Shown: positions 1 through 64,000 of the stretch, in pieces
Layout of the letters: each line of letters starts with the position of its first letter
How positions within the stretch are numbered: the first letter of the stretch is position 1
Assembly: GCA_045563715.1 (NCBI GenBank)
Contig: JBJLIP010000001.1
Coordinates: forward strand, 65,131-129,130
Length of the DNA: 64,000 nt
Direction of reading: 5' to 3'
From: Gammaproteobacteria bacterium
Lineage (GTDB): Bacteria > Pseudomonadota > Gammaproteobacteria > Magnimaribacterales > D2472
The notes under the pieces: generated by a model
What the model saw: only the letters and a program-made list of their open reading frames with translations
Database searches by the model: none
Told to the model about the DNA's origin: nothing
Made by a program: the position numbers and the translations under genes

Positions 1-323
1 TTATGCTTTTCATTTTCTATTTTCTTTTGAACAATTGACCTTATTACACTTGCGGTGCCTTCTGGTCTAAGGGTTATGCTTTTTTCGTTTTTATCAAAAA
101 AAGAATACAGTTCCTTGTTAACAATATCTGAAGTATCTCCAACTGATCTCTTGAATAAGCTCGAGCTCTCCAAAGCTGGGGTTCTTATTTCAGAAAATGA
201 ATAACTTTCAAAAATATTTCTAAGAATTTCCTCTGTATGAAATATCCTATTTGCAATATCTTCTTTTTGAGTCTTGTGACTTATTAGATCTAGCATGCCC
301 GAAAGAGAATGAATTTTTTCCAA
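1..323 (-). CDS. hisS: Histidyl-tRNA synthetase, N-terminal part only (gene runs off the window at position 1)
   Basis: Not in the ORF track. My translation of the minus strand from TTG at 323 gives LEKIHSLSGMLDLI...SEIRTPALESSSLFKRSVGDTSDIVNKELYSF.DKNEKSITLRPEGTASVIRS, matching the class II HisRS N-terminus and motif 1. It lies downstream of ispG, the canonical position. The TTG start is tentative. Confidence 0.8.
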   Translation of the reverse strand, partial: MEKIHSLSGMLDLISHKTQKEDIANRIFHTEEILRNIFESYSFSEIRTPALESSSLFKRSVGDTSDIVNKELYSFFDKNEKSITLRPEGTASVIRSIVQKKIENEKH

Positions 324-324
324 C

Positions 325-1428
325 TTAACTCCTCAAAATGATCTTTTCAGATTCCGTTTTATTTTTTATTACTTTTTTCCTAACTTGGTCCTCAAGCTCA
401 TTAATTAAATTTTCGTTCGAGATTTTTTTATTAGGTGCTCCATCAACGTACAAAAGGTTATTCGGACTTGCTCCAGTCAATCCAATATTAGCAGCCTTGC
501 TTTCGCCAGGGCCATTGACATAACATCCTATAATAGCAACTTCTATATCCTCTGAAATGTCTTCAAGACGCTGTTCTAGTTCATTAACAACCTTAATTAC
601 ATTAAAGTTCTGTCTTGAACAACTTGGACAAGCAATAATTTTTACACCACGACTTCTAATATTCAGACTTTTAAGAATATCCCAACCAATTTTAATTTCA
701 TCTACAGGGTCTGATGCTAAAGAAATCCTGATAGTGTCTCCAATACCTTCTGATAAAAGCATCCCTACGCCTATTGAGGATTTCACAGTTCCAGCTCTGT
801 AACTCCCCGCCTCGGTTATTCCAAGATGTAGTGGTTGATCGATTAGATTTGATATTTTTCGATATGCTTCAACAGTCATTTCAATATTAGAAGCTTTAAG
901 ACTCATCTTGTAATTTCCAAAGTTAAATTTATCTAAAATTTCAACATGTCTAAGTGCAGATTCTACAAGCGCGTCTGCATTGGGCTCGCCGTATTTTTTC
1001 TGAAGATCTTTTTCTAAAGAGCCTGCATTAACTCCAACTCTTATTGGGACATTATTATCAAAGGCTGCATTAATTACTTCTCTTACTCGATCTTCCTTGC
1101 CGATATTTCCTGGATTAATTCTTAAACAATCTGCAGTATCAGCTACTTCTAAAGCTATTTTGTAATCAAAATGAATATCAGCGACTAGTGGAATATTTAC
1201 TGCTTTTTTTATCTCTTTAAAAGCATTTGCTTCATCATATCCTGGAACTGAAACTCTTACTATATCCGCTCCTGCTAATTCTAAATCTTTGATTTGATTC
1301 ACAGTAGAAACCACATCACATGTATTTGTATTTGTCATCGACTGAATTGAGATAGGGTTGTTACCCCCCACAGGAACATTTCCTACCATAATGGTCTTGG
1401 TTTTTTTTCGTTTAATCCAGTTACTCAT
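325..1428 (-). CDS. ispG: 4-hydroxy-3-methylbut-2-en-1-yl diphosphate synthase (GcpE)
   Basis: 367 aa. Contains [20 protein letters not shown] and C-terminal Fe-S ligands CPSCSR...GCYVNGPGE. Conserved rodZ-ispG-hisS synteny. Confidence 0.95.
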
Positions 1429-2170
1429 TTAAAAAATATATTGTGTTCACTTTAGTAAGTCTATTAGCATTAGTAATAAAATCAATGCGTTCATCATTAT
1501 ATGTACCTTTAACAAATTCAGGATTCCCAATAATAATTTTAAATGGTTTGGTTATTTCTTTAATGTACTGCCTGCCTTTACTAAAAGACTGTGCTTCTAC
1601 TAGATTTTCATCAATATAGACCTCAATCCAACATTCATTGTTACAATTAAGTATAAGTTCATTACTTTTTTGAACAGTTTTATCACTTTTAAGTTTAATT
1701 AATTTATTTTCTTTAACTGAGCTTACTACCGAAGCAATATCTTCAGAACTAATAGCTTTGCTCTCGATTGCGCTATTATCAATAATGGGTTTGTTTAATG
1801 AAAAATAAAGAAATGTTGTCACAGCCAATATAAAGATAAACATAAAAAAATATTTTAAATTCTTATTTAGAGATTTATTAAAATTAATCTCAGATGATAT
1901 TTTGTTATTTTTTCTTGTGATATCTTGTCCAAAGATATTAGGAAAGTCAGAATTAATTCCAAGATAATCATCATATTTTTTAAAATATGCTTTGGCAAAT
2001 GCCTTACTAGGGAAAATTGAATAATCGCCCTTTTCTATAGCAATTAAATAATTTTTATTTACAAATAGTTTCTTTGAAATTTGATCAACAGAATATCCTA
2101 GCTCAAGTCTTCTTTTAGAAAATTTTTTACCGATTTTTGATGAAGATGCAGATTTGAGATTATTGTTCAT
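1421..2170 (-). CDS. rodZ: Cytoskeleton/shape protein RodZ-like (HTH, single TM, DUF4115-like C-terminus)
   Basis: 249 aa. N-terminal XRE-type HTH ([18 protein letters not shown]), central hydrophobic helix ([17 protein letters not shown]). Sits between rlmN and ispG as in other gammaproteobacteria. Confidence 0.75.
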
Positions 2171-3249
2171 TGTATCGATTTATGTGAAATTAAATGCTTT
2201 CCTTTTATCGAATTTGTAAGATTGCCAACCAATTGCCCACAAGCTCCATCAACCTCATCACCTCTAGTTATTCGTAACGTGGTTATATATCCTTTGTTCA
2301 TTAAATAATCTTTGAACAAATTAATTTTTTTCATTGTTGGTCTTCTATATGTTGATCCATTAAAGCCATTAAAAGGTATTAAATTAATCTTACAAGGCAT
2401 TGTTGATAAAAGTTTTGTTAGTTTTTTTGCGTGTTGTATTGAATCATTTACTCCATCTATGAGGATATATTCAATAGTTATACTTCTTTTATTCTCATAT
2501 TTATTCAAGTAACTTTTGCAAGCATCGATTAAAGAGCTAATAGGGTATTTATTGTTAATGGGGACTATTTCATCTCTGAGTTTGTCATCAGGAGCATGAA
2601 GGGAAACAGCTAAAGAAACGTCTATTTCATTGTAGAGTTTTTTGATATTAGGCACTATACCTGACGTACTAATAGTAATTCTTTTTCTAGAAAGTCCATA
2701 GGCTAATTGGTGCTTCATGATCTTTGCAGATTCAATAACAGCATCAAAGTTAAGCAATGGCTCACCCATACCCATAAATACTATATTTGTAATTGGTTGG
2801 CTATCTTTCTTATGAAAATTTGAAAGCCACAACTGTCCAATAATTTCATGACTTTCTAAATTCTGATCAAACCCTTGAGCTCCAGTTGCACAGAAAGTAC
2901 ATTGAAGCGCACAACCAGCTTGAGATGAGACGCATAGAGTTTTTCTTTTTTTTTCGGGCATCTCTACCATCTCTATCATTGAGCCTGATTCAAGCTCAAT
3001 AAGATATTTTATAGTACCCTCCTTAGAAATATGTTCTTCATGAATAATTGGAGGTTTTATATAAGCAAGGGACTTTAGCTTAATTCGAAGATCTTTATTA
3101 AGATCTGTCATTAAATCAAAGTCTAGAATGCCTTTTTGATGAATCCATTTTAAAACTTGTTTTGCCCTAAACTTGGGTTCATCTATCTCTAAAAAAAAAC
3201 TTTCTAGTGACTCAATAGAGCAACCTAAAAGATTTTTTTTTACTTGCAA
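2167..3249 (-). CDS. rlmN: 23S rRNA/tRNA adenine-C2 methyltransferase, radical SAM
   Basis: 360 aa. Radical-SAM CxxxCxxC (CALQCTFCATG) and RlmN N-terminus FRAKQVLKWIHQKG. Confidence 0.93.
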   Translation of the reverse strand: MQVKKNLLGCSIESLESFFLEIDEPKFRAKQVLKWIHQKGILDFDLMTDLNKDLRIKLKSLAYIKPPIIHEEHISKEGTIKYLIELESGSMIEMVEMPEKKRKTLCVSSQAGCALQCTFCATGAQGFDQNLESHEIIGQLWLSNFHKKDSQPITNIVFMGMGEPLLNFDAVIESAKIMKHQLAYGLSRKRITISTSGIVPNIKKLYNEIDVSLAVSLHAPDDKLRDEIVPINNKYPISSLIDACKSYLNKYENKRSITIEYILIDGVNDSIQHAKKLTKLLSTMPCKINLIPFNGFNGSTYRRPTMKKINLFKDYLMNKGYITTLRITRGDEVDGACGQLVGNLTNSIKGKHLISHKSIQ

Positions 3250-3250
3250 T

Positions 3251-3676
3251 TTACTTATTCAATATTTCTTTAGATGTAAAGAAATACTCAATCTCCCTTT
3301 TTGCACTATCGACTGAATCAGATCCATGAACGGCGTTGGCATCAATACTTTTTGCAAAATCTGCTCTAATTGTGCCCTCTTCGGCTTCCTGAGGATTTGT
3401 TGCACCCATGAGTTCTCTATTTTTTTGAACTGCATTATCTCCTTCGAGAACTTGAACAAAAACCGGGCCAGATGTCATGAAATTTTTTAGATCATTGAAG
3501 AATGGTTTTCCATCATGCTCAGCATAAAACCCTGATGCTGATTCATCAGATAGATGAATTAATTTTGCTGCAACTAAATGAAGACCATTCTCTTCAAATC
3601 TAGTAATAATTCTTCCAATAACATTTTTGCTAACTGCGTCAGGTTTTATAATTGATAAAGTTTGTTCTATAGCCAT
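3251..3676 (-). CDS. ndk: Nucleoside diphosphate kinase
   Basis: 141 aa. [10 protein letters not shown] and active-site NAVHGSDS. Confidence 0.96.
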
Positions 3677-3713
3677 ATCTAAGTCCTAATTTTTAATGGG
3701 TATTATATTAGAG

Positions 3714-3917
3714 TTACTCTGATTCTTCTATCCAATGCATCTGAATAGCCTCAAGTATTTTTTCATTAGATTTTTTTGGATCTCCGATAAAATTTTCTAA
3801 CTGACAGACTTTTCTATGTAAATCTGGAAAACTTATCCATTGAGGATCAACTTCAGGAAATTTATCAGCTAACTCAATTGCTATATCGAAGACATCTGTC
3901 CAATCTATCATTTGCAC
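3714..3917 (-). CDS. iscX: Fe-S assembly protein IscX (YfhJ)
   Basis: 67-aa acidic protein, terminal gene of the isc operon directly after fdx. YfhJ-like sequence (FPEVDPQWISFPDLHRKV). Confidence 0.85.
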   Translation of the reverse strand: MQMIDWTDVFDIAIELADKFPEVDPQWISFPDLHRKVCQLENFIGDPKKSNEKILEAIQMHWIEESE

Positions 3918-4258
3918 TAATGATCCTCAGAAACCATATTTATATTATATTTTGGTAGTTCAATTTCTATTTCTTCATCTATAGAAGGGATTGCTTGGCA
4001 ACTCAATCTTGAGGTCTGCTCTAAACCCCATGCTTTATCCAGTAAGTCCTCTTCTATATCGCTTGCATCATCTAGTAATTCAAATCCTTTTCTTACAATG
4101 CAATGGCAAGTAGTACAGGCAGCTGACATTTCACAAGCATGTTCTATCTTTATATTATTCCTTAGGGCTGCTTCACAAATTGTTTCATCTGGCAGTGAGT
4201 CAATTTGAGCACCATCAGGACATATTTCCTCATGAGGCCATATTTTTATTTTTGCCAT
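3917..4258 (-). CDS. fdx: ISC-type [2Fe-2S] ferredoxin
   Basis: 113 aa. Cys ligands in CEMSAACTTCHC...LSCQ. Near-colinear with E. coli Fdx as I recall it (LPH..CPDGA, DKAWGLE..SRLSCQ). Confidence 0.93.
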   Translation of the reverse strand: MAKIKIWPHEEICPDGAQIDSLPDETICEAALRNNIKIEHACEMSAACTTCHCIVRKGFELLDDASDIEEDLLDKAWGLEQTSRLSCQAIPSIDEEIEIELPKYNINMVSEDH

Positions 4259-4261
4259 TAT

Positions 4262-4603
4262 TTAAAATGTAAAACTTTCGCCACATCCACAAACTGCTTT
4301 TGCGTTAGGGTTGACGAACTTGATACCTTTATTGAGACCATTATCAACGTAATCGATTAAACTTCCTTTTAAAAAATTAAAACTTTTGTTGTCAACAAAG
4401 ATAGTGCAATTTTCTTTTTTAAAGCTTACATAATTCTCTTGAACATCATCGACAAAATCAAATGTATATTCATATCCAGAGCAACCAGATTCTTTTACAC
4501 CAATTTTTATTCCAGTACCTTTTCCTCGCAGGTTAAGCATCTCACTAAAATGATTCAATGCACTATCAGAGAAATTAAGTTCTTCTGGATTAAAAGTACT
4601 CAT
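4262..4603 (-). CDS. iscA: Iron-sulfur cluster A-type carrier IscA
   Basis: 113 aa. SGCSGYEY and C-terminal CGCGESF. Confidence 0.92.
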   Translation of the reverse strand: MSTFNPEELNFSDSALNHFSEMLNLRGKGTGIKIGVKESGCSGYEYTFDFVDDVQENYVSFKKENCTIFVDNKSFNFLKGSLIDYVDNGLNKGIKFVNPNAKAVCGCGESFTF

Positions 4604-4608
4604 AGTTA

Positions 4609-5013
4609 TTATTGCTTAGCTTCGTAATCCTCAATTGCTTGCCTTATTGAATCTTCAGCAAGTACAGAACAATGAATTTTGATAGGCGGTAATTCAAGTG
4701 CCTCTACAATTTCAACATTCTTTATAGCTTTAGCCTCTTCGAGAGTTTTGCCTATTAACATTTCAACAAGCTCGCTGGAAGAAGCTATTGCAGAACCGCA
4801 ACCATAAGTCTTAAATTTTACATCTTTTATAATGTGAGTATTGCCCTTAGCTTCACATTTAATTTGCAATTTCATAACATCACCACATGCTGGTGCCCCA
4901 ACCATTCCCGTACCAACGTTCGTTTCTTTTGGATCAAATCTTCCAACTTTAAAAGCCTCTGGGTTATTTAACGTATTTTCAAATTTTTCAACAACTTTTT
5001 TACTATATGCCAT
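4609..5013 (-). CDS. iscU: Fe-S cluster scaffold IscU
   Basis: 134 aa. GAPACGD, TYGCGSAIASSS, IHCSVLAED. Confidence 0.96.
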   Translation of the reverse strand: MAYSKKVVEKFENTLNNPEAFKVGRFDPKETNVGTGMVGAPACGDVMKLQIKCEAKGNTHIIKDVKFKTYGCGSAIASSSELVEMLIGKTLEEAKAIKNVEIVEALELPPIKIHCSVLAEDSIRQAIEDYEAKQ

Positions 5014-5022
5014 ATAAACCTC

Positions 5023-6243
5023 CTAATGCATATTCCATTCAACTTTATCAAGATCAATGCCATCAAGATGCATCTCCCACAAAGGTGAAAGTTCTCTTAA
5101 TCTATGAACAACGTTTCCTAATATATCTAAAGTATTCTTAACATCATCATCGTTTGTAAATCTTCCAAATGAAAACCTTATTGAGCTATGAGCTAATTCA
5201 TCTTTTCTTCCTAGCGCTCTCAAAACATAAGAGGGTTCTAGACTTGCAGATGTACATGCAGATCCCGACGACACAGCAATATCTTTCAAACCCATAATTA
5301 AAGATTCGCCTTCAACAAAATTAAAGCTTACATTAAGAATATTTGGTACTTTGTTATTTATATCGCCATTAATATAAACATGATCTATTTCTTTTACTTT
5401 TTCAAGGAAATCTTGATGAAATTTATTTATTTTTTTATGATCTTCCGACATCTCTGCTTTTGCAATTCTAAATGCCTCACCCATGCCAACGATTTGATGG
5501 GTTGCTAATGTTCCGGATCGCATTCCTCTTTCGTGGCCACCGCCATGAATAAGTGCTTCTAGCCTTACTCTTGGTTTGCGTCTTACATAAAGTGCACCTA
5601 TCCCTTTGGGTCCATATGTCTTATGTGCTGAAAATGACATTAAATCAACAGGTATACTAGATAAATCTATATTAATCTTACCAGTGCTTTGAGCAGCATC
5701 CACGTGAAAAAAAGCACCTCCATTTCTTACAATTTCACCAATTTTTTTCAGGTCATTAACTGTACCTAGCTCATTATTAATATGCATAACAGATACTAGT
5801 ACTGTTGAATCTTTCATAGCATCTTTGACAGATTCAGGACTTATAACACCGCCCTCGTCAGGATCAAGGTATGTGACCTCAAAACCTTCCCTTTCAAGCT
5901 GTCGACATGGATCTAAGACGGCCTTATGTTCAATCTTGGATGTAATTATGTGGTTTCCTTTATTTTTATAGAATCTGGCAACGCCCTTGATGGCAAGGTT
6001 ATCAGCTTCAGTAGCGCCTGATGTCCAAACTATTTCACGAGGATCACAATTTACTAGATTGGCAACATGTGATCTCGCCTCTTCAACAGCCTCGTCGGCT
6101 TTCCATCCAAATCTATGTGATCTTGACGCAGGATTACCAAACTCGCCTTCAGGAGTCAAAAATTCCATCATTTTGGAAGCTACCCTTGGATCAACTGGTG
6201 TTGTTGAAGCATAGTCCAAATAAATTGTAGATTGTGTGCTCAT
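5023..6243 (-). CDS. iscS: Cysteine desulfurase IscS
   Basis: 406 aa. PLP lysine context [12 protein letters not shown], catalytic loop SSGSACTS, C-terminal SPLWEM. Confidence 0.96.
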
Positions 6244-6678
6244 CTAATTTATCTCTTTAACCTTAATATATGGGTTGTTGTATGATTCTACAAGGCTGTA
6301 TATAGTAATTTTTTCTAAATAATCCTCAACAATGTTATTGAGCTCATGCCATAAATCATGAGTGCTACATTTTTTGCCATTATGGCAGGCTGATGTTCCA
6401 TTGCATTTAGTTGCATCGAGTATTTCATCAACTGCATTCATAACTTCTTTTATTGAAATAGATGCAGGATCCTTGGCATACAAGTATCCACCATTTCTTC
6501 CTCTAATGCTCTTAACGATTCCAGCCAGTCGAAGTTTTCGAAAAATCTGTTCTAAATATGTAAGCTCTATATTTTGATTATTAGATATATCGCTTAGAGA
6601 GACAGGTCCCGAAGACTGTAAAAAGCTCAATTCAGTAAGTGCACTAACAGCATATCTGCTTTTTGTAGTTAATCTCAC
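6244..6678 (-). CDS. iscR: Rrf2-family Fe-S transcriptional regulator IscR (GTG start)
   Basis: 144 aa. The N-terminus [14 protein letters not shown] aligns with E. coli IscR MRLTSKGRYAV. Cluster ligands are in [17 protein letters not shown]. First gene of the isc operon. Confidence 0.92.
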
Positions 6679-6684
6679 GTGTGA

Positions 6685-6712
6685 ATTATAAATACCTGAC
6701 TATTTTAGTCAA
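6685..6712 (-). promoter_or_regulatory. Near-consensus sigma70-type promoter for iscR (TTGACT-16 nt-TATAAT)
   Basis: The minus strand reads cTTGACTaaaatagtcaggtattTATAATtcacacGTG. The -10 box ends 6 nt before the GTG start codon. The -35 box overlaps the purC stop codon. Confidence 0.55.
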
Positions 6713-6716
6713 GTTT
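6692..6716 (-). promoter_or_regulatory. IscR type-1 binding site
   Basis: Minus strand AAACTTGACTAAAATAGTCAGGTAT versus the type-1 consensus ATASYYGACTRWWWYAGTCRRSTAT (recalled from the E. coli literature) gives 24/25 matches. It spans the -35 box and spacer of the predicted iscR promoter. Confidence 0.7.
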
Positions 6717-7425
6717 CTATATTCATACCCAGTCTATCAGCTACTTGATGATAAGATTCAACTACATCACCCAAACCCTGTCTAAATCTATCTTTATCCA
6801 TTTTTTTCATAGTCTGTGAGTCCCATAGCCTACAACCATCAGGAGTAAATTCATCAGCTAGAATAATCTTATCTTTGTATATTCCGTATTCAACCTTGAA
6901 ATCTACTAATATTAATCCAGAGTTAAGAAAAAGCTTTGAAAGTATATTATTTACTTTGTATGTTTGTTCTTTCATATCTTTAATTTGTTCAAGATTAGCC
7001 CAGCCAAATGAAAGAATATGCTCGTCATTGATTAATGGATCTCCCAACTCATCGTCTTTTAAGAAAAATTCAAATAATGGATTCTCTAGCACCAAACCAT
7101 CCTCTGTTCCTAATCTCTTACATATTGATCCAGAGGCTCTGTTTCTAATTACACATTCAATTGGGAACATATCTAGTTTGTATACGAGAGAGTCAGTACT
7201 ATCAATTACCTCTATTAAATGAGTTTCGACACCATTTTCTTTTAAATGCTCCATAATAAAAGCATTAAATTGATTGTTAACTGCTCCCTTTCCTAAAAGA
7301 GCCTCTTTCTTTTTACCATCAAAAGCTGAGGTATCATCACTGAAATGCATGATCAGATGATCATCATTCTCAGTCGTGTACATTGATTTTGCTTTACCTT
7401 TTGTTATTTCATTAATTTTTTTCAT
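6709..7425 (-). CDS. purC: Phosphoribosylaminoimidazole-succinocarboxamide (SAICAR) synthase
   Basis: 238 aa. GKAKSMYTT, SDDTSAFDG, LADEFTPDGCRLWD. dapA-bamC-purC synteny as in E. coli. Confidence 0.94.
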   Translation of the reverse strand: MKKINEITKGKAKSMYTTENDDHLIMHFSDDTSAFDGKKKEALLGKGAVNNQFNAFIMEHLKENGVETHLIEVIDSTDSLVYKLDMFPIECVIRNRASGSICKRLGTEDGLVLENPLFEFFLKDDELGDPLINDEHILSFGWANLEQIKDMKEQTYKVNNILSKLFLNSGLILVDFKVEYGIYKDKIILADEFTPDGCRLWDSQTMKKMDKDRFRQGLGDVVESYHQVADRLGMNIET

Positions 7426-8411
7426 TAGCTTAAAGATTCGTTGATTTTTGATAAAAGTTGTTCTGAATCAGAAATATTACCATCTTTTGAAATTGCTCTC
7501 ACGAAACTTTTACCATTTTCTTCTTTTATTGTTATTTCAAATTGAGATTCTTCACCGAGAACAATTTCTTGTGAATCCTTACTTTTGCTTCTGCCACCAA
7601 ATAAGCCAAATAAACCCCTTTCTTCTTCTTTTGCATAACTTACAAAAAACACGCCGTTACTTCTATCTCTATCATTTGTAATTATATCAGCTGCTATCAA
7701 AGCTCTGCTAACAGAAGACCATGCGCGATCAAAATTTAGATCTAATGCTATTACAGTCTTGCCATCTTCTGTAAAGATATTGGCTTTTTTCATTTCGTTA
7801 AGATTTTGTGCAGCTAAAGATGTTCCTGAAAAATTAGATACTGAGGCAGCAAAATACTCTACTATCTTTTCAAGCTCTTGCTGAACAAAATCTGGATTGC
7901 TCTCAATATCTCCACTACTTTTATTAATTGGGTAAAGAAATATTTCTGTTGAGGCTTCTTTTATTCCGTGCTCAACTTTCATTTGTAGTTTGGTTTCAAT
8001 ATTAAAATCAACTTCGATCTCTCCAGATATTGGATCTGCGCCAACGACTTCGTATTTGGAGGTATCCCAATAATTCTTAGCAATTGGCCAAGATGTTGAT
8101 GGAAGGGTTTCTATATAAATCCACATTAACTCACCAAGCCTTCTTAACTGAACTGAGCTATTTCCTGATGAAGCAAAAATTTGCCTAGGTTTTGGCACTT
8201 CAAGAACATTATCAATTTCTTCAAGGTCAATTACAGGATAATGATTTTCTGAGTTAGGTTTTGAAAGGGATCCTGGCAAAGCAATATCTTCTTCTACTTT
8301 TTCATCTAGAAAATCATATTTTTTATCAGGAAAATATCCATCGGGACCGCCTATTGTTGAACAAGCACTTAAAAAGAAAGTTATTAAAACAAGCGAGTAT
8401 GTTATTTTCAT
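7425..8411 (-). CDS. bamC: Outer-membrane assembly lipoprotein BamC (NlpB)
   Basis: 328 aa. Lipobox FFLSAC. Region LEVPKPRQIF...WPIAKNYW resembles E. coli BamC LDIRPPAQP...WPQVVSVL. Sits between dapA and purC. Confidence 0.72.
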   Translation of the reverse strand: MKITYSLVLITFFLSACSTIGGPDGYFPDKKYDFLDEKVEEDIALPGSLSKPNSENHYPVIDLEEIDNVLEVPKPRQIFASSGNSSVQLRRLGELMWIYIETLPSTSWPIAKNYWDTSKYEVVGADPISGEIEVDFNIETKLQMKVEHGIKEASTEIFLYPINKSSGDIESNPDFVQQELEKIVEYFAASVSNFSGTSLAAQNLNEMKKANIFTEDGKTVIALDLNFDRAWSSVSRALIAADIITNDRDRSNGVFFVSYAKEEERGLFGLFGGRSKSKDSQEIVLGEESQFEITIKEENGKSFVRAISKDGNISDSEQLLSKINESLS

Positions 8412-9301
8412 AATAATTTTAATTTTACCATTTCTGACATTATATTTTCTTCAAATTTCTTATCAAGATTAACCAGAGGTAATCTTATAGAATTTTTAAT
8501 AAATCCCATCTTAAATAAGATCCACTTTACAGGAATGGGATTGGATTCAACAAATAATAAATCATAAAGGGTTTGATTTTTTTTATTTAACTCAGCGGCT
8601 TCCATAATTCTTTCTTCCATTATTAACTTACATATATCAGATATAGATTTAGGTATTACATTTGCAGCAACTGATATTACTCCATGTCCTCCTGAAGTCA
8701 TCAAGTTAAAGAAAGACTCATCATCTCCAGAAAAAATTAGGAAATCCTCTTTAGATTCCTTAGAGATTTTAAGTAATTCATTAATCCTTTCTTGATTGTT
8801 TAAGGCTTCTTTTATTCCAATTATATTTTGGTGTTTAGAGAGAATTTCTACAGTTTCAGGCAATATATCACACGCTGTTCTGGAAGGTACATTGTAAAGA
8901 ATTTGTTTAATATTGCATGACTCAGCAATCTTTATATAGTGCTCTATGAGTCCTTTTTGATTTGGTCTATTGTAATAAGGAGTTACAAGTAATGAAAAAT
9001 CTGCTCCAATTTTTTGAGACTCAATCGTGGTCTCTATTGCCTGAGCGGTTGAGTTTGAACCTGAACCAGCAATAACAGGAATTCTTCCTTTGACACACTT
9101 AACAGTATGCTCAATAACCTTAAGATGTTCATCAACTGTTAATGTTGCGGATTCCCCTGTTGTTCCTACCGATACAATACCATTAGTATCATTAGCAATA
9201 TGCCATTCAATTAACTTTTCAAGAGAATCAAAATCGACTTGCCCCCCTAAATCCATAGGAGTCACTAAAGCTACTAAACTACCATGTAACGCTTGCATCA
9301 T
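8408..9301 (-). CDS. dapA: 4-hydroxy-tetrahydrodipicolinate synthase
   Basis: 297 aa. GSLVALVTPM, VSVGTTGESATLT, YNVPSRT. Confidence 0.95.
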   Translation of the reverse strand: MMQALHGSLVALVTPMDLGGQVDFDSLEKLIEWHIANDTNGIVSVGTTGESATLTVDEHLKVIEHTVKCVKGRIPVIAGSGSNSTAQAIETTIESQKIGADFSLLVTPYYNRPNQKGLIEHYIKIAESCNIKQILYNVPSRTACDILPETVEILSKHQNIIGIKEALNNQERINELLKISKESKEDFLIFSGDDESFFNLMTSGGHGVISVAANVIPKSISDICKLIMEERIMEAAELNKKNQTLYDLLFVESNPIPVKWILFKMGFIKNSIRLPLVNLDKKFEENIMSEMVKLKLL

Positions 9302-9365
9302 TTTTAAAATAAGTAAAAATATGACTATACACTATTTTTAAATATAACTTATATAAGGAGAAGAT

Positions 9366-9833
9366 ATGGTGAAAAAAATGGTTGGTAAAAAATGTCCAAA
9401 ATTTGAAGGAGAATGTACAAGCGGCTTAACTCTATCAAATAAAAGTTTTGTTGGTCGTAATTTAGTAATTTATTTTTACCCCAAAGACAGCACTCCTGGA
9501 TGTACAACAGAAGGTCAGGAATTTAGAGATAATTATAAATTATTTAAAAAATTTAATACTGAAATCATTGGGGTATCAAGAGATAGCATCAAGTCTCATG
9601 AAAACTTTAAATTGAAACAATCATTTCCATTTGAACTGTTATCAGATCCAGATGAAAAAATGTGCAAGACTTTTGATGTTATGAAGTTGAAATCAATGTA
9701 TGGAAGAGAGTATATGGGAGTTGATAGATGTACTTTTTTAATTAATCACGATGGAAAAGTTATAAAAGAGTGGAGATCTGTAAAGGTTAAAGGTCATGTC
9801 GATGAAGTTCTAGCTACTGTAAAAGAACTTTAG
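9366..9833 (+). CDS. bcp: Thiol peroxidase / peroxiredoxin Bcp
   Basis: 155 aa. YFYPKDSTPGCTTE peroxidatic Cys motif. AAGGAG Shine-Dalgarno a few nt upstream of the ATG. Adjacent to dapA as in E. coli. Confidence 0.92.
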   Translation: MVKKMVGKKCPKFEGECTSGLTLSNKSFVGRNLVIYFYPKDSTPGCTTEGQEFRDNYKLFKKFNTEIIGVSRDSIKSHENFKLKQSFPFELLSDPDEKMCKTFDVMKLKSMYGREYMGVDRCTFLINHDGKVIKEWRSVKVKGHVDEVLATVKEL

Positions 9834-10789
9834 TAAATTGATACATTTAAATCAGACTTATTAGTAAGGCTTCCTCTGATCATGCCCTCTGTATTGAAAG
9901 GTGTAGATATATTGGCATCTTTGTCAATTGCGATTAGTCCTCCGGAAGCTCCAATGTCATTGAGCTCTTTTATTATATTGTGTGAAGAGTCTTTTAATGA
10001 TTGATTAAGGTATTCCATTCTAGTGCAAACCTCTTTTGCAACTTGAAACTTTATAAAGAATTCTCCATGACCTGTTGAAGAGACTCCACAAACATTATTT
10101 TGAGCCCATGTCCCAGACCCAACTATCGGAGTATCTCCAACCCTTCCAGGCATCTTATTAGTCATGCCTCCAGTAGAAGTTGCAGCTGAAATATTTCCTT
10201 CCTTATCAATAGCAACTGCACCAACGGTACCGATTTTATCTTGGATTGAGTGATTCTCAGCAAATTTACTTTTTAGTTTTCTAAGTCGTTTAAGATTTTT
10301 TTCAGAATAAAAATAAGACGGTTCTACAATAACTTCTCCAATAGATTCAGCAAATGATTCAGCGCCTTCTCCAACCAAAAGAACATGCTGTGTTTCTTCT
10401 AAAACTTTTCTAGCAAGTTTAATAGGGTTTTTAACTTTCTTTATCGATGCAACAGCACCAGCACTTCTATCAAAACCGAACATAATTGAGGCATCCATTT
10501 CTTGTGTTTCTTCGGAAGTGTAAACCGATCCCCTGCCAGCATTAAATAAAGGAGAATCTTCAAATTCAGAAACTACAAATTCAACAGCATCAAGACTTGA
10601 GCCGCCTTTTTGCAGGATTTCGTATGCTGATAAAATTGTTTCTGATAGCTTTTGTTCAATAATATATTGTTGTTCTTCAGAAAGGTTAGACAAGACACCA
10701 GCCCCTCCATGAACAACTATTCCAAAATTTTGATTAGCCAAAATAAAATTACAATTAATTAATAAAAGAAGCCAAAGCTTTTTACTCAT
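9830..10789 (-). CDS. iaaA: Isoaspartyl peptidase / L-asparaginase (Ntn hydrolase), secreted
   Basis: 319 aa. Signal peptide, HGGAG, autoprocessing site DKIGTVGAVA, GHGEFF. Confidence 0.8.
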   Translation of the reverse strand: MSKKLWLLLLINCNFILANQNFGIVVHGGAGVLSNLSEEQQYIIEQKLSETILSAYEILQKGGSSLDAVEFVVSEFEDSPLFNAGRGSVYTSEETQEMDASIMFGFDRSAGAVASIKKVKNPIKLARKVLEETQHVLLVGEGAESFAESIGEVIVEPSYFYSEKNLKRLRKLKSKFAENHSIQDKIGTVGAVAIDKEGNISAATSTGGMTNKMPGRVGDTPIVGSGTWAQNNVCGVSSTGHGEFFIKFQVAKEVCTRMEYLNQSLKDSSHNIIKELNDIGASGGLIAIDKDANISTPFNTEGMIRGSLTNKSDLNVSIY

Positions 10790-11843
10790 TTGAAGATGAA
10801 AATGCTGGCCAAGAGTTCCACACAGCTTTTATAAAAGTAGCTAGAGGGATAGAAAAGAATACACCCCAAAAACCAAACATGCTTCCGAACATAAATACAG
10901 CAAGAATAATTACAAGAGGGTGAAGCTTTACTGCCTCAGAAAAAATTATAGGTACTAACAAATTACCATCCAAGAATTGAAGTAATAGGTAAAGCCCAAT
11001 TAATAAATAAAACTGAGTACCAAGGCCGAATTGTATTAATCCAATTATAAATATTGGAATAGTTACAGCAAATGCTCCTACAAATGGGATAAGAACAGAC
11101 AATCCAACTAATACTGCCAATAATGCTGAATACTTTAAACCAAAAGAAGCGAATAAAATTGCTGCAGCAATTCCAACTATTACAATTTCAAGAACTTTTC
11201 CTCTAATGTAGTTGCTTAATTGAGTATCCATTTCCATCCACACCCTGGATAGCATCACTCTATCTCCTGGTATGATCTTTATACATCCATTTATAATTTT
11301 TTTTCTATCAAAAAAGAAAAAATAAACCAATATTGGAAAGATCATTACGTACAAGAGCATTGAAAGTGAGCTCTGGATACCAGAAACCGAGGTATTTACC
11401 AGATTTGGAGCTATTGTAGATAATTCTGCAGATATTGCCTCAAAAAATACTGATATTTGAGCAGAATCAACAAGACCAGGAAAAGATGCTGGCATTGTTG
11501 AAATATAATTTATAAATCTCATGTAATAGCTGGGAACATCCTGAATAAAATTTGAAAGCTGACCATATAATAGTGGTACTAACCATACGAACATGACAGC
11601 ACCAATTATTATAAATATTGTGAAAGCGAGTATCTTAGCGATTGATTCAGAAACATTATAAGACTCTATCTTTTTTTGCAGACCAACTAATAGGTATGCT
11701 GCGACTATACTAACAATAAAAGGCGTTAATATCGCAGCAAAAAAACTAAAGATAATCAAAGTGAATACAATTATCAATGCGAAAATTACAGTTTCCTCAT
11801 TGCTAAATATTCTTTTAAAAAAATTGTTTAGATGTTTTATCAT
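10782..11843 (-). CDS. perM: AI-2E / PerM (UPF0118) family permease
   Basis: 353 aa, about 8 TM helices. Family-typical length and C-terminal GxxGxFFSIPL region. Divergent from bepA as yfgO/perM is in E. coli. Confidence 0.65.
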   Translation of the reverse strand: MIKHLNNFFKRIFSNEETVIFALIIVFTLIIFSFFAAILTPFIVSIVAAYLLVGLQKKIESYNVSESIAKILAFTIFIIIGAVMFVWLVPLLYGQLSNFIQDVPSYYMRFINYISTMPASFPGLVDSAQISVFFEAISAELSTIAPNLVNTSVSGIQSSLSMLLYVMIFPILVYFFFFDRKKIINGCIKIIPGDRVMLSRVWMEMDTQLSNYIRGKVLEIVIVGIAAAILFASFGLKYSALLAVLVGLSVLIPFVGAFAVTIPIFIIGLIQFGLGTQFYLLIGLYLLLQFLDGNLLVPIIFSEAVKLHPLVIILAVFMFGSMFGFWGVFFSIPLATFIKAVWNSWPAFSSSNE

Positions 11844-11965
11844 TTTTACTAGTACATTATATATAACATTTTGATGAAAATTGCTAATACGTTATATTCT
11901 TTAAAATAATAAACTTTATTCATCTTTAAATGTTCTAAGTTAAAATTAAGAAAATTATTTTAAAA

Positions 11966-13402
11966 ATGAAAATCTACCTTAGTATTATTTTTAGCCTCCT
12001 CCTTGCACATGACGCGGTTTCTGATGATATTCCTTCAAGTGAAATAATACTACCTGAACTTGGTGATAGAGTTTCTGGAGCTGTATCAGCAGCACAAGAA
12101 AGAGCTATAGGAGAAATGTTTCTTGAACAAATATATTCACAGGCACCCCTGATATCAGACCCTCTTCTTTTTGATTATACAGAGCATTTGATTTATAGGC
12201 TTTCTGAGTTCAGTCAAGTGGATGATAGATATTTTAATGTTTTATTAATTGATGATAGCTCATTAAATGCTTTTGCTGCACCTGGAGGCATTATTGGTGT
12301 TAACGGTGGATTATTTCTTAATGCTGATAATGAGGGACAATTTGCATCAGTTCTTGCCCATGAGTTAGCTCATTTGAGTCAAAGGCATTTTGCTAGAAAT
12401 GTTTTAAAATCTCAAGATAGCAATCTTGCTTCAGCTTTGGTGATGGTTTCTTCCATTGCAATTGCATTGATTAGTAACAATCCGAACGCAATATCAGTTG
12501 GTCCAGCATTTCTTCAACAACAAAATTTAAGATATAGCCGTCTCTTTGAAAAAGAAGCTGATAGAGTTGGGTTTGCAAATCTTGTAAGAGCTGGTTACAA
12601 CCCGAAATCAATGGGTGAAATGTTTGAAAATATGAATGATATAAGAAGATTATCTGGAGACTTGCCGCCTGAATTCCTCCTGACACATCCACTTTCCTCT
12701 TCAAGGATTAGTGATGCTTTTAATGCTGCAGAGGGTATCTCCGAAGAAGGAAAAAAAAGTGATTCATTGGAGTTTGGTTTGATGAAAACAAGATTAGAGG
12801 TCTATTATGAAAAGATTCCCGCAAATGCTTTAAGATCTTATCAAGCTAAAGTAAATAACAACCCGTCTGATGCTAATATTTATGGCTTAGCCTTAGCACA
12901 TGAAAAAAATAGTAATTTTGATAAAAGCTTGTCTTTGCTGAACAATTTAATAGAAAAGTATCCAAAAAATCTTGTAATTAATACAACTAAAGTTGATGTC
13001 TTATTGTCTAATGATGAATTTAATAGAGCTCTTACTCTTGTTGATAGATTTCTAGAAATTTCTCCAAAAAATTATCCACTTTCAATTTCTAAGTCTAAAG
13101 TTCTTCTTGCTATGGAGAGATATTTTGAATCGGAAGAAATCATAAGAGATCAACTGTTAAGAAGAAATGATGATCCAGAGCTGTGGCTTTTATTATCAGA
13201 AATACAAAGAAGTAGTCAAAATATTATTGGATATCATCAAAGTAGAGCAGAATATTTTCTTTTATTAGGTCAAGATGAACAAGCGCTAAATCAGCTTGAG
13301 TTTGCCCTGCAACTTACACGAAATAATTTTCAGGTATCCGAGAGTATTATGAATAAGATAGTTAAAATTAAAAAAGATTTAAGTAATTCTAGAGGTCTTT
13401 AA
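11966..13402 (+). CDS. bepA: Periplasmic M48 metalloprotease with TPR domain, BepA (YfgC)
   Basis: 478 aa. Signal peptide, HELAHLSQRH zinc motif, C-terminal TPR-like repeats. perM/bcp neighbourhood. Confidence 0.88.
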   Translation: MKIYLSIIFSLLLAHDAVSDDIPSSEIILPELGDRVSGAVSAAQERAIGEMFLEQIYSQAPLISDPLLFDYTEHLIYRLSEFSQVDDRYFNVLLIDDSSLNAFAAPGGIIGVNGGLFLNADNEGQFASVLAHELAHLSQRHFARNVLKSQDSNLASALVMVSSIAIALISNNPNAISVGPAFLQQQNLRYSRLFEKEADRVGFANLVRAGYNPKSMGEMFENMNDIRRLSGDLPPEFLLTHPLSSSRISDAFNAAEGISEEGKKSDSLEFGLMKTRLEVYYEKIPANALRSYQAKVNNNPSDANIYGLALAHEKNSNFDKSLSLLNNLIEKYPKNLVINTTKVDVLLSNDEFNRALTLVDRFLEISPKNYPLSISKSKVLLAMERYFESEEIIRDQLLRRNDDPELWLLLSEIQRSSQNIIGYHQSRAEYFLLLGQDEQALNQLEFALQLTRNNFQVSESIMNKIVKIKKDLSNSRGL

Positions 13403-14615
13403 ATTTTTCTTTATTAAAAATTTTAATTCCAACTAAAGATAAAATACCTGCAATAGGTATACCTAAGATTGGCATGATACCAATTCCAATTCCTAAAAAT
13501 TTTCCTATTCCAATATAAATGCTGCCGGTTAAGTCACCAAATCGTGTTAAAAAAGTATCAATAAAAACTGAGGATTTATACCTATCATTTTTTTCTAATC
13601 CGCTATAGACAATTTCTCTACTGGGTTTGTTAAATGCATATTCAAAAACTCTAAGAATGGCTTGTGATATGACTACCACACCAACGCTTGGATAAAAGCC
13701 ATATAGTAAAAAAACAACTACAAATAAGGCTCCATATATAATTAAAATTGACCTTATTCCAATAAAAGAAATAACAAAATATGTTAAAAAAACTTGTGAT
13801 ATAAGTGTTAGAGGCGAAACTAACTGTTCAATTCTTCCGAACAACTCAATTCTTTCTGGAGAAAGATCTGAATATGCTTCGACTATTGGAATGGCACATA
13901 TCCATTGAATAGTCATTAAAAGAGTAAATAGCCAAGAATAAGTTGCGATTAATCTTATTTCGCTTTTTGTAATGATATTTTTTATCGGATCTAGTGCCGT
14001 GCCACCAACTTTACTTATCGAATTAACAGAAGCACGCGTATTAAAAATATAAATAGCCAAAAGCATTGCTAATAAAAGCAGTATTGATGATGTTAAAACA
14101 AAAAGCTCTAATCCATTATTTACAAATGACTCGGATAATCTAATAGCCAATTCAGATCCAAAAATTGCTCCAACGGAACCACCTGCCATTATAAATCCAT
14201 AAAATCTTCTTGATTTATAGTTCCTATATAAATTAATTATTAAAACCCAAAAAATTGACACCACAAAAAAAGAATAGATATTTGCCCAGACATAGAAAAT
14301 TCTTCCTAGCCAAACTTTTTGATAAATGTCTTCAGCTGTGAGAGACCTCGAGTAGAACAGAAATACAAAGAGGTTAATTATTAAAAAAGAATAACAATAA
14401 ATTACGATCTTTTTAAAATTAGATCTTGATGCAATCCATGAATATATTGGATTAATCAGTAACATTACCAATGCGGTACAAGATAGTAGTATTATGAGGA
14501 AATCATCACTGTAATTTTCAACAGCTAATTCATTTCTTACTGCTCTCATGACATACCATGAAGAAAGAACTAAAAAGAATAAAAAACTAGCAAGAAATAA
14601 ATCTTTTGGTTTCAT
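13389..14615 (-). CDS. Polytopic MFS-type membrane transporter with a TLC (ATP/ADP-translocase-like) style N-terminus
   Basis: 408 aa, about 11-12 hydrophobic helices. The N-terminus FLASFLFFLVLSSWYVMRAVRNELAV...INPIYSWIASR resembles, from memory, the start of Npt/TLC-family carriers. The subfamily is not verified. Confidence 0.5.
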   Translation of the reverse strand: MKPKDLFLASFLFFLVLSSWYVMRAVRNELAVENYSDDFLIILLSCTALVMLLINPIYSWIASRSNFKKIVIYCYSFLIINLFVFLFYSRSLTAEDIYQKVWLGRIFYVWANIYSFFVVSIFWVLIINLYRNYKSRRFYGFIMAGGSVGAIFGSELAIRLSESFVNNGLELFVLTSSILLLLAMLLAIYIFNTRASVNSISKVGGTALDPIKNIITKSEIRLIATYSWLFTLLMTIQWICAIPIVEAYSDLSPERIELFGRIEQLVSPLTLISQVFLTYFVISFIGIRSILIIYGALFVVVFLLYGFYPSVGVVVISQAILRVFEYAFNKPSREIVYSGLEKNDRYKSSVFIDTFLTRFGDLTGSIYIGIGKFLGIGIGIMPILGIPIAGILSLVGIKIFNKEKFKDL

Positions 14616-14636
14616 AAAAACATTATGCCTTATGAA

Positions 14637-14712
14637 TGGTGGGTCGCACAGGATTCGAACCTGTGACCAATTGGTTAAAAGCCAACTGCTCTACCAGCTG
14701 AGCTAGCGACCC
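14637..14712 (-). tRNA. tRNA-Lys (anticodon UUU), CCA encoded
   Basis: The reverse complement folds as GGGTCGC-TA-GCTC-AGCTGGTA-GAGC-A-GTTGG-CTTTTAA-CCAAT-TGGTC-ACAGG-TTCGAAT-CCTGT-GCGACCC-A-CCA. A tRNA-Lys after cpoB is also the E. coli arrangement. Confidence 0.97.
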
Positions 14713-14739
14713 GCAGTAATACATACTAAAAGATGGTGA

Positions 14740-15393
14740 TTATTCCATATTTTTCAATAACTGCAAGGCCAAAGACGATGCAGTATTATTGGGATATTCT
14801 CTTACAACAAAATTATACTTATCTTTTGCTTTATCAAGATCATTAGATTTTAAATAAATATCACCAATTTTTTTGTGTGCTAGAGGAACTCTGTAATGAT
14901 TTGGATAAGAACTTATTAATTCCATAAAAAAATCTTTTGATTCATCTAACTCATTGTTAATGAGAGAAATTTCACCTAACCAAAAATACGAGAGAGGTTT
15001 CTTTTCATCATCGCTAAAACTTTTAACAAAAAAATTAAATAGCGTGAACGCCTTGTCATAATCCTGGTCTCTTAAGGCTTTGTCTGCTGCGCCATATACC
15101 TGATCTTTGCTATTGGGATCTTCTATTCCTTTAAATCTAATATCTGCATCTAATGCTAGATCAGTAGTATTTGCAGATTCTTCATCAGAAGAATTAAGAG
15201 ATTCATCAATTAATTTTTCTATGAGATAATTTTGAGATTCTATCTTATTTCTTAATTCAGCTATCTCTATCTCTAGTTCTTGAATTTTAAGAAATAGAAT
15301 GTCTGTTTTTGCGGTATCATTCTCGTCTGCATTAATGTCATTTGGTAAAAAACTTATTAAAACTAATAATATTAATGAGAATTTTTTATGCAT
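14740..15393 (-). CDS. cpoB: Cell-division coordinator CpoB (YbgF), coiled-coil plus TPR
   Basis: 217 aa. Signal peptide, N-terminal coiled coil (LKIQELEIEIAELRNKIE), C-terminal TPR repeats. Last gene of the tol-pal cluster. Confidence 0.85.
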   Translation of the reverse strand: MHKKFSLILLVLISFLPNDINADENDTAKTDILFLKIQELEIEIAELRNKIESQNYLIEKLIDESLNSSDEESANTTDLALDADIRFKGIEDPNSKDQVYGAADKALRDQDYDKAFTLFNFFVKSFSDDEKKPLSYFWLGEISLINNELDESKDFFMELISSYPNHYRVPLAHKKIGDIYLKSNDLDKAKDKYNFVVREYPNNTASSLALQLLKNME

Positions 15394-15881
15394 TAATTAA
15401 TTTCAACTCTTCTATTCTTAGAAAAACTAACTTCATCTTGCCCATATGCTACTGGTTTTTCTTCACCATAGCTTTTAACTGAAATTCTGCTTTTATTTAT
15501 TCCATTTAAAACAAAATAATCACTAACGGTTTCAGCTCTTCTTTGTCCTAATGCTAAATTATATTCTCTTGTACCCCTCTCATCTGCATGTCCAGAGAGA
15601 GTGATTTTAATGGACGGATTCTCATTTAATGCATTCACTGCGCTTTTTAAAGTTTGTATAGATTTGCTTGTTAAAGAAGATTTATCAAATTCAAAATAGA
15701 CAGTTGCGTTAGCAAATACTGCCTTGCTATCAAAATTAATGTTATCAGCTTTAGCAGAAGATGCCTTTACAGTTTTTACTCCTTCAGAATATACATTTTC
15801 TTCTGTAACATTCATACTCGAACAAGACGATAAAAAGATTATAACTGCAACAAGATTTAACTTATTTCTTAAAAAAAACAT
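15393..15881 (-). CDS. pal: Peptidoglycan-associated lipoprotein Pal
   Basis: 162 aa. Lipobox FLSSCSS. OmpA-like domain (LSGHADERGTREYNLALGQRRAE...NRRVEI). Confidence 0.94.
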   Translation of the reverse strand: MFFLRNKLNLVAVIIFLSSCSSMNVTEENVYSEGVKTVKASSAKADNINFDSKAVFANATVYFEFDKSSLTSKSIQTLKSAVNALNENPSIKITLSGHADERGTREYNLALGQRRAETVSDYFVLNGINKSRISVKSYGEEKPVAYGQDEVSFSKNRRVEIN

Positions 15882-15896
15882 AATTACTCCCTAAAA

Positions 15897-17153
15897 TTAT
15901 CTTAAAAATCCTGACCAGGCTGGCTCTCTTACAGATCCCTCTGTGGCAGGCAGTTTAAATTTAGCCCCACTCAGAGTAACTCCCGAAAGCAATCCCAAGT
16001 CCTCTTCTTTTATAGAATAAACTATAACATTTCCATTGGGCGAAATACTAGGAGATTCATCCATCTGAGACTCAGTAAGTGGCCTAATAAAATTTTCATC
16101 AAAATATTTTAATGCTATTTGAAAATTAACATCAGCTCTGTGAACAAAAACTATACCTTCATTATTTGGTAAATATGTGCCTTTTGCATTGTAATTACCA
16201 TCGAAAGTTATTCTTCTTGGTCGAGCATTAGATTTTCTTAAATTTATTTCATAAAGCTGTGGTGAGCCAGATCTACCAGATGTAAACATTATTTTTGAAC
16301 CTTTTTTTGACCATGTTGACTCTGTATCAATAGCATAATGATTGGTTAGCCTGGTTAAATTTTTATTCTTTAAATTTAAGATATAAATTTCTGCATTGCC
16401 ATCTTGGTACATTGTTAAAGATAAAAATTTGCCGTCTGGCGACCAAGCAGGAGAGCTTATTTGGGAAGAGTTTTCTATAACAAGCTCCCTGTCTCCAGAT
16501 GCTATATCTTGAATGAAAACTTTAGCCATTCCGGTTTCAAATGAAACATACGCTACTTTTTTTGAATCTGGTGACCAAGAAGGTGAAATTATAGGCTCTG
16601 AGCTTTCTAAAAGAATTTGCTCGTTCTTTCCATCAGCATCTGCTACCACAAGTCTATAATCTTTGTTTTGTGTTACGTATAAAATTTTTGTTGAGGCAAT
16701 ACCTTGAATACCAGTTATTTCTTCATAAATTCCATCACTTATGTAATGGGCCAATTGTCTATTCTTATTTGGGATACCGTAAACAGTTGAAGATCTTACC
16801 TTTGAGCCCTTTTTTATATCAAAAACTTGATATTCAGCTTTAATATTTGAAGATTCACTCGCTAGACCCCCAATAATTAAATAATCAATATTTAAAATCC
16901 TAAAATCATTAAATATAATTTCATCTTCATTATTTGGTATGGATAGCAAGTCATCATTATCAAACAAGTTAAACTCTCCGGTTCTGATCAAATTATTTTT
17001 AATAATTTGATCAATTTCTGAAGAGATCTGATCATCTCCATTGAACTTAATAACTGCCACTCTATATGGGTCTTGGGTGCCTTGTGTAATTTCTAAAATA
17101 AGTTCTGAAGAAATAAAGCTTGAAAAATATATCAATAAGAAGAATTTTTTCAT
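15897..17153 (-). CDS. tolB: Tol-Pal system beta-propeller protein TolB
   Basis: 418 aa. Signal peptide and repeated SP.WSPDG motifs (SPSWSPDSKKVAYVS, SPAWSPDGKFLS). Confidence 0.95.
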   Translation of the reverse strand: MKKFFLLIYFSSFISSELILEITQGTQDPYRVAVIKFNGDDQISSEIDQIIKNNLIRTGEFNLFDNDDLLSIPNNEDEIIFNDFRILNIDYLIIGGLASESSNIKAEYQVFDIKKGSKVRSSTVYGIPNKNRQLAHYISDGIYEEITGIQGIASTKILYVTQNKDYRLVVADADGKNEQILLESSEPIISPSWSPDSKKVAYVSFETGMAKVFIQDIASGDRELVIENSSQISSPAWSPDGKFLSLTMYQDGNAEIYILNLKNKNLTRLTNHYAIDTESTWSKKGSKIMFTSGRSGSPQLYEINLRKSNARPRRITFDGNYNAKGTYLPNNEGIVFVHRADVNFQIALKYFDENFIRPLTESQMDESPSISPNGNVIVYSIKEEDLGLLSGVTLSGAKFKLPATEGSVREPAWSGFLR

Positions 17154-17776
17154 GACGGATTAAAGGTTACTACAATATTTTTAAAATTTGATGAGTAAAC
17201 TGATAGAGGTATTTTACTGAAGAAATTGAATGTTTCTACCCTTTGAACTGCTTTTAAAGCTGAATTATCAAATCTAATATTCCCACTACTTCTAATAAGA
17301 TTTGCTTTAATTACTCTTCCATTTTTATTTATTGTTAGTCTTAGGTCGCATATAAGTCCATCCTGAATATTAATTGGTTTTCGCCATGCAGACTGAATAG
17401 TTTGAATAATTAAAGAGCTATACATTTCTACCTGATTTTGTTCTGATTCTAACGATAGAAGATCATCTTCTATTAAAAGATCTTCAACACTTATAGAGTT
17501 AATAAGTGAATCAAATGATATTGATTTTTCTGTCACGTTGTTTTGAATTATTGGCTCTGTAGATTTTACTTCTTGAATTTGAGTCTTCTTAACTTTAGCA
17601 TTTGAATTATCTTGCTTAGCTTTTTCTTCAAAAACTAGATTAACGTTTATAGTTTTACTTAATACCGATCTTTGTTGAGAATCAAAATAAAAAAAACCAA
17701 GTAAATATAAGATAATTATTCCATGAATAACAAACGATATAAATGAAGCCTCTAAATAAACTTTATTTACTCTCAT
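17150..17776 (-). CDS. tolA: Tol-Pal system protein TolA (short form)
   Basis: 208 aa. N-terminal TM anchor, K/E/Q-rich linker, TonB_C/TolA-III-like C-terminus. Sits between tolR and tolB. Confidence 0.8.
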   Translation of the reverse strand: MRVNKVYLEASFISFVIHGIIILYLLGFFYFDSQQRSVLSKTINVNLVFEEKAKQDNSNAKVKKTQIQEVKSTEPIIQNNVTEKSISFDSLINSISVEDLLIEDDLLSLESEQNQVEMYSSLIIQTIQSAWRKPINIQDGLICDLRLTINKNGRVIKANLIRSSGNIRFDNSALKAVQRVETFNFFSKIPLSVYSSNFKNIVVTFNPS

Positions 17777-18188
17777 AACCAGACGTTACTATTCCAATTT
17801 TTGTAATGCCAATGCTTTGTACTGATGCCATGGCCTTTGCAACAGCATCAAATGAGACATCTTTATCGCTTTGAAAAACAACCTCAATTTCAGGATTGGC
17901 ATCAAAAATAACTTTGGATTTTCTTTTTAATTCATTTAAATCAATAGACAAAGATTCATCACCAATATTGATAAAATAGTCTCCGTTCTTATTTATAGAT
18001 ACCACTAGTGGTTCGCTTTGGACACTCATCTTTGTTGTGTCTGTTTTTGGGAGATTTACTTCAATGCCTTGAATTAAAAGAGGAGAAAGCACCATAAAAA
18101 TAATTAATAGAACTAGCATTACATCTATATAAGGAACCACATTTATTTCAGCTTTAAGATTTTTTTTCTTGGCTAGCCTGTATATCAT
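17763..18188 (-). CDS. tolR: Tol-Pal system protein TolR (ExbD family)
   Basis: 141 aa. INVVPYIDVMLVLLIIFMV TM helix with the conserved Asp. Confidence 0.92.
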   Translation of the reverse strand: MIYRLAKKKNLKAEINVVPYIDVMLVLLIIFMVLSPLLIQGIEVNLPKTDTTKMSVQSEPLVVSINKNGDYFINIGDESLSIDLNELKRKSKVIFDANPEIEVVFQSDKDVSFDAVAKAMASVQSIGITKIGIVTSGYESK

Positions 18189-18856
18189 TACTTTTTAATA
18201 GATTGTTTATAGAAAATACTTGCTAGCTCTTCAGCAAAAATTAAAGTGCTTTGACTAATAGTCTCAGATTCTGAGGTAAATTTATTGAAAGCCACTACAG
18301 CCGGTATGGCTGCAAATAACCCCATGCCAGTTGCTATTAAAGCCTCAGATATGCCAGGAGCGACTGCATTGATTGTGGCTTGCGTTGCATCAGACAATCC
18401 TTGAAATGAAGTCATGATTCCCCAAACTGTGCCTAACAAACCTACATATGGACTAACAGAACCAACATTTGCTAAAAATGGTAAATGCTTGTTCATATCC
18501 TCTTCATCTGAGGCAATAGATACTCTCATGGATCTATTAATGCTCTCAAGATCAAGCTCAGTAATATTTTGATCAGATTTTATACTGTTATATTCATCAA
18601 ATGAATTTTTAAACAAACTCATAGCTCCATACACAGAGCCATCACTTGAAACTTCTTTATATAAATTATCTAAATCCTTGCCACTCCAAAATTTCTTGAG
18701 GAAATTATCATTTAAATTTTTTATTTTTCTAAAAAAATTATATCTTTCTACAATTACTATCCAGGATAAAATTGAGGCGATAAATAAAATTAGCATCACT
18801 ATCTTTACAACAATTCCTGCTTCTAAGAAAAGATTTAAAACTGAAACATCATCCAT
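18188..18856 (-). CDS. tolQ: Tol-Pal system protein TolQ (MotA/ExbB family)
   Basis: 222 aa. 3 TM helices and GLLGTVWGIM...ALIATGMGLFAAIPA. Confidence 0.94.
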   Translation of the reverse strand: MDDVSVLNLFLEAGIVVKIVMLILFIASILSWIVIVERYNFFRKIKNLNDNFLKKFWSGKDLDNLYKEVSSDGSVYGAMSLFKNSFDEYNSIKSDQNITELDLESINRSMRVSIASDEEDMNKHLPFLANVGSVSPYVGLLGTVWGIMTSFQGLSDATQATINAVAPGISEALIATGMGLFAAIPAVVAFNKFTSESETISQSTLIFAEELASIFYKQSIKK

Positions 18857-18864
18857 TATTTTTC

Positions 18865-19281
18865 CTATTTAAATATTAATAATAAATCATCTGAGAACCT
18901 TTGTGGTTTTTTTGTCACAAGATCTATAAGACAAACATCAATTGTCCCTACAACATATTCTTTGTTATTTTCATCGACAATTTTTTGATAAAAAATCATT
19001 CTGGCATTAGAGCCTTTTTCAACTGATGATTTGATAATTAAATTATCTCCAAGTTCAGCTGCTGCGATATATTCTAAATTAATTTTTTTTATAACAAATG
19101 CTAAATTAAGTTTCCGTAACTCATTTTGAGAAACTTTGTTAGCTGATAGAAATTCTGATCTTGCTCTTTCAAAATATTTTAGATAGTTGGAATGGTATAC
19201 AACCCCTTGAAAATCGGTATCTTCAATATAAATCTTAAGTCTTAGATCTCTACACTTGATAATTTTGCTCATGCAACTCAA
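18865..19281 (-). CDS. ybgC: Tol-Pal-associated acyl-CoA thioesterase YbgC (hotdog fold)
   Basis: 138 aa. IYIEDTDFQGVVYHSNYLKYFERARSEFL matches the YbgC/4HBT N-terminus. The start could be 19272. Confidence 0.82.
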   Translation of the reverse strand: MSCMSKIIKCRDLRLKIYIEDTDFQGVVYHSNYLKYFERARSEFLSANKVSQNELRKLNLAFVIKKINLEYIAAAELGDNLIIKSSVEKGSNARMIFYQKIVDENNKEYVVGTIDVCLIDLVTKKPQRFSDDLLLIFK

Positions 19282-19675
19282 TGTCTTCTTGAAAAAGTTC
19301 TAATATTATTTGAATAAAATCCGGCCATAACAAATCAACTGTAACAAGATTATTTTTAATATCTTTGTTGATTGAATTAGCAAGGACTCTAACTTTGATT
19401 GGCCTGTTATTAAATTTATATACTAGAGCTGGTTTTAAATTTTCTGCTTTTGATGAAGCGAGAACTTGCTCCCACCAATCAGGTCTTGGTTCTGCTCCTG
19501 ATCCATATGCCTTACACTCAATACACCATCTCCCTAACATAAGGTCAGGTAGTTCTTTGGTTCTTGTTTGCTCTAAAATTCTTTTAACTGGATTGTTTAA
19601 ATTTAGATCCTCTATGAGCGCATTTGCAATTTGTCTTTCAAATGCAGCTCCTTTATTTCTCGAGTTTATAGACAT
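19250..19675 (-). CDS. Stand-alone PD-(D/E)XK nuclease, Hjc / phage Holliday-junction-resolvase-like (hypothetical)
   Basis: 141 aa. NKGAAFERQIANAL (the KGxxxER of Hjc-type resolvases), ELPDLMLGRWCIECKAY (a D...ExK catalytic core), then PDWWEQV...KPALVYKFNNRP. It starts 2 nt after the yebC stop and overlaps the ybgC start. Confidence 0.55.
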   Translation of the reverse strand: MSINSRNKGAAFERQIANALIEDLNLNNPVKRILEQTRTKELPDLMLGRWCIECKAYGSGAEPRPDWWEQVLASSKAENLKPALVYKFNNRPIKVRVLANSINKDIKNNLVTVDLLWPDFIQIILELFQEDIELHEQNYQV

Positions 19676-19677
19676 AT

Positions 19678-20415
19678 TTAGACTTTAGCCTCAAAATCAT
19701 CAGGAAATTCAGCGTTTGTGTGAACCTCTTGAACATCATCTAAATCATCCATAAACTCCATTATATTGAGAACCTTTTCAGACATTTCATGATCTATATT
19801 TACTGACGTTTCCGCTCGAAGTGTTAGCTGCGCATTAATATATTTCACCTCATTTTTCTTAAAATTTTCTAAGACATTATTAAAATCATTGGATTCTGTT
19901 GTAACTTCAAAAAAATCTTCTTCTTCAGTGTAATCGTTTGCTCCAGATTCAATTACTAAATCCATTAATTCTTCATCTGAAATATCTTTAGATATGTGAA
20001 TTAACCCGAGCTTTTTAAATAAATATGCTACAGACCCATCGGTTCCAAGATTACCACCAAATTTAGAGAAAGCATGTCTTACATCTGAAACTGTTCTATT
20101 TCGGTTATCTGTCATAGTCTCAACAAGAATTGCAACTCCTCCTGGTCCATATCCTTCAAATACTATTTCTTCCAAAGATCCTGTCTCTCCTGTGCCAGAG
20201 CCCTTTTCTATTGCTCGTTTTATTGTATCTTTTGGCATATTTGCTGAATTAGCTTTTTCCAAAGCCAATCTCAGTCTTGGATTATCATTTGGGTCAGGCC
20301 CATCTTTTGCAGCAACAGTAATTTCTCTAATTACTTTTGTCCAAACCTTACCTCTAGAGGCATCTTGTCGTGCTTTTCTATGTTTTATGTTAGCCCATTT
20401 TGAATGACCTGCCAT
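19678..20415 (-). CDS. yebC: YebC/PmpR family transcriptional regulator
   Basis: 245 aa. MAGHSKWANIKHRKARQDASRGK is the invariant YebC N-terminus. Confidence 0.95.
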   Translation of the reverse strand: MAGHSKWANIKHRKARQDASRGKVWTKVIREITVAAKDGPDPNDNPRLRLALEKANSANMPKDTIKRAIEKGSGTGETGSLEEIVFEGYGPGGVAILVETMTDNRNRTVSDVRHAFSKFGGNLGTDGSVAYLFKKLGLIHISKDISDEELMDLVIESGANDYTEEEDFFEVTTESNDFNNVLENFKKNEVKYINAQLTLRAETSVNIDHEMSEKVLNIMEFMDDLDDVQEVHTNAEFPDDFEAKV

Positions 20416-20418
20416 AAA

Positions 20419-22185
20419 CTAATCTTCCTTATGAGTGCTAATAATTTTTAATTCATCAAGCTGATCTTTTTCAACTTTACTAGGTGCGTCTGTTAGCAAA
20501 CAGGCAGCACTTTGTGTTTTAGGGAAAGCAATCACGTCTCTTATATTAGTAGTATCGGTTACTAACATTACAATTCTATCAAGACCAAATGCTATTCCTC
20601 CATGAGGAGGACAGCCAGATGAGAGAGCTTTTAATAAGAATCCAAATTTACTTTCAGCATCTTCTTTTGAAATATTAAGAATATTAAAAATAATTTTTTG
20701 CATTGCATTGTCATATATTCTTAGAGAACCTCCTCCTATTTCATATCCATTTAAAACAACATCGTATGCATGAGCAATTGAATTCATAGGATTGTCCTCT
20801 AAATCTTTAGTTGAACATTTTGGAAGTGTAAATGGATGATGAAGTGGTGTTAAATTACCTTCTTTATTGGTTTCGAACATTGGAAAATCTACAATCCAAC
20901 AAGGCGCCCATTTGGTCAAATATAAGTCTAGATCCTCTCCAATTTTTTTAATTAGACTACTCATTGATAAATTTACAACTGGTTCACTGCCAGCTCCAAA
21001 GAAAATTAAATCATCAGTTTTGATATCTAAGGATTTAATTATGTTTGCTACTGTTTCTGGTTTTAAAAATTTTAGTATTGGTGATTGAATGCCATTCTCT
21101 AAATCACTCACATCATTTATCTTTATATATGCTAAGCCTTTTGCACCAAGCTTTGAAACAAATTTTGTATAGTCATCAATTTGTCCTCTAGATAATGAAT
21201 TACCATTAGGTACCTTTAAGGCAACTACCCTTGATCCTTTTTTTTGTGCTGGTTCAGAAAAAACTTTGAACTCTTCATCTTTAACTAATTCCGATATATC
21301 AACCAATTTAAGAGGTATTCTTAAATCAGGTTTGTCGCACCCATAGTCTCGCATAGCATCATGCCAATTAATTACTTCAAATTTCTCTAGCTTGTCGCCG
21401 CAAAACTCTTTAATAATATCTTTAATCATCTTTTCACTAATCTTCATAATTTCATCTTGATCAATGAATGATGCCTCAATGTCTATTTGAGTAAACTCTG
21501 GTTGTCTGTCAGCCCTTAAGTCTTCGTCTCTAAAACATCTTGCTATTTGATAATACTTATCTAAACCACCTATCATTAAAAGCTGTTTAAAAAGCTGAGG
21601 TGATTGGGGTAAAGCATAAAAACTACCAGGCTGAACTCTACTGGGTAAGATATAGTCTCTGGCCCCTTCTGGAGTAGCTTTTGTCAATATAGGCGTTTCA
21701 ATTTCATGAAAATCATTATTATCTAGATAATTCCTGATTAAAGAGGTAATTTTTGACCTAGTTATTATTCTCTCATTCATCTCTGGCCTTCTAAGATCTA
21801 GAACTCTATTTTTTAACCTAACGTCCTCATTTACTTCTTGGTATTCATCAATTGGAAATACTGGTGTACTTGCTTTACTTAAAATAGTTAAATCTTTTAC
21901 TTCGATTTCGATTTCGCCTGTATGCATATTTTTATTAACAGTGCCTTCCAGCCTGTTACGAACATTACCTTTTATCTGGACAACGTATTCATTTCTAATT
22001 GATTCAGCTAATTTAAAAGACTTTTCATTATCAGGATTCACAACAGCTTGGCATATGCCTTTTATATCTCGAACATCAAGAAAAATTACCCCTCCATGAT
22101 CTCTTCTTCTATGAACCCAACCACAGATTGTTACTTCTTGTTCAACATTTGAAGATGTTATTTCACCGCAATAATGAGATTTCAT
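20419..22185 (-). CDS. aspS: Aspartyl-tRNA synthetase
   Basis: 588 aa. OB-fold N-terminus (GWVHRRRDHGGVIFLDVRD), QSPQLFKQLLM, FRDEDLRADRQPEFTQID, GGIAFGLDR. Confidence 0.96.
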   Translation of the reverse strand: MKSHYCGEITSSNVEQEVTICGWVHRRRDHGGVIFLDVRDIKGICQAVVNPDNEKSFKLAESIRNEYVVQIKGNVRNRLEGTVNKNMHTGEIEIEVKDLTILSKASTPVFPIDEYQEVNEDVRLKNRVLDLRRPEMNERIITRSKITSLIRNYLDNNDFHEIETPILTKATPEGARDYILPSRVQPGSFYALPQSPQLFKQLLMIGGLDKYYQIARCFRDEDLRADRQPEFTQIDIEASFIDQDEIMKISEKMIKDIIKEFCGDKLEKFEVINWHDAMRDYGCDKPDLRIPLKLVDISELVKDEEFKVFSEPAQKKGSRVVALKVPNGNSLSRGQIDDYTKFVSKLGAKGLAYIKINDVSDLENGIQSPILKFLKPETVANIIKSLDIKTDDLIFFGAGSEPVVNLSMSSLIKKIGEDLDLYLTKWAPCWIVDFPMFETNKEGNLTPLHHPFTLPKCSTKDLEDNPMNSIAHAYDVVLNGYEIGGGSLRIYDNAMQKIIFNILNISKEDAESKFGFLLKALSSGCPPHGGIAFGLDRIVMLVTDTTNIRDVIAFPKTQSAACLLTDAPSKVEKDQLDELKIISTHKED

Positions 22186-22198
22186 GATATTTCCCTAT

Positions 22199-22489
22199 TT
22201 AATCCTTAATTTTATCTTGTTTAGAGCCTTTCTTGGAGTTTGTTTTAGAAGTTTCTTTAGATTTATTGTCATTTGCGGATTCATTTGTTGAAATATTCTT
22301 CTTTTTACCTGTTTTAAAGTCAGTTTCATACCATCCTCCGCCCTTTAATCTAAAAGATGGTGCAGAAATAAGCTTTTTAAGACTTTTTGCATTACATTTT
22401 GAGCAAATTATCTTAGGTTTATCACTTATTTTTTGTATTACTTCAATCTCATGTCCACAATTTGAACATTTGTAATCATAAATAGGCAT
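22199..22489 (-). CDS. FmdB-family zinc-ribbon protein with K/S-rich tail
   Basis: 96 aa. MPIYDYKCSNCGH...CSKCN is the CxxC...CxxC putative regulatory zinc ribbon. Upstream of aspS. Confidence 0.8.
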   Translation of the reverse strand: MPIYDYKCSNCGHEIEVIQKISDKPKIICSKCNAKSLKKLISAPSFRLKGGGWYETDFKTGKKKNISTNESANDNKSKETSKTNSKKGSKQDKIKD

Positions 22490-22520
22490 AAGTCCTCAAA
22501 AAAAGATAAAATTATAAACT

Positions 22521-23801
22521 ATGTTATTTTCAAAGCTACTAATACCTACTTTAAAAGATGCCCCTCAAGAAGCTGAGGTCATTAGTCACAAATTAATGCT
22601 TCGAGCAGGAATGATTCGTAAAGTAGCCTCTGGTATATATACATGGTTACCTTTAGGCTTAAAGGTTCTAAAAAAAATAGAAAATATCGTTCGAGAAGAG
22701 ATGAATGCGTCTGGAGCGCAGGAAGTTTTTATGCCAATGGTTCAACCAAAAGAATTATGGGATGAAACTAAAAGGTGGGAAAAAATGGGTCCGGAGTTAT
22801 TAAGAATTAAAGATAGGCACGAGCGAGATTTTTGTCTTGGTCCTACTCATGAAGAGGTGATAACAGACATAATCAGAGATAATGTAAAAAGTTATAAAGA
22901 GCTTCCATTAAATATTTATCAAATTCAAACTAAATTTAGAGATGAGGTTAGGCCCAGATATGGAATTATGAGAGGAAGAGAATTTCTTATGAAAGATTCC
23001 TATAGCTTCAATATTGATGAAGAATCTCTTCAAGAAACTTATCTGCTTATGAGAGATACTTATAAAAAAGTATTAGAAAGGATTGGCCTTGAATATAAAA
23101 TTTCTGCTGCTGATTCTGGAGCAATTGGTGGAGATAGTTCTGAAGAATTTCATGTTTTAGCAGAAAATGGAGAGGATACTATTGCAGTTAGTGATTCATC
23201 TGAATTTGCAATAAATACTGAGCTTCTCTTAAAGGATGGTGAAGATATAAACTCACTTGAAGGAAAACCATCTCCAGATGGAAATGGAATAATACAAATT
23301 AAAAAAGGTATTGAAGTGGGCCATATTTTTAAACTAGGTAAGCTTTACGCTGAATCAATGAAAGCTAACGTTTTAAATGCTGATGGCAAAGCTACAACAT
23401 TGCATATGGGTTGTTATGGTATTGGAGTATCAAGACTAGTTGCAGCAGCTATAGAACAAAACTTTGATGAAAAAGGAATTATTTGGCCTCATAGTATAGC
23501 CCCTTTTGACATTAATATCATTGCAATAGGTTTTGATAAAGATAAAGAAATTGCATCTGCAGCAATAAAATTGCATGAAGATCTTACTGATATGGGTTAT
23601 GGCGTTCTTCTTGATGATAGAAAAGATGGCTACGGTGCAAAAATGAAGGATTCAGAACTTATAGGAATTCCTTTAAATATCATAATTGGAAAGTCATACC
23701 TTGAAAATCAAGAAGTTGAACTTAAAGGAAGGAATGGTCAGGGTTCATCTAATCCAATTTCAGATATAAAAACAATACTAGATTTTTTTAAAAATAAATA
23801 A
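22521..23801 (+). CDS. proS: Prolyl-tRNA synthetase, bacterial type, lacking the INS editing domain
   Basis: 426 aa. Motif 2 FRDEVRPRYGIMRGREFLMKDSYSF, motif 3 GCYGIGVSRLVAAAIEQ, class II anticodon-binding C-terminus. Only about 50 aa separate HVLA from IEVGHIF, where E. coli carries the roughly 180-aa INS. Confidence 0.93.
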   Translation: MLFSKLLIPTLKDAPQEAEVISHKLMLRAGMIRKVASGIYTWLPLGLKVLKKIENIVREEMNASGAQEVFMPMVQPKELWDETKRWEKMGPELLRIKDRHERDFCLGPTHEEVITDIIRDNVKSYKELPLNIYQIQTKFRDEVRPRYGIMRGREFLMKDSYSFNIDEESLQETYLLMRDTYKKVLERIGLEYKISAADSGAIGGDSSEEFHVLAENGEDTIAVSDSSEFAINTELLLKDGEDINSLEGKPSPDGNGIIQIKKGIEVGHIFKLGKLYAESMKANVLNADGKATTLHMGCYGIGVSRLVAAAIEQNFDEKGIIWPHSIAPFDINIIAIGFDKDKEIASAAIKLHEDLTDMGYGVLLDDRKDGYGAKMKDSELIGIPLNIIIGKSYLENQEVELKGRNGQGSSNPISDIKTILDFFKNK

Positions 23802-23827
23802 TTTTTGTAAATTCTTTTATTATTTAT

Positions 23828-24079
23828 TTAATTTAATACTTCTAATAAATTATTTCTCTTATGTAGTATATGTAAATCATCACATCCACCTACATGATCC
23901 TCACCAAACCAAATTTGTGGGACCGAAGTTTTACCAGCCATAGAGGCCATCTTTGCTCTTAATTTTGAATTGAAATCTACAGAAATCTCCTCGTATGGTA
24001 TTCCTAATTTTTTAAGCAATCTTTTTGCTTTATAACAATAAGGGCATGTTTTTGTAGTATATATAATGACCTCTTTCAT
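23828..24079 (-). CDS. grxC: Glutaredoxin 3
   Basis: 83 aa. CPYC active site, TSVPQIWFGEDHVGGCDDL. Confidence 0.9.
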   Translation of the reverse strand: MKEVIIYTTKTCPYCYKAKRLLKKLGIPYEEISVDFNSKLRAKMASMAGKTSVPQIWFGEDHVGGCDDLHILHKRNNLLEVLN

Positions 24080-24082
24080 TAT

Positions 24083-25261
24083 TTAAATTCTTTTTATAAT
24101 AGTTGCATTTGCAGTTCCGCCGCCTTCACAAATGGCTTGTAATCCATATGTGGATTCTCTTCTTTCCATTTCATGTAATAGTGTTGTCATAAGTTTAGCG
24201 CCAGTAGCTCCTAGTGGGTGTCCAAGCGCCATTGCGCCACCATTCACATTAAGCTTTGATCTATCAGCCTTTAAATCTTTAGCCCATGCAAGAGGGACAG
24301 GAGCAAAAGCTTCATTGACTTCATACAAATCCATATCATCAATTGTTAGATTTGCAGTCTCTAGTGCCTTTATTGAAGCAGGTATTGGCCCTGTAAGCAT
24401 AAAAACAGGATCATCTCCTACAACTGATATAGAAACTATTTCAGCTCTTGGGTTTGCTTGAATTTTCTTTAAACCTGCATCATTACACACCATAACTGCT
24501 GCAGCGCCATCTGTTATCTGACTTGCATTTCCAGCAGTAATAACTCCACCATCTGTAACAGCTTTTAATCCAGCTAACTTATCTAAACTTGCATCAAATC
24601 TTATACCTTCATCTGCCATTACTAAATCATTCATTCCATCAGCATTTCTACCTTCAACCGGTAATATTTCTCTGTCAAAATATTTTGATTCTGTTGCGTG
24701 AGCAGCTTTTTGATGGCTTTCTAAAGCAAACTGATCTAGATCTTCACGAGATAAGTTCCATTTATCAGCTACAAGCTCTGCACCGGTAAATTGAGAAAAG
24801 AAAACTCCTGGATATCTTTCTTTCATTCCTTCAGAATCAAAAGGAAGACCATGTCCTGCATCATATCCATCTTTGACTGCAGCGCCTATAGGAACCATAG
24901 ACATAACTTCTACTCCACCACCAATAACTATATCTTGAGTACCTGACATTACTGCTTGTATTGCAAAGTGGATAGCTTGTTGGGATGAGCCGCACTGTCT
25001 ATCAACTGATGTACCAGGAACTGATTCAGGAAAAGATGAAGAAAGAATAGCATTTCTTGCAACATTTCCTGATTGCGCGCCAACTTGATCAACGCAACCA
25101 AAAACTACATCGTCTACAAGCGCAGGATCCATATCCAGTCTTGTAACCATTTCGTCTAAAACTTTAGCTCCTAAATCTGCTGGATGCCATAGACTAAGTC
25201 TTCCATCTCTTTTACCACCAGCAGTTCTAACTGCCTCCACGATATATGCTTTCTCTGCCAT
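24083..25261 (-). CDS. Thiolase (acetyl-CoA C-acyl/acetyltransferase)
   Basis: 392 aa. Nucleophile context VDRQCGSSQQAI, NVNGGAMALGHPLGATG, C-terminal ICEGGGTANA. Confidence 0.9.
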   Translation of the reverse strand: MAEKAYIVEAVRTAGGKRDGRLSLWHPADLGAKVLDEMVTRLDMDPALVDDVVFGCVDQVGAQSGNVARNAILSSSFPESVPGTSVDRQCGSSQQAIHFAIQAVMSGTQDIVIGGGVEVMSMVPIGAAVKDGYDAGHGLPFDSEGMKERYPGVFFSQFTGAELVADKWNLSREDLDQFALESHQKAAHATESKYFDREILPVEGRNADGMNDLVMADEGIRFDASLDKLAGLKAVTDGGVITAGNASQITDGAAAVMVCNDAGLKKIQANPRAEIVSISVVGDDPVFMLTGPIPASIKALETANLTIDDMDLYEVNEAFAPVPLAWAKDLKADRSKLNVNGGAMALGHPLGATGAKLMTTLLHEMERRESTYGLQAICEGGGTANATIIKRI

Positions 25262-25298
25262 AAAAAAATCCCTACTAATAAATTAATTAATAGGGATT
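25262..25298 (-). terminator. Intrinsic terminator-like hairpin after recA
   Basis: Minus strand AATCCCTA-16 nt loop-TAGGGATT followed by a T run. 8-bp stem (25267-25274 / 25291-25298). It starts 16 nt after the recA stop. The T tract abuts the thiolase ATG. Confidence 0.5.
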
Positions 25299-25313
25299 AT
25301 TGTATCAAAAAAA

Positions 25314-26321
25314 TTATTTTGATTTACTTGTTATATAAGAAGATCTTATTTCTTTAACAAGTTTATTCTTAACCTTTGCATTTTCTTTCAAGAATAAACC
25401 AGCTTTTGTTTTGCCTTGACCGATAGTTTCTCCTTCTAATTTATAAAATGCGCCAGACTTATCAAGTAATCCAAGTTTATTCCCATAATCTAATATTTCA
25501 CCTTCTTGGTTAATTCCCATCCCATACATGATTTGGAATTCTGCTTGTTTAAATGGGGGTGATACTTTATTTTTGACAACTTTAACTCTTGTCTCATTAC
25601 CTATAACCTCATCTCCTTCTTTAACTGCACCAATTCTTCTAATATCTAACCTTACTGATGAGTAAAATTTGAGAGCGTTACCACCTGTAGTAGTTTCTGG
25701 GCTTCCAAACATTACACCAATCTTCATTCTTATCTGATTAATAAAGACAACTGTAGCTCCAGATCTTTGAATATTGCCAGTAATTTTTCTTAAGGCCTGT
25801 GACATTAATCTAGCTTGAAGGCCAACATGATGATCGCCCATTTCACCTTCAATCTCTGCTCTTGGTACTAATGCTGCAACAGAGTCAATAATTACTAAAT
25901 CAACACTTTTGGATTTTACCAGCATATCTGCCACCTCGAGAGCTTGCTCGCCAGTATCTGGTTGAGACAAAAGAAGTTCGTCAACATTAACTCCAAGTTT
26001 TTCAGCATATTGCGGGTCTAGAGCATGCTCAGCATCTATAAAGGCACATGTGCCTCCCTCTTTTTGACATTGAGCAATGATTTGTAAAGTTAGTGTTGTT
26101 TTACCCGAAGATTCAGGCCCATATATTTCAGTTACCCTTCCCTTAGGGATGCCACCTATGCCCAGAGCTATATCTAGACCAATGGATCCAGTTGAGATCG
26201 ATGGAATGTCAAGATTCTCTCTATCTCCCATTCGCATTACTGTTCCTTTACCAAAATGGTTATCTATATCTGCAAGTGTATCTTTTAAAGATTTTGAATT
26301 GGTATCTTTTGATTTAGGCAT
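25314..26321 (-). CDS. recA: Recombinase RecA
   Basis: 335 aa. Walker [47 protein letters not shown]. Confidence 0.98.
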
Positions 26322-26337
26322 AATTAACTCCTTAATA

Positions 26338-26357
26338 TACTGTATGTTTATACAGTA
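26338..26357. promoter_or_regulatory. LexA (SOS) box upstream of recA
   Basis: TACTGTATGTTTATACAGTA fits the gammaproteobacterial consensus TACTG(TA)5CAGTA with both CTGT/ACAG arms perfect. It lies 17 nt upstream of the recA ATG, just past the AGGAG Shine-Dalgarno. Confidence 0.85.
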
Positions 26358-26438
26358 TATATCATAATTTCAATTTTTTAAACAGTTTTATATAAATTTA
26401 AAAATTAGTAAGCTAAAATTCAAACTTCTTCAGTAATT

Positions 26439-26756
26439 ATGACATACGTAGTAACAGAATCTTGCATAAAATGTAAATATACAGACTGTGTAGAAATATG
26501 TCCTGTGGACTGTTTTTATGAGGGCCCAGAATTCTTAGTAATAGATCCAGATGAATGCATTGATTGTGGTTTATGTGAACCTGAATGCCCTATCGAAGCA
26601 ATTTTTGCAGATGATGAACTGCCATCAGATCAAATTGAATTCATAGAAATTAATTTAAAACTTTCAGAAGTTTACGAAAATATTACCGAATCTAAGGAAC
26701 CTCTTCCAGAAGCAGAAAAATATAAAGATATAAAAGATAAGAAGCAGTTCTTATAA
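26439..26756 (+). CDS. fdxA: 7Fe-type ferredoxin (3Fe-4S/4Fe-4S), FdxA
   Basis: 105 aa. [18 protein letters not shown] ... [12 protein letters not shown]. Confidence 0.9.
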
Positions 26757-27449
26757 AAAATTATTAATGCCTGCGGTAAAGATTAATCCACCAAAAAAAA
26801 CCAATATTGATTTTCCGTATTTTGTATATGCTTTGTTAATAAGTCTTGGCATAATTGCGAGCGAGATTAACATACCTACACCAAACGGAAGTAAAATAGA
26901 GAAATCAAGGCTTGCGATACTGCCTATAACCACTGAATGGGCTCCAACATATACTAAGAATGCGCTTCCTGATATTCCTGGAAAAAGTAAAAATAAGCAT
27001 GCAATAAAACCAAATACTAATAACATGAATGAGTGAGGTTCTTGAACTTGGTTTTCTGAAGCATTAAATACACTTAATAAAATACCAAATAGAATTGCTA
27101 GTAATAAATTTATATAAAAGCTTTTGCCTTTACCAATGTCTTCTTTTAGATAAGTATTAATTACTAAATACATTCCATAGCCAATCATTAAAATAGCTAT
27201 AAATGTATTAAATTCATTAGCGTGATTTTTGTATAATTCATCAATTATTTTGGAAAATGCAAATACGCTTAATATCATTCCTAATAACAAAGGAATCATT
27301 AAACTGAATTCTTTAAATTTACTTAAAAAAGTTAATATTTTTTCGTAGACACCAAACATTAATGCAACAGTAGCACCTGAGATCCCAGGCAGCAATTCTG
27401 ATAAACCAATGAAAATACCTGCTATGAAATATTTAATTTTTTCCTTCAT
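26751..27449 (-). CDS. DUF368-family membrane protein (PopT-like candidate undecaprenyl-phosphate translocase)
   Basis: 232 aa, polytopic. Two copies of the DUF368 hallmark PGISG ([12 protein letters not shown] and [12 protein letters not shown]), indicating an internal repeat. Confidence 0.6.
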
Positions 27450-28126
27450 ACATCATTTCCATCTTCTGATTTGCCAGCCAACATTGGCACAAAAGATACA
27501 TCATCATGGAAACTTTCTTCAACTTCATCTTTATCACATTTTCTAATGACATTGAGTCGTTGAGATGCGCCTCCAACAGGTAATACTAGTTTTGCATCCT
27601 TTTTCAAAATTGATATAAGGTCCTTTGGATATTCCCTGGGGGAAGCAGCACACAAAATACCATCATATTTGAATGAGTTGTCCCAATCTTGATATCCATC
27701 ACCAAACTTAAACTGCACGTTGTTAATTTTTAGCTTAGTCATATTATCTCTTGACTTTTGTACCAGTGGTTTAATTCTCTCAATTGCGTCTACCTTCTCA
27801 CTAAAGAAAGATAAAACTGCTGACTGATAACCACATCCAGAACCAATTTCTAATACACTTTCAAAAATCTTTCCTCTAGAATTTGTATGTGCAATTAAAA
27901 GTTCAGTCATTTTTGCAACTATATAAGGCTGAGAAATTGTTTGCTTATAACCAATTGTTAAAGATCTATTTTCATAAGCTCTTGACCACAATGCTTCATC
28001 TAAAAAAATATGCCGAGGTATTTGAGAAATTGCATCAAGCACTCTAAAGTCCTTAATGCCAAGATCTAAGAGAGTTTCAATCATCTCTTCTCTTACTCTT
28101 CTGAAAGTAAAGCCTGAATTAGTCAT
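27446..28126 (-). CDS. pcm: Protein-L-isoaspartate O-methyltransferase
   Basis: 226 aa. TISQPYIVAKM, SAM motif VLEIGSGCGYQSAVL. surE-pcm synteny. Confidence 0.94.
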   Translation of the reverse strand: MTNSGFTFRRVREEMIETLLDLGIKDFRVLDAISQIPRHIFLDEALWSRAYENRSLTIGYKQTISQPYIVAKMTELLIAHTNSRGKIFESVLEIGSGCGYQSAVLSFFSEKVDAIERIKPLVQKSRDNMTKLKINNVQFKFGDGYQDWDNSFKYDGILCAASPREYPKDLISILKKDAKLVLPVGGASQRLNVIRKCDKDEVEESFHDDVSFVPMLAGKSEDGNDV

Positions 28127-28877
28127 CGATAAACTCTGTTATATCATCAATAAAATTTTCTGAATTTAGACTATAGTCAAGCACTGAAAAAGATACAAAA
28201 CCATCTTTAACAGCTTCTGCATCAGTAGTAAATGCATAGTCTTTTATTGGCTCTCCAGAAAGATTATATCTATACTTATATGTATTAGCGCTTGAAGATT
28301 TAGATTCTAATTTTATTGGTCTTGCTGGTACGTCTCTTTTTGAAATAACAGTTGCTTTAATGCCTTTATAGTCTTCTTTTGTAATATCAGGAAAATTGAT
28401 ATTAATTACCTTACCTTTCAAAATCTTTTTAGAATCAATAATTTTGTTTATTATTTCGCAGGATTTATTAGCAATGTAATCTATATCTTTTGCATCATAA
28501 GAAGCAACTGAAATTGCTATTGGTGGATACTTTAGATTTCTTCCACCTACTGCAGCCCCCACTGTTCCAGAATATAAAACATCATTACCAATATTTGCTC
28601 CGTGATTAATGCCTGAGACAACAATATCAAACTCAAAGTCGACAATGCTCAATAATCCAAGATATGAACAGTCAGCTGGGGTACCGTCAACTGCATAAAT
28701 TCTTTCGTCTATTTTTGTAACTTCAATTTCATTCAAATATGAAATAGCTGCACTCATTCCACTGCAATTATTTTTTGGAGCAACAATCCATACCTCATGA
28801 TTTTTAGATAGTTTCTCATAAATAGTTTTAATATTTTTTGCATCATATCCATCATCATTTGTTAGTAATATTTTCAT
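28119..28877 (-). CDS. surE: 5'/3'-nucleotidase SurE
   Basis: 252 aa. MKILLTNDDGYDA, SGINHGANIGNDVLYSGTVGAA. Confidence 0.95.
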   Translation of the reverse strand: MKILLTNDDGYDAKNIKTIYEKLSKNHEVWIVAPKNNCSGMSAAISYLNEIEVTKIDERIYAVDGTPADCSYLGLLSIVDFEFDIVVSGINHGANIGNDVLYSGTVGAAVGGRNLKYPPIAISVASYDAKDIDYIANKSCEIINKIIDSKKILKGKVININFPDITKEDYKGIKATVISKRDVPARPIKLESKSSSANTYKYRYNLSGEPIKDYAFTTDAEAVKDGFVSFSVLDYSLNSENFIDDITEFIDD

Positions 28878-30001
28878 TATTTGTTTCTTAAATTTACAAG
28901 ACTTTGGACTGCAATTGCTTGATTTTTTCCAATAATCCCAATCTTTTCAGAAGTCGTAGCTTTTAAACCTATTTTATTCGTTGGTATTTGTAATATATCT
29001 GATAAGCTCTTCAAAATACTATCTCTGTATGGATTGATTTTGGGTTGTTCACAAATAATTGTGGCATCTATATTGTATATCTCAAGATTTAAGTCATTTA
29101 ATTTTTCAAGGCAAAATTTAACAATTAATGAACTATCTAAATCTTTATTTTTATCATCCTGATCTGAAAAAAATTTACCGATATCACCAAGCCCAGAGGC
29201 CCCAAGGATTGAATCAGCTATCGAGTGAAGTAATACATCACCATCTGAATGGGCTACTATCTTATAATCACAATCAATTTTATATCCGCCTAGTATCAAA
29301 CCAGAACCATCTTCATATTTATGTAGATCAAAACCAACACCACTTCTTGTCAAAAATTTATTTAAAAATTCTATGTCACTAGGTTCAGTTATTTTTATGT
29401 TAGATCTCCTGCCTCTAATCTTAGATGTCCTTAAATCTGAATATTCGATAGCAAAAGATTCATCTGGGCAGTCTATTTTTTCATCAATGCATTTTTTTAA
29501 AGATATTTTAAGATCATTGAATTTAGATATTTGAGGTGTTTGAACAAGATGGAATTTATTCTTATCTTTAGTTTTAGTTTCTTTTATCGAGTCGTATACA
29601 GGAGTATATAGATAAGAGCAGCTTGATTCTGACTTAATAATATCACTCAATAAATTCGTAATATCATCTTCAGTCACATTAGGGCGTGCGGCGTCGTGAG
29701 TTATTACATATCTATATGTTTCATCTGCATGCATAAGAGCATTAAACACAGACGTCTGCCTAGTATCGCCACCAAAAATAAACTCAACTTTTTCTGATTT
29801 ATAAAAATCCTGATTTTTTATTTGTGAATCATTTTTAGATATAGCAATAAGTATTTTTGAAACATTTTTTGAATTAATAAAAGGTCTTACAGAACTTTCA
29901 ATAACTGACATACCGTTTAATTTGATATATTGCTTTGGAATATCGCCACCAAATCTTTTGCCTTCTCCTGCTGCTGCAATGACAACCAATAAATCATTCA
30001 T
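28877..30001 (-). CDS. ispDF: Bifunctional IspD/IspF (MEP cytidylyltransferase fused to MEcPP synthase)
   Basis: IspD part: VVIAAAGEGKRFG...THDAARP. IspF part: GVGFDLHKY...AHSDGDVLLHSIADSILGA..GDIGKFF. I trimmed the ORF-track start (30055) to MNDLLVV at 30001, which gives an ATGAATGA overlap with the ftsB stop. Confidence 0.9.
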   Translation of the reverse strand: MNDLLVVIAAAGEGKRFGGDIPKQYIKLNGMSVIESSVRPFINSKNVSKILIAISKNDSQIKNQDFYKSEKVEFIFGGDTRQTSVFNALMHADETYRYVITHDAARPNVTEDDITNLLSDIIKSESSCSYLYTPVYDSIKETKTKDKNKFHLVQTPQISKFNDLKISLKKCIDEKIDCPDESFAIEYSDLRTSKIRGRRSNIKITEPSDIEFLNKFLTRSGVGFDLHKYEDGSGLILGGYKIDCDYKIVAHSDGDVLLHSIADSILGASGLGDIGKFFSDQDDKNKDLDSSLIVKFCLEKLNDLNLEIYNIDATIICEQPKINPYRDSILKSLSDILQIPTNKIGLKATTSEKIGIIGKNQAIAVQSLVNLRNK

Positions 30002-30302
30002 CTTTGACGTCCTTGTTATTTTCTTCTTTGAAGGAAATAAATTCCTCTTCTTCATATGTAAGGTTTAGTTTTTCTCTTGCAAAATTTTCAATATGATCAT
30101 TTGAATTTAGGGCATTTTTAATCTCAAACTCAAGAATCTCATTATGTTTTTGTAATTCCTCGTTCGTGATTTTTTGCATTTTATTTTCTTCAATAAGCTT
30201 GGCTCTCTTAGAATAATTATTTTCGCCAAAAAAAATACTTTTAGATAAAAAGACAATGATTAGAATTAAAACAGCTAAGACTAGGTAATAAATCTTGTTC
30301 AT
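29994..30302 (-). CDS. ftsB: Cell division protein FtsB
   Basis: 102 aa. N-terminal TM helix plus coiled coil (NEELQKHNEILEFEIKN), ARE.L motif (FAREKLNL). Sits between eno and ispD. Confidence 0.85.
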   Translation of the reverse strand: MNKIYYLVLAVLILIIVFLSKSIFFGENNYSKRAKLIEENKMQKITNEELQKHNEILEFEIKNALNSNDHIENFAREKLNLTYEEEEFISFKEENNKDVKDE

Positions 30303-31573
30303 TTGAGCAAAATATTATTGCTCTCTTCTTCTATCCAGAGCAACCTATTATATTTTGCCACTCTATCAGATCTGCAGGGAGCTCCTGTTTTTATTTGTGA
30401 AACTCCTAGGCCAACTGCAAGGTCTGATATTGTTGTATCCTCAGTCTCTCCTGATCTATGCGAAATAATAGATTGATAGCTGTTTTGGTTTGCGCAATGG
30501 ATAGTTTGTATCGTTTCGGTGATTGAGCCAACTTGATTAAATTTAATAAGTATCGAGTTAGCTATCTTCTCATTGATTCCATCTTGAAGAATTTTTTTAT
30601 TTGTAACGAACAAATCATCGCCAACAAGTTGGCAAGTTGCTCCCAATTTCTCAGTTAACAATTTCCATCCTTCCATATCATTTTCATCCATCCCATCTTC
30701 TATAGAAACTATTGGATAGTCTTCAGTTAGGGCAACAAGGTACTCTGCTAGTTCTGAAGATGATAACTTCTTATTTTCTCCTTTAAGAAAATAGTTTTCA
30801 CCATCAAAGAATTCACTTGCTGCACAATCAAGAGCAATATCTACATCTTTACCTGGAGTTAATCCTGAATCCTCTATCGCATCAACAATCAATTTCAATG
30901 CGGCTTCATTTGAATCAAGGTTTGGGGCAAAGCCACCCTCGTCACCAACTGCGGTGGAATATTTATTTTTTAAAAGTATTTTCTTAAGATTATGATAAAT
31001 TTCTGTGGCCCATTGCATAACCTCAACAAAACTTTTTGCGCCACTTGGAATGACCATAAATTCTTGTATATCTATATTATTATCTGCATGCTCACCGCCA
31101 TTAAGAATATTGAACATAGGTAAAGGTATGCGCTGTGATACATTTTCATCAGTGATATCTTTATAAACTCTTGAAAAGTGTTTATATAATGAAATTTTAT
31201 TGGCCTTTGCAGCTACGTTAGCAACTGCAAGAGATATTGCTAATATTGCATTTGCTCCAACCTTTGATTTATCTTTTGTACCATCAAATAATACCAAAGA
31301 TTCATCAATCTCTTTTTGGTTATTTGGGTCTTTACCAATAACAATAGATGACAATGTGTTGTTAATGTTATTAACAGCGTTCATTACGCTTTTGCCTTGA
31401 TAGGAGGTATTATTGTCTCTTAACTCAAGTGCCTCTTTTGAACCAGTAGATGCTCCACTAGGAACCATAGCTGATGCCGAAGTTCCGTCTTCAAGAATTA
31501 TCTTACATGAAATGGTTGGTACGCCTCTTGAATCAAATACCTGAATTGCATTTATTGAAGCTATTTTTTGCAT
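30299..31573 (-). CDS. eno: Enolase
   Basis: 424 aa. DSRGVPT, GANAILAISLA, SHRSGETEDT, LLWIEEE-type C-terminus. Confidence 0.97.
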   Translation of the reverse strand: MQKIASINAIQVFDSRGVPTISCKIILEDGTSASAMVPSGASTGSKEALELRDNNTSYQGKSVMNAVNNINNTLSSIVIGKDPNNQKEIDESLVLFDGTKDKSKVGANAILAISLAVANVAAKANKISLYKHFSRVYKDITDENVSQRIPLPMFNILNGGEHADNNIDIQEFMVIPSGAKSFVEVMQWATEIYHNLKKILLKNKYSTAVGDEGGFAPNLDSNEAALKLIVDAIEDSGLTPGKDVDIALDCAASEFFDGENYFLKGENKKLSSSELAEYLVALTEDYPIVSIEDGMDENDMEGWKLLTEKLGATCQLVGDDLFVTNKKILQDGINEKIANSILIKFNQVGSITETIQTIHCANQNSYQSIISHRSGETEDTTISDLAVGLGVSQIKTGAPCRSDRVAKYNRLLWIEEESNNILLK

Positions 31574-31576
31574 TTT

Positions 31577-32407
31577 TTATGTTATTTCAAGATTCTTTTG
31601 ATTTTTCACAAATTCATCTAATTCTTTAACTTGTTTTAAAAACTCTTCTAAGACTGATAAAGGAAGAGCACATGGCCCATCACACTTTGCTTCATCTGGG
31701 TTTGGGTGAGCTTCAAGAAATAATCCAGCAATTGATTGAGATATTCCTGCCTTAGCTAAACTTAAAACATACTCTCTCCTTCCTCCTGTAGCACTTCCAA
31801 GACCTCCTGGTAATTGAAGTGAATGAGTTACATCGAATATTACTGGTTTAGATAATTTCTTCAAAATTTGAAAATTTAAAGTGTCTACAACTAAGTTATT
31901 GTAACCAAATGAATTACCTCGCTCACATAGTGTTATTTTGTCATTACCAGCTGCTGAACATTTCTCAATCGTATTTGACATCTCTGGGGCAGAAAGAAAT
32001 TGAGGTTTTTTAAATTGTATTATTGAGTCAGTTTTTGCTGCAGCACTAACAAGATCAGTCTGTCTTGCTAAAAAGGCAGGTATTTGTATAACTTCACAAA
32101 CCTCACTTACAGCCTTTGCTTGATTTGGCTCATGGATATCTGTAATAACTGGGATTTCGAAAGTTTTCGAAACTTCATCAAGAATTTTAAGCCCCTCATC
32201 CATTCCAGGACCTCGATAAGAATTGATAGAGCTCCTATTTGCTTTATCAAATGAGCCTTTAAAGATATAGCTGATATTTAGTTTTTGGGTAACTTCTTTG
32301 AATCTCTCTGCAACTTGCATAGCCAAGTCTCTTGATTCAAGAACATTCATACCACCCATTAGAGTCATTGGCTTATTATTACCAATATTAAAGTTTCTTA
32401 ATTTCAT
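31577..32407 (-). CDS. kdsA: 3-deoxy-8-phosphooctulonate synthase
   Basis: [25 protein letters not shown] aligns with the E. coli KdsA N-terminus. [17 protein letters not shown]. The start is trimmed from 32461 to avoid overlapping the pyrG 3' end. Confidence 0.93.
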
Positions 32408-32414
32408 ATTATTT

Positions 32415-34046
<1,632 letters not shown>

Positions 34047-34118
34047 TCATGATGGGATATTAGAATAACAGAATAAATTTAATAGTTAAACGATATTCAC
34101 TCAAATCATCGAATTAAT

Positions 34119-35177
34119 CTATATATTTTTATAATATCTTTTTACTCTCGATTTAATTCTTATCATTAAATCATATGATATTAGGTTATTTGATGAAGCT
34201 AAGTTATTAATTGAGTGTCTTGGAGAAAAAAACTCACACCAATCTTCAATTTTGCAATCTTTGATATCAGTTATATCAATAGTTGTAACATCCATACTGA
34301 CCTTACCAAAAACTTTTGCATCTTGGTTGTTAATTTTCACAACTGTTCCATCTTTAATATGATTTGGTAAGCCATCTGCGTATCCCATATAAACAGTCGC
34401 AATTGTCATATCTTTATTTGCTATTGCTCTGCCGTCATAACCAACTTTCTCACCTTTTTTAATATTTCTGATATTTATGATCGGGGCTCTAAGAGTCATC
34501 GCAGTTTTAAGCTCCTCATTACCTATATAACCACCAAAAATTCCAATACCAACTCTAACCCAATCATATGTTTTTTCAGGGAAATTCATTATACATCCAG
34601 TATTAGCAATACTTTTGGAGATGCCTGGATGTAATTTATTAATTAGATTTTCAAATCTCTCAAACTGTATATCATTTGAAGAATCATTGGGAACATTTGA
34701 AGCTGAAAGATGTGACATTAAAGTAAAATCTTTGTCAGTTAAATAAGAGCTGTAAATATCCAAGAATTCTTCTTCTTCAAATCCAAGCCTATTCATACCT
34801 GTATTTATTTTGAACCATAAATTCTTATAGTAATTATTTTCTTTTACGATATTAAATTGGTGAGAATTATGAATTACAAGATCTAAGGAATGTTCGCATG
34901 ATTCATGAAAGTCTTTGTTTGAATATACACCTTGCATTAACAAAATCTTTTTTTTAGAAATCTTTCTTAATTCTATTGCTTCTTCAAGACGAACTACTCC
35001 ATATCCATCAACTAAATCGTCAACATCACTAACTATGTTTGGAAGAATATGTCCATAGGCATCAGACTTGATAATTGCCATAAACTTTGATTTGTCATCT
35101 ATTTTATTTTTTAACTGAATTATATTATCTCTGACTATATCAGGTTCTATTATTAGTTCTGTTGTGAGTCTACTCAT
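34119..35177 (-). CDS. alr: Alanine racemase
   Basis: 352 aa. PLP-Lys context AIIKSDAYGHI, RVGIGIFGG. dnaB-alr synteny. Confidence 0.9.
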   Translation of the reverse strand: MSRLTTELIIEPDIVRDNIIQLKNKIDDKSKFMAIIKSDAYGHILPNIVSDVDDLVDGYGVVRLEEAIELRKISKKKILLMQGVYSNKDFHESCEHSLDLVIHNSHQFNIVKENNYYKNLWFKINTGMNRLGFEEEEFLDIYSSYLTDKDFTLMSHLSASNVPNDSSNDIQFERFENLINKLHPGISKSIANTGCIMNFPEKTYDWVRVGIGIFGGYIGNEELKTAMTLRAPIINIRNIKKGEKVGYDGRAIANKDMTIATVYMGYADGLPNHIKDGTVVKINNQDAKVFGKVSMDVTTIDITDIKDCKIEDWCEFFSPRHSINNLASSNNLISYDLMIRIKSRVKRYYKNI

Positions 35178-36544
35178 TCAAAAGAATCGTAATAACTATC
35201 ATTAGAAAAATTCTCAAATCTTGTGAATTCCTTTAAGAATGTCAAATTTACGGTTCCTATCGGGCCATTTCTCTGTTTACCAATTATTATTTCAGCTTTG
35301 TTGCCCTGCTCAGAATCTTCATTATAAACTTCATCTCTATAAATAAATAAAATGACATCAGCATCTTGCTCAATAGCTCCAGAGTCTCTTAAATCAGCCA
35401 TTATTGGTCTTTTATTTGGTCTTTGTTCAACAGCCCTATTAAGCTGAGATAATGCAATAACAGGCACATTAAGTTCCTTTGCTAAAGATTTTAATGATCT
35501 TGAAATTTCAGAGATCTGATTAACTCTATTTTCAAGAGATAAGGGAAGTTGCATTAATTGGAGATAGTCCACTACAATCAAAGATAGTCCGTTTTCTTCA
35601 GTTCTTGCAAGACGTCGAGCCTTTGCTCTTAATTCCATTGGTGATAACAGAGAACTATCGTCAATCCACAATGGCATGTTCTTTAGTTTTTCACTTTGTT
35701 GCAACAAAATTTTTAATTCTTCATCTTTTAACATTCCAGATCTAACATTTTGTTGGTTAATTTTAGTCATGCCGGATAGCAATCTAGTTGTTAAAGACTC
35801 TCCCGGCATTTCAAGACTGAAAATAAGGACTGCTCCATTTGAATCTTCATCAAGAAGAACATTTTCTGCAATATTCATAGCAAAAGATGTTTTACCCATA
35901 CTAGGCCTTCCAGCAACAACAATTAGATCGCCTTTTTGAATACCTTGTAGTTTACTATCGAGGTCTTTAAACCCTGTTGAATTACCAATTAATCCCCCAG
36001 ATTTGTTAGAAAGCTCATATAGCCTATCCATGGTATTAGGTACTAGCTTTTGCATTGATTTTAAATTCTGATCATTTTGATTTGTTTCATCATTTAAAGC
36101 GAAAATCATGCTTTCAGCTTTATCTAATAATGAGGCTCCCTCTTGGCCCTGAGGGTTTGATATTAGTTCTGCAATATCAGAATTTGCTTTCATAAGCTTC
36201 CTGGTGATAGATCTTTGCCTAATGATTTCTGAATATGCCTCAAGGTTTGCAGCTGAGGGTGTAGATGTTGCAAGCTCAATTAAATAATCCTTTCCACCTA
36301 TTTTATTAAGTGAATTTTTGTTATCTAATTTTTCTGATACCGTTATGGGGTCTAGAGGTTTGTTTTCTTCAACAAGTTCTGCCATTGACTGGAAAATTAT
36401 TTGATGGTCTTTACCATCAAAATCATTTTCCTTTATTACCTGTATAACAGTATCAAATCTATGAGTCTCAAGCATTAATCCACCAAGGACTGCTCTTTCA
36501 GCCTCTCTTGTTTGTTCGTTTTGGTTGATACTTATATCTGACAT
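35174..36544 (-). CDS. dnaB: Replicative DNA helicase DnaB
   Basis: 456 aa. AERAVLGGLML, Walker A GRPSMGKTSF, VVDYLQLM, SQLNRAVEQR. Confidence 0.97.
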   Translation of the reverse strand: MSDISINQNEQTREAERAVLGGLMLETHRFDTVIQVIKENDFDGKDHQIIFQSMAELVEENKPLDPITVSEKLDNKNSLNKIGGKDYLIELATSTPSAANLEAYSEIIRQRSITRKLMKANSDIAELISNPQGQEGASLLDKAESMIFALNDETNQNDQNLKSMQKLVPNTMDRLYELSNKSGGLIGNSTGFKDLDSKLQGIQKGDLIVVAGRPSMGKTSFAMNIAENVLLDEDSNGAVLIFSLEMPGESLTTRLLSGMTKINQQNVRSGMLKDEELKILLQQSEKLKNMPLWIDDSSLLSPMELRAKARRLARTEENGLSLIVVDYLQLMQLPLSLENRVNQISEISRSLKSLAKELNVPVIALSQLNRAVEQRPNKRPIMADLRDSGAIEQDADVILFIYRDEVYNEDSEQGNKAEIIIGKQRNGPIGTVNLTFLKEFTRFENFSNDSYYDSFE

Positions 36545-36582
36545 TGGAATATGATTTTTACATCATATTTCAAAATATACAA

Positions 36583-37029
36583 CTACTCTGGTGATACTTT
36601 TACTAAAACTTCAATACTAACCTCAGGATGAACACTTATAACGATATTATGTTCCCCTATTTCTTTTATAGGTCCATCAGGCAGTTGAACTTCACTCTTA
36701 TCAATGTGCACTTCATTTTTCATAAATGCTTCTGAAATATCTCTTGTTCCAACAGAACCATAAAGAGCTCCCTCTTCGGTAACAGGGACTAGAATTTCGC
36801 ACTCAGAACCTTCTAAGGCTTTGGCCCTAGCTTCTGCTTGAGTAAGGACATCTGCAGACATTGCAGCTAACTCATCTTTCTTTGCCTCTACCTCGGCTAT
36901 ATTCTTATCACTCGCGAAAGCAGCCTTTTTTTGAGGTATTAGAAAATTCCTTGCATAACCAGAATTAACGTCTACCACATCACCAATCTCGCCTAGTCTT
37001 TGAATTTTATCAAGTAATATAATTTTCAT
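36583..37029 (-). CDS. rplI: 50S ribosomal protein L9
   Basis: 148 aa. MKIILLDKIQRLGEIGDVVDVNSGYARNFLIP. Confidence 0.96.
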   Translation of the reverse strand: MKIILLDKIQRLGEIGDVVDVNSGYARNFLIPQKKAAFASDKNIAEVEAKKDELAAMSADVLTQAEARAKALEGSECEILVPVTEEGALYGSVGTRDISEAFMKNEVHIDKSEVQLPDGPIKEIGEHNIVISVHPEVSIEVLVKVSPE

Positions 37030-37032
37030 GAT

Positions 37033-37227
37033 TTATTTATGCATATCTGTATATGGTATTAATGCTAAAAATCTAGCAATCTTAATATACTTTGTTAATT
37101 TTCTTTGATTAGTTGCTGAAACACCAGAGACTCTTGCTGGAATAATCTTACCTGTTTCTGTTATAAATTGTTTTAGGATATTTACATCCTTGTAATCAAA
37201 CTTTTTTGGTAACTCAAACTTACTCAT
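37033..37227 (-). CDS. rpsR: 30S ribosomal protein S18 (N-terminally short)
   Basis: 64 aa. [34 protein letters not shown]...[11 protein letters not shown]. It lacks about 11 N-terminal residues relative to E. coli S18 as I recall it. Confidence 0.93.
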
Positions 37228-37738
37228 CTTTATCTTCCTGTTCTTTCTGTTCTTCCTTTTCTAACTCAGGGCTTTCTGAAGAATTATCAACTTTATCATC
37301 CTGATCAGCTTCAACCATTTTTTCTTTAACTTGTTGCTTTTCATTTGATTCTGAAGATTTAGATTGTTGGTTCTTGTCTTTATCAACTGCTTTTTCTTCT
37401 GAATCATTTTTTTTGTTTTTAGAGTCTTGAAGCAACTGCGAGTCTTCTCCATTGTGTTCTTTAACAGAGATAAATAAGTGTCTAATTATTGATTCATTGT
37501 ATTTGATCTTATTTTCAATATCTATGAGCTTTGAAGCATCACCTTCGATGTTAAATAACAAATAATGCCCTTTGTTATGATTGTTTATAGAGTAAGCAAG
37601 CTGTCTTCTGCCCACATCTTCTTTTTTTTGAATGCTAAATGAATTGCTCTTAAGTAACTTTTCGAAATCTTTTTCAAAATCACTAGCCTTTGAGGAAAGA
37701 TTTGGATTAAGAATTATTACTGCTTCGTATTTTTTCAT
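37220..37738 (-). CDS. rpsF: 30S ribosomal protein S6 with a long K/E/D/S-rich C-terminal extension
   Basis: 172 aa. [14 protein letters not shown]...[10 protein letters not shown] is the S6 core (about 100 aa), followed by about 70 aa of low complexity ([29 protein letters not shown]...[13 protein letters not shown]). Confidence 0.92.
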
Positions 37739-37816
37739 ATTTATCCTTATGGTTATAGATTTTCATGTTTAGTAAAAACCAAGGAGAAAGCATTCTAATT
37801 GAATTAATTTTTTTAA

Positions 37817-39043
37817 TCAATACTCGCTTTTAATGATACGTAATAGCTTAGAAAAGATACCTTGACTTTGTTCAGACAGCATTTCATTGTTAAGTTGTTT
37901 AAATCCATGCTCTATGAGGCCAATTGATGTCGAATAAATAGGATTCTGTAAAATTGTTTCCATGCCTTGAAATTTTGATGGGATGCCCAATCTTACTGAT
38001 GTTTGAAATATTGATTCAGCTAGTTCAACAACACCCTCCATCTTTGAAGTGCCGCCAGTAAATACAATTCCTGCAGATATTTTATCTTCAAATCCATTTC
38101 TTGTAATTTCAGCCTTGATCAGATCAAATAATTCTGAATATCTTGGTTGTATAATGTCTGCTAAAGCGCTTCTAGATAACTCTCTTGGAGGTCTTCCACC
38201 AACAGCCAATACTTCAACAGTTTGATCATCTTTGGTAAATTCAGTAACTGCGCATCCATGTTTTTGTTTTATATCTTCAGCCTGTGGAGTTGGTGTTCTT
38301 AATGCTTGAGCTATATCGCTTGTTACTTGGTCTCCTGCAATTGGTATAACGCCAGTAAAAACGATTGAACCAGAGTTAAATATTGCAATATCAGTTGTAC
38401 CTCCACCAATATCTACAAGGCATACTCCTAACTCTTTTTCATCCTCTGAAAGAATTGAATGTGAGCTAGCTAATTGTTCTAAAACAAAGCCATCAACAAT
38501 AAGACCACAATTCTTAATGCATTTTTCTATATTTTTAACAGCGCTATTCGCGCATGTTACAAGATGAACTTTGGCCTCAAGTCTTACTCCAGACATTCCC
38601 AAAGGATCGAGGCTTACTTCTTGATCATCTATAACAAAAGACTGGGGCAAAACATGTAAAACATTTTGATCAGATGGAATAGAGACTGCTTGAGCAGATT
38701 CAATAACTCTATCTATATCAAATGATGAAACTTCATTATCCTTAATGCCTACAGCACCCTGAGAATTTAAACTTTTGATATGGTTGCCTGCGATTCCAAC
38801 ATAGACTGACTTAATTTTTTCTTCAATCATTGATTGGGCTTGATCGACTGCTTTGCTAATTGCATCAGTTGTTGCATCTATATTAACAACAACTCCTTTT
38901 TTAAGACCACTTGATGGATATGCTCCCAAGGCAACTATTTCTAATTTTTTTTCGTCGTCATATTTTCCAACAATGCATACAACTTTGGAGGTACCAATGT
39001 CCAATCCAACAATCATGTTTGTATTTTTATTATTATTTGCCAT
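37817..39043 (-). CDS. ftsA: Cell division protein FtsA
   Basis: 408 aa. Actin-like ATPase motifs VGLDIGTSKV, VDIGGGTTDIA. C-terminal amphipathic helix GIFSKLLRIIKSEY. Confidence 0.95.
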   Translation of the reverse strand: MANNNKNTNMIVGLDIGTSKVVCIVGKYDDEKKLEIVALGAYPSSGLKKGVVVNIDATTDAISKAVDQAQSMIEEKIKSVYVGIAGNHIKSLNSQGAVGIKDNEVSSFDIDRVIESAQAVSIPSDQNVLHVLPQSFVIDDQEVSLDPLGMSGVRLEAKVHLVTCANSAVKNIEKCIKNCGLIVDGFVLEQLASSHSILSEDEKELGVCLVDIGGGTTDIAIFNSGSIVFTGVIPIAGDQVTSDIAQALRTPTPQAEDIKQKHGCAVTEFTKDDQTVEVLAVGGRPPRELSRSALADIIQPRYSELFDLIKAEITRNGFEDKISAGIVFTGGTSKMEGVVELAESIFQTSVRLGIPSKFQGMETILQNPIYSTSIGLIEHGFKQLNNEMLSEQSQGIFSKLLRIIKSEY

Positions 39044-39659
39044 AGTTCAGTGCAACTCCATCTCTATATCTCACGTCTATGATACTAGGTATTTTTCTAA
39101 TCTCGTACAAATAATTTAGAGTATCTTCAAAATTTTTAGCTTTTTTTTGTGAGATATCTTTACCAAATCTTATTTGTGTTGATTTAGTACTGACATCCCA
39201 ACCAGTGACAAAGCTATATTTTATTCTATCAATTTTAAGATTCATTAGTTTATTAGATTCAACTAATTCAATTAAAAAGAGAATATTTTCAATTTCATTT
39301 ATGTCTCCATCAACTTTAATTAAGTCATTACGCGATTGATCATACTTAAATCTAACTAGATCTTTATCATAAAAATATTCTGAATTTAGAGTAAACAAAG
39401 GATCTCTATTCTTTATGCTTATAAAGGCCTTATATTGAAAGGGTATAAATACTATTGAGTACTCTTCAATCCAATCTTGTTTTTGAATTAAATTCTGAAT
39501 TCCCCTTTTAGAGGGCTCATTTTGAAGTTCTCTGAATAATTTTTCTTGAGATTGATACTCAAACCCAGATTCAAAATTAATTATAATTTCATATCGACCG
39601 AGCAAACTAGACGAAAATAATAAAAATATTATAAGGAAATTTTTTTTAAATAGACGCAT
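39033..39659 (-). CDS. ftsQ: Cell division protein FtsQ (short)
   Basis: TM anchor (FLIIFLLFSSSLLG), POTRA-like region. Sits between ddl and ftsA. The start is trimmed to MRLFKK at 39659; the ORF-track start at 39722 would lie deep inside ddl. Confidence 0.78.
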   Translation of the reverse strand: MRLFKKNFLIIFLLFSSSLLGRYEIIINFESGFEYQSQEKLFRELQNEPSKRGIQNLIQKQDWIEEYSIVFIPFQYKAFISIKNRDPLFTLNSEYFYDKDLVRFKYDQSRNDLIKVDGDINEIENILFLIELVESNKLMNLKIDRIKYSFVTGWDVSTKSTQIRFGKDISQKKAKNFEDTLNYLYEIRKIPSIIDVRYRDGVALNYGK

Positions 39660-40572
39660 GAATAATCTTTTGGACAACTTCGTTATACCCAAGACCAAAA
39701 AAACTTCCAGATATAGGTACATTGCTATGTTGAGTCATTCCAGGGACCGTGTTTACTTCAATTACATAAAAGTGTCCTTGTTTGTCTTGTAAAAAATCTA
39801 TCCTAGCCCATCCACTACAACCCAAAATATTAAATACTTTTTTAGATATTGATTTAATTTTAATTAGTTCTTTTGAGCTCAATTCTGCTTCAACATGAAC
39901 TGTTTCATCGGAAATATATTTAGCTTCGTAATCATAAAATTCGTTATCAGTAATAATCTCAACTGGAGGAAAGCACTTTTCACCAATTATGGTGACAGTT
40001 ATTTCTCTTCCATCAATATATTCTTCAATTAAAAAACTTCGATTAGGATTGGTACATTCCTCATATGCTTTTTTTATACTTTCTTCATCACTGATTTTAA
40101 AAATGTCTACACTTGAACCATCTTCATTTGGTTTTAAAAATAGATTTTCAAAAGGTCTAAATAAATCAAAAGAAGTATGATGCATTTTGTTTATAACATT
40201 TTCAATATCGAACCTTTGTAATTCAATAAAAGTTGGAGTGTCGATTTTATTAGCTTGAAGAATTTTTTTTGTAATGCCTTTGTTCCAAGTATTTTTACAG
40301 GCCTCTGATTTAGAACCGGAATACAGGATATTTAAATCATCCAAATCTTTTTGAAGTCTTCCACCCTCGCCCTCAAAACCATGAAGCGCAATAAATACTA
40401 AGTCATATTTTTTTAGAGTATTTAAGTCCTCCAAATTTTTAAAATCTATCAGATTGGATTTATATCCTAAATCACATAAAGCTTTGTAAATACCCTGACC
40501 ACTTTGCAATGATATTTCCCTTTCAGATGAAGAGCCTCCACAAAGAACAGCTATTTTTTTTATATTTTCCAT
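39646..40572 (-). CDS. ddl: D-alanine--D-alanine ligase
   Basis: 308 aa. IAVLCGGSSSEREISLQSG, FIALHGFEGEGG, VIEVNTVPGMT. Confidence 0.94.
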   Translation of the reverse strand: MENIKKIAVLCGGSSSEREISLQSGQGIYKALCDLGYKSNLIDFKNLEDLNTLKKYDLVFIALHGFEGEGGRLQKDLDDLNILYSGSKSEACKNTWNKGITKKILQANKIDTPTFIELQRFDIENVINKMHHTSFDLFRPFENLFLKPNEDGSSVDIFKISDEESIKKAYEECTNPNRSFLIEEYIDGREITVTIIGEKCFPPVEIITDNEFYDYEAKYISDETVHVEAELSSKELIKIKSISKKVFNILGCSGWARIDFLQDKQGHFYVIEVNTVPGMTQHSNVPISGSFFGLGYNEVVQKIIHASI

Positions 40573-41954
40573 TTATTTTTTATCATTTCGCATACTTTAG
40601 ATACGCTTCCAGCCCCCTGAGTTACTAAAATATCAAAAGAATCTTTTTTATTACTTATTAAATTAATTACATCGTTATGATTTTTTAAGTAAGTAACATC
40701 TTTATGACCAAGTTGTTTAATTGATTCTGAGATTGTTCTTGAGTGAATTCCCCTTATGGGTTTTTCACTTGCAGAGTAAATGTCTAACAATATTAATGAA
40801 TCTGTTCCATTAAGAACCTTAACAAAATCATCAAAAAGTTGTGCAGTCCTTGAGAACCTATGTGGTTGAAAAATCATGCAAACCTTTTTATTGGGATATT
40901 CTTCTTTATATGCTTTTATGTTTGATTCGATTTCAAGAGGATGATGCCCATAGTCATCAATTAAGGTAATGAACTTTGTATCAACTCTAATTTTATGCTT
41001 TTCATATCTTCTACCTACGCCTGAGAAAGAGGAAATACCTTTCTTGATAGAACCAAGCGGAATGCCCTCCTCCATTGCAACGCCAATTGAAGCTGTTGCA
41101 TTAAAAACATTGTGCTTTCCAGGTAGATTAATTTTAAAATTATGATTCTTATTATTTTTTTTATCAAATATCTCAAAACTTTGTTTTCCACCATTCGGAA
41201 CAATATTTTTAATTTGATAATCGCAGTCTTTTGATTCGCCAAAGGTGATTTTTGTTCTATGAATCCTTCTTGAAATCTTCTTAATATTCTTATCATCTCC
41301 ATTTATTAATAAATAGCCATAAAAAGGGACATTTTCTGAAAACATTACAAATGAGTCTAATAAGTTTTCAAAAATATTCTTGTAATGTACTAAATGATCA
41401 TCGTCAATATTTGTTATTACTGCTACATCCGGTTGAATATGAATAAATGTACCATCACTTTCATCAGCCTCTGCAACCAAGTATTTACCCTCTCCTAGAT
41501 CAGAGTTTTCATCAGTACTTAATACTTTTCCACCTACCACGTAGGTGGGACTTAAATTGGCAACGCTTAAAATCTTTGCAATTATACTAGTTGTAGTAGT
41601 TTTGCCATGACTTCCTGCTACAGCAATGCTTTCATAACCTATCATGATACTTCCAAGCATTTCTGCTCTTGGAATTACTGTTATTGAACTTTTTTTAGCA
41701 TGAATGAGTTCAGGATTCTGTTTGTCAATTGCTGATGAAAAAACTATTAAATTCGTGCCCTCAATATTTCTTTTAGAATGTCCAATAAAAACTTTAGCTC
41801 CGTCTTTTCTAAGCTTTTTAAGTTCATTAGAGTCAGCAATATCAGAGCCAGATATCTTGTAACCTTTCTTTAATAAAACTCTAGCAATACCTATCATTCC
41901 TGCTCCACCAATTCCAACAAAATGTATTTTTTTTATTTTTTTAAAGAGTTTCAT
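40560..41954 (-). CDS. murC: UDP-N-acetylmuramate--L-alanine ligase
   Basis: 464 aa. IHFVGIGGAGM, VAGSHGKTTTTS, DDYGHHP. Confidence 0.95.
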   Translation of the reverse strand: MKLFKKIKKIHFVGIGGAGMIGIARVLLKKGYKISGSDIADSNELKKLRKDGAKVFIGHSKRNIEGTNLIVFSSAIDKQNPELIHAKKSSITVIPRAEMLGSIMIGYESIAVAGSHGKTTTTSIIAKILSVANLSPTYVVGGKVLSTDENSDLGEGKYLVAEADESDGTFIHIQPDVAVITNIDDDHLVHYKNIFENLLDSFVMFSENVPFYGYLLINGDDKNIKKISRRIHRTKITFGESKDCDYQIKNIVPNGGKQSFEIFDKKNNKNHNFKINLPGKHNVFNATASIGVAMEEGIPLGSIKKGISSFSGVGRRYEKHKIRVDTKFITLIDDYGHHPLEIESNIKAYKEEYPNKKVCMIFQPHRFSRTAQLFDDFVKVLNGTDSLILLDIYSASEKPIRGIHSRTISESIKQLGHKDVTYLKNHNDVINLISNKKDSFDILVTQGAGSVSKVCEMIKNKWKI

Positions 41955-42996
41955 TCTTAAAATATTTTTCTATATGACTGATAATAATTTCACTAGACTT
42001 ACTATGGCTCTGGTTAGCATTCTTTTTCCAATCAAGAAAGGTTTTATTTTCAATAATTTTATATATTTTGCTCAAAAGTATATCTAATGAATCTTTTTGA
42101 TCATGTATTATACCCATCTGCATCTGTTCTATAATTTTTGCATTTTCAACCTGATGATTATCAATTGATGTTGGCAGAGGTACTACAATAACACCTCTTT
42201 TCAACGAGGTAATTTCAGATAAGCTTAAAGCGCCGCCTCTAGAAATAACAAAATCAGACCATAATATTTGCTCTGCTGGATTATCATAAAATTCAAAAAC
42301 TTCAGCCATAATATTTTGATGTAAATATAAATTTTTAACTTTTTCTAAATTATTCTTTCCACATTGATGCTTAACTTCTATTGGATAAGGGAAATCTTGA
42401 AATATCTTTGGAACTTTTTTATTGATATATTCTGCTCCTTGACTTCCTCCTGTAATATAAACATTTATAGAATTATTATTATTATTATTTAACTCGTCTG
42501 GGTTGTTTACAAAAGACCTTCTTATGGGGTTTCCTGATATAACCGACCTTTTAATGCCCTCTATTGGAAATCCAAGAAAATTTATTTTAGAGAAAATAGT
42601 GATTAATTTATTAGCAGATCCCAATACAGCATTTTGTTCATGCAAAAAAACTGGTTTTCTTTTAAGCCAACACCCAATCCCAGCTGGAACTGTTATAAAG
42701 CCCCCAAAACCAATCATGCCATCGATTTTTTCTTTTGATATTATCTTAATAACCTTGAAGATGCTAACAAGCACTTGGAATAATACATGTAATTTTTTTA
42801 TAAAATTTTGTCCCCTGAAACCCTGAATTGAAAGATTATATGATTTAGAACAAATATCTGCATATGCACTCTTTTCAATTACAGAATCAGTTCCAAGAAA
42901 AATAATCTCATGATCATTAGAAATCAACTCCTTTGCAATTGATGATGCAGGATAAACATGTCCTCCGGTTTTAGCAGCTACTATTAAAAATTTCAT
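41941..42996 (-). CDS. murG: Lipid II synthase MurG (UDP-GlcNAc transferase)
   Basis: 351 aa. AAKTGGHVYPA, ITGGSQGA, SRGGALSLSE, HQVENA. Contains an Asn6 run. Confidence 0.94.
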   Translation of the reverse strand: MKFLIVAAKTGGHVYPASSIAKELISNDHEIIFLGTDSVIEKSAYADICSKSYNLSIQGFRGQNFIKKLHVLFQVLVSIFKVIKIISKEKIDGMIGFGGFITVPAGIGCWLKRKPVFLHEQNAVLGSANKLITIFSKINFLGFPIEGIKRSVISGNPIRRSFVNNPDELNNNNNNSINVYITGGSQGAEYINKKVPKIFQDFPYPIEVKHQCGKNNLEKVKNLYLHQNIMAEVFEFYDNPAEQILWSDFVISRGGALSLSEITSLKRGVIVVPLPTSIDNHQVENAKIIEQMQMGIIHDQKDSLDILLSKIYKIIENKTFLDWKKNANQSHSKSSEIIISHIEKYFKNETL

Positions 42997-42999
42997 TGT

Positions 43000-44109
43000 C
43001 TATAGTGATTTATTTTCATTATTTATTCTAAGAACAATACCCATAAGAGAAAACATTATAATGATACTAGTTCCACCATAGCTTATAAAAGGAAGAGTAA
43101 GGCCTTTTGTTGGAAGTAGCCCAATATTAACAGCAATATTAAATAACATTTGTATTGCTGTAAGCATAAAGATACCAAAAACAACGTATCCTTGGAAAAA
43201 CCTAGCTTTAAGAAATGATTCATGCATGATAGATATTAAGCCTAAAAATAGAACTACAAATAATAAAATTAAGATTAATCCGCCAATAATGCCAAGCTCC
43301 TCTACTAATATTGCAAAAATAAAATCAGTATGAGCTTCTGGCAAAAAAAAGCTTTTTTGAAAACTATTGCCTAAGCCAACTCCAAGCCAGCCTCCTTGAC
43401 CAATACTAATTAATGAATTTGAAAGCTGGTATCCTGCATTTAAAACAACTTCAGTTGCAAAAGGGTCTCTAAAAGCTAAAACCCTTGCCAATCTGTACTC
43501 CGAATCTGTAATAGCAACATATCCTAATAAAGCTATTAACAGGATCAATAAACCTAATTGAGAAAAGGATATGCCTGCATAAAAGAGAATACCAACAACA
43601 AGCAAAGAAACTATCGCTGTTGATCCAAGGTCTGGTTGTCCCATTATCAATATAGAAATTACAAAAAGTAATGCAAGTGGTTTCAAGAAACTTCTAAGAG
43701 AATCAATTTCTGACATTCTTCTTACTGAGTACCCTGATATATATAGAATTAAACTAAATTTGCATATCTCAGAGGGCTGGATATTAATTGATCCCAATCT
43801 AATCCATCTAATACTCCCATTAACACTCGTGCCTACATCTGGTATGAATAAAGCAATCAACAACAAAATACTTATAAGCATAAAAATCCAATCAGTTTTA
43901 AAGAGTAAATTTGAAGGCAAAAGCAAAAAAATAGTCATTGTTATCAACCCTACTGATACAAAAATTATTTGTCTTTTAGCAAAATAGAAGGGATCCGATG
44001 CTATATCATCTGCAACATACATGCTTGATGAAGCTACCATTATCATCCCTAAAATTACCAAAATTGATAAAGGTAAAATTACTAAAACATCATTCTTACT
44101 TAAATTCAT
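43000..44109 (-). CDS. ftsW: SEDS peptidoglycan glycosyltransferase FtsW
   Basis: 369 aa, 10 TM helices. IQPSEICKF, PEAHTDFIFA, GLTLPFISYGGTS. Confidence 0.94.
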   Translation of the reverse strand: MNLSKNDVLVILPLSILVILGMIMVASSSMYVADDIASDPFYFAKRQIIFVSVGLITMTIFLLLPSNLLFKTDWIFMLISILLLIALFIPDVGTSVNGSIRWIRLGSINIQPSEICKFSLILYISGYSVRRMSEIDSLRSFLKPLALLFVISILIMGQPDLGSTAIVSLLVVGILFYAGISFSQLGLLILLIALLGYVAITDSEYRLARVLAFRDPFATEVVLNAGYQLSNSLISIGQGGWLGVGLGNSFQKSFFLPEAHTDFIFAILVEELGIIGGLILILLFVVLFLGLISIMHESFLKARFFQGYVVFGIFMLTAIQMLFNIAVNIGLLPTKGLTLPFISYGGTSIIIMFSLMGIVLRINNENKSL

Positions 44110-45146
44110 TTTGTTAGATATTTTTTTAATAAAAAATTAAAGTGGTAACCTCTTTCATTGAAATTCTTAAAATCTTTCCCACTTGGATAACCAGGTGAAA
44201 ATAGAATATTACTAGAATCACTGAGTTTAAAAATTGATTCTAATACGTCTGATAAAGAGTCCATTATTATTTTTCTTGGGTGGTCTAAGCATTTATCTAT
44301 ATCTTTAGCATGAAAGCCACAAATAAAAACTTCTTCTGGTTCGCTTACAGAAATTTTTCTAAAATTCTCTTTTTTTGGATCTCCACATACTATTAGCTTG
44401 AAGTTTGAGCTCTTAAAAAGTTCACTAGCTTGTCTAAGGGCATAAGATAAAGAGTGGTAATTTGTTGATTTTGAATCATTGATAATATTCTTAGTAATAA
44501 TTTCATATCTATATGGGAGATTCTCAAATTCAATTTGCTCTGGTTTGGTTTCTGTAATCCACTCAAAAAGTTTGTATGGATCTGATTCATATGATATTGA
44601 ATTCTTAGCTAAAAGAATTTTTTTCTTTGCATCTTTGTAGGATTTAATATTTCCATGATAGTCAATATGATCAACATCAATATTAAGCAGAATTCCATAG
44701 TCTAATTTATTTTTTTTCATTTTATCTAGTTGAAAGCTAGATAATTCGATTATTGAAAATTCTTTATGATTATTTATGTAATCGAGCATAGGATTGCCAA
44801 TATTTCCAATTAAATTTGCAGATTTATAATTTTCAAAAATTTGTTTCAGATGATAAGCAGTGGTGCTTTTTCTATTGGTGCCGGTAATTCCTATTTTAAT
44901 TGACTTATCTTCATTGAAAAAAATATCTAAATCTGTATAGATATTTTTATTTTCTTTTACTAATTTTTTATAGATATCTTTTGGTATGCCAGGGCTACAA
45001 AAAATTTTATCAAAAGCTCTTAAATCAAATTCTTTTCTAAAATCATCTAAATTATTATCAAATATCTCAAATTTCTTATTTTTTTTATTTAAATACCTTT
45101 CAAAAGATTTACCTGTCTCTCCATATCCGTATATAAGAGACTTCAT
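44106..45146 (-). CDS. murD: UDP-N-acetylmuramoylalanine--D-glutamate ligase (unusually short)
   Basis: 346 aa. GYGETGKS, P-loop ITGTNRKSTT, ELSSFQL, LPYRYEII, NDSKSTN, C-terminal SPGYPSGKDFKNFNERG. Canonical position between mraY and ftsW. Confidence 0.88.
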   Translation of the reverse strand: MKSLIYGYGETGKSFERYLNKKNKKFEIFDNNLDDFRKEFDLRAFDKIFCSPGIPKDIYKKLVKENKNIYTDLDIFFNEDKSIKIGITGTNRKSTTAYHLKQIFENYKSANLIGNIGNPMLDYINNHKEFSIIELSSFQLDKMKKNKLDYGILLNIDVDHIDYHGNIKSYKDAKKKILLAKNSISYESDPYKLFEWITETKPEQIEFENLPYRYEIITKNIINDSKSTNYHSLSYALRQASELFKSSNFKLIVCGDPKKENFRKISVSEPEEVFICGFHAKDIDKCLDHPRKIIMDSLSDVLESIFKLSDSSNILFSPGYPSGKDFKNFNERGYHFNFLLKKYLTK

Positions 45147-45153
45147 TTGTTTT

Positions 45154-46245
45154 TTACCTTAATTTTAAAGTTGCCAGCGCGATGAGAATAAGCACAAGAG
45201 TAATAATCCAGAATCGAACAATAATTTTAGGTTCAGCCCATCCCTTTAATTCATAGTGATGATGAATTGGCGCCATCAAAAAGACTCTTTTACCGCGTGT
45301 TTTATATGAAATAACTTGAATTGCAACACTTAATGTTTCTATAACAAATACTCCTGCCATAATTGCAAATACTAGCTCGTGTCGAAGAATTATTGCTATT
45401 ATCCCAAGAATTGCTCCTAAGGCCAGGGATCCAATGTCCCCCATAAATATTTGAGCAGGGTATGTGTTGTACCACAAAAAACCTATTCCAGATCCAATAA
45501 GAGCGCCACAAAAAACTATTAACTCACCAGACAAGGGTAAATGTGGTAAATAGAGATAATCTGATACAAGTTGATTACCCATCGAATATGCTATGAGTCC
45601 AAGAGCTCCTCCAATCAAGACCGAAGGCAAAATTGCCAAACCATCTAGGCCATCTGTTAAATTTACAGCATTAGATGAACCAACAAGAACAAAAACACCT
45701 GTGAATATAAATAAGAATGGTGACATGGGTAAAATTGCGTCTTTAAAAAATGGGACAATAAAAGAAGTTTCTGGAGGAATTTCAGCAGAAACATATAAAT
45801 ATGTCATTGCTAGTAGTGCTATGAATGATTGGAAAAATATTTTTTGCTTAGATGAAAGCCCATCCGAGCTTTTAAGTTTTATTTTTAAATAATCATCAAA
45901 AAATCCAATCACTGAGAATCCAACTGTAACAAAAAGAACTACCCATATATATCTATTCCCAAGATCAGCCCAAAGAAGAGTTGAGATTATTAATGATGAA
46001 AGTATCAACAAACCACCCATTGTAGGTGTTCCCCTTTTTTTATAATGCGATTGTGGTCCATCATCTCTAACGTATTGTTGAAATTGCATGGATTTTAAAA
46101 AATTAATAATAACAGGACCCAAAAGAATCGAGATAAGCAGAGCTGTTAAGGTTCCACCAATAGTTCTAACTGTTAAGTATCTTAGAACATCAAACCCAGG
46201 ATCGACTGATACTAATACCGTTCCTAAATATTCAAACATTTGCAA
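45154..46245 (-). CDS. mraY: Phospho-N-acetylmuramoyl-pentapeptide transferase
   Basis: 363 aa. [42 protein letters not shown]. Confidence 0.97.
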
Positions 46246-47572
46246 ATCTTTCCATTTTCATTCCCCGTGAGCCTTTTATTAAGATAACATCTTTTGATGT
46301 AACATTTATCTTTAAGTACTTCTTTAAATCTTCTTCTTTGTCAAAAAAAACACCTTTATTACCATATCCTTTGACTATTTCTTTTGCTAATTTGCCATAA
46401 CCAAGTAAAACATTTATACCTCTTGCTCTAGCATATTCTCCAACTTCTTTATGAAGCTTCTTCTTATACCTACCTAACTCAAGCATATCTCCTATTACTA
46501 AGACAGTATTTTTTTTATAATTACTTAATAAATCAATAGATTTTTTTGTAGAATCAGGATTTGCATTATAAGTATCGTTAATTAAAGTAGAGCCCCTTAA
46601 CCATTTAGACTTAACTTGTCTAATATCCTGAATGTCTTTTGAGTTTAATTTATTAGCAAAATTTTTAGTCTCTCTACCACAACAATAATTAACAGCAAAA
46701 CTAGCTAAAATATTTTTAATATTATGTTCTCCTTCAAGCGAAGTTTTAATTTGAATATCATTTTTAATTAATCTTGATGTTATCTTGAAATGAGTTCCAT
46801 TCTTATGATTGAGAATTTCACGCGGAGAGAAATCAGCATTTTTGTTCATGCCAAATGTATAAATATTTATATCTTTTCTCATACTTTTCCAAAATCTTAA
46901 ATGCTTTTCATTCTCATTTGGGACTATTAGATTGCCGTCTTTTTTTATATTATTTACTAACTCAGATTTAACATTTAATACTCCATTTATGTTTTTTAAT
47001 TTTTCAAGATGTGAACTTCCAATATTCGTTATTACGCCTATACAAGGCTTTAGGATTTTACTTAGATAATTAATGTCTCCAGTTTTAGAAGCACCAATTT
47101 CTATAACAATATCACTTGATTTTGGTGAGGCATTCATAATACTGATAGGCATGCCAATTTCGTTATTAAAATTACCTATGGTGCTTGAGCAATTAGTTAG
47201 CGTATTTGAAATAATATTAGTGGTGCTGGTTTTACCATTACTGCCCGTTACTGCTATCACATTTCCATAATAATTTTTAATAATATTTTTAGAAATTTTC
47301 TCTAGTCCCATTATTGTATTTTTAACATAAATAATTCTTTTATCTTTTGATCTTATGTATTTTTTGTCATCGACTATTGCAACTGATGCACCTTTTTTAA
47401 ATGCTTCTTCAACAAAATCATTTCCATTAAAATTGTCTCCATTAATCGCGATAAACAAAGACCCTTTTTTTATGGATCTTGTATCAAGAGAAATATCTTT
47501 TATTAATATATTGGCAACAACCTTTTTTTCTAAATAAAAAGATAAATCATTAGAGTTATTTATAAATTTCAT
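46232..47572 (-). CDS. murF: UDP-MurNAc-tripeptide--D-alanyl-D-alanine ligase
   Basis: 446 aa. [30 protein letters not shown]. Confidence 0.94.
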
Positions 47573-49028
47573 TTACAACCTCATGATCACTAAAAAAAAT
47601 TGTTTTATTGTTTTCCTCTTGAATATCTTCATGGCCCTTACCTAAAATTACTACACAATCATTATCAGATATTCTTTTTACAGCAAATAAAATTGCTTCT
47701 CTTCTATCTTTTATCTTAACAACATTTTCAATATTATTATTTTTTGCAGCATCCTTAAAAATATCTTCAAAATCTTCAGACCTTGAATTATCCGATGTAA
47801 AAATTACTTCTGATGAGTTCTGCAAAGCTGCATTAAGCATCTTTGAACGCTTGAGTTTATCTCTATCACCCCCACAGCCCATAATCACGATAAGATTTTC
47901 GTAATATTTTTTTATTGAGGATAAGAAATAATTAATCGCTTCAAAATTATGAGCATAATCAATAATTATATTTGAAGGAATGTTTTTAATAATCTCAGAT
48001 CTACCTTTTGGTAATTTTAGAAATTTTAGATCATTAATATAATTTTCTTTAAACCCATCAAACCCAATAGAGCAAATTGCGAATACTAGATTTTGAACAT
48101 TAAACTCTGGGAAGATATTGCATGAAAATTCATACTTTTCTTTGTCTTTTTCTTCATCTCCATGTATTTGTTTATTAATGATTATTTCAAAGGTTGTTTT
48201 TATTGTAGATATTTCATTAATCTTATAAAAAATATCAGAAAATTTATTTTGCTCACTTATTACTGATAATTTACTTTGATTATTTTGAATAAAATCATAA
48301 TTTTTACTAAATTTATATGACGCCTCATCTATGAAATTTACCAAAGATTTGAATCTAAAAATTTCAAATTTTGCATCTATATATGCTTCTATATTTTTAT
48401 GATAATCGATATGATCATTTGTTATATTTAATATAGATGCTGATTTTAACCAGTTAAGATTTTTTAACCTCCCTTGATCCAATGCATGAGAAGATATCTC
48501 AATACAAATATTTATAGCATCCTTTAATTTAAAATGACTAAGAATATAAAATAACTCAAAAATATCTGGAGTAGTTTTTGATGAAAAGGTTGTATTAATA
48601 TTTTCTTGATTATATTTAACACCCAAGGTTCCTATGTATAGTGATTCATGTCCTTGATTAATTAAAAGTTGGTGACAAAGATAAGCGGATGATGTCTTTC
48701 CGTTCGTTCCTGTAAATGAAAAAAAATTATTTTTATGTAATTCGACTCCGTACAAGGCATTTAGACAGCTTGTTATCTTTTCTTCAAGATCTTTAATATA
48801 AAAAATATTTATATCCCCTTTATCATAATCAGGATCATTATGGACAGCCAGTGATGCTCCTAAATCAATAGCTTTTTTACAATATTTACTTCCATGATTT
48901 TTGGTTCCGGGCAGTCCAAAGAAAATTGAGTTTTTTATTACCTCACTTGAAGAATTTGTTGCAAATGCAATTTTTGTATCTTTAGGGAAATTAATATTTA
49001 GTATGCTCTCTAATTTATTCATCCTCAA
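47556..49028 (-). CDS. murE: UDP-MurNAc-L-Ala-D-Glu--2,6-diaminopimelate ligase
   Basis: 490 aa. FTGTNGKTSS, IIDYAHN, CGGDRDK, SDNSRSED (a DNPR-type motif). Confidence 0.92.
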   Translation of the reverse strand: MRMNKLESILNINFPKDTKIAFATNSSSEVIKNSIFFGLPGTKNHGSKYCKKAIDLGASLAVHNDPDYDKGDINIFYIKDLEEKITSCLNALYGVELHKNNFFSFTGTNGKTSSAYLCHQLLINQGHESLYIGTLGVKYNQENINTTFSSKTTPDIFELFYILSHFKLKDAINICIEISSHALDQGRLKNLNWLKSASILNITNDHIDYHKNIEAYIDAKFEIFRFKSLVNFIDEASYKFSKNYDFIQNNQSKLSVISEQNKFSDIFYKINEISTIKTTFEIIINKQIHGDEEKDKEKYEFSCNIFPEFNVQNLVFAICSIGFDGFKENYINDLKFLKLPKGRSEIIKNIPSNIIIDYAHNFEAINYFLSSIKKYYENLIVIMGCGGDRDKLKRSKMLNAALQNSSEVIFTSDNSRSEDFEDIFKDAAKNNNIENVVKIKDRREAILFAVKRISDNDCVVILGKGHEDIQEENNKTIFFSDHEVVNEIYK

Positions 49029-50634
49029 AATATCCCAAATGATTCAAAGAACTTTCTGCAATTTTTGCAAAAACTGGTGCAGCAACTGATCCTCCGGTAT
49101 ATGAGTTCAATCCTGGCTCATCTATTGAAACAAATATAGTTAGTGATTTTTCATTCAAAGGCGCTATTCCAATGAAAGAAGCTCTATATGAGTCTTCTGC
49201 ATATCCATAGCCTTTTCTTGTTTGATGAACTGTCCCAGTTTTGCCACCCTCAGAAAACCCTTTTACCTCTGCAGCTTTTCCAGTGCCATCTTTAACTACT
49301 TTTTCTAATGCATCAAGGATATTTAAGGCGGAATCACTTGAAATAATTCTTCTTGAAGTTACTTGTTCATTCTTTAAAAGTTGAAAATCTTTATATTCAC
49401 CATTGTTTGCAAAAACTGAATATGCCGAAGCTATTTGAAAAGGGCTCATGGTAATTCCATAACCATAACCTAAGCTTGCAAGCTCCCTATCTGAAACTAA
49501 TTCTTTTATTTCCATATAACCAAAAGCACTTGAGGGAAAATTAATTGAAATTGGTTTTGTAAAACCAAAATCATAATAATTTCTTTTTAATTCTTCATAA
49601 CCCAACTCTAATGCAATCTTTGATGCTCCAACCTGACTAGAAACTGCAATTATCTCTTTTGGAGTTAGTTTTTCATGATTTTTCGAATCTACAATGATTT
49701 TATTATCCAAATTTAATCTTCTTGGAATATCAATTAATTCATCAGGCAAAAATAAATTTTTATCTAATGCTTTAGATAAAACTATGGGCTTTAATACAGA
49801 CCCTGGTTCATACGCTTCTACTAATGCTCTGTTTTTTTGAATCTTTCTTTGAGGGTGATTTGGGTTATAAGAAGGATAGCTTGCCATAGCAAGAATTTCT
49901 CCCTTTTTATTGTCTAGAATGATTACAGTGCCTGCCTTAGCTTTATTTTTTTTAATAGCTTCAACTAAATATTTGTATGCAAAAAATTGTATAGTTGCAT
50001 CAATTGTTAGATGTAGATCTTCTCCTTTGACAGATTTAATTACCTCGACAGGCTTTGATATGATTTCTTGCTTGGCATTTTTATAGAATTTTTGTTCGCC
50101 CTTTATACCTGATAGCACCCTGTCATAACTTTTTTCTAAGCCCTCTTGTGCTCCATCTTTGCCATAAAAGCCAACCAATGTTGCAATCTGATCACCTAAG
50201 GGATAGTGCCGGCTGTGCCTGGTCTCAATTTCATAATTTTTTAGATTTTTCTTATTTATTTCAAATAGAGCTTCTTTTGACAATCCTTTTTTTATTAGAG
50301 TTTTCTTTGGGAAAGATTCATAATCCATATTAACTTCAATATCTAAAAATTCAGCAAGACTCAATAATTGTTGTTTTGAAAAACCTTTCAATGCATAAAG
50401 ATCATAATTAACAATTGAGATAGCCAGTGGGAAGTTATTTCTATCAAAAATGCTACCTCGAACAGGGTTTACTTCTTTGTATCTGATATATCTTTTATTA
50501 CCCTCGTCTTTGAGAAAGTTGCTATCGACAAATTGAATTGAAAAAATCTTAAAAATTATTGCTCCCAGCGCACAGGAAAACATTATTGCAATTAATGCAA
50601 ATCTCCAATTAAATAAAATATTTTTATTTTTCAT
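49015..50634 (-). CDS. ftsI: Division transpeptidase FtsI (PBP3)
   Basis: 539 aa. N-terminal TM helix, SxxK in EPGSVLKP, KTGT in GGKTGTV. Confidence 0.94.
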   Translation of the reverse strand: MKNKNILFNWRFALIAIMFSCALGAIIFKIFSIQFVDSNFLKDEGNKRYIRYKEVNPVRGSIFDRNNFPLAISIVNYDLYALKGFSKQQLLSLAEFLDIEVNMDYESFPKKTLIKKGLSKEALFEINKKNLKNYEIETRHSRHYPLGDQIATLVGFYGKDGAQEGLEKSYDRVLSGIKGEQKFYKNAKQEIISKPVEVIKSVKGEDLHLTIDATIQFFAYKYLVEAIKKNKAKAGTVIILDNKKGEILAMASYPSYNPNHPQRKIQKNRALVEAYEPGSVLKPIVLSKALDKNLFLPDELIDIPRRLNLDNKIIVDSKNHEKLTPKEIIAVSSQVGASKIALELGYEELKRNYYDFGFTKPISINFPSSAFGYMEIKELVSDRELASLGYGYGITMSPFQIASAYSVFANNGEYKDFQLLKNEQVTSRRIISSDSALNILDALEKVVKDGTGKAAEVKGFSEGGKTGTVHQTRKGYGYAEDSYRASFIGIAPLNEKSLTIFVSIDEPGLNSYTGGSVAAPVFAKIAESSLNHLGYFEDE

Positions 50635-50899
50635 TGATATAAATCTTATTTGGTTTCTTTTTTTTCATTCCTAACTCATCTTTGGCAATCATCTCAATGT
50701 TTGAAGGTGAGTTTTCGACATGAAATTGTGTTATCAATTTTAAATTAAAATCTTTTAAGTTTTCATTTTCAATTTTCAAATTTTCATAATTATTGTGAAG
50801 AGTTCTAATCTCCCATGAGAGTTTGATTTTTTCCATACTGAGAAAAAATATAGATATTATTAGTATTGTTATAGATAAGAATAGTTTTTTATTTATCAT
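50624..50899 (-). CDS. ftsL: Cell division protein FtsL
   Basis: 91 aa. TM helix plus coiled coil. Sits between rsmH and ftsI. Confidence 0.85.
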   Translation of the reverse strand: MINKKLFLSITILIISIFFLSMEKIKLSWEIRTLHNNYENLKIENENLKDFNLKLITQFHVENSPSNIEMIAKDELGMKKKKPNKIYINEK

Positions 50900-51789
50900 A
50901 TCTTTTGAAAAACCCTCATTATTGCGCTTCTTGATCTATTGTTCATTTTGATCTCTTTTTCAGAAGGTCTAATTTTTTTTGCTAAACACGTAAAGTCTTT
51001 TTCTTCAATATTATTTACTGGTATGTCTTTAGGGAATGATTTTAATGATGGCTTGAAACTATTTTTAATAATATTATCTTCAAGAGAATGGAATGCAATA
51101 GTCACTATTACTCCTTTTTTCTTTATGACTTTTTTTGCAGCATCTAAAGATAATTTAAGGTCTTCCAGTTCTGAATTAAGAAAAATTCTAAATGCTTGAA
51201 ATGATTTTGTTGCAGGATGTATTTTTTGTTTTTTATTTGGGTATATTTGTTCGATGATTCTTGCTAATTCTGTTGTTCTTAATATGGGGTTATATTTTCT
51301 TTGTTTACAAATTTCATTTGCGATTATTCTTGCATGTCTTTCATCTCCAAATTTAAATAGAACCTCCACAATATTTTCTTCATTAGCAGTATTGATCCAA
51401 TCTGATAGAGGAATTCCTTTTGTATTATTAAATCTCATATCTAAAGGCCCATCTTTGTTAAAACTAAAGCCTCTTATTGGATCATCAAAATGGGTTGAAC
51501 AAGTTCCCAAGTCATAAATAATACCATCAATAGTCTGTCTCTCAATATACTGTTCAAGATTTTTGAATGAATCATTATATATTTTGAAATTCGGTGCCTT
51601 GATATTTGAAGCGAAACTAATAGAATCTGGATCCTTATCAAAGGCTAATAAAAAACCATTATTTGAAATCATTTCTAGAATTAGTTTTGAATGCCCGCCT
51701 CTTCCATAAGTACAATCTAGGTAGTGTCCATCGATATCATGAATTAAAAAATCAATTGATTCTTCCAGTAAAACTGGAAAATGAAGCAT
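50896..51789 (-). CDS. rsmH: 16S rRNA m4C1402 methyltransferase RsmH (MraW)
   Basis: 297 aa. HFPVLLEES, DCTYGRGGHS, DLGTCSTHFDDPIRGFSF. Confidence 0.95.
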   Translation of the reverse strand: MLHFPVLLEESIDFLIHDIDGHYLDCTYGRGGHSKLILEMISNNGFLLAFDKDPDSISFASNIKAPNFKIYNDSFKNLEQYIERQTIDGIIYDLGTCSTHFDDPIRGFSFNKDGPLDMRFNNTKGIPLSDWINTANEENIVEVLFKFGDERHARIIANEICKQRKYNPILRTTELARIIEQIYPNKKQKIHPATKSFQAFRIFLNSELEDLKLSLDAAKKVIKKKGVIVTIAFHSLEDNIIKNSFKPSLKSFPKDIPVNNIEEKDFTCLAKKIRPSEKEIKMNNRSRSAIMRVFQKI

Positions 51790-51791
51790 TT

Positions 51792-52901
51792 TTAATCTAC
51801 TTGCTTTCTCATAAAAGTCGGCACATCAAGGAAATCAATTTCCTCTGCAGACGACGTGCCAACTTCCTGATTTGTTTTATCTTTATTTAAACCAACAGGA
51901 TTTAATTTCATTGTGGGCTCATTATCAATTACTAATGACGGAGCTCTTTGATCAACCCCTGTTGCAACAATAGTTACCTGGAGATCATCTCCAAAGCTAT
52001 CATCGTAAACAAGACCATAAATAATATTTGCATCTTCACTAACAATTTCATCAACAATATCTGCAACCTCAGCCTGGTCACCTAAAGTTGGTTTCTTTGC
52101 AGTAATATTTACAAGAACACCTCTTGCATTTTTAAGGTTGATATCTTCCAGTAATTCACTTTTTACAGCCATTGTTCCTGCAACCTCTGCTCTATTCTTA
52201 CCACTTGCTCTTCCAGTGCCCATCATTGCAATGCCTTTTTCAGACATCACAGTTTTGACATCAGCAAAATCAACATTGATATGTCCCTTTTTCATAATAA
52301 TATCTGATATACCCTGAACAGCGCCTCTTAAAACATCATCTGCTTTGGCAAATGCATCCTGCATTGGGGTATCTTGTCCTAAAATTTCATAAAGCTTTTG
52401 GTTGGGTATTGTTACAAGACTGTCAACTTCTTCAACTAAAGCAGCAAGTCCTTTTTCAGCAGAACTCATTCTTTTCTTACCCTCAAACTTAAAAGGTTTT
52501 GTAACTACAGCCACAGTCAACGCCCCAAGATCTTTCGCTATTGATGCTATAACTGGAGCAGCCCCTGTACCTGTTCCGCCTCCCATACCAGCTGTAATAA
52601 ATATCATATCTGCGCCTGCCAATAGCTCTTCTATTGCAGTTCTATCACTCTCTGCGGCCCTTCTTCCAACATCTGGATCTGCGCCAGCGCCAAGTCCTTT
52701 AGTTAGACCATTGCCTAATTTTAGTGTTATTGCTCCATCAGCAGTTGAAAGTGCTTGAGTATCGGTATTAGCGCAAATAAAATCAACCCCTTCGATATCA
52801 TGATTAATCATATGGATAACTGCATTTCCGCCACCACCGCCAACACCAACTACTTTAATTTTTGCGTTTTCTACTGCTTGTCCTATAACCTCAAAATTCA
52901 T
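51792..52901 (-). CDS. ftsZ: Cell division GTPase FtsZ (non-canonical position between mraZ and rsmH)
   Basis: 369 aa. GVGGGGGNA, tubulin signature GMGGGTGTGAAPV, NVDFADV, C-terminal FtsA/ZipA-binding peptide DFLDVPTFMRKQ. Preceded by a strong Shine-Dalgarno, AGGGGAAG. Confidence 0.98.
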   Translation of the reverse strand: MNFEVIGQAVENAKIKVVGVGGGGGNAVIHMINHDIEGVDFICANTDTQALSTADGAITLKLGNGLTKGLGAGADPDVGRRAAESDRTAIEELLAGADMIFITAGMGGGTGTGAAPVIASIAKDLGALTVAVVTKPFKFEGKKRMSSAEKGLAALVEEVDSLVTIPNQKLYEILGQDTPMQDAFAKADDVLRGAVQGISDIIMKKGHINVDFADVKTVMSEKGIAMMGTGRASGKNRAEVAGTMAVKSELLEDINLKNARGVLVNITAKKPTLGDQAEVADIVDEIVSEDANIIYGLVYDDSFGDDLQVTIVATGVDQRAPSLVIDNEPTMKLNPVGLNKDKTNQEVGTSSAEEIDFLDVPTFMRKQVD

Positions 52902-52914
52902 TTACTTCCCCTAA

Positions 52915-53382
52915 TTAAAATGACATTGATTTAATGCTTTCTGGAAGAACTACATCTAATATTTCTGTAGACAAGGATCCTCCTGTTTGTCTCATTTCCC
53001 AACTATCAATATTCCATACTTCAAATTTTTCGCCCATACCCACTAAAGCAATTTGTTTTTTATTTTCAATTTCAGCATATTTTTGGAGTTCAGTTGGTAT
53101 TCTGATCAACATCCTTCCACCAAAATCTATCCTAGTTTCATGAGCATTTCCAAGAATTGTCCACTGAATATTTCTAACAATTGGATCTAAACCTTGAAGA
53201 GATTGAAGTTTTGTTGAAATTCTTTCCCACTCAAGTCCAAAGTAAACTTTTAAAGATGGGTACTGAGGATCTTTTGTTATAACGATCTTTGATTGATTTT
53301 GAGATTTGAAGTCAGCTCTATATCTTGCAGGTATTGAAAGCCTGCCTTTTGCATCAAAAGAAACTGTATTAAAACCAAACAT
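52915..53382 (-). CDS. mraZ: Transcriptional regulator MraZ
   Basis: 155 aa. Two SpoVT/AbrB-like repeats (DAKGRLSIPARYR and DFGGRMLIRIPTELQ). Confidence 0.95.
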   Translation of the reverse strand: MFGFNTVSFDAKGRLSIPARYRADFKSQNQSKIVITKDPQYPSLKVYFGLEWERISTKLQSLQGLDPIVRNIQWTILGNAHETRIDFGGRMLIRIPTELQKYAEIENKKQIALVGMGEKFEVWNIDSWEMRQTGGSLSTEILDVVLPESIKSMSF

Positions 53383-53405
53383 TTACAAAATATAAAGTCT
53401 TTTTG

Positions 53406-53440
53406 CACACAATGCAACACTTTTGCACACTTTTTCACAC
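53406..53440 (-). promoter_or_regulatory. Four 10-bp-phased direct pentamer repeats, candidate MraZ operator
   Basis: The minus strand reads GTGTG-aaaaa-GTGTG-caaaa-GTGTT-gcatt-GTGTG (plus-strand cacac/aacac at 53406-10, 53416-20, 53426-30 and 53436-40). It lies 24-58 nt upstream of the mraZ ATG. The architecture matches the pentamer plus 5-nt spacer reported for MraZ boxes. Confidence 0.6.
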
Positions 53441-53471
53441 TAATTGATCAAAAAGTAAGGCTTTCAATAAA

Positions 53472-53804
53472 AGTGAGTTGGTTTATAAGCCGGATTCTGT
53501 AAATGATGATCATCTATCTTGATATTATGTTGCCATAATATTCTAGCAACCTACCCAAATCCAAAGCGAGCAACTTTATAGGATTTCTATTTGGTTTTGC
53601 TTCAAGCTGGGGTTTGCAATGCCCTAGATGTTACCATCTAAGCGGTAAGCTCTTACCTTACCATTTCACCCTTACCAAAAAATTGGCGGTATATTTTCTG
53701 TTGCACTTTCCGTAAGCTCACGCTTCCCAGGTGTTACCTGGCGCCCTGCTCTATGAAGTCCGGACTTTCCTCTAAATAAATTAGCGATCATCCAACCAAC
53801 TCGG
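53472..53804 (-). ncRNA. rnpB: RNase P RNA, bacterial type A (compact, about 333 nt)
   Basis: The reverse complement contains GAGGAAAGTCCGGACTTCATAG, GCCAGGTAACACCTGG, AGTGCAACAGAAA, GGTAAGGGTGAAA and ACAGAATCCGGCTTAT. P1 pairs GAGTTGGTT (5') with AACCAACTC (3'). A TATAAT at 53809-53814 sits about 7 nt before the predicted 5' end. The rsmI-rnpB-mraZ position matches Pseudomonas. The ends are accurate to about 3 nt. Confidence 0.95.
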
Positions 53805-53822
53805 TTTTATTATAATGATTTT

Positions 53823-54638
53823 TTAACTTTCTATAAGATATTTATAAATATCTCTTTTATTTTGTCCTGTTATTAATGATATTAATTTCGCTGCATCAGA
53901 TGCTGATAGTTTCTTTAAAAATTCATTTTTAACTTTTAAATTAAAAGAAAAATCAGTCTGATTTTTTTGCGAACCAGCAATAACTAAAACTATTTCTCCC
54001 CTTAAAACAACTTTATTAGTTTCAATACTCTCTAAAACGTCTTTTAAACTACCTCTAATTATTTCTTCATGAAGCTTTGTCATTTCTCTACAAATAGCAA
54101 TCATTCGGTCTGACCCAATGGATTTAATCAAATTAGAGATTGTCTTTTCAACTCTTTTAGGTGATTCAAAAAAAATTGATGTTTTCGTATCATTTTTTAA
54201 ATTTTCAAAAAATACTTTTTGCTCATGGTCTTTTTTTGGCATAAAGCCAAAAAAAGAGAACTTATCTGTCGGTAGTCCCGACATTACGATAGCATTAACT
54301 ATAGAAGATGGGCCTGGTATTAAAGTGTAGTTGATAGATTGTTTTATACACTCTTTAATTAATTTGTACCCAGGATCTGAAATAGTTGGAGTTCCTGCAT
54401 CTGAGACTATTGAAACGCACTTATTCTTTTTTATTTTATTAATTATGTCCAATGAGATTTTATCTTCATTATGCTCATGAAAACTTATACACCTCTTGTC
54501 ACAATTAATAAAATTTAATAACTTCTTAGTAATTCTGGTGTCTTCAGCATATAAATAATCACATGATCTTATAACATCTATAGCCCTAAGTGATATATCA
54601 TTTAAGTTGCCGATTGGTGTAGAAATAAAATATAACAT
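53823..54638 (-). CDS. rsmI: 16S rRNA 2'-O-methyl-C1402 methyltransferase RsmI
   Basis: 271 aa. LYFISTPIGNLNDISLRA, AEDTR, SDAGTPTISDPG (tetrapyrrole-methylase fold). Confidence 0.93.
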   Translation of the reverse strand: MLYFISTPIGNLNDISLRAIDVIRSCDYLYAEDTRITKKLLNFINCDKRCISFHEHNEDKISLDIINKIKKNKCVSIVSDAGTPTISDPGYKLIKECIKQSINYTLIPGPSSIVNAIVMSGLPTDKFSFFGFMPKKDHEQKVFFENLKNDTKTSIFFESPKRVEKTISNLIKSIGSDRMIAICREMTKLHEEIIRGSLKDVLESIETNKVVLRGEIVLVIAGSQKNQTDFSFNLKVKNEFLKKLSASDAAKLISLITGQNKRDIYKYLIES

Positions 54639-54654
54639 TTAGTTTAAATAAAAT

Positions 54655-55581
54655 ATGAAGTCCAGCTTAACATTAATCCTATTTTCTTTGATGGTTTTCT
54701 TGGTCTCGTGTTCAACGCAGGAAGTAAAGAAAACAGATTCATTTTTTATGAATTTAGAGCTCCAAACCTCAAATAAGAATAAAGAAATGATAATTGAAAA
54801 CGTACTAGAACAAAATATCATCTTTTCTATAGATTTTAATAAAGAAGGTTCTTACAGGCTTGATGACAATATATTAGACTCAAGTTTAAAATATTTTTGT
54901 AATGGTTTTATTCAGGATCAAAACATATATTTGCAGTCATTAGTTTTTGGCCCATCTAAAATTAAGGACAAAAAAATACTAATAATTTATTCTGAAAGTT
55001 TTGAGGAGTATGCCAATGAACTCAAGAAGAGTTATCCCAATGAATTATATTTTTATTTAGACAGAAATAATTACGAAGATGCAATTAAAGATATATTTAA
55101 TGTTCATGATAGTATTGATAAGCATTTAAAAATTTCTAAACTTGATAAAAATCTAAATTTTGATCATTCTCCAAGGATTAGAAATGATATTTCAAAAATA
55201 TATTTTCTTCTTGATTATAGTTTTGGGAAAACAGTTGTCCCATATGTAAGAAATTATGCATTTAAAATTGATTCTTATTCTTCAAGTGAAATATTTCATG
55301 AAGCTAATAATATTAAAAAGCTTTTTGATTTTGAAAATCTTTATACACCACTATCTGAAGAGCTAATTGAAAAAATACAGCAAAAGAAAAATATTAAAAC
55401 CATTAGAAATGAATTAGAAAAATTGTTAATTAAAGATTTTTTATTAATTGAGAAGTTATACCAAAATAATCTTTTTGAAAAAAACATTTCACTTAATACA
55501 AGTAATCAAAAAATTCGAAATAATAATAAGTGTATAGATAGAAGTTTTGAAATTTACAAGATTTCTTCTAACGATTTCTAG
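54655..55581 (+). CDS. lpoA: LpoA/LppC-family lipoprotein, truncated (C-terminal domain only)
   Basis: 308 aa. Lipobox FLVSCS. RIRNDISKIYFLL, YSSSEIF and CIDRSFEIYKI resemble E. coli LpoA RRDIDAIYIVA, YASSRS and VINRNLSWLQY (from memory). Divergent from rsmI as yraM/lpoA is in E. coli. Confidence 0.55.
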   Translation: MKSSLTLILFSLMVFLVSCSTQEVKKTDSFFMNLELQTSNKNKEMIIENVLEQNIIFSIDFNKEGSYRLDDNILDSSLKYFCNGFIQDQNIYLQSLVFGPSKIKDKKILIIYSESFEEYANELKKSYPNELYFYLDRNNYEDAIKDIFNVHDSIDKHLKISKLDKNLNFDHSPRIRNDISKIYFLLDYSFGKTVVPYVRNYAFKIDSYSSSEIFHEANNIKKLFDFENLYTPLSEELIEKIQQKKNIKTIRNELEKLLIKDFLLIEKLYQNNLFEKNISLNTSNQKIRNNNKCIDRSFEIYKISSNDF

Positions 55582-56189
55582 TCTTCCTTAAGATCTCTCT
55601 CCAAAGATGATAGGCTGTCAAGAAAGCCAGGTCTTTCAAAAACCGACTTTTGATAGTCAAGTAGTGGTTTTAAGTGTCTATTAACAGGTAATTTTATTCC
55701 AACAGAGGGAAGTCTCCATAAAATCGGTGCAAAAAAACAATCGACTAATGTAAATTCATCACTCATAAAAAATTTAAACTCTTTAAATGTTGGTGCAATT
55801 GAGGATATTTCATGCAATAACTCCTCTCTGATCTTCATAAGTTCTTTTTCAGGCTTTGCTCCTTCAATTAATGTGTCAATTAGTGGGCACCACTCTCTGT
55901 CAATTCTTAACATGAGCGTTCTGCTATTAGCTCGCGCTACAGGATATACTGGTAACAAAGGTGGGTGAGGAAATCTCTCATCTAAGTACTCCATCATTAC
56001 AGCTGGGTCATGTATTGCCAAGTCTCTATCTACAAGAATTGGTAATTTGTGATACGGACTTATAGAAAGAATCTCATCAGCTGTTTCATTTTGATTGGAT
56101 TCTTTGATTTCTGCTGAAATATCTTTTTCTGCTAGAACAATTCTAACTCTTTGACTATAGTGATCATCTCTATCTGAATATAAAATCAT
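55578..56189 (-). CDS. sspA: Stringent starvation protein A (GST-like)
   Basis: 203 aa. YSQRVRIVLAEKDIS, MEYLDERFPHPPLLPVYPVARA is near-identical to E. coli SspA. Confidence 0.95.
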   Translation of the reverse strand: MILYSDRDDHYSQRVRIVLAEKDISAEIKESNQNETADEILSISPYHKLPILVDRDLAIHDPAVMMEYLDERFPHPPLLPVYPVARANSRTLMLRIDREWCPLIDTLIEGAKPEKELMKIREELLHEISSIAPTFKEFKFFMSDEFTLVDCFFAPILWRLPSVGIKLPVNRHLKPLLDYQKSVFERPGFLDSLSSLERDLKED

Positions 56190-56200
56190 ATTTTCCCCGT

Positions 56201-57025
56201 TTAATTATAATCCTTATGGTACTCTCGATACAGAAGAGATGCTAATGCAGTGAATATCATAAAATAAAATATGACATACCACCCTATTCTCTCTCTTGTT
56301 GCTTTTATAGGCTCACCTACATAAACCAAGAAATTTGTTAAATCGTATATTAATGCATCAAATTCTTCCTTGCTTAGTTTACCTGTTCCCTCTTCAGTTT
56401 CTAAAAAACCACATTTTTCTTCAGTGATAGCATTGCCAAACTCATTTCTCTTTTCGCCACCATTTTTAGCCAAGATAGGAATGTCTTTGCATACTAGTCT
56501 TTGGTTGCCTTGAAGTGATAAGAGAACATTAGGCATCGCAGTGCCAGGATAAACTAAATTATTAACCCCATATTGTTTAGAAGAATCTTCATAGTAAGCT
56601 CTTAAATATGAATATATCCAATCGTCTCCTTTATATCTCGATACTAAAGTTAAATCAGGAGGTGCAACGCCAAACCAATTCACTGAATCTTCAGACATTG
56701 CTCCAGTCATTAAATCACCAGGCTTGATAGACTTATCAAAAACTAGATTTTCAAAAAATATTTCCTCAGGAATTTGTAAATCTTCTGCAACTCTTCCCCA
56801 TCTGGAATATTGTAAAGAGTGACACCCATAGCAGTAATTAATATATGTAGATGCTCCCCTCTGAAGTGATTCTATATCATTAAGAGAATATTTAAATTCA
56901 TCACATTCTCCATAATCCTTGCATGGGCCCCCCTCAGCAGAGTAAATAAGGTTTACGAAAAATATTATAGCTACCAAATAAAAAGACCTTAATAAGTGTA
57001 TTTTATTTAATGATGTAAATATCAT
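56201..57025 (-). CDS. petC: Cytochrome c1 of the bc1 complex
   Basis: 274 aa. Signal peptide, heme motif CYGCHS, APPDLTLV, C-terminal TM anchor. Confidence 0.93.
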   Translation of the reverse strand: MIFTSLNKIHLLRSFYLVAIIFFVNLIYSAEGGPCKDYGECDEFKYSLNDIESLQRGASTYINYCYGCHSLQYSRWGRVAEDLQIPEEIFFENLVFDKSIKPGDLMTGAMSEDSVNWFGVAPPDLTLVSRYKGDDWIYSYLRAYYEDSSKQYGVNNLVYPGTAMPNVLLSLQGNQRLVCKDIPILAKNGGEKRNEFGNAITEEKCGFLETEEGTGKLSKEEFDALIYDLTNFLVYVGEPIKATRERIGWYVIFYFMIFTALASLLYREYHKDYN

Positions 57026-58239
57026 AATCTTTCAGGGACTTCCTTTGTTTTTTCATATTTTGTGTATATAGGCATTAGCAAAAAGTAAGCAAAATAAATC
57101 ACAGTACAGATCACGCTCATGGTTTTCCTAACTTCAGTAATTCCAACTGTTCCGAGGTATCCTAAAGTAAGGAAACTTACTCCAAATAATGTGATTGCAA
57201 TTTTACTGTATATACCCTTGTATCTTATTGAAGCAACTTTGCTCCTATCTAACCATGGAACAATAAAAAATATTGCTACTGCCGATGCCATAACTATCAA
57301 GCCGCCAAAGGGATCTGGAATTGCCCTAAGCATCGTATAAAACGGAGCATAATACCAAACCGGAGCAATATGATCTGGTGTTACTAATGGATTAGCTTTC
57401 TCAAAATTTGCCATCTCAATAAAATAACCGCCACCTTCTGGAAAAAAGAACATAATTATTGAAAAAACAACTCCGAATACTCCTATTGCAACCATCGCGT
57501 TTAAAACTTTATATGGGAAAAAAGGTACGCTATCTAAAGGTACACCATCATCATCAAGATGCTCTTCAATATCAACTCCTTCTGGATTACCAGCACCAAC
57601 CTCATGAAGTGCAACCAAATGTAAGAAAACAAGAGCTATAAGAATTAGAGGCAAGGCAACTACATGTAACGCAAAAAATCTTGAGACAGTGATTCCTGAA
57701 ATATAATAATCTCCTCTAACCCAGAGCTCTAAAGACTCTCCTATATAGGGTATTGATCCAAATAATGAGATTATTACCTGTGCGCCCCAATAAGACATTT
57801 GACCATAAGGAAGTACGTATCCAAGAAAGCCCTCTGCCATCATTGTCAAATAGATAGTACAACCAAAAATCCATACCAGTTCTTTAGGTTTCTGATATGA
57901 GCCATAAAGCAATCCTCTAAACATATGCAAATATACGACAGCAAAAAATAAAGATGCTCCAGTAGTATGCATATATCTTATAACCCAGCCATAATCTACA
58001 TCTCGCATAATGTATTCTACTGAAGAAAAAGCCTGCTCTTCAGTATTTGAATATGGCATTATTAGCCATATGCCTGTGACTATTTGGATAATAAGAGTAA
58101 CTGCAGCCAAAGCTCCAAATAAGTACCAAAAATTAACTTTTGAAGGGACAGGATGTTTTGATAGATGTCTTTCAAAAGTGTTAACTATTGGTAGCCTGTC
58201 GTTTACCCAATAAAATAATTTGCTAGCTATTCCAAACAT
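57022..58239 (-). CDS. petB: Cytochrome b of the bc1 complex
   Basis: 405 aa. YGWVIRYMHTTGASLFF, PEW-type region, His ligands in FFALHVVALPL. Confidence 0.96.
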   Translation of the reverse strand: MFGIASKLFYWVNDRLPIVNTFERHLSKHPVPSKVNFWYLFGALAAVTLIIQIVTGIWLIMPYSNTEEQAFSSVEYIMRDVDYGWVIRYMHTTGASLFFAVVYLHMFRGLLYGSYQKPKELVWIFGCTIYLTMMAEGFLGYVLPYGQMSYWGAQVIISLFGSIPYIGESLELWVRGDYYISGITVSRFFALHVVALPLILIALVFLHLVALHEVGAGNPEGVDIEEHLDDDGVPLDSVPFFPYKVLNAMVAIGVFGVVFSIIMFFFPEGGGYFIEMANFEKANPLVTPDHIAPVWYYAPFYTMLRAIPDPFGGLIVMASAVAIFFIVPWLDRSKVASIRYKGIYSKIAITLFGVSFLTLGYLGTVGITEVRKTMSVICTVIYFAYFLLMPIYTKYEKTKEVPERL

Positions 58240-58240
58240 T

Positions 58241-58822
58241 TTATAAATCCTTGTCTTCTCCTATGGTTAATATACTTCCTTCAAACATATGTGGAGGAAC
58301 AATTAAGTTTGTTGGTGCAGGTACACCTTTAAAAACTCTACCCACAATATCAAACATTGAACCATGACATGGGCAAAAGAATCCTCCATTCCATGTTGCA
58401 TCCCATGGCTTGGGCTCAACTTCTGGAAAATATTTGGGAGCGCATCCTAAATGTGTGCATACTCCAGAAAAAACTGAATATTCTGGACTTCTAGATCTTG
58501 AAGGATTTAGTCCTTTATAAGGCTCAATAATTTGATCAGAATCTGGATCAGCCAATTTAGGCAAGGCAAGCTTTAAATTAGCAATACTTTCTTTTGTATG
58601 CCTTACTATAAAGACTGGTTGTTTTCTCCATGCAACTTGAATCTGTTGTCCATACATCATTTTTGAAACATCTAATTTAACAGGAGCTCCTGCTGCTTTG
58701 GCCTTAGCACTCGGGTTCCAAGCTGCGATAAATGGTGTTGCAGCAAATGGCAGACCGGATAGACCAACAGCGCTTGTCAAACCAATTAATACTTTTCTTC
58801 TTGTTTTGTCTTTATCTTGCAT
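58241..58822 (-). CDS. petA: Rieske [2Fe-2S] subunit of the bc1 complex
   Basis: 193 aa. Tat-like TRRKVLIG, CTHLGC...CPCHGS. Confidence 0.96.
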   Translation of the reverse strand: MQDKDKTRRKVLIGLTSAVGLSGLPFAATPFIAAWNPSAKAKAAGAPVKLDVSKMMYGQQIQVAWRKQPVFIVRHTKESIANLKLALPKLADPDSDQIIEPYKGLNPSRSRSPEYSVFSGVCTHLGCAPKYFPEVEPKPWDATWNGGFFCPCHGSMFDIVGRVFKGVPAPTNLIVPPHMFEGSILTIGEDKDL

Positions 58823-58853
58823 TTAGATAGTGTGCCGCTAAAAATCAGTCAAA

Positions 58854-58862
58854 ATTATACCA
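58854..58862 (-). promoter_or_regulatory. Possible extended -10 promoter element (TGgTATAAT) for petABC
   Basis: The minus strand reads atatGGTATAATtttgact in the 98-nt rpsI-petA spacer. No convincing -35 box. Confidence 0.3.
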
Positions 58863-58920
58863 TATTTAACTAATATAAAATTCACTTATAATGGAAAATA
58901 AGTTTGTAAAAAATTAAAAA

Positions 58921-59313
58921 TTATCGTTTAGAAAACTGTTTACTTTTCCTTGCTTTTACAAGACCAGGTTTCTTTCTTTCTACTCTTCTAGGATCTCTAG
59001 TAAGAAGTCCTGCTTTTTTTAATTGAGGCCTTAGATCCTCATCAAACATAGTTAATGCTCTTGATATACCATGCCGTATAGCTCCTGCTTGTCCAAAGCT
59101 ACCACCACCTTTAACTTTAACATCTAGATCTATCTTTTCAGATAACTCTAATAATTCTAATGGTTGCATAACAAGCATTTGAGCCACTTTTCTGCCAAAG
59201 TACTCATCAAGCTTCTTATTATTTACAGAAATATCTCCTTTGCCTTTTTTGAGGTAAACCCTTGCGGATGATGTTTTTCTTCTGCCAGTTGCGTAATGTA
59301 TATCTGCACTCAT
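58921..59313 (-). CDS. rpsI: 30S ribosomal protein S9
   Basis: [19 protein letters not shown]...[15 protein letters not shown]. The start is trimmed to the ATG at 59313 (a TAATG overlap with the rplM stop), giving the canonical 130 aa. Confidence 0.95.
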
Positions 59314-59744
59314 TAAATTAACTTCCATTCGGTTGGTTGTTGAGATTCATGATCATGATTGGGGCCTTTAAATACTTTAAGTTTTTTTATCATAGATTTT
59401 CCTAATTTATTTTTTGGCAACATTCCTTTAACAGCATCTTCTATAATCCTCTCAGGATTCTTTTCATTAATTTCTTTGAATGTTTGTGTTTTAAGGCCAC
59501 CTGGATACAAGGAGTGTTTGTAATATTTTTTATCAGTAAACTTTGAGCCAGTAACTTTTATTTTTTCTGCATTTACAACAATTACATAATCACCTCCATC
59601 GGTGTGAGGTGTGAATGTTGGTTTATCTTTGCCTCTTATTCTGTCAGCAATCTTGGTTGCAACTCTACCAAGAATACGATCAGTAACGTCAAGAACAAAC
59701 CAGCTTCTTTCTACTTCTTCTTTTTTTAGTGAGTACGTTTTCAT
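59313..59744 (-). CDS. rplM: 50S ribosomal protein L13
   Basis: [33 protein letters not shown] aligns with E. coli L13. The start is taken at MKT (59744). Confidence 0.96.
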
Positions 59745-59766
59745 AATCATTTAAATTGAGAAGCGA

Positions 59767-59795
59767 ATATTAATGTTTACTTGATAATATATCAA
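59767..59795 (-). promoter_or_regulatory. Candidate rplM-rpsI promoter (TTGATA-17 nt-TAATAT)
   Basis: The minus strand reads TTGATAtattatcaagtaaacatTAATAT. The -35 box is part of a small palindrome, TTGATAtatTATCAA. The -10 box ends about 22 nt before the rplM ATG. Confidence 0.4.
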
Positions 59796-59813
59796 TATTT
59801 AAATGCATTTTTA

Positions 59814-60869
59814 TTAATTTTTATGTTTTGAGAAATAATCATAACTTTGCATCTCAATAAGTCTGCTTGCGCATCTGCTCCACAAAATATTTAATTTAGT
59901 TCCCTTATATAATTCTTTTATTTCAATCTCATTAAAGAAAAACTTAACTTTAACTTTTCTGGTATATACGATATCAATAAAGGAAATAAACCTTCTTACA
60001 ATATCGATTGAATCATCATCACATTTATTGAAATTACTAATAAATATCCAATCAAGTTTGTTTGAAATTTCTTTGTAATCTTTTGAGCCTGTTGCCTCTT
60101 TAAAAAAGACCATAAAATCAATCCATAAGAGGTTTTTTGAAGCAAATTTACATTTAAATTTACGTTCATTTATTAATATTTCAGAACTTTGGTCGGTATG
60201 AGATATAAAATTATTAGTAATTAATTTAGATATATCCTTTTCAGAATAAATATTTTTTTTGTTGCTATCTAATTCAATAATATTTTTCGTTCTATAGTCA
60301 GTATCTCCATTGAGGTTAAATATATCTAGTTTTTTTGTGCAATTCTGTATAGATTTGATAAATTTTTGTCTTTGCAATCCATCTTGATATAAATTGTCAG
60401 GATGTGCGTTTGAAGTAATAATAATTTTTAATCCAATATTTAAAATTCTTTCTAAGATATCTGTAACAATCATAGCATCAGCAACATCTTCAACCTGAAA
60501 TTCATCAATGAAGATTATGTTGCATTTATAAGCAATTTTATTTGATACGTTTTTAAGAGGGTCTTTTTTACCACAGCTACTATTTAATTCATCATGAACG
60601 AAGCTCATAAAGTCAATGTAATGAAAGCTTTTGACTCTTGTATCTTGAAGTTGATTTACAAATTCATTAACTATTAAGGTTTTACCTCTTCCCACATCGC
60701 CCCATATATAGATTCCAAGATTTTCGTCTCTTGTAAATCTCCATATAGCGTTTGTAAAATTTTTATTTGTTTTAATTTTTGATAAGGCTTCAATAAGACT
60801 TAATTGAGCTGAATCTGCTTTTATACCTTGGTTTTTAAGAGCATCAATGATATTTTTAGTCATTGACAT
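59814..60869 (-). CDS. zapE: AFG1-like ATPase ZapE (YhcM)
   Basis: 351 aa. Walker A GDVGRGKT, Walker B IIFIDEFQVEDVADA. Next to rplM as in E. coli. Confidence 0.88.
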   Translation of the reverse strand: MSMTKNIIDALKNQGIKADSAQLSLIEALSKIKTNKNFTNAIWRFTRDENLGIYIWGDVGRGKTLIVNEFVNQLQDTRVKSFHYIDFMSFVHDELNSSCGKKDPLKNVSNKIAYKCNIIFIDEFQVEDVADAMIVTDILERILNIGLKIIITSNAHPDNLYQDGLQRQKFIKSIQNCTKKLDIFNLNGDTDYRTKNIIELDSNKKNIYSEKDISKLITNNFISHTDQSSEILINERKFKCKFASKNLLWIDFMVFFKEATGSKDYKEISNKLDWIFISNFNKCDDDSIDIVRRFISFIDIVYTRKVKVKFFFNEIEIKELYKGTKLNILWSRCASRLIEMQSYDYFSKHKN

Positions 60870-60870
60870 T

Positions 60871-61863
60871 ATGAAACTTTTTCAAACATACGGTTTAAAT
60901 TATATATTAGTTATATTATTAACATTTGCAGCCACATGGTACTTCATATCAGATGATAAAAACAAATTAGTCACCGCTTCAGAGAAATCTATTGAATCAG
61001 TGGTTACTATTTCTAGTAGTTCTAGTCAAATAAATTCAAGAAAAAATGGTGGAATTGGTTCTGGGGTTATATTTTCAGAAGACGGTTATATTGTTACAAA
61101 TCTACACATTCTATCTGGCAACAATATAAACGTAAGACTTAATAACGGTAAAAACTATTCAGCAAATATAATTGGTATAGACAAAAATACTGATATTGCT
61201 GTACTTAAAATTGTTTCAGATAAAAAATTAAATCCAATTGAAATAGCTGATTCTCAAAGCATTAAGATCGGGGACAGAGTGTTGGCTATTGGGAATCCTT
61301 ACGGAATCGGAATATCAGTTTCGAATGGCATTATAAGCGCACTAGGTAGAGATTATGGAAACCCATATCTTCAACTTATTCAAACTGATGCCGCCATCAA
61401 TCCAGGCAATTCTGGAGGTGCATTAATAAATGAAAATGGTAATCTGATTGGAATAAATTCAAAAATATTTTCTAAAACAGGCGCTTATCAAGGTATTGGT
61501 TTTGCAATTCCATCAAATCTTGTTGTACAAATTGTCTCTGAACTTATTCAATATGGAAAAATTAGAACTACATGGATTGGAAATTTTAGAGTCGTCAGAG
61601 TAAGAGTAAATCTAAAAAACAACAAAATTGTGAATGCATTAAAAATAGTAGAAATTGATGATTTTGGGCCATTATATGAAAAAGGTGTCAGGGAAAATGA
61701 CATTATTCTTGAAATAAATGAAGAGGAAGGTACTTGGAGTAATTTAACTAAATCACTCAGATTTGCAGGACTTGGCAGTGATATTAAATTAAAATTATCA
61801 TCCAAAAATAATGAATTTAAGGTTATTAATATTAGTCCGGATCAAACAAAGAAAATCAACTAG
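60871..61863 (+). CDS. degS: HtrA-family serine endoprotease, DegS/AlgW-like (TM anchor, trypsin domain, one PDZ)
   Basis: Catalytic triad contexts TNLHIL, DIAVLKI, GNSGGALIN, with a single C-terminal PDZ. The start is taken at MKLFQ (60871). The ORF-track start at 60847 would overlap zapE head-to-head. Confidence 0.8.
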   Translation: MKLFQTYGLNYILVILLTFAATWYFISDDKNKLVTASEKSIESVVTISSSSSQINSRKNGGIGSGVIFSEDGYIVTNLHILSGNNINVRLNNGKNYSANIIGIDKNTDIAVLKIVSDKKLNPIEIADSQSIKIGDRVLAIGNPYGIGISVSNGIISALGRDYGNPYLQLIQTDAAINPGNSGGALINENGNLIGINSKIFSKTGAYQGIGFAIPSNLVVQIVSELIQYGKIRTTWIGNFRVVRVRVNLKNNKIVNALKIVEIDDFGPLYEKGVRENDIILEINEEEGTWSNLTKSLRFAGLGSDIKLKLSSKNNEFKVINISPDQTKKIN

Positions 61864-63115
61864 GGAGTCTTGTTATATCTGCTCCAAGATAATTTAATTT
61901 CTCTTCTATCCTCTCATAACCCCTATCAATATGATATATCCTATCAACAACAGTTTCTCCTTTTGCGCAAAGACCCGCAAGTATTAGACTTGCAGATGCT
62001 CTCAAATCTGTTGCCATAACTTCAGCACCATATAAAGAGGAGACTCCATTTATTACTGCATGATTTCCTTGAACTTTTATATCACAGCCCATTCTATTCA
62101 ATTCAAGTATATGCATAAATCTATTTTCAAAAACTGTTTCATATATATTGGATGTCCCACTAGATATAGCATTAATTACTGAAAACTGTGCCTGCATATC
62201 AGTAGGAAATTCTGGAAAAGGCGCTGTAGTCACATCAACTGGCCTTGGTCGATCTTTGTTCATTGATATTGAAATTGAATCCTTGTCATATGATATATCA
62301 GCTCCTGTATCATCTAGTTTGTATATGACTTTCATTAATCTTTTAGGGTTTATGCCTTGAACAGTGATATTTCCATTTGTTACTGCAGCAGCGGCAAGAT
62401 ATGTGCCAGCTTCGATTCTGTCAGCTGGAATAAAATATTCACTTCCGTGAAGATTCTCTACGCCATCTATAATAATTTCATCACTTCCAGCTCCGCTAAT
62501 TTTTGCACCCATTGAATTTAACATTTCTGCTAAATCTATAATTTCAGGCTCCTTCGCGACATTTGTTAGGGTTGTTCTACCTTCTGCCAAAGTTGCTGCC
62601 ATCATTAAATTTTCGGTTCCAGTAACAGTAACTCCATCAAACCTTATTTTACTACCATATAACTTTTTTGCTGATGCTTCTATATATCCATTTTTTAGAA
62701 TAATTTTTGCTCCTAATTGCTTTAAAGCATCTAAATGAAAATTTACAGGTCTAGTTCCAATAGCGCAACCACCAGGAAGAGCAATTCTTGCCTTTCCATA
62801 TTTAGCTAACAAAGGTCCAAGTACCAATATAGAGGCTCTCATGGTTTTTACTAACTCATATCTTGCTTCAATGTCTTTTAAGTTGAATGAAGATATAGTA
62901 AAGTTCATATTCTCATCAAGCAAAATTTCAGCTCCCATCGATCCTAATAATTCAAAAATAGTTGTGATGTCTTGTAAATAGGGAAGATTTTTTAGAATAA
63001 TTTTTTCATCAGATAAAATTGTTGCTGCAATCATAGGTAATGCAGCGTTCTTTGCTCCAGAGCATTTAATCTTTCCTGAAAGAGTATTTCCACCTTTTAT
63101 TAATAGTTTTTCCAT
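61856..63115 (-). CDS. murA: UDP-N-acetylglucosamine 1-carboxyvinyltransferase
   Basis: 419 aa. SGAKNAALP, active-site loop LPGGCAIGTRPV, FPTDMQAQ. Confidence 0.97.
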   Translation of the reverse strand: MEKLLIKGGNTLSGKIKCSGAKNAALPMIAATILSDEKIILKNLPYLQDITTIFELLGSMGAEILLDENMNFTISSFNLKDIEARYELVKTMRASILVLGPLLAKYGKARIALPGGCAIGTRPVNFHLDALKQLGAKIILKNGYIEASAKKLYGSKIRFDGVTVTGTENLMMAATLAEGRTTLTNVAKEPEIIDLAEMLNSMGAKISGAGSDEIIIDGVENLHGSEYFIPADRIEAGTYLAAAAVTNGNITVQGINPKRLMKVIYKLDDTGADISYDKDSISISMNKDRPRPVDVTTAPFPEFPTDMQAQFSVINAISSGTSNIYETVFENRFMHILELNRMGCDIKVQGNHAVINGVSSLYGAEVMATDLRASASLILAGLCAKGETVVDRIYHIDRGYERIEEKLNYLGADITRLPS

Positions 63116-63121
63116 GATTAA

Positions 63122-63337
63122 TTATATAATTTTGGTTTCTAAGCTTAGAGCATGAAGTTCGCCTGATTCAAATTTATTTTGAAGGAGTTTCATTACGGTC
63201 TTGTGTTGATTAATCAACGACATGTCAGCAAAGGTTTTTGAGGCAACTTCAAGACGAAGATTGCATGAGTCACCATAAAATTTACATTCAGCATCTGGTA
63301 TATTATCCATTAATATTTTTTTTATGGTTTCTTTCAT
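63122..63337 (-). CDS. ibaG: BolA-family protein IbaG (YrbA)
   Basis: About 71 aa from MKETIKK. BolA-like (FADMSLINQHKTV...LHALSL). Directly upstream of murA as in E. coli. The start is trimmed from 63361. Confidence 0.75.
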   Translation of the reverse strand: MKETIKKILMDNIPDAECKFYGDSCNLRLEVASKTFADMSLINQHKTVMKLLQNKFESGELHALSLETKII

Positions 63338-63338
63338 A

Positions 63339-63965
63339 TCAAGAAATGCCCGCATCACCAAAATCAGAAACCCAATTTTTTATAGCAATTTCAATATCTT
63401 CATCGTATGAAATTGCTAATGCCTGAAATTGATTTCTAAGTGTTAAACCCAAATTAACACCATTAATAATTATATTTACAATCTTCCATCCATCTTTAGT
63501 TTTTCGAACTTTATATGAAACTGGATACTGACTAGTTCCAGTATCGAGAATTTGTTTTACTTCAATATTCTTGTCAAAATCAGATTTCATTTCTTCTGGA
63601 AAAACTGTAGTTATAGTAGAATCGCCCCATTGAGCAAGAGTTGATGCATAATTATCTAGTAAGGATTCTTTAAAAATTAATACGAACTCAGCTCTTTGAG
63701 TTTCAGAAGCCATTAAATAATACTTTTTACCCATAACACTGGCAGCAACTCTTCTAAAATCTATCATTGGTTCAAAAATTTCTTTAATTTTATCTTCATA
63801 TAATGATCTATCCTTCTCAAATAATTCAACATTCTCAACAAGAACATCTGCCATCTTTTGAGCATTAGTATCTATGAATAAAAATGGATTATCTTCTGAT
63901 TTTGTAGAAATAGAAATTATCATTAATAAGAAAAGAAAGAAATAATTTTTATGTGGGTGTAACAT
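63339..63965 (-). CDS. mlaC: Periplasmic phospholipid-binding protein MlaC (Ttg2D/toluene-tolerance family)
   Basis: 208 aa. Signal peptide. FDFRRVAASVMGKKY-type motif (IDFRRVAASVMGKKYY), YKV.K..DGWKIVNIIINGVNL. Confidence 0.85.
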   Translation of the reverse strand: MLHPHKNYFFLFLLMIISISTKSEDNPFLFIDTNAQKMADVLVENVELFEKDRSLYEDKIKEIFEPMIDFRRVAASVMGKKYYLMASETQRAEFVLIFKESLLDNYASTLAQWGDSTITTVFPEEMKSDFDKNIEVKQILDTGTSQYPVSYKVRKTKDGWKIVNIIINGVNLGLTLRNQFQALAISYDEDIEIAIKNWVSDFGDAGIS

Positions 63966-64000
63966 TGGTCTATTATAGCATTTACGTGAATATAAATTTT

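Follow-up and report, generated by a model that had tools for sequence, protein, structure and literature searches.

A Hjc-like PD-(D/E)XK nuclease in the ruvCAB slot of SAR86 bacteria, a candidate Holliday-junction resolvase

How does a bacterium resolve recombination intermediates if one small gene stands where ruvC, ruvA and ruvB would be expected? The question is raised by a locus of the SAR86 order (Magnimaribacterales), found in the window (the whole stretch of DNA analysed here, 64 kb in length). A 141-aa open reading frame with an ATG start, ORF141, occupies 19250..19675 on the minus strand, exactly where an earlier note made from the letters of this DNA had placed it. It lies within a string of minus-strand genes: aspS (aspartyl-tRNA synthetase, 20419..22185), which opens a conserved aspS-yebC-[ruvCAB] block; yebC (19678..20415, TACO1/YebC family, with Pfam TACO1_YebC_N and Transcrip_reg on the identical protein); ORF141; ybgC (18865..19281, a 4HBT thioesterase); and tolQ-tolR-tolA-tolB-pal-cpoB (14740..18856, with Pfam MotA_ExbB, ExbD, TonB_2, TolB_N/PD40, OmpA and TPR). 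On the same strand, about 5.6 kb upstream of ORF141, is recA (25314..26321; its 335-aa counterpart has RecA_N and RecA_C), which encodes the strand-exchange protein that gives rise to the junctions to be resolved. These neighbours were identified by the Pfam matches recorded for identical or near-identical contigs.

ORF141 is closely coupled to the genes on both sides. The yebC stop codon (TAA, 19680-19678) is separated from the ATG at 19675 by the two letters AT, giving the 2-nt gap that had been claimed. The claimed overlap with ybgC also exists, with a size that depends on the start codon and differs from the estimate of about 30 nt: it is 23 nt from the likely start, the ATG at 19272 chosen by gene callers, and 32 nt if the upstream TTG is used. 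We propose that ORF141 is a domesticated phage-type, Hjc-like PD-(D/E)XK nuclease that long ago replaced ruvCAB in situ and resolves junctions together with RecG, a reading that we consider reasonably probable.

Family, active site and fold of ORF141

ORF141 belongs to the Pfam family PF24608 (PDDEXK_15, “phage putative PDDEXK endonuclease”), which it matches over residues 4-109 with 39.9 bits against a gathering cut-off of 27 (E=5.2e-10). The same family was matched by all 60 diverse relatives in a Pfam scan. The gene is therefore no ‘orphan’, as it had been called, with more than 600 close homologues, a Pfam family and 247 clusters at 50% identity. Nor is it the only true hypothetical gene in the window, since a 308-aa ORF at 54655-55581 has no Pfam match. 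The sequence motifs that had drawn attention to it, NKGAAFERQIANAL, ELPDLMLGRWCIECKAY and PDWWEQV...KPALVYKFNNRP, were all found in the translation. PF24608 has motifs of its own (SRxKG, RxLxQ and WWxQ), and K8, G9, E13, R32, D44, E53 and K55, all of which ORF141 carries, are invariant in family alignments of 60 and of 129 members. Our literature search found no biochemical or genetic test for any member of the family.

Several other labels and families were considered. NCBIfam has no model for ORF141, and PHROG assigns it to phrog_244, whose label ‘RusA-like’ is a functional nickname and does not denote homology. Membership of the true RusA family (PF05866) was rejected, the only Pfam match being PF24608. 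RecU (PF03838) gave no Pfam match to ORF141 at E<=10 and does not occur by name in the 50 Foldseek matches listed. A RuvC homologue was likewise rejected, as there was no RuvC Pfam match and tblastn with Pseudomonas RuvC found nothing in the window.

A search of the PDB with ORF141 alone gave only chance matches to albumin; this single-sequence search was uninformative, so a family profile was needed. With the profile, four Hjc sequences came out on top (1GEF with E=0.005, then 2WCZ). In the alignment of the profile to 1GEF, E13, R14, R32, D44, E53, K55 and K87 of ORF141 correspond to E9, R10, R25, D33, E46, K48 and K81 of Hjc. These are the residues that a review gives as essential in P. furiosus Hjc, and all seven pair with invariant or near-invariant PF24608 positions. 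The E/D/ExK set singled out in the earlier note thus aligns with nuclease catalytic residues. The predicted active-site codons lie at 19511..19639 on the minus strand, running from E13 (19639-19637) through R14, R32, D44 (19546-19544) and E53 (19519-19517) to K55 (19513-19511), with the predicted K87 site further 3’ at 19417-19415.

The predicted fold points the same way. When an AlphaFold model of ORF141 (pLDDT 85.8, pTM 0.83) was compared with the PDB using Foldseek, the top 14 matches were all Hjc chains, with probabilities of 0.95-1.00, E-values from 5e-4 and moderate TM scores of 0.40-0.59. Weaker matches included Cas4 SSO0001 and restriction enzymes, and among viral models the best reached a TM score of 0.82, several being named Holliday junction resolvase. 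By family profile and by modelled fold, Hjc is the closest solved protein to ORF141, in line with the original description of an Hjc-like PD-(D/E)XK nuclease. At the level of individual profile HMMs that description holds for the PDDEXK family, PF24608, and not for the Pfam Hjc model (PF01870), to which ORF141 had no match at E<=10. PF01870 was the sole other recurrent family with a sub-0.01 match among the 60 relatives, three of which matched it weakly (best E=2.4e-4).

The ruvCAB slot and the descent of ORF141

The earlier note had given a Pseudomonas-type gene order, yebC-ruvC-ruvA-ruvB-ybgC-tolQ. We looked at 80 YebC-anchored loci from related, mostly gammaproteobacterial genomes, and this order proved correct: ruvC adjoins yebC in 70 of them and all three ruv genes follow in 62. 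ORF141, between yebC and ybgC, has the position that ruvC-ruvA-ruvB hold in those 62 loci, so that it occupies the operon slot of the displaced ruv genes, about 2.2 kb (three genes) having been exchanged for 0.43 kb. No ruvC, ruvA or ruvB was detected in the 64 kb of the window by tblastn with the Pseudomonas proteins (E<=1e-3), as had been stated. Among low-GC SAR86 loci, ORF141 follows yebC in all, and ybgC-tolQ comes next wherever the contig extends that far (two contigs stop just past ORF141); the fetched flanks of these loci contain no ruv genes. In all SAR86 lineages compared, yebC and ORF141 either lie 2 nt apart or overlap by 1-4 nt. These data support the interpretation that ruv genes were displaced at this locus.

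The gene is also well conserved. Between the window and locus L001, ORF141 has 94% amino acid identity with saturated synonymous sites and a dN/dS of about 0.03, and the dN/dS values range from 0.03 to 0.25. Across SAR86 families its identity of 56-64% is similar to or above that of YebC and above those of TolQ and YbgC. ORF141 is therefore under strong purifying selection across deeply divergent SAR86 lineages, in the same slot throughout. In a neighbour-joining tree of 218 leaves, the SAR86 sequences group together as a single clade, with exact monophyly recovered in only 23 of 50 bootstrap replicates of a reduced sequence set.

Relatives of ORF141 are overwhelmingly found in phage contigs, which agrees with the phage derivation that had been suggested as possible. 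No phage member found exceeds about 44% identity to the SAR86 clade, and a single-protein scan of viral contigs gave relatives at 40% identity or less. The nearest relative outside SAR86, P0137 (44% identity), is encoded on a marine, phage-like contig, where it is start/stop-coupled to an exonuclease VIII (RecE)-like gene and lies beside a primase-helicase; a search with P0137 as the query returned two proteins. Typical members of PF24608/PHROG 244 belong to the replication or recombination modules of 25-40-kb phage genomes, whereas the genes of the SAR86 clade are chromosomal, share their synteny and have been inherited vertically. We suggest that ORF141 replaced ruvC-ruvA-ruvB between yebC and ybgC-tolQRAB in the ancestor of the SAR86 order, that it has since been inherited vertically as a core gene, and that it probably shares a transcript with yebC and the tol-pal genes.

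Junction resolution in SAR86

The published marker tables bear on whether ruvCAB survives elsewhere in these genomes. In Table S1 of Ramfelt et al. 2024 (PMC11582366), the RuvC, RuvA_C, RuvB_C, RadA and RecN markers are listed as absent from HIMB1674, a closed SAR86 isolate genome, and read 0 in almost all of the environmental SAR86 genomes shown; the MutSL markers are likewise absent, and RecF, RecO and RecR are present. An intact ruvCAB operon elsewhere, which the earlier note had named as evidence against its reading, is contradicted by this table for HIMB1674 and nearly all the environmental genomes. The absence of RuvABC is thus taken from tables of other SAR86 genomes, and our analysis of this genome covers 64 kb. 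The same table keeps PF03652 (YqgF/RuvX), for which the Pfam label is ‘Holliday junction resolvase’. Some authors take YqgF/RuvX for a resolvase.

RecG is present in SAR86. A RecG named as that of a SAR86 cluster bacterium is encoded on a 1.0-Mb contig and falls into the same 90%-identity cluster as the RecG of an AT-rich marine contig. It was traced by a codon-biased pattern scan of metagenomes together with the cluster name, on a contig other than the window; no recG was found in the 64-kb window or in the SAR86 loci examined. Our literature search found no paper that ties an ORF141-type gene to the loss of Ruv in SAR86.

We infer that ORF141 acts in vivo as a junction-specific nuclease in cooperation with RecG. 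It would form a homodimer, as Hjc does, in which E13, D44 and E53 bind Mg2+, K55 serves as the catalytic lysine and R14, R32 and K87 contact the DNA, and it would place paired nicks across four-way junctions made by RecA with RecFOR. RuvAB would not be needed, and RecG would supply branch migration, much as it does in ruv mutants of E. coli that the prophage resolvase RusA rescues. According to a review, rusA suppresses ruv defects when RecG is present, and Methanobacterium Hjc restores repair in E. coli without RuvC.

Fold and active site are no proof of junction specificity, because the same PD-(D/E)XK core serves many other jobs. ORF141 could be a conserved nuclease that acts mainly on something other than the Holliday junction (flaps, stalled or reversed forks, DNA ends or RNA), its slot being the legacy of foreign DNA that landed at a ruvCAB deletion. 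Such cores occur in many nuclease types, including the weaker Foldseek matches described above, the Pfam name of PF24608 goes only as far as ‘putative PDDEXK endonuclease’, and viral resolvases are described as typically promiscuous on branched DNA (PMC3864405). We nevertheless consider this reading unlikely, since the seven residues required in Hjc align with invariant or near-invariant positions and Hjc ranks first by both sequence profile and fold. Moreover, ORF141 stands where the lost resolvase used to be, in bacteria that have retained RecA, RecFOR and RecG and have no other listed resolvase, and its nearest phage relative, P0137, lies within a recombination module.

Junctions might instead be handled by YqgF/RuvX, by RecG-driven reversal or by helicase-topoisomerase dissolution, with ORF141 as an accessory or back-up nuclease. 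The retention of PF03652 in the marker table and the presence of RecG fit this arrangement, and RecG-catalysed reverse branch migration removes junctions without cleavage (review). However, ruv mutants of E. coli that have only RecG stay repair-deficient until RusA is switched on (review). ORF141 is also conserved across the order to the same degree as YebC and TolQ, which argues for a non-redundant role. YqgF of E. coli, for its part, acts chiefly as a nuclease in rRNA processing and does not stand in for RuvC in that species. We judge a back-up function of ORF141 rather improbable.

Two further readings have very little in their favour. YraN/UPF0102, a small PD-(D/E)XK protein of bacteria, is a distant relative of Hjc and is usually encoded beside lpoA, and the earlier note had offered a relocated, divergent homologue of it as its own alternative. 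As that note observed, yraN is missing from its usual place, with none in the interval flanked by the rsmI and sspA-like genes near 55.6 kb. We reject this alternative as highly improbable: UPF0102 (PF02021) was matched neither by ORF141 (E<=10) nor by any of the 60 relatives (E<=1), all of which hit PF24608; the 50 PDB matches listed by Foldseek include no structure named YraN/UPF0102; and ORF141 differs from YraN in its usual genomic context and has relatives in phage genomes. The predominantly phage-borne distribution of PF24608 might also suggest that ORF141 is what is left of a decaying prophage, a selfish element or a nuclease of a defence system, without any housekeeping function. This is scarcely credible: there are no further phage genes nearby, synteny is identical across deeply divergent SAR86 lineages, dN/dS is far below 1, the gene is tightly coupled to yebC and ybgC, and no PADLOC defence family matched at E<=1.

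Significance and comparison with known systems

If ORF141 is the resolvase we propose, the whole SAR86 order may recombine without RuvA, RuvB, RuvC and RadA, on one domesticated phage Hjc-like nuclease plus RecG; to this wider claim we give about as much credence as doubt. To our knowledge, RuvABC is regarded as near-universal in Proteobacteria, and we know of no earlier case there of an archaeal/phage-type resolvase swapped into the ruvCAB slot itself. SAR86 is among the most abundant bacterial groups of the surface ocean, and until now its lack of RuvABC has entered the record only in the form of ‘missing marker genes’, which depress estimates of genome completeness. ORF141 offers a concrete candidate for how a streamlined, abundant bacterium completes recombination and repairs replication forks, and its locus a clean case of in-situ non-orthologous displacement. 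It would also give PF24608, which is widespread in marine phages, a first functional anchor. Should it retain a phage-like promiscuity on branched DNA, it could affect recombination outcomes and microdiversity in streamlined genomes. As a small, self-contained candidate junction-resolving enzyme, it should lend itself readily to expression and assay.

RuvC, which has an RNase-H-like fold, forms a working complex with the RuvAB motor. ORF141 shares its genomic position, after yebC and before ybgC-tolQRAB, and presumably its task of resolving RecA-made junctions. The textbook example of non-orthologous resolvase displacement is RecU of Firmicutes and Mollicutes, a PD-(D/E)XK-fold enzyme that acts in RuvC’s stead in bacteria that keep RuvAB. 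In SAR86, by comparison, RuvA and RuvB are missing from the marker table as well, and the recU gene, unlike ORF141, does not lie in the ruvC slot.

Archaeal Hjc (PF01870; 1GEF, 2WCW, 1HH1) resembles ORF141 in its size of about 120-140 aa and its PD-(D/E)XK core, and it functions without RuvAB. The two nevertheless differ: identity is only 15-24%, the TM scores of the Hjc matches are in the moderate range given above, ORF141 falls below the Pfam Hjc model, and it has a C-terminal helical extension and the motifs of its own family. Hjc hosts are archaeal whereas those of PF24608 are bacterial or phage, and partners of Hjc such as PCNA have no counterpart for ORF141.

A functional parallel to the proposed role is RusA, from the DLP12 prophage of E. 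coli, known through the rus suppressors of ruv mutants: a small, phage-derived and RuvAB-independent resolvase. RusA has an unrelated fold with catalytic aspartates, and its gene is silent in E. coli until activated by mutation, whereas ORF141 is a fixed core gene. With RuvABC absent, RecG present and a phage-type nuclease in place, the SAR86 gene set is equivalent to that of the rus suppressors, and, if our proposal is correct, SAR86 would be a natural, ancient and order-wide counterpart of those E. coli laboratory strains.

A nuclease gene in the ruvCAB slot

ORF141, a 141-aa open reading frame with an ATG start, occupies 19250-19675 on the minus strand of the window, which has a G+C content of 32%. 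On that strand the TAA stop of yebC is separated from the ORF141 start by two nucleotides (AT), and a GAGG lies 13 nt 5' of the start. The earlier note had given this position and gap correctly, and all three peptide motifs that it quoted are found in the translation. The overlap with ybgC that it described is also present, although its size is more likely 23 nt (ybgC ATG at 19272) than about 30 nt; an upstream TTG would give 32 nt. No promoter- or terminator-like sites above background were found between yebC, ORF141 and ybgC. On contigs encoding the identical protein, the Pfam order is aspS, yebC (TACO1/YebC), PDDEXK_15, ybgC (4HBT), tolQ, tolR, tolA, tolB, pal and cpoB. In the window, recA lies about 5.6 kb upstream. 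As had been claimed, ruvC, ruvA and ruvB are missing from the window: tblastn with the Pseudomonas proteins gave no match over the 64 kb.

We then surveyed the slot itself by scanning 185,579 species-representative genomes on a YebC anchor, keeping 80 loci and searching these by tblastn. The best YebC-anchored genome match was the SAR86 single-cell genome AG-313-N18. A ruvC gene directly 3' of yebC was found in 70 of the 80 loci, and 62 had the complete yebC-ruvC-ruvA-ruvB run, usually followed by ybgC and tolQ, which bears out the Pseudomonas-type order given in the earlier note. Loci with the full run include Pseudomonas, Marinobacter, Cellvibrio, Porticoccaceae and Halieaceae. All SAR86 loci (30-35% G+C; the window, L001-L005, L007, L009, L013, L069, L089-L091 and L094-L095) have yebC-ORF141, then ybgC-tolQ where the contig reaches that far, and no ruv genes within the flanks that were searched (up to 10 kb). 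Between yebC and ORF141, every lineage has either 2 nt of spacing or an overlap of 1 or 4 nt.

Separately, the Methylococcaceae MAG CSMAG_543 (34% G+C; L022:8070-9941) has ybgC and tolQ immediately 3' of yebC, and the interval lacks both ruvCAB and a PDDEXK_15 gene; in this low-GC gammaproteobacterium, too, the slot has been vacated by the ruv genes.

ORF141 had been taken for the sole hypothetical gene of the window, but there is at least one other. A 308-aa ORF at 54655-55581 (plus strand), divergent from rsmI and at the expected place of lpoA, also has no Pfam match; directly after it come an sspA-like GST gene, petCBA, rpsI and rplM, and the usual yraN and diaA are absent there. Downstream of cpoB, a 408-aa ORF (13389-14615, minus strand) has no Pfam match recorded on contigs with identical ORF141, and its 418-aa counterpart in related contigs has a weak match to MFS_1 and nothing else.

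Family, active site and predicted fold

ORF141 matches PF24608 (PDDEXK_15, 'Phage putative PDDEXK endonuclease') with 39.9 bits against a cut-off of 27, and exhaustive comparison with 1.84 billion cluster representatives gave 247 clusters at E<=0.001, so it is not the orphan it was taken for. It had no match among the NCBIfam or PADLOC defence models, and PF24608 was its sole Pfam family, with no hit to UPF0102/YraN, RuvC, RusA or RecU. Among 60 relatives, a Pfam scan assigned PF24608 to 60, Hjc (PF01870) to three and UPF0102 to none. PHROG 244 was matched as well; its label, 'RusA-like Holliday junction resolvase', sits on PD-(D/E)XK/Hjc-like proteins without RusA homology and can mislead annotation.

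Family alignments of 60 and 129 members show K8, G9, E13, R32, D44, E53 and K55 to be invariant and R14, Q36, W67, Q70, P82, Y86 and K87 nearly so. When PDB sequences were searched with the family profile, the top four were archaeal Hjc proteins: 1GEF (E=0.005), 2WCZ, 4TKD and 2WCW. The 1GEF alignment pairs ORF141 E13, R14, R32, D44, E53, K55 and K87 with Hjc E9, R10, R25, D33, E46, K48 and K81, the essential residues of the P. furiosus enzyme according to a 2024 review (PMC10956419); the E/D/ExK set thus falls on Hjc catalytic residues.

The AlphaFold2 model (129 sequences) is confident, with a mean pLDDT of 85.8 and a pTM of 0.83. In it, E13 belongs to the first helix and D44 immediately precedes a strand, while the strand after that carries E53 and K55. 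Each of the best 14 Foldseek matches in the PDB is an Hjc chain, with Archaeoglobus, Pyrococcus and Sulfolobus as the sources (probability 0.95-1.00, E from 5e-4, TM 0.40-0.59), and Cas4 and restriction enzymes rank below them with weaker scores. Among predicted viral structures the best matches reach TM 0.82, and several lower-ranked ones are named Holliday junction resolvase. From the family, profile, model and Foldseek results, we therefore conclude that ORF141 is a bona fide member of PF24608, and that PF24608 belongs to the PD-(D/E)XK nucleases as an Hjc-like branch outside the Pfam Hjc family proper. The Hjc-like identity originally proposed agrees with this, Hjc ranking first in both profile and Foldseek searches.

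Phage kinship and descent within SAR86

Divergent relatives (30-50% identity) occur in 20-40-kb phage contigs carrying terminase, head-tail connector, lysozyme, holin, DNA methylase, primase or helicase genes. Cultured phages with such a gene are the Roseobacter phages CRP-701, 406, 811, 821 and 822, where it is annotated 'putative PDDEXK endonuclease' or hypothetical; IMG/VR relatives found by ORF141 peptide patterns have at most 40% identity. The nearest sequence outside SAR86, P0137 (44% identity), comes from a marine, phage-like contig of 39% G+C (L231:4900-6125). Its start coincides with the stop codon of a gene for an exonuclease VIII (RecE)-like protein (phrog_412, Pfam DUF3799) and a primase-helicase is close by, a neighbourhood that resembles a compact phage module for replication and recombination.

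The SAR86 orthologues are chromosomal and in the same location every time. The identical protein is found on 114 contigs, the longest of 835 kb, and has database entries as a 'hypothetical protein' from marine gammaproteobacterial MAGs (MAQ98483.1, MFL2714554.1). Orthologue clusters are named 'SAR86 cluster bacterium', and some orthologues already bear the name 'Holliday junction resolvase' in the JGI pipeline. Taken together, the G+C content, these entries and cluster names and the best YebC-anchored genome assign the window to a member of the SAR86 order (Magnimaribacterales). A few 124-138-aa members of two clusters bear the JGI name 'acyl-CoA thioester hydrolase', probably through a mix-up with the overlapping ybgC.

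Between the window and the SAR86 locus L001, amino-acid identity is 94% for ORF141, 89% for YebC, 87% for TolQ and 61% for YbgC, with dN/dS of about 0.03, 0.06, 0.04 and 0.22, respectively; synonymous sites are saturated in this comparison (pS 0.72). Against deeper SAR86 loci (L005, L007, L013 and L094) the identities are 56-63%, 53-71%, 38-60% and 30-44%. Thus, ORF141 diverged in step with its housekeeping neighbours. By the L001 figures, ybgC (18865-19281, minus strand) evolves much faster than the genes around it. Neighbour-joining trees group the 21 SAR86-type sequences into a single clade whose sister is P0137; its exact monophyly has modest bootstrap support (23/50). The pattern is consistent with a single ancient acquisition and vertical inheritance since.

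Proposed junction resolution without RuvABC

Loss of RuvABC and RadA in the SAR86 order is taken from Ramfelt et al., 2024 (ISME J, PMC11582366), our own scan of this genome covering the 64-kb window. That study reports that 27 of the 28 markers are also consistently missing from a set of 732 putative environmental SAR86 genomes. The portion of its Table S1 considered here marks PF02075 (RuvC), PF07499 (RuvA C-terminal domain) and PF05491 (RuvB C-terminal domain) as absent from the closed genome HIMB1674, which speaks against an intact ruvCAB elsewhere, an outcome the earlier note had allowed for. In the same portion HIMB1674 also lacks the RadA, RecN, MutL, MutS and Rep markers, all of these and the Ruv markers score 0 in almost every environmental SAR86 genome shown, and RecF, RecO, RecR, Mfd and YqgF (PF03652) are present. 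On these entries, the recombination and repair set is unusually stripped for a free-living gammaproteobacterium.

We looked for RecG with a codon-biased pattern for the motif DEQHRFGV, which retrieved 120 RecG-bearing metagenome contigs, several of them of 32-35% G+C with a gammaproteobacterial-type RecG of 685-686 aa. The RecG of one contig, L177, shares a 90%-identity cluster with URQ65208.1 ('ATP-dependent DNA helicase RecG [SAR86 cluster bacterium]'), whose contig is 1.0 Mb long. RecG is therefore encoded by at least some members of SAR86.

We consider it reasonably probable that ORF141 is the junction-cutting nuclease of SAR86, acting with RecG in place of RuvABC. RecA, loaded by RecFOR, would still make joint molecules, and without RuvABC and RadA, RecG would move junctions yet could not cut them. 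ORF141 is apparently a small nuclease that needs no partner and has every catalytic and DNA-binding residue of the Hjc set. By analogy with Hjc, it would bind a four-way junction as a homodimer and make paired nicks, using E13, D44 and E53 to coordinate Mg2+ and K55 for catalysis.

A nuclease whose main substrate is something else is possible but unlikely, and we are more doubtful that RuvX or dissolution routes do most of the work and ORF141 is accessory. Two further readings are effectively ruled out: a divergent YraN/UPF0102 homologue, raised earlier because yraN is missing from its usual place (indeed so, next to rsmI at about 55 kb), is opposed by the Pfam scans of ORF141 and its 60 relatives and by the PDB profile search, and a remnant of a prophage or a gene for defence is opposed by synteny, by selection and by the empty PADLOC search.

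Taking ORF141 as the SAR86 junction nuclease, it would join a known pattern, since non-orthologous displacement of resolvases has been seen before, for example with RecU, RusA and Hjc. The PF24608 entry already existed, and the Ruv marker loss in SAR86 was already published (PMC11582366); neither 'resolvase' nor 'ruv' occurs in the main text of that paper. We found no literature linking SAR86 to a replacement resolvase, nor any published link between its Ruv loss and a phage-type nuclease. What appears to be new is a phage-type, Hjc-like nuclease in the exact ruvCAB slot across the whole SAR86 order. Such an arrangement is unexpected in a proteobacterium, the organism is abundant worldwide, and simple assays could test the idea directly.

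Activation of the prophage-encoded resolvase RusA in E. coli suppresses defects in ruvA, ruvB and ruvC when RecG is present, and Methanobacterium Hjc restores repair in E. coli cells without RuvC (PMC10956419). These are an exact genetic precedent for the role proposed for ORF141, and with such a nuclease in the ruvCAB slot order-wide, SAR86 would be a natural counterpart of the E. coli rus suppressor strains.

Follow-up and report, generated by a model that had tools for sequence, protein, structure and literature searches.

Comparison of gene orders indicates that the placement of ftsZ as the second gene of the dcw cluster, directly behind mraZ and ahead of rsmH, is an old inherited trait of one entire branch of SAR86, that is, a lineage-wide variant, with a like order in SAR11. 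The window, the whole stretch of 64,000 nucleotides that was analyzed, comes from a genome of the SAR86 family D2472 (GTDB; the 'Suzuki' family), which is 97% complete, with 1.27 Mb in 4 contigs. The order on its minus strand is rsmI, rnpB, four MraZ boxes, mraZ, 13 nt, ftsZ, 2 nt, rsmH ... ftsQ, ftsA, 78 nt, and rpsF; the ORFs of the mraZ-to-rpsF series, their coordinates, and its three gaps are exactly as they had been given in an earlier note on this DNA. The features of the locus are the following.

53823-54638, minus strand: rsmI, encoding the 16S rRNA C1402 2'-O-methyltransferase (TIGR00096, 239.6 bits); its stop lies 19 nt ahead of rnpB
53470-53803, minus strand: rnpB, RNase P RNA of class A (RF00010, 317.6 bits); its 3' end lies 87 nt from the mraZ ATG
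53407-53440, minus strand: candidate MraZ operator of four GTGT(G/T) boxes in exact 10-nt phase, located 24-58 nt ahead of the mraZ ATG
53389-53417, minus strand: candidate promoter Pmra, with -35 TTGCAT (53417-53412), a 17-nt spacer, and -10 TATATT (53394-53389)
52915-53382, minus strand: mraZ, operon gene 1, 155 aa (PF02381, 63.3 bits; TIGR00242, 87.9 bits; DAKGR and DFGGR)
52905-52912, minus strand: Shine-Dalgarno sequence AGGGGAAG in the 13-nt mraZ-ftsZ spacer (-6.4 kcal/mol)
51792-52901, minus strand: ftsZ, operon gene 2, single-copy, 369 aa (TIGR00065, 394 bits)
50896-51789, minus strand: rsmH, starting 2 nt past the ftsZ stop (TIGR00006, 308 bits)
39646-50899, minus strand: ftsL-ftsI-murE-murF-mraY-murD-ftsW-murG-murC-ddl, in the canonical internal order, genes overlapping or near-abutting (from the ORF list)
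39033-39722, minus strand: divergent ftsQ-like ORF, named from position and weak similarity
37817-39043, minus strand: ftsA, the last dcw gene (TIGR01174, 471 bits)
37739-37816, minus strand: ftsA/rpsF junction of 78 nt, a putative breakpoint of an ancient exchange of 3' flanks
35174-37738, minus strand: rpsF-(rpsR)-rplI-dnaB, the new downstream neighbours (rpsF at 37220-37738; S6, L9, and DnaB matches)

The dcw cluster consists of 16 same-strand genes (53382 to 37817, minus strand, about 15.6 kb) headed by mraZ and contains the full dcw gene set. The canonical end ...ftsQ-ftsA-ftsZ(-lpxC) is missing, since ftsZ is gene 2 and rpsF stands after ftsA. As had been noticed earlier, no lpxC follows the cluster; this gene was located about 153 kb away, at C1:270979-271896. 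A search of the 97%-complete genome returned one ftsZ and no canonical ftsA-ftsZ-lpxC copy elsewhere, and the gene that the earlier note took to have moved is thus the only one. Its ORF is indeed full length: the product matches TIGR00065 at the equivalog level across its GTPase and C-terminal domains (394.1 bits, cut-off 295.2, over residues 9-324), its translation contains the tubulin signature GGGTGTG (GMGGGTGTGAAP), of the form GGGTG(T/S)G, and it ends in the peptide DFLDVPTFMRKQ (DFLDVPTFMRKQVD in the translation), of the type binding FtsA and ZipA. Within the genus FtsZ is 85-95% identical, compared with 62-85% for the products of the neighbouring genes. MraZ matches PF02381 in two stretches (cut-off 23), is slightly below the NCBIfam cut-off of 98.35 for TIGR00242, and contains two SpoVT/AbrB-like repeats, both of which carry a DXXXR motif. 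FtsL is a TIGR02209 match, and tblastn detected orthologs of the genes from ftsL to ddl in all four SAR86 families. The ftsQ-like ORF has zero matches in Pfam and NCBIfam; it aligns end to end, in a weak pairwise alignment, with the ORF between ftsL and ftsA of another SAR86 family (f2), which in turn matches only FtsQ chains in PDB, again weakly (2vh2_A, E = 0.002). The name FtsQ is therefore used provisionally, as suggested by position and by these weak similarities.

The mraZ-ftsZ-rsmH order was found in every D2472 locus checked: in 20 of 20 loci from the same genus, in 18 of 18 loci spanning all 10 sampled genera of the family, and in all 14 named public SAR86 records (SAGs and MAGs). These 52 loci come from SAGs, MAGs, and near-complete genomes that had been assembled independently, and the named 14 may overlap the unnamed ones. 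In the sister family (f4), all four genomes inspected have rsmI-rnpB-ftsZ-rsmH, the mraZ gene and its boxes being gone; mraZ is missing from 7/7 genomes of this family that are at least 90% complete. The ftsZ gene starts there 19 nt past the RNase P RNA and has no Shine-Dalgarno sequence. The other two SAR86 families (f2 and f3) have mraZ-rsmH-ftsL-ftsQ-ftsA-ftsZ-ftsI (7/7). The split of D2472 (f1) and its sister family from these two has an SH-aLRT support of 100 and agrees with published phylogenomics (bioRxiv 10.1101/2024.03.17.584874). Thus the whole SAR86 order has ftsZ close to the 5' end of the cluster, since f1 and f4 have it in front and f2 and f3 hold ftsQ-ftsA-ftsZ between ftsL and ftsI. 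The region upstream is also shared, with rsmI preceding the dcw cluster in all four families and rnpB in the identical position at the loci of the sister family and the other two.

Outside SAR86, ftsA-ftsZ is kept at 61 of 66 outgroup loci, and neither mraZ nor rsmH is adjacent to ftsZ at any of the 66. A survey of 200 genomes of the phylum with a fused RsmH+FtsZ query gave at least 150 matches, and among the matches listed six candidates (G216, G258, G184, G324, G333, and G366) seemed to span from RsmH into FtsZ; these were fetched, and all proved to be canonical ddl-ftsA-ftsZ(-lpxC). The earlier note, which knew of no description of this arrangement, counted its being common in the clade among the refuting conditions. 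The arrangement is not peculiar to this genome, being fixed across D2472, present without mraZ in the sister family, and found in the annotated genome of SAR11 HTCC1062 too. An account of the mraZ-ftsZ-rsmH rearrangement as such was not found in the searchable literature on SAR86 ftsZ, dcw order, Magnimaribacter, and SAR11 mraZ.

The earlier note held that ftsZ had moved about 13 kb to the promoter-proximal end of the cluster. The gene is truly relocated and lies downstream of the four-box operator, but it need not have moved alone: given the layouts of f2 and f3, a single tandem duplication with a different resolution in each of two lineages is as good an account of the gene orders as two independent moves. 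The ftsA-rpsF adjacency, which the earlier note listed together with the ftsZ move, is not a by-product of it. All four families share the junctions dcw|rpsF-rplI-dnaB and rnr-rlmB|lpxC-secA, including the two families with ftsZ elsewhere, and the outgroups have ftsZ-lpxC and rlmB-rpsF-rplI. This pattern indicates that the ftsA|rpsF junction arose independently of the ftsZ move and earlier, in an exchange of 3' flanks before SAR86 radiated. Both junctions would follow from one ancient inversion, some 150-185 kb long, which is the simplest account. An inversion symmetric about the origin was also considered and is not supported, because dnaA, at C1:434590 in an assembly of 4 contigs, is outside the 103-271 kb segment.

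Several sequence signals bear on the expression of ftsZ. The earlier note had described its Shine-Dalgarno sequence as the clearest in the cluster; measured as pairing energy with the 16S rRNA 3' tail of the same genome (anti-Shine-Dalgarno, ...CACCUCCUUA), it is indeed the strongest, but the margin is slight (murF -6.3, ftsL -6.1, rpsF -6.0, and ftsA -5.9 kcal/mol). AGGGGA ahead of ftsZ is kept in all D2472 genera. The mraZ gene has no such signal (-0.9 kcal/mol), and rsmH, which has none of its own (-1.6 kcal/mol), is probably translationally coupled to ftsZ. Neither the 13-nt mraZ-ftsZ spacer nor the 2-nt ftsZ-rsmH spacer leaves intergenic room for a promoter.

The four-box pattern has its sole match in the 64-kb window upstream of mraZ, with 0 expected from shuffles. 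At the sequence level these direct GTG(G/T) repeats, in phase and ahead of the regulator's own gene, are of the kind that defines an MraZ operator, and the experimentally defined operator of M. genitalium MraZ is likewise built of four GTG(T/G) boxes (PMC12957436). The boxes are kept upstream of mraZ in D2472 and in the other two mraZ-bearing families, and they are missing in the sister family, where they were lost together with mraZ. The candidate -10 element ends 6 nt from the mraZ ATG, so that mraZ mRNA from this promoter would be leaderless or near-leaderless. TTGCAa-N17-TATATT is kept across the genus (g1) and neighbouring genera; the -35 element is weak, with 3/6 consensus matches, and is below the threshold of a consensus scan. 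The scan itself is uninformative in this AT-rich DNA, since it gave fewer promoter-like sites than shuffles did.

We favour, and consider reasonably probable as the whole explanation, an inherited mraZ-ftsZ-rsmH layout with ftsZ co-transcribed under MraZ and its dosage set by operon position and the Shine-Dalgarno sequence. In this model ftsZ would lack a promoter of its own; the promoter overlapped by the four MraZ boxes would drive it jointly with mraZ, and read-through from rnpB may contribute. FtsZ supply would therefore come under MraZ autoregulation. The excess of FtsZ over FtsA would follow from operon position and the conserved strong Shine-Dalgarno sequence, rather than from internal promoters such as those that serve ftsZ inside ddlB-ftsQ-ftsA in E. 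coli. The Pmra/MraZ control of ftsZ transcription proposed earlier is thus a prediction supported by sequence only, and the setting of FtsZ dosage by operon polarity is likewise a prediction. MraZ control is not what holds ftsZ in its position, because in the sister family, which lacks MraZ, ftsZ is in front as well.

A possible but distinctly less probable explanation is a neutral rearrangement, for instance a tandem duplication of the cluster whose copies were lost at random as the genome shrank, with ftsZ fed mainly by a promoter embedded in mraZ or by read-through from rnpB, and with position and MraZ having little effect on dosage. The gene orders allow it, as one duplication of rsmH...ftsZ, differently resolved in two lineages, would give both SAR86 layouts, and the sister family has dropped mraZ with its boxes and still has ftsZ in front. 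Two observations favour read-through: a terminator scan found no independent terminator between rnpB and mraZ, and in the sister family, where rnpB and ftsZ are just 19 nt apart, transcription of ftsZ must start in or before rnpB. However, a promoter-proximal ftsZ is seen in SAR11 as well as in both deep SAR86 clades, which exceeds the prediction of one chance event, and across D2472 the MraZ boxes are strictly kept immediately ahead of mraZ-ftsZ. The embedded promoter finds no support in the 3' end of mraZ, whose last 25 codons contain no stretch constrained at synonymous sites by third-codon-position entropy, a coarse test that in an AT-rich genome is weak against a short promoter.

Acquisition from outside, with ftsZ beside mraZ or the whole rnpB-mraZ-ftsZ block gained from, for example, a SAR11-like donor and the native ftsZ after ftsA lost, is suggested by the like order of RNase P RNA, mraZ (SAR11_0033), and ftsZ (SAR11_0032) in SAR11 HTCC1062 (PMC2704228; PMC3870248). 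We consider it very improbable, since in a tree of FtsZ from the four SAR86 families and 66 outgroup sequences, with SAR11 FtsZ left out, a branch with support 95 separates all four families from the outgroups, the best FtsZ matches outside SAR86 are from Gammaproteobacteria (52-55% identity), and rsmI-rnpB-mraZ is common to SAR86 families in which ftsZ is still beside ftsA. An artefact of assembly or binning, making the mraZ-ftsZ-rsmH and ftsA-rpsF junctions chimeric, is scarcely credible at all: like junctions recur in the 52 independently assembled loci, with spacers and Shine-Dalgarno sequence kept. The synteny check proposed in the earlier note thus came out in favour of a genuine order, which, being lineage-wide in SAR86 and present in SAR11 too, is neither a one-off nor an assembly error.

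Returning to the co-transcribed, position-dosed layout that we prefer, a broader suggestion can be offered tentatively. The convergent advance of ftsZ could be an adaptation of genome-streamlined marine plankton bacteria, having occurred twice in SAR86 (ftsZ alone, and ftsQ-ftsA-ftsZ) and again in SAR11, with position setting FtsZ dosage after the loss of internal promoters and regulators; in the sister family, the most reduced of SAR86, ftsZ mRNA might arise on a joint transcript with RNase P RNA and be freed by processing of the rnpB 3' end.

The dcw cluster is among the most order-conserved bacterial gene clusters, and textbooks explain the FtsZ:FtsA ratio of E. coli by the terminal place of ftsZ and its supply from internal promoters. 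SAR86 and SAR11 provide natural variants in which ftsZ is promoter-proximal and comes immediately after the MraZ operator, MraZ having later been dropped in one lineage, and such variants let one test whether gene position alone sets the stoichiometry of division proteins. In addition, counts of ftsZ transcripts are taken as an index of in-situ growth in SAR86 and SAR11 (PMC13349992); these counts may not compare with those of taxa having dedicated ftsZ promoters. Finally, the two dcw layouts are clean synapomorphies of the two deep SAR86 clades.

The canonical order in E. coli and Pseudomonas is mraZ-rsmH-ftsL-ftsI-murE-murF-mraY-murD-ftsW-murG-murC-ddl-ftsQ-ftsA-ftsZ-lpxC. The D2472 cluster is like the canonical proteobacterial one in gene set, single strand, mraZ first behind a GTG-box operator, and the ftsL...ddl-ftsQ-ftsA order; rsmI-rnpB presumably lies upstream of the Pseudomonas cluster too. 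The canonical cluster, however, ends in ftsZ followed by lpxC-secA, whereas D2472 has ftsZ in second place and ftsA at the end, with rpsF-rplI-dnaB after it. Within SAR86, the Magnimaribacteraceae (including isolate HIMB1674) and RedeBAC7D11/AG-339-G14 share with D2472 a 5'-shifted ftsZ, the MraZ boxes, the rsmI-rnpB flank, and the dcw|rpsF and rlmB|lpxC junctions, but they hold ftsQ-ftsA-ftsZ between ftsL and ftsI and have ddl last, whereas D2472 has ftsZ alone in front and ftsQ-ftsA terminal. A parallel in order is 'Candidatus Pelagibacter ubique' HTCC1062, likewise a very abundant genome-streamlined marine bacterium, in whose published tables rnpB, mraZ, and ftsZ are ordered as in D2472, the adjacency being judged by locus tag (PMC2704228; PMC3870248); as this is an alphaproteobacterium, an independent origin can be presumed. 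The division operon mraZ-mraW-MG_223-ftsZ of Mycoplasma genitalium and M. pneumoniae, with a four-box GTG(T/G) MraZ operator (PMC12957436; PMC8475190), also has ftsZ shortly downstream of mraZ behind four boxes. In Mycoplasma, however, this closeness arose through loss of the intervening cell-wall genes with the order kept, whereas in D2472 the cell-wall genes are all kept and ftsZ has moved.

[quoted passage not shown]

53382-52915, minus strand: mraZ, then a 13-nt gap to ftsZ
52901-51792, minus strand: ftsZ (NCBIfam FtsZ, 394 bits, cut-off 295), then a 2-nt gap to rsmH
51789-50896, minus strand: rsmH (NCBIfam RsmH)
after rsmH, ftsA ending at 37817, minus strand: ftsL-ftsI-murE-murF-mraY-murD-ftsW-murG-murC-ddl-ftsQ-like ORF-ftsA (NCBIfam FtsL, FtsA)
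78 nt past the ftsA end, minus strand: rpsF-(rpsR)-rplI-dnaB (NCBIfam S6, L9, DnaB)

RsmI is also confirmed by its NCBIfam profile, and MraZ passes Pfam. The FtsZ translation carries the GGGTGTG signature and the C-terminal peptide DFLDVPTFMRKQ. The Shine-Dalgarno (SD) sequence of ftsZ, held to be the clearest in the cluster, is the strongest (-6.4 kcal/mol, the pairing energy with the 3' tail, or anti-SD, of the genome's own 16S rRNA), but the values of four other genes lie within 0.5 kcal/mol of it. The S6 protein (rpsF, 37220-37738, minus strand) carries a tail of about 70 aa rich in Lys, Glu, Asp, and Ser, and S18 must be short because the rpsF-rplI spacing is only about 190 nt.

Related public records, including the single-cell genome SCGC AAA076-P13 and a 'SAR86B' MAG, are titled SAR86 cluster bacterium. 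The compared genomes of the order Magnimaribacterales (SAR86) fall into four families, f1-f4, with the window in f1, which we equate with GTDB D2472, the 'Suzuki' family, from the membership of these records and from the account of Freel et al. (bioRxiv 10.1101/2024.03.17.584874). The arrangement is not peculiar to one genome: mraZ-ftsZ-rsmH stands between rsmI and ftsL-ftsI in 20/20 same-genus loci, in 18/18 loci picked to span all 10 genera of f1, and in 14/14 named public SAR86 records. An assembly artefact for mraZ-ftsZ-rsmH is ruled out by the same recurrence. Within the genus, identity is 85-95% for FtsZ, 74-85% for MraZ, and 62-78% for RsmH, and thus ftsZ is a strongly constrained, working gene. 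It is single-copy in a whole-genome search (1.27 Mb in 4 contigs, 97% complete). Among 66 loci of outgroups in the same scan, ftsA lies directly upstream of ftsZ in 61, with lpxC also downstream in 34, and neither mraZ nor rsmH adjoins ftsZ in any. The observation is robust, and it is a dcw gene-order variant spanning a clade, not a new system.

The layouts of the other families were read from 15-20 kb fetched around ftsZ. The f1 order is rsmI-rnpB-mraZ-ftsZ-rsmH-ftsL-ftsI-...-ddl-ftsQ-ftsA followed by rpsF; four of four f4 genomes examined have the same order minus mraZ, which is absent from all seven f4 genomes at least 90% complete. In f2 and f3 the order is rsmI-rnpB-mraZ-rsmH-ftsL-ftsQ-ftsA-ftsZ-ftsI-murE-...-murC-ddl followed by rpsF (7/7 genomes, one of them missing the ftsQ ORF). 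Ten dcw proteins, concatenated, yield a tree that separates (f1,f4) from (f2,f3), the branch having an SH-aLRT support of 100, and the split agrees with published phylogenomics (bioRxiv 10.1101/2024.03.17.584874); therefore each layout marks one of two deep SAR86 clades. The ftsQ-like ORF of the window (39033-39722, minus strand, 229 aa), overlapping ddl by 77 nt as listed, has no match in Pfam and NCBIfam searches. It aligns weakly (23% identity) with its f2 counterpart, which weakly matches FtsQ structures. No ftsQ-sized ORF is present between ftsL and ftsA in the f3 genome G026 (locus L133:5353-5574) or between ddl and ftsA in the f4 genome G033 (L134:17840-17913), and some SAR86 genomes seem to have lost ftsQ or to keep it only in an unrecognizably reduced form.

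Either layout would be one block move from a canonical order ending ftsQ-ftsA-ftsZ and followed by rpsF, and converting one SAR86 layout into the other would take two. Alternatively, a single ancestral tandem duplication of rsmH...ftsZ could have been followed by differential loss, the first copy keeping ftsZ and the second the rest in f1/f4, and the first keeping rsmH, ftsL, ftsQ, ftsA, and ftsZ and the second ftsI...ddl in f2/f3. Since the spacers (2-78 nt) are too short for relics, the two routes are indistinguishable here. In an FtsZ tree of SAR86 sequences and 66 non-SAR11 outgroup sequences, a branch with support 95 divides all of the former from the latter, a pattern consistent with vertical inheritance of ftsZ and its relocation within the genome; transfer of ftsZ from SAR11 is a residual alternative.

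The ftsA-rpsF junction, listed earlier together with the ftsZ transposition, is present but reflects a separate, older event, as rpsF-rplI-dnaB follows the last dcw gene in all four families. As noted earlier, lpxC does not follow ftsZ or ftsA; it is located at C1:270979-271896 of the window's genome (G000), about 153 kb away from the cluster, with rnr-rlmB before it and secA after it (G000:C1:268777-274655), a string found in representatives of all four families. The rnr ORF of this region is 486 aa as listed, short for RNase R. In outgroups lpxC comes after ftsZ, and rlmB-rpsF-rplI are contiguous in four of five complete gammaproteobacterial genomes tested. In every complete or near-complete SAR86 genome, about 150-185 kb separate the dcw/rpsF locus from the rlmB/lpxC locus, which is on the other strand. 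Inversion of the segment that the two breakpoints bound, which does not contain dnaA, restores both outgroup adjacencies. A single inversion in the SAR86 ancestor would be the simplest account of both junctions, two translocations being the alternative. In f4 the ftsA-rpsF gap is only about 5-8 nt (L134:19106-19115, L135:19628-19634), and dnaB and the ribosomal-protein genes may share a transcript there with the dcw genes.

There are 87 nt between the end of the RNase P RNA gene rnpB (RF00010, 318 bits) and the mraZ ATG, and this spacer contains the only site of its kind in the 64-kb window, with none expected by chance:

53440-53407, minus strand: four GTGT(G/T) boxes in exact 10-nt phase

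The boxes are kept upstream of mraZ in f1, f2, and f3 and are gone in f4 together with mraZ, which supports naming them the MraZ operator. A candidate promoter (TTGCAT, 17 nt, TATATT), kept throughout the genus and in neighbouring genera, overlaps boxes 3 and 4 and ends 6 nt before the ATG of mraZ, which has no SD; it would yield a leaderless message. The AGGGGA of the 13-nt mraZ-ftsZ spacer is kept across f1, and the last 25 codons of mraZ show no unusual constraint at synonymous sites. We suggest that ftsZ is co-transcribed with mraZ and subject to MraZ autoregulation, and that rsmH, which lacks an SD and starts 2 nt past the ftsZ stop, is translationally coupled to ftsZ. No terminator was detected between rnpB and mraZ, and rnpB read-through may contribute to dcw transcription. 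In f4 the ftsZ ATG, without an SD, lies 19 nt past the rnpB 3' end (L134:4653-5003 in G033, L135:4654-5003 in G027; also loci L153 and L154), a gap that leaves no promoter room, so that the start of dcw transcription must lie inside rnpB or further upstream. In the window, 19 nt separate the rsmI stop from the rnpB 5' end (53804-53822) and 16 nt the start codons of rsmI and an lpoA-like gene (54639-54654); with such gaps flanking rsmI, the rnpB promoter must sit inside it. The regulatory consequences of the ftsZ position, including the Pmra/MraZ control and high FtsZ:FtsA ratio proposed earlier, are hypothetical and drawn from sequence.

The boxes are built like the four-box GTG(T/G) operator in the cryo-EM structure of MraZ-DNA from M. 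genitalium (PMC12957436). The searchable literature holds no description of the SAR86 dcw rearrangement, and the publication that describes the first SAR86 isolate mentions neither ftsZ nor cell division. Within that literature the earlier suggestion that the arrangement is undescribed holds for SAR86, but the rnpB-mraZ-ftsZ order is evident in published tables for 'Ca. Pelagibacter ubique' HTCC1062 (SAR11), where the RNase P RNA shares its strand with mraZ (SAR11_0033) and occupies the spacer beside it (PMC2704228), and ftsZ is SAR11_0032 (PMC3870248). These locus tags place the order also in an annotated, cultured bacterium which, unlike the source of the window, is an alphaproteobacterium. 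This makes the arrangement in itself less novel; new are the ancient flank exchange proposed for the rpsF and lpxC junctions, the loss from f4 of mraZ along with its operator, the 19-nt rnpB-ftsZ spacing in that family, and the parallel with the published SAR11 gene order, possibly a convergence among streamlined plankton bacteria.
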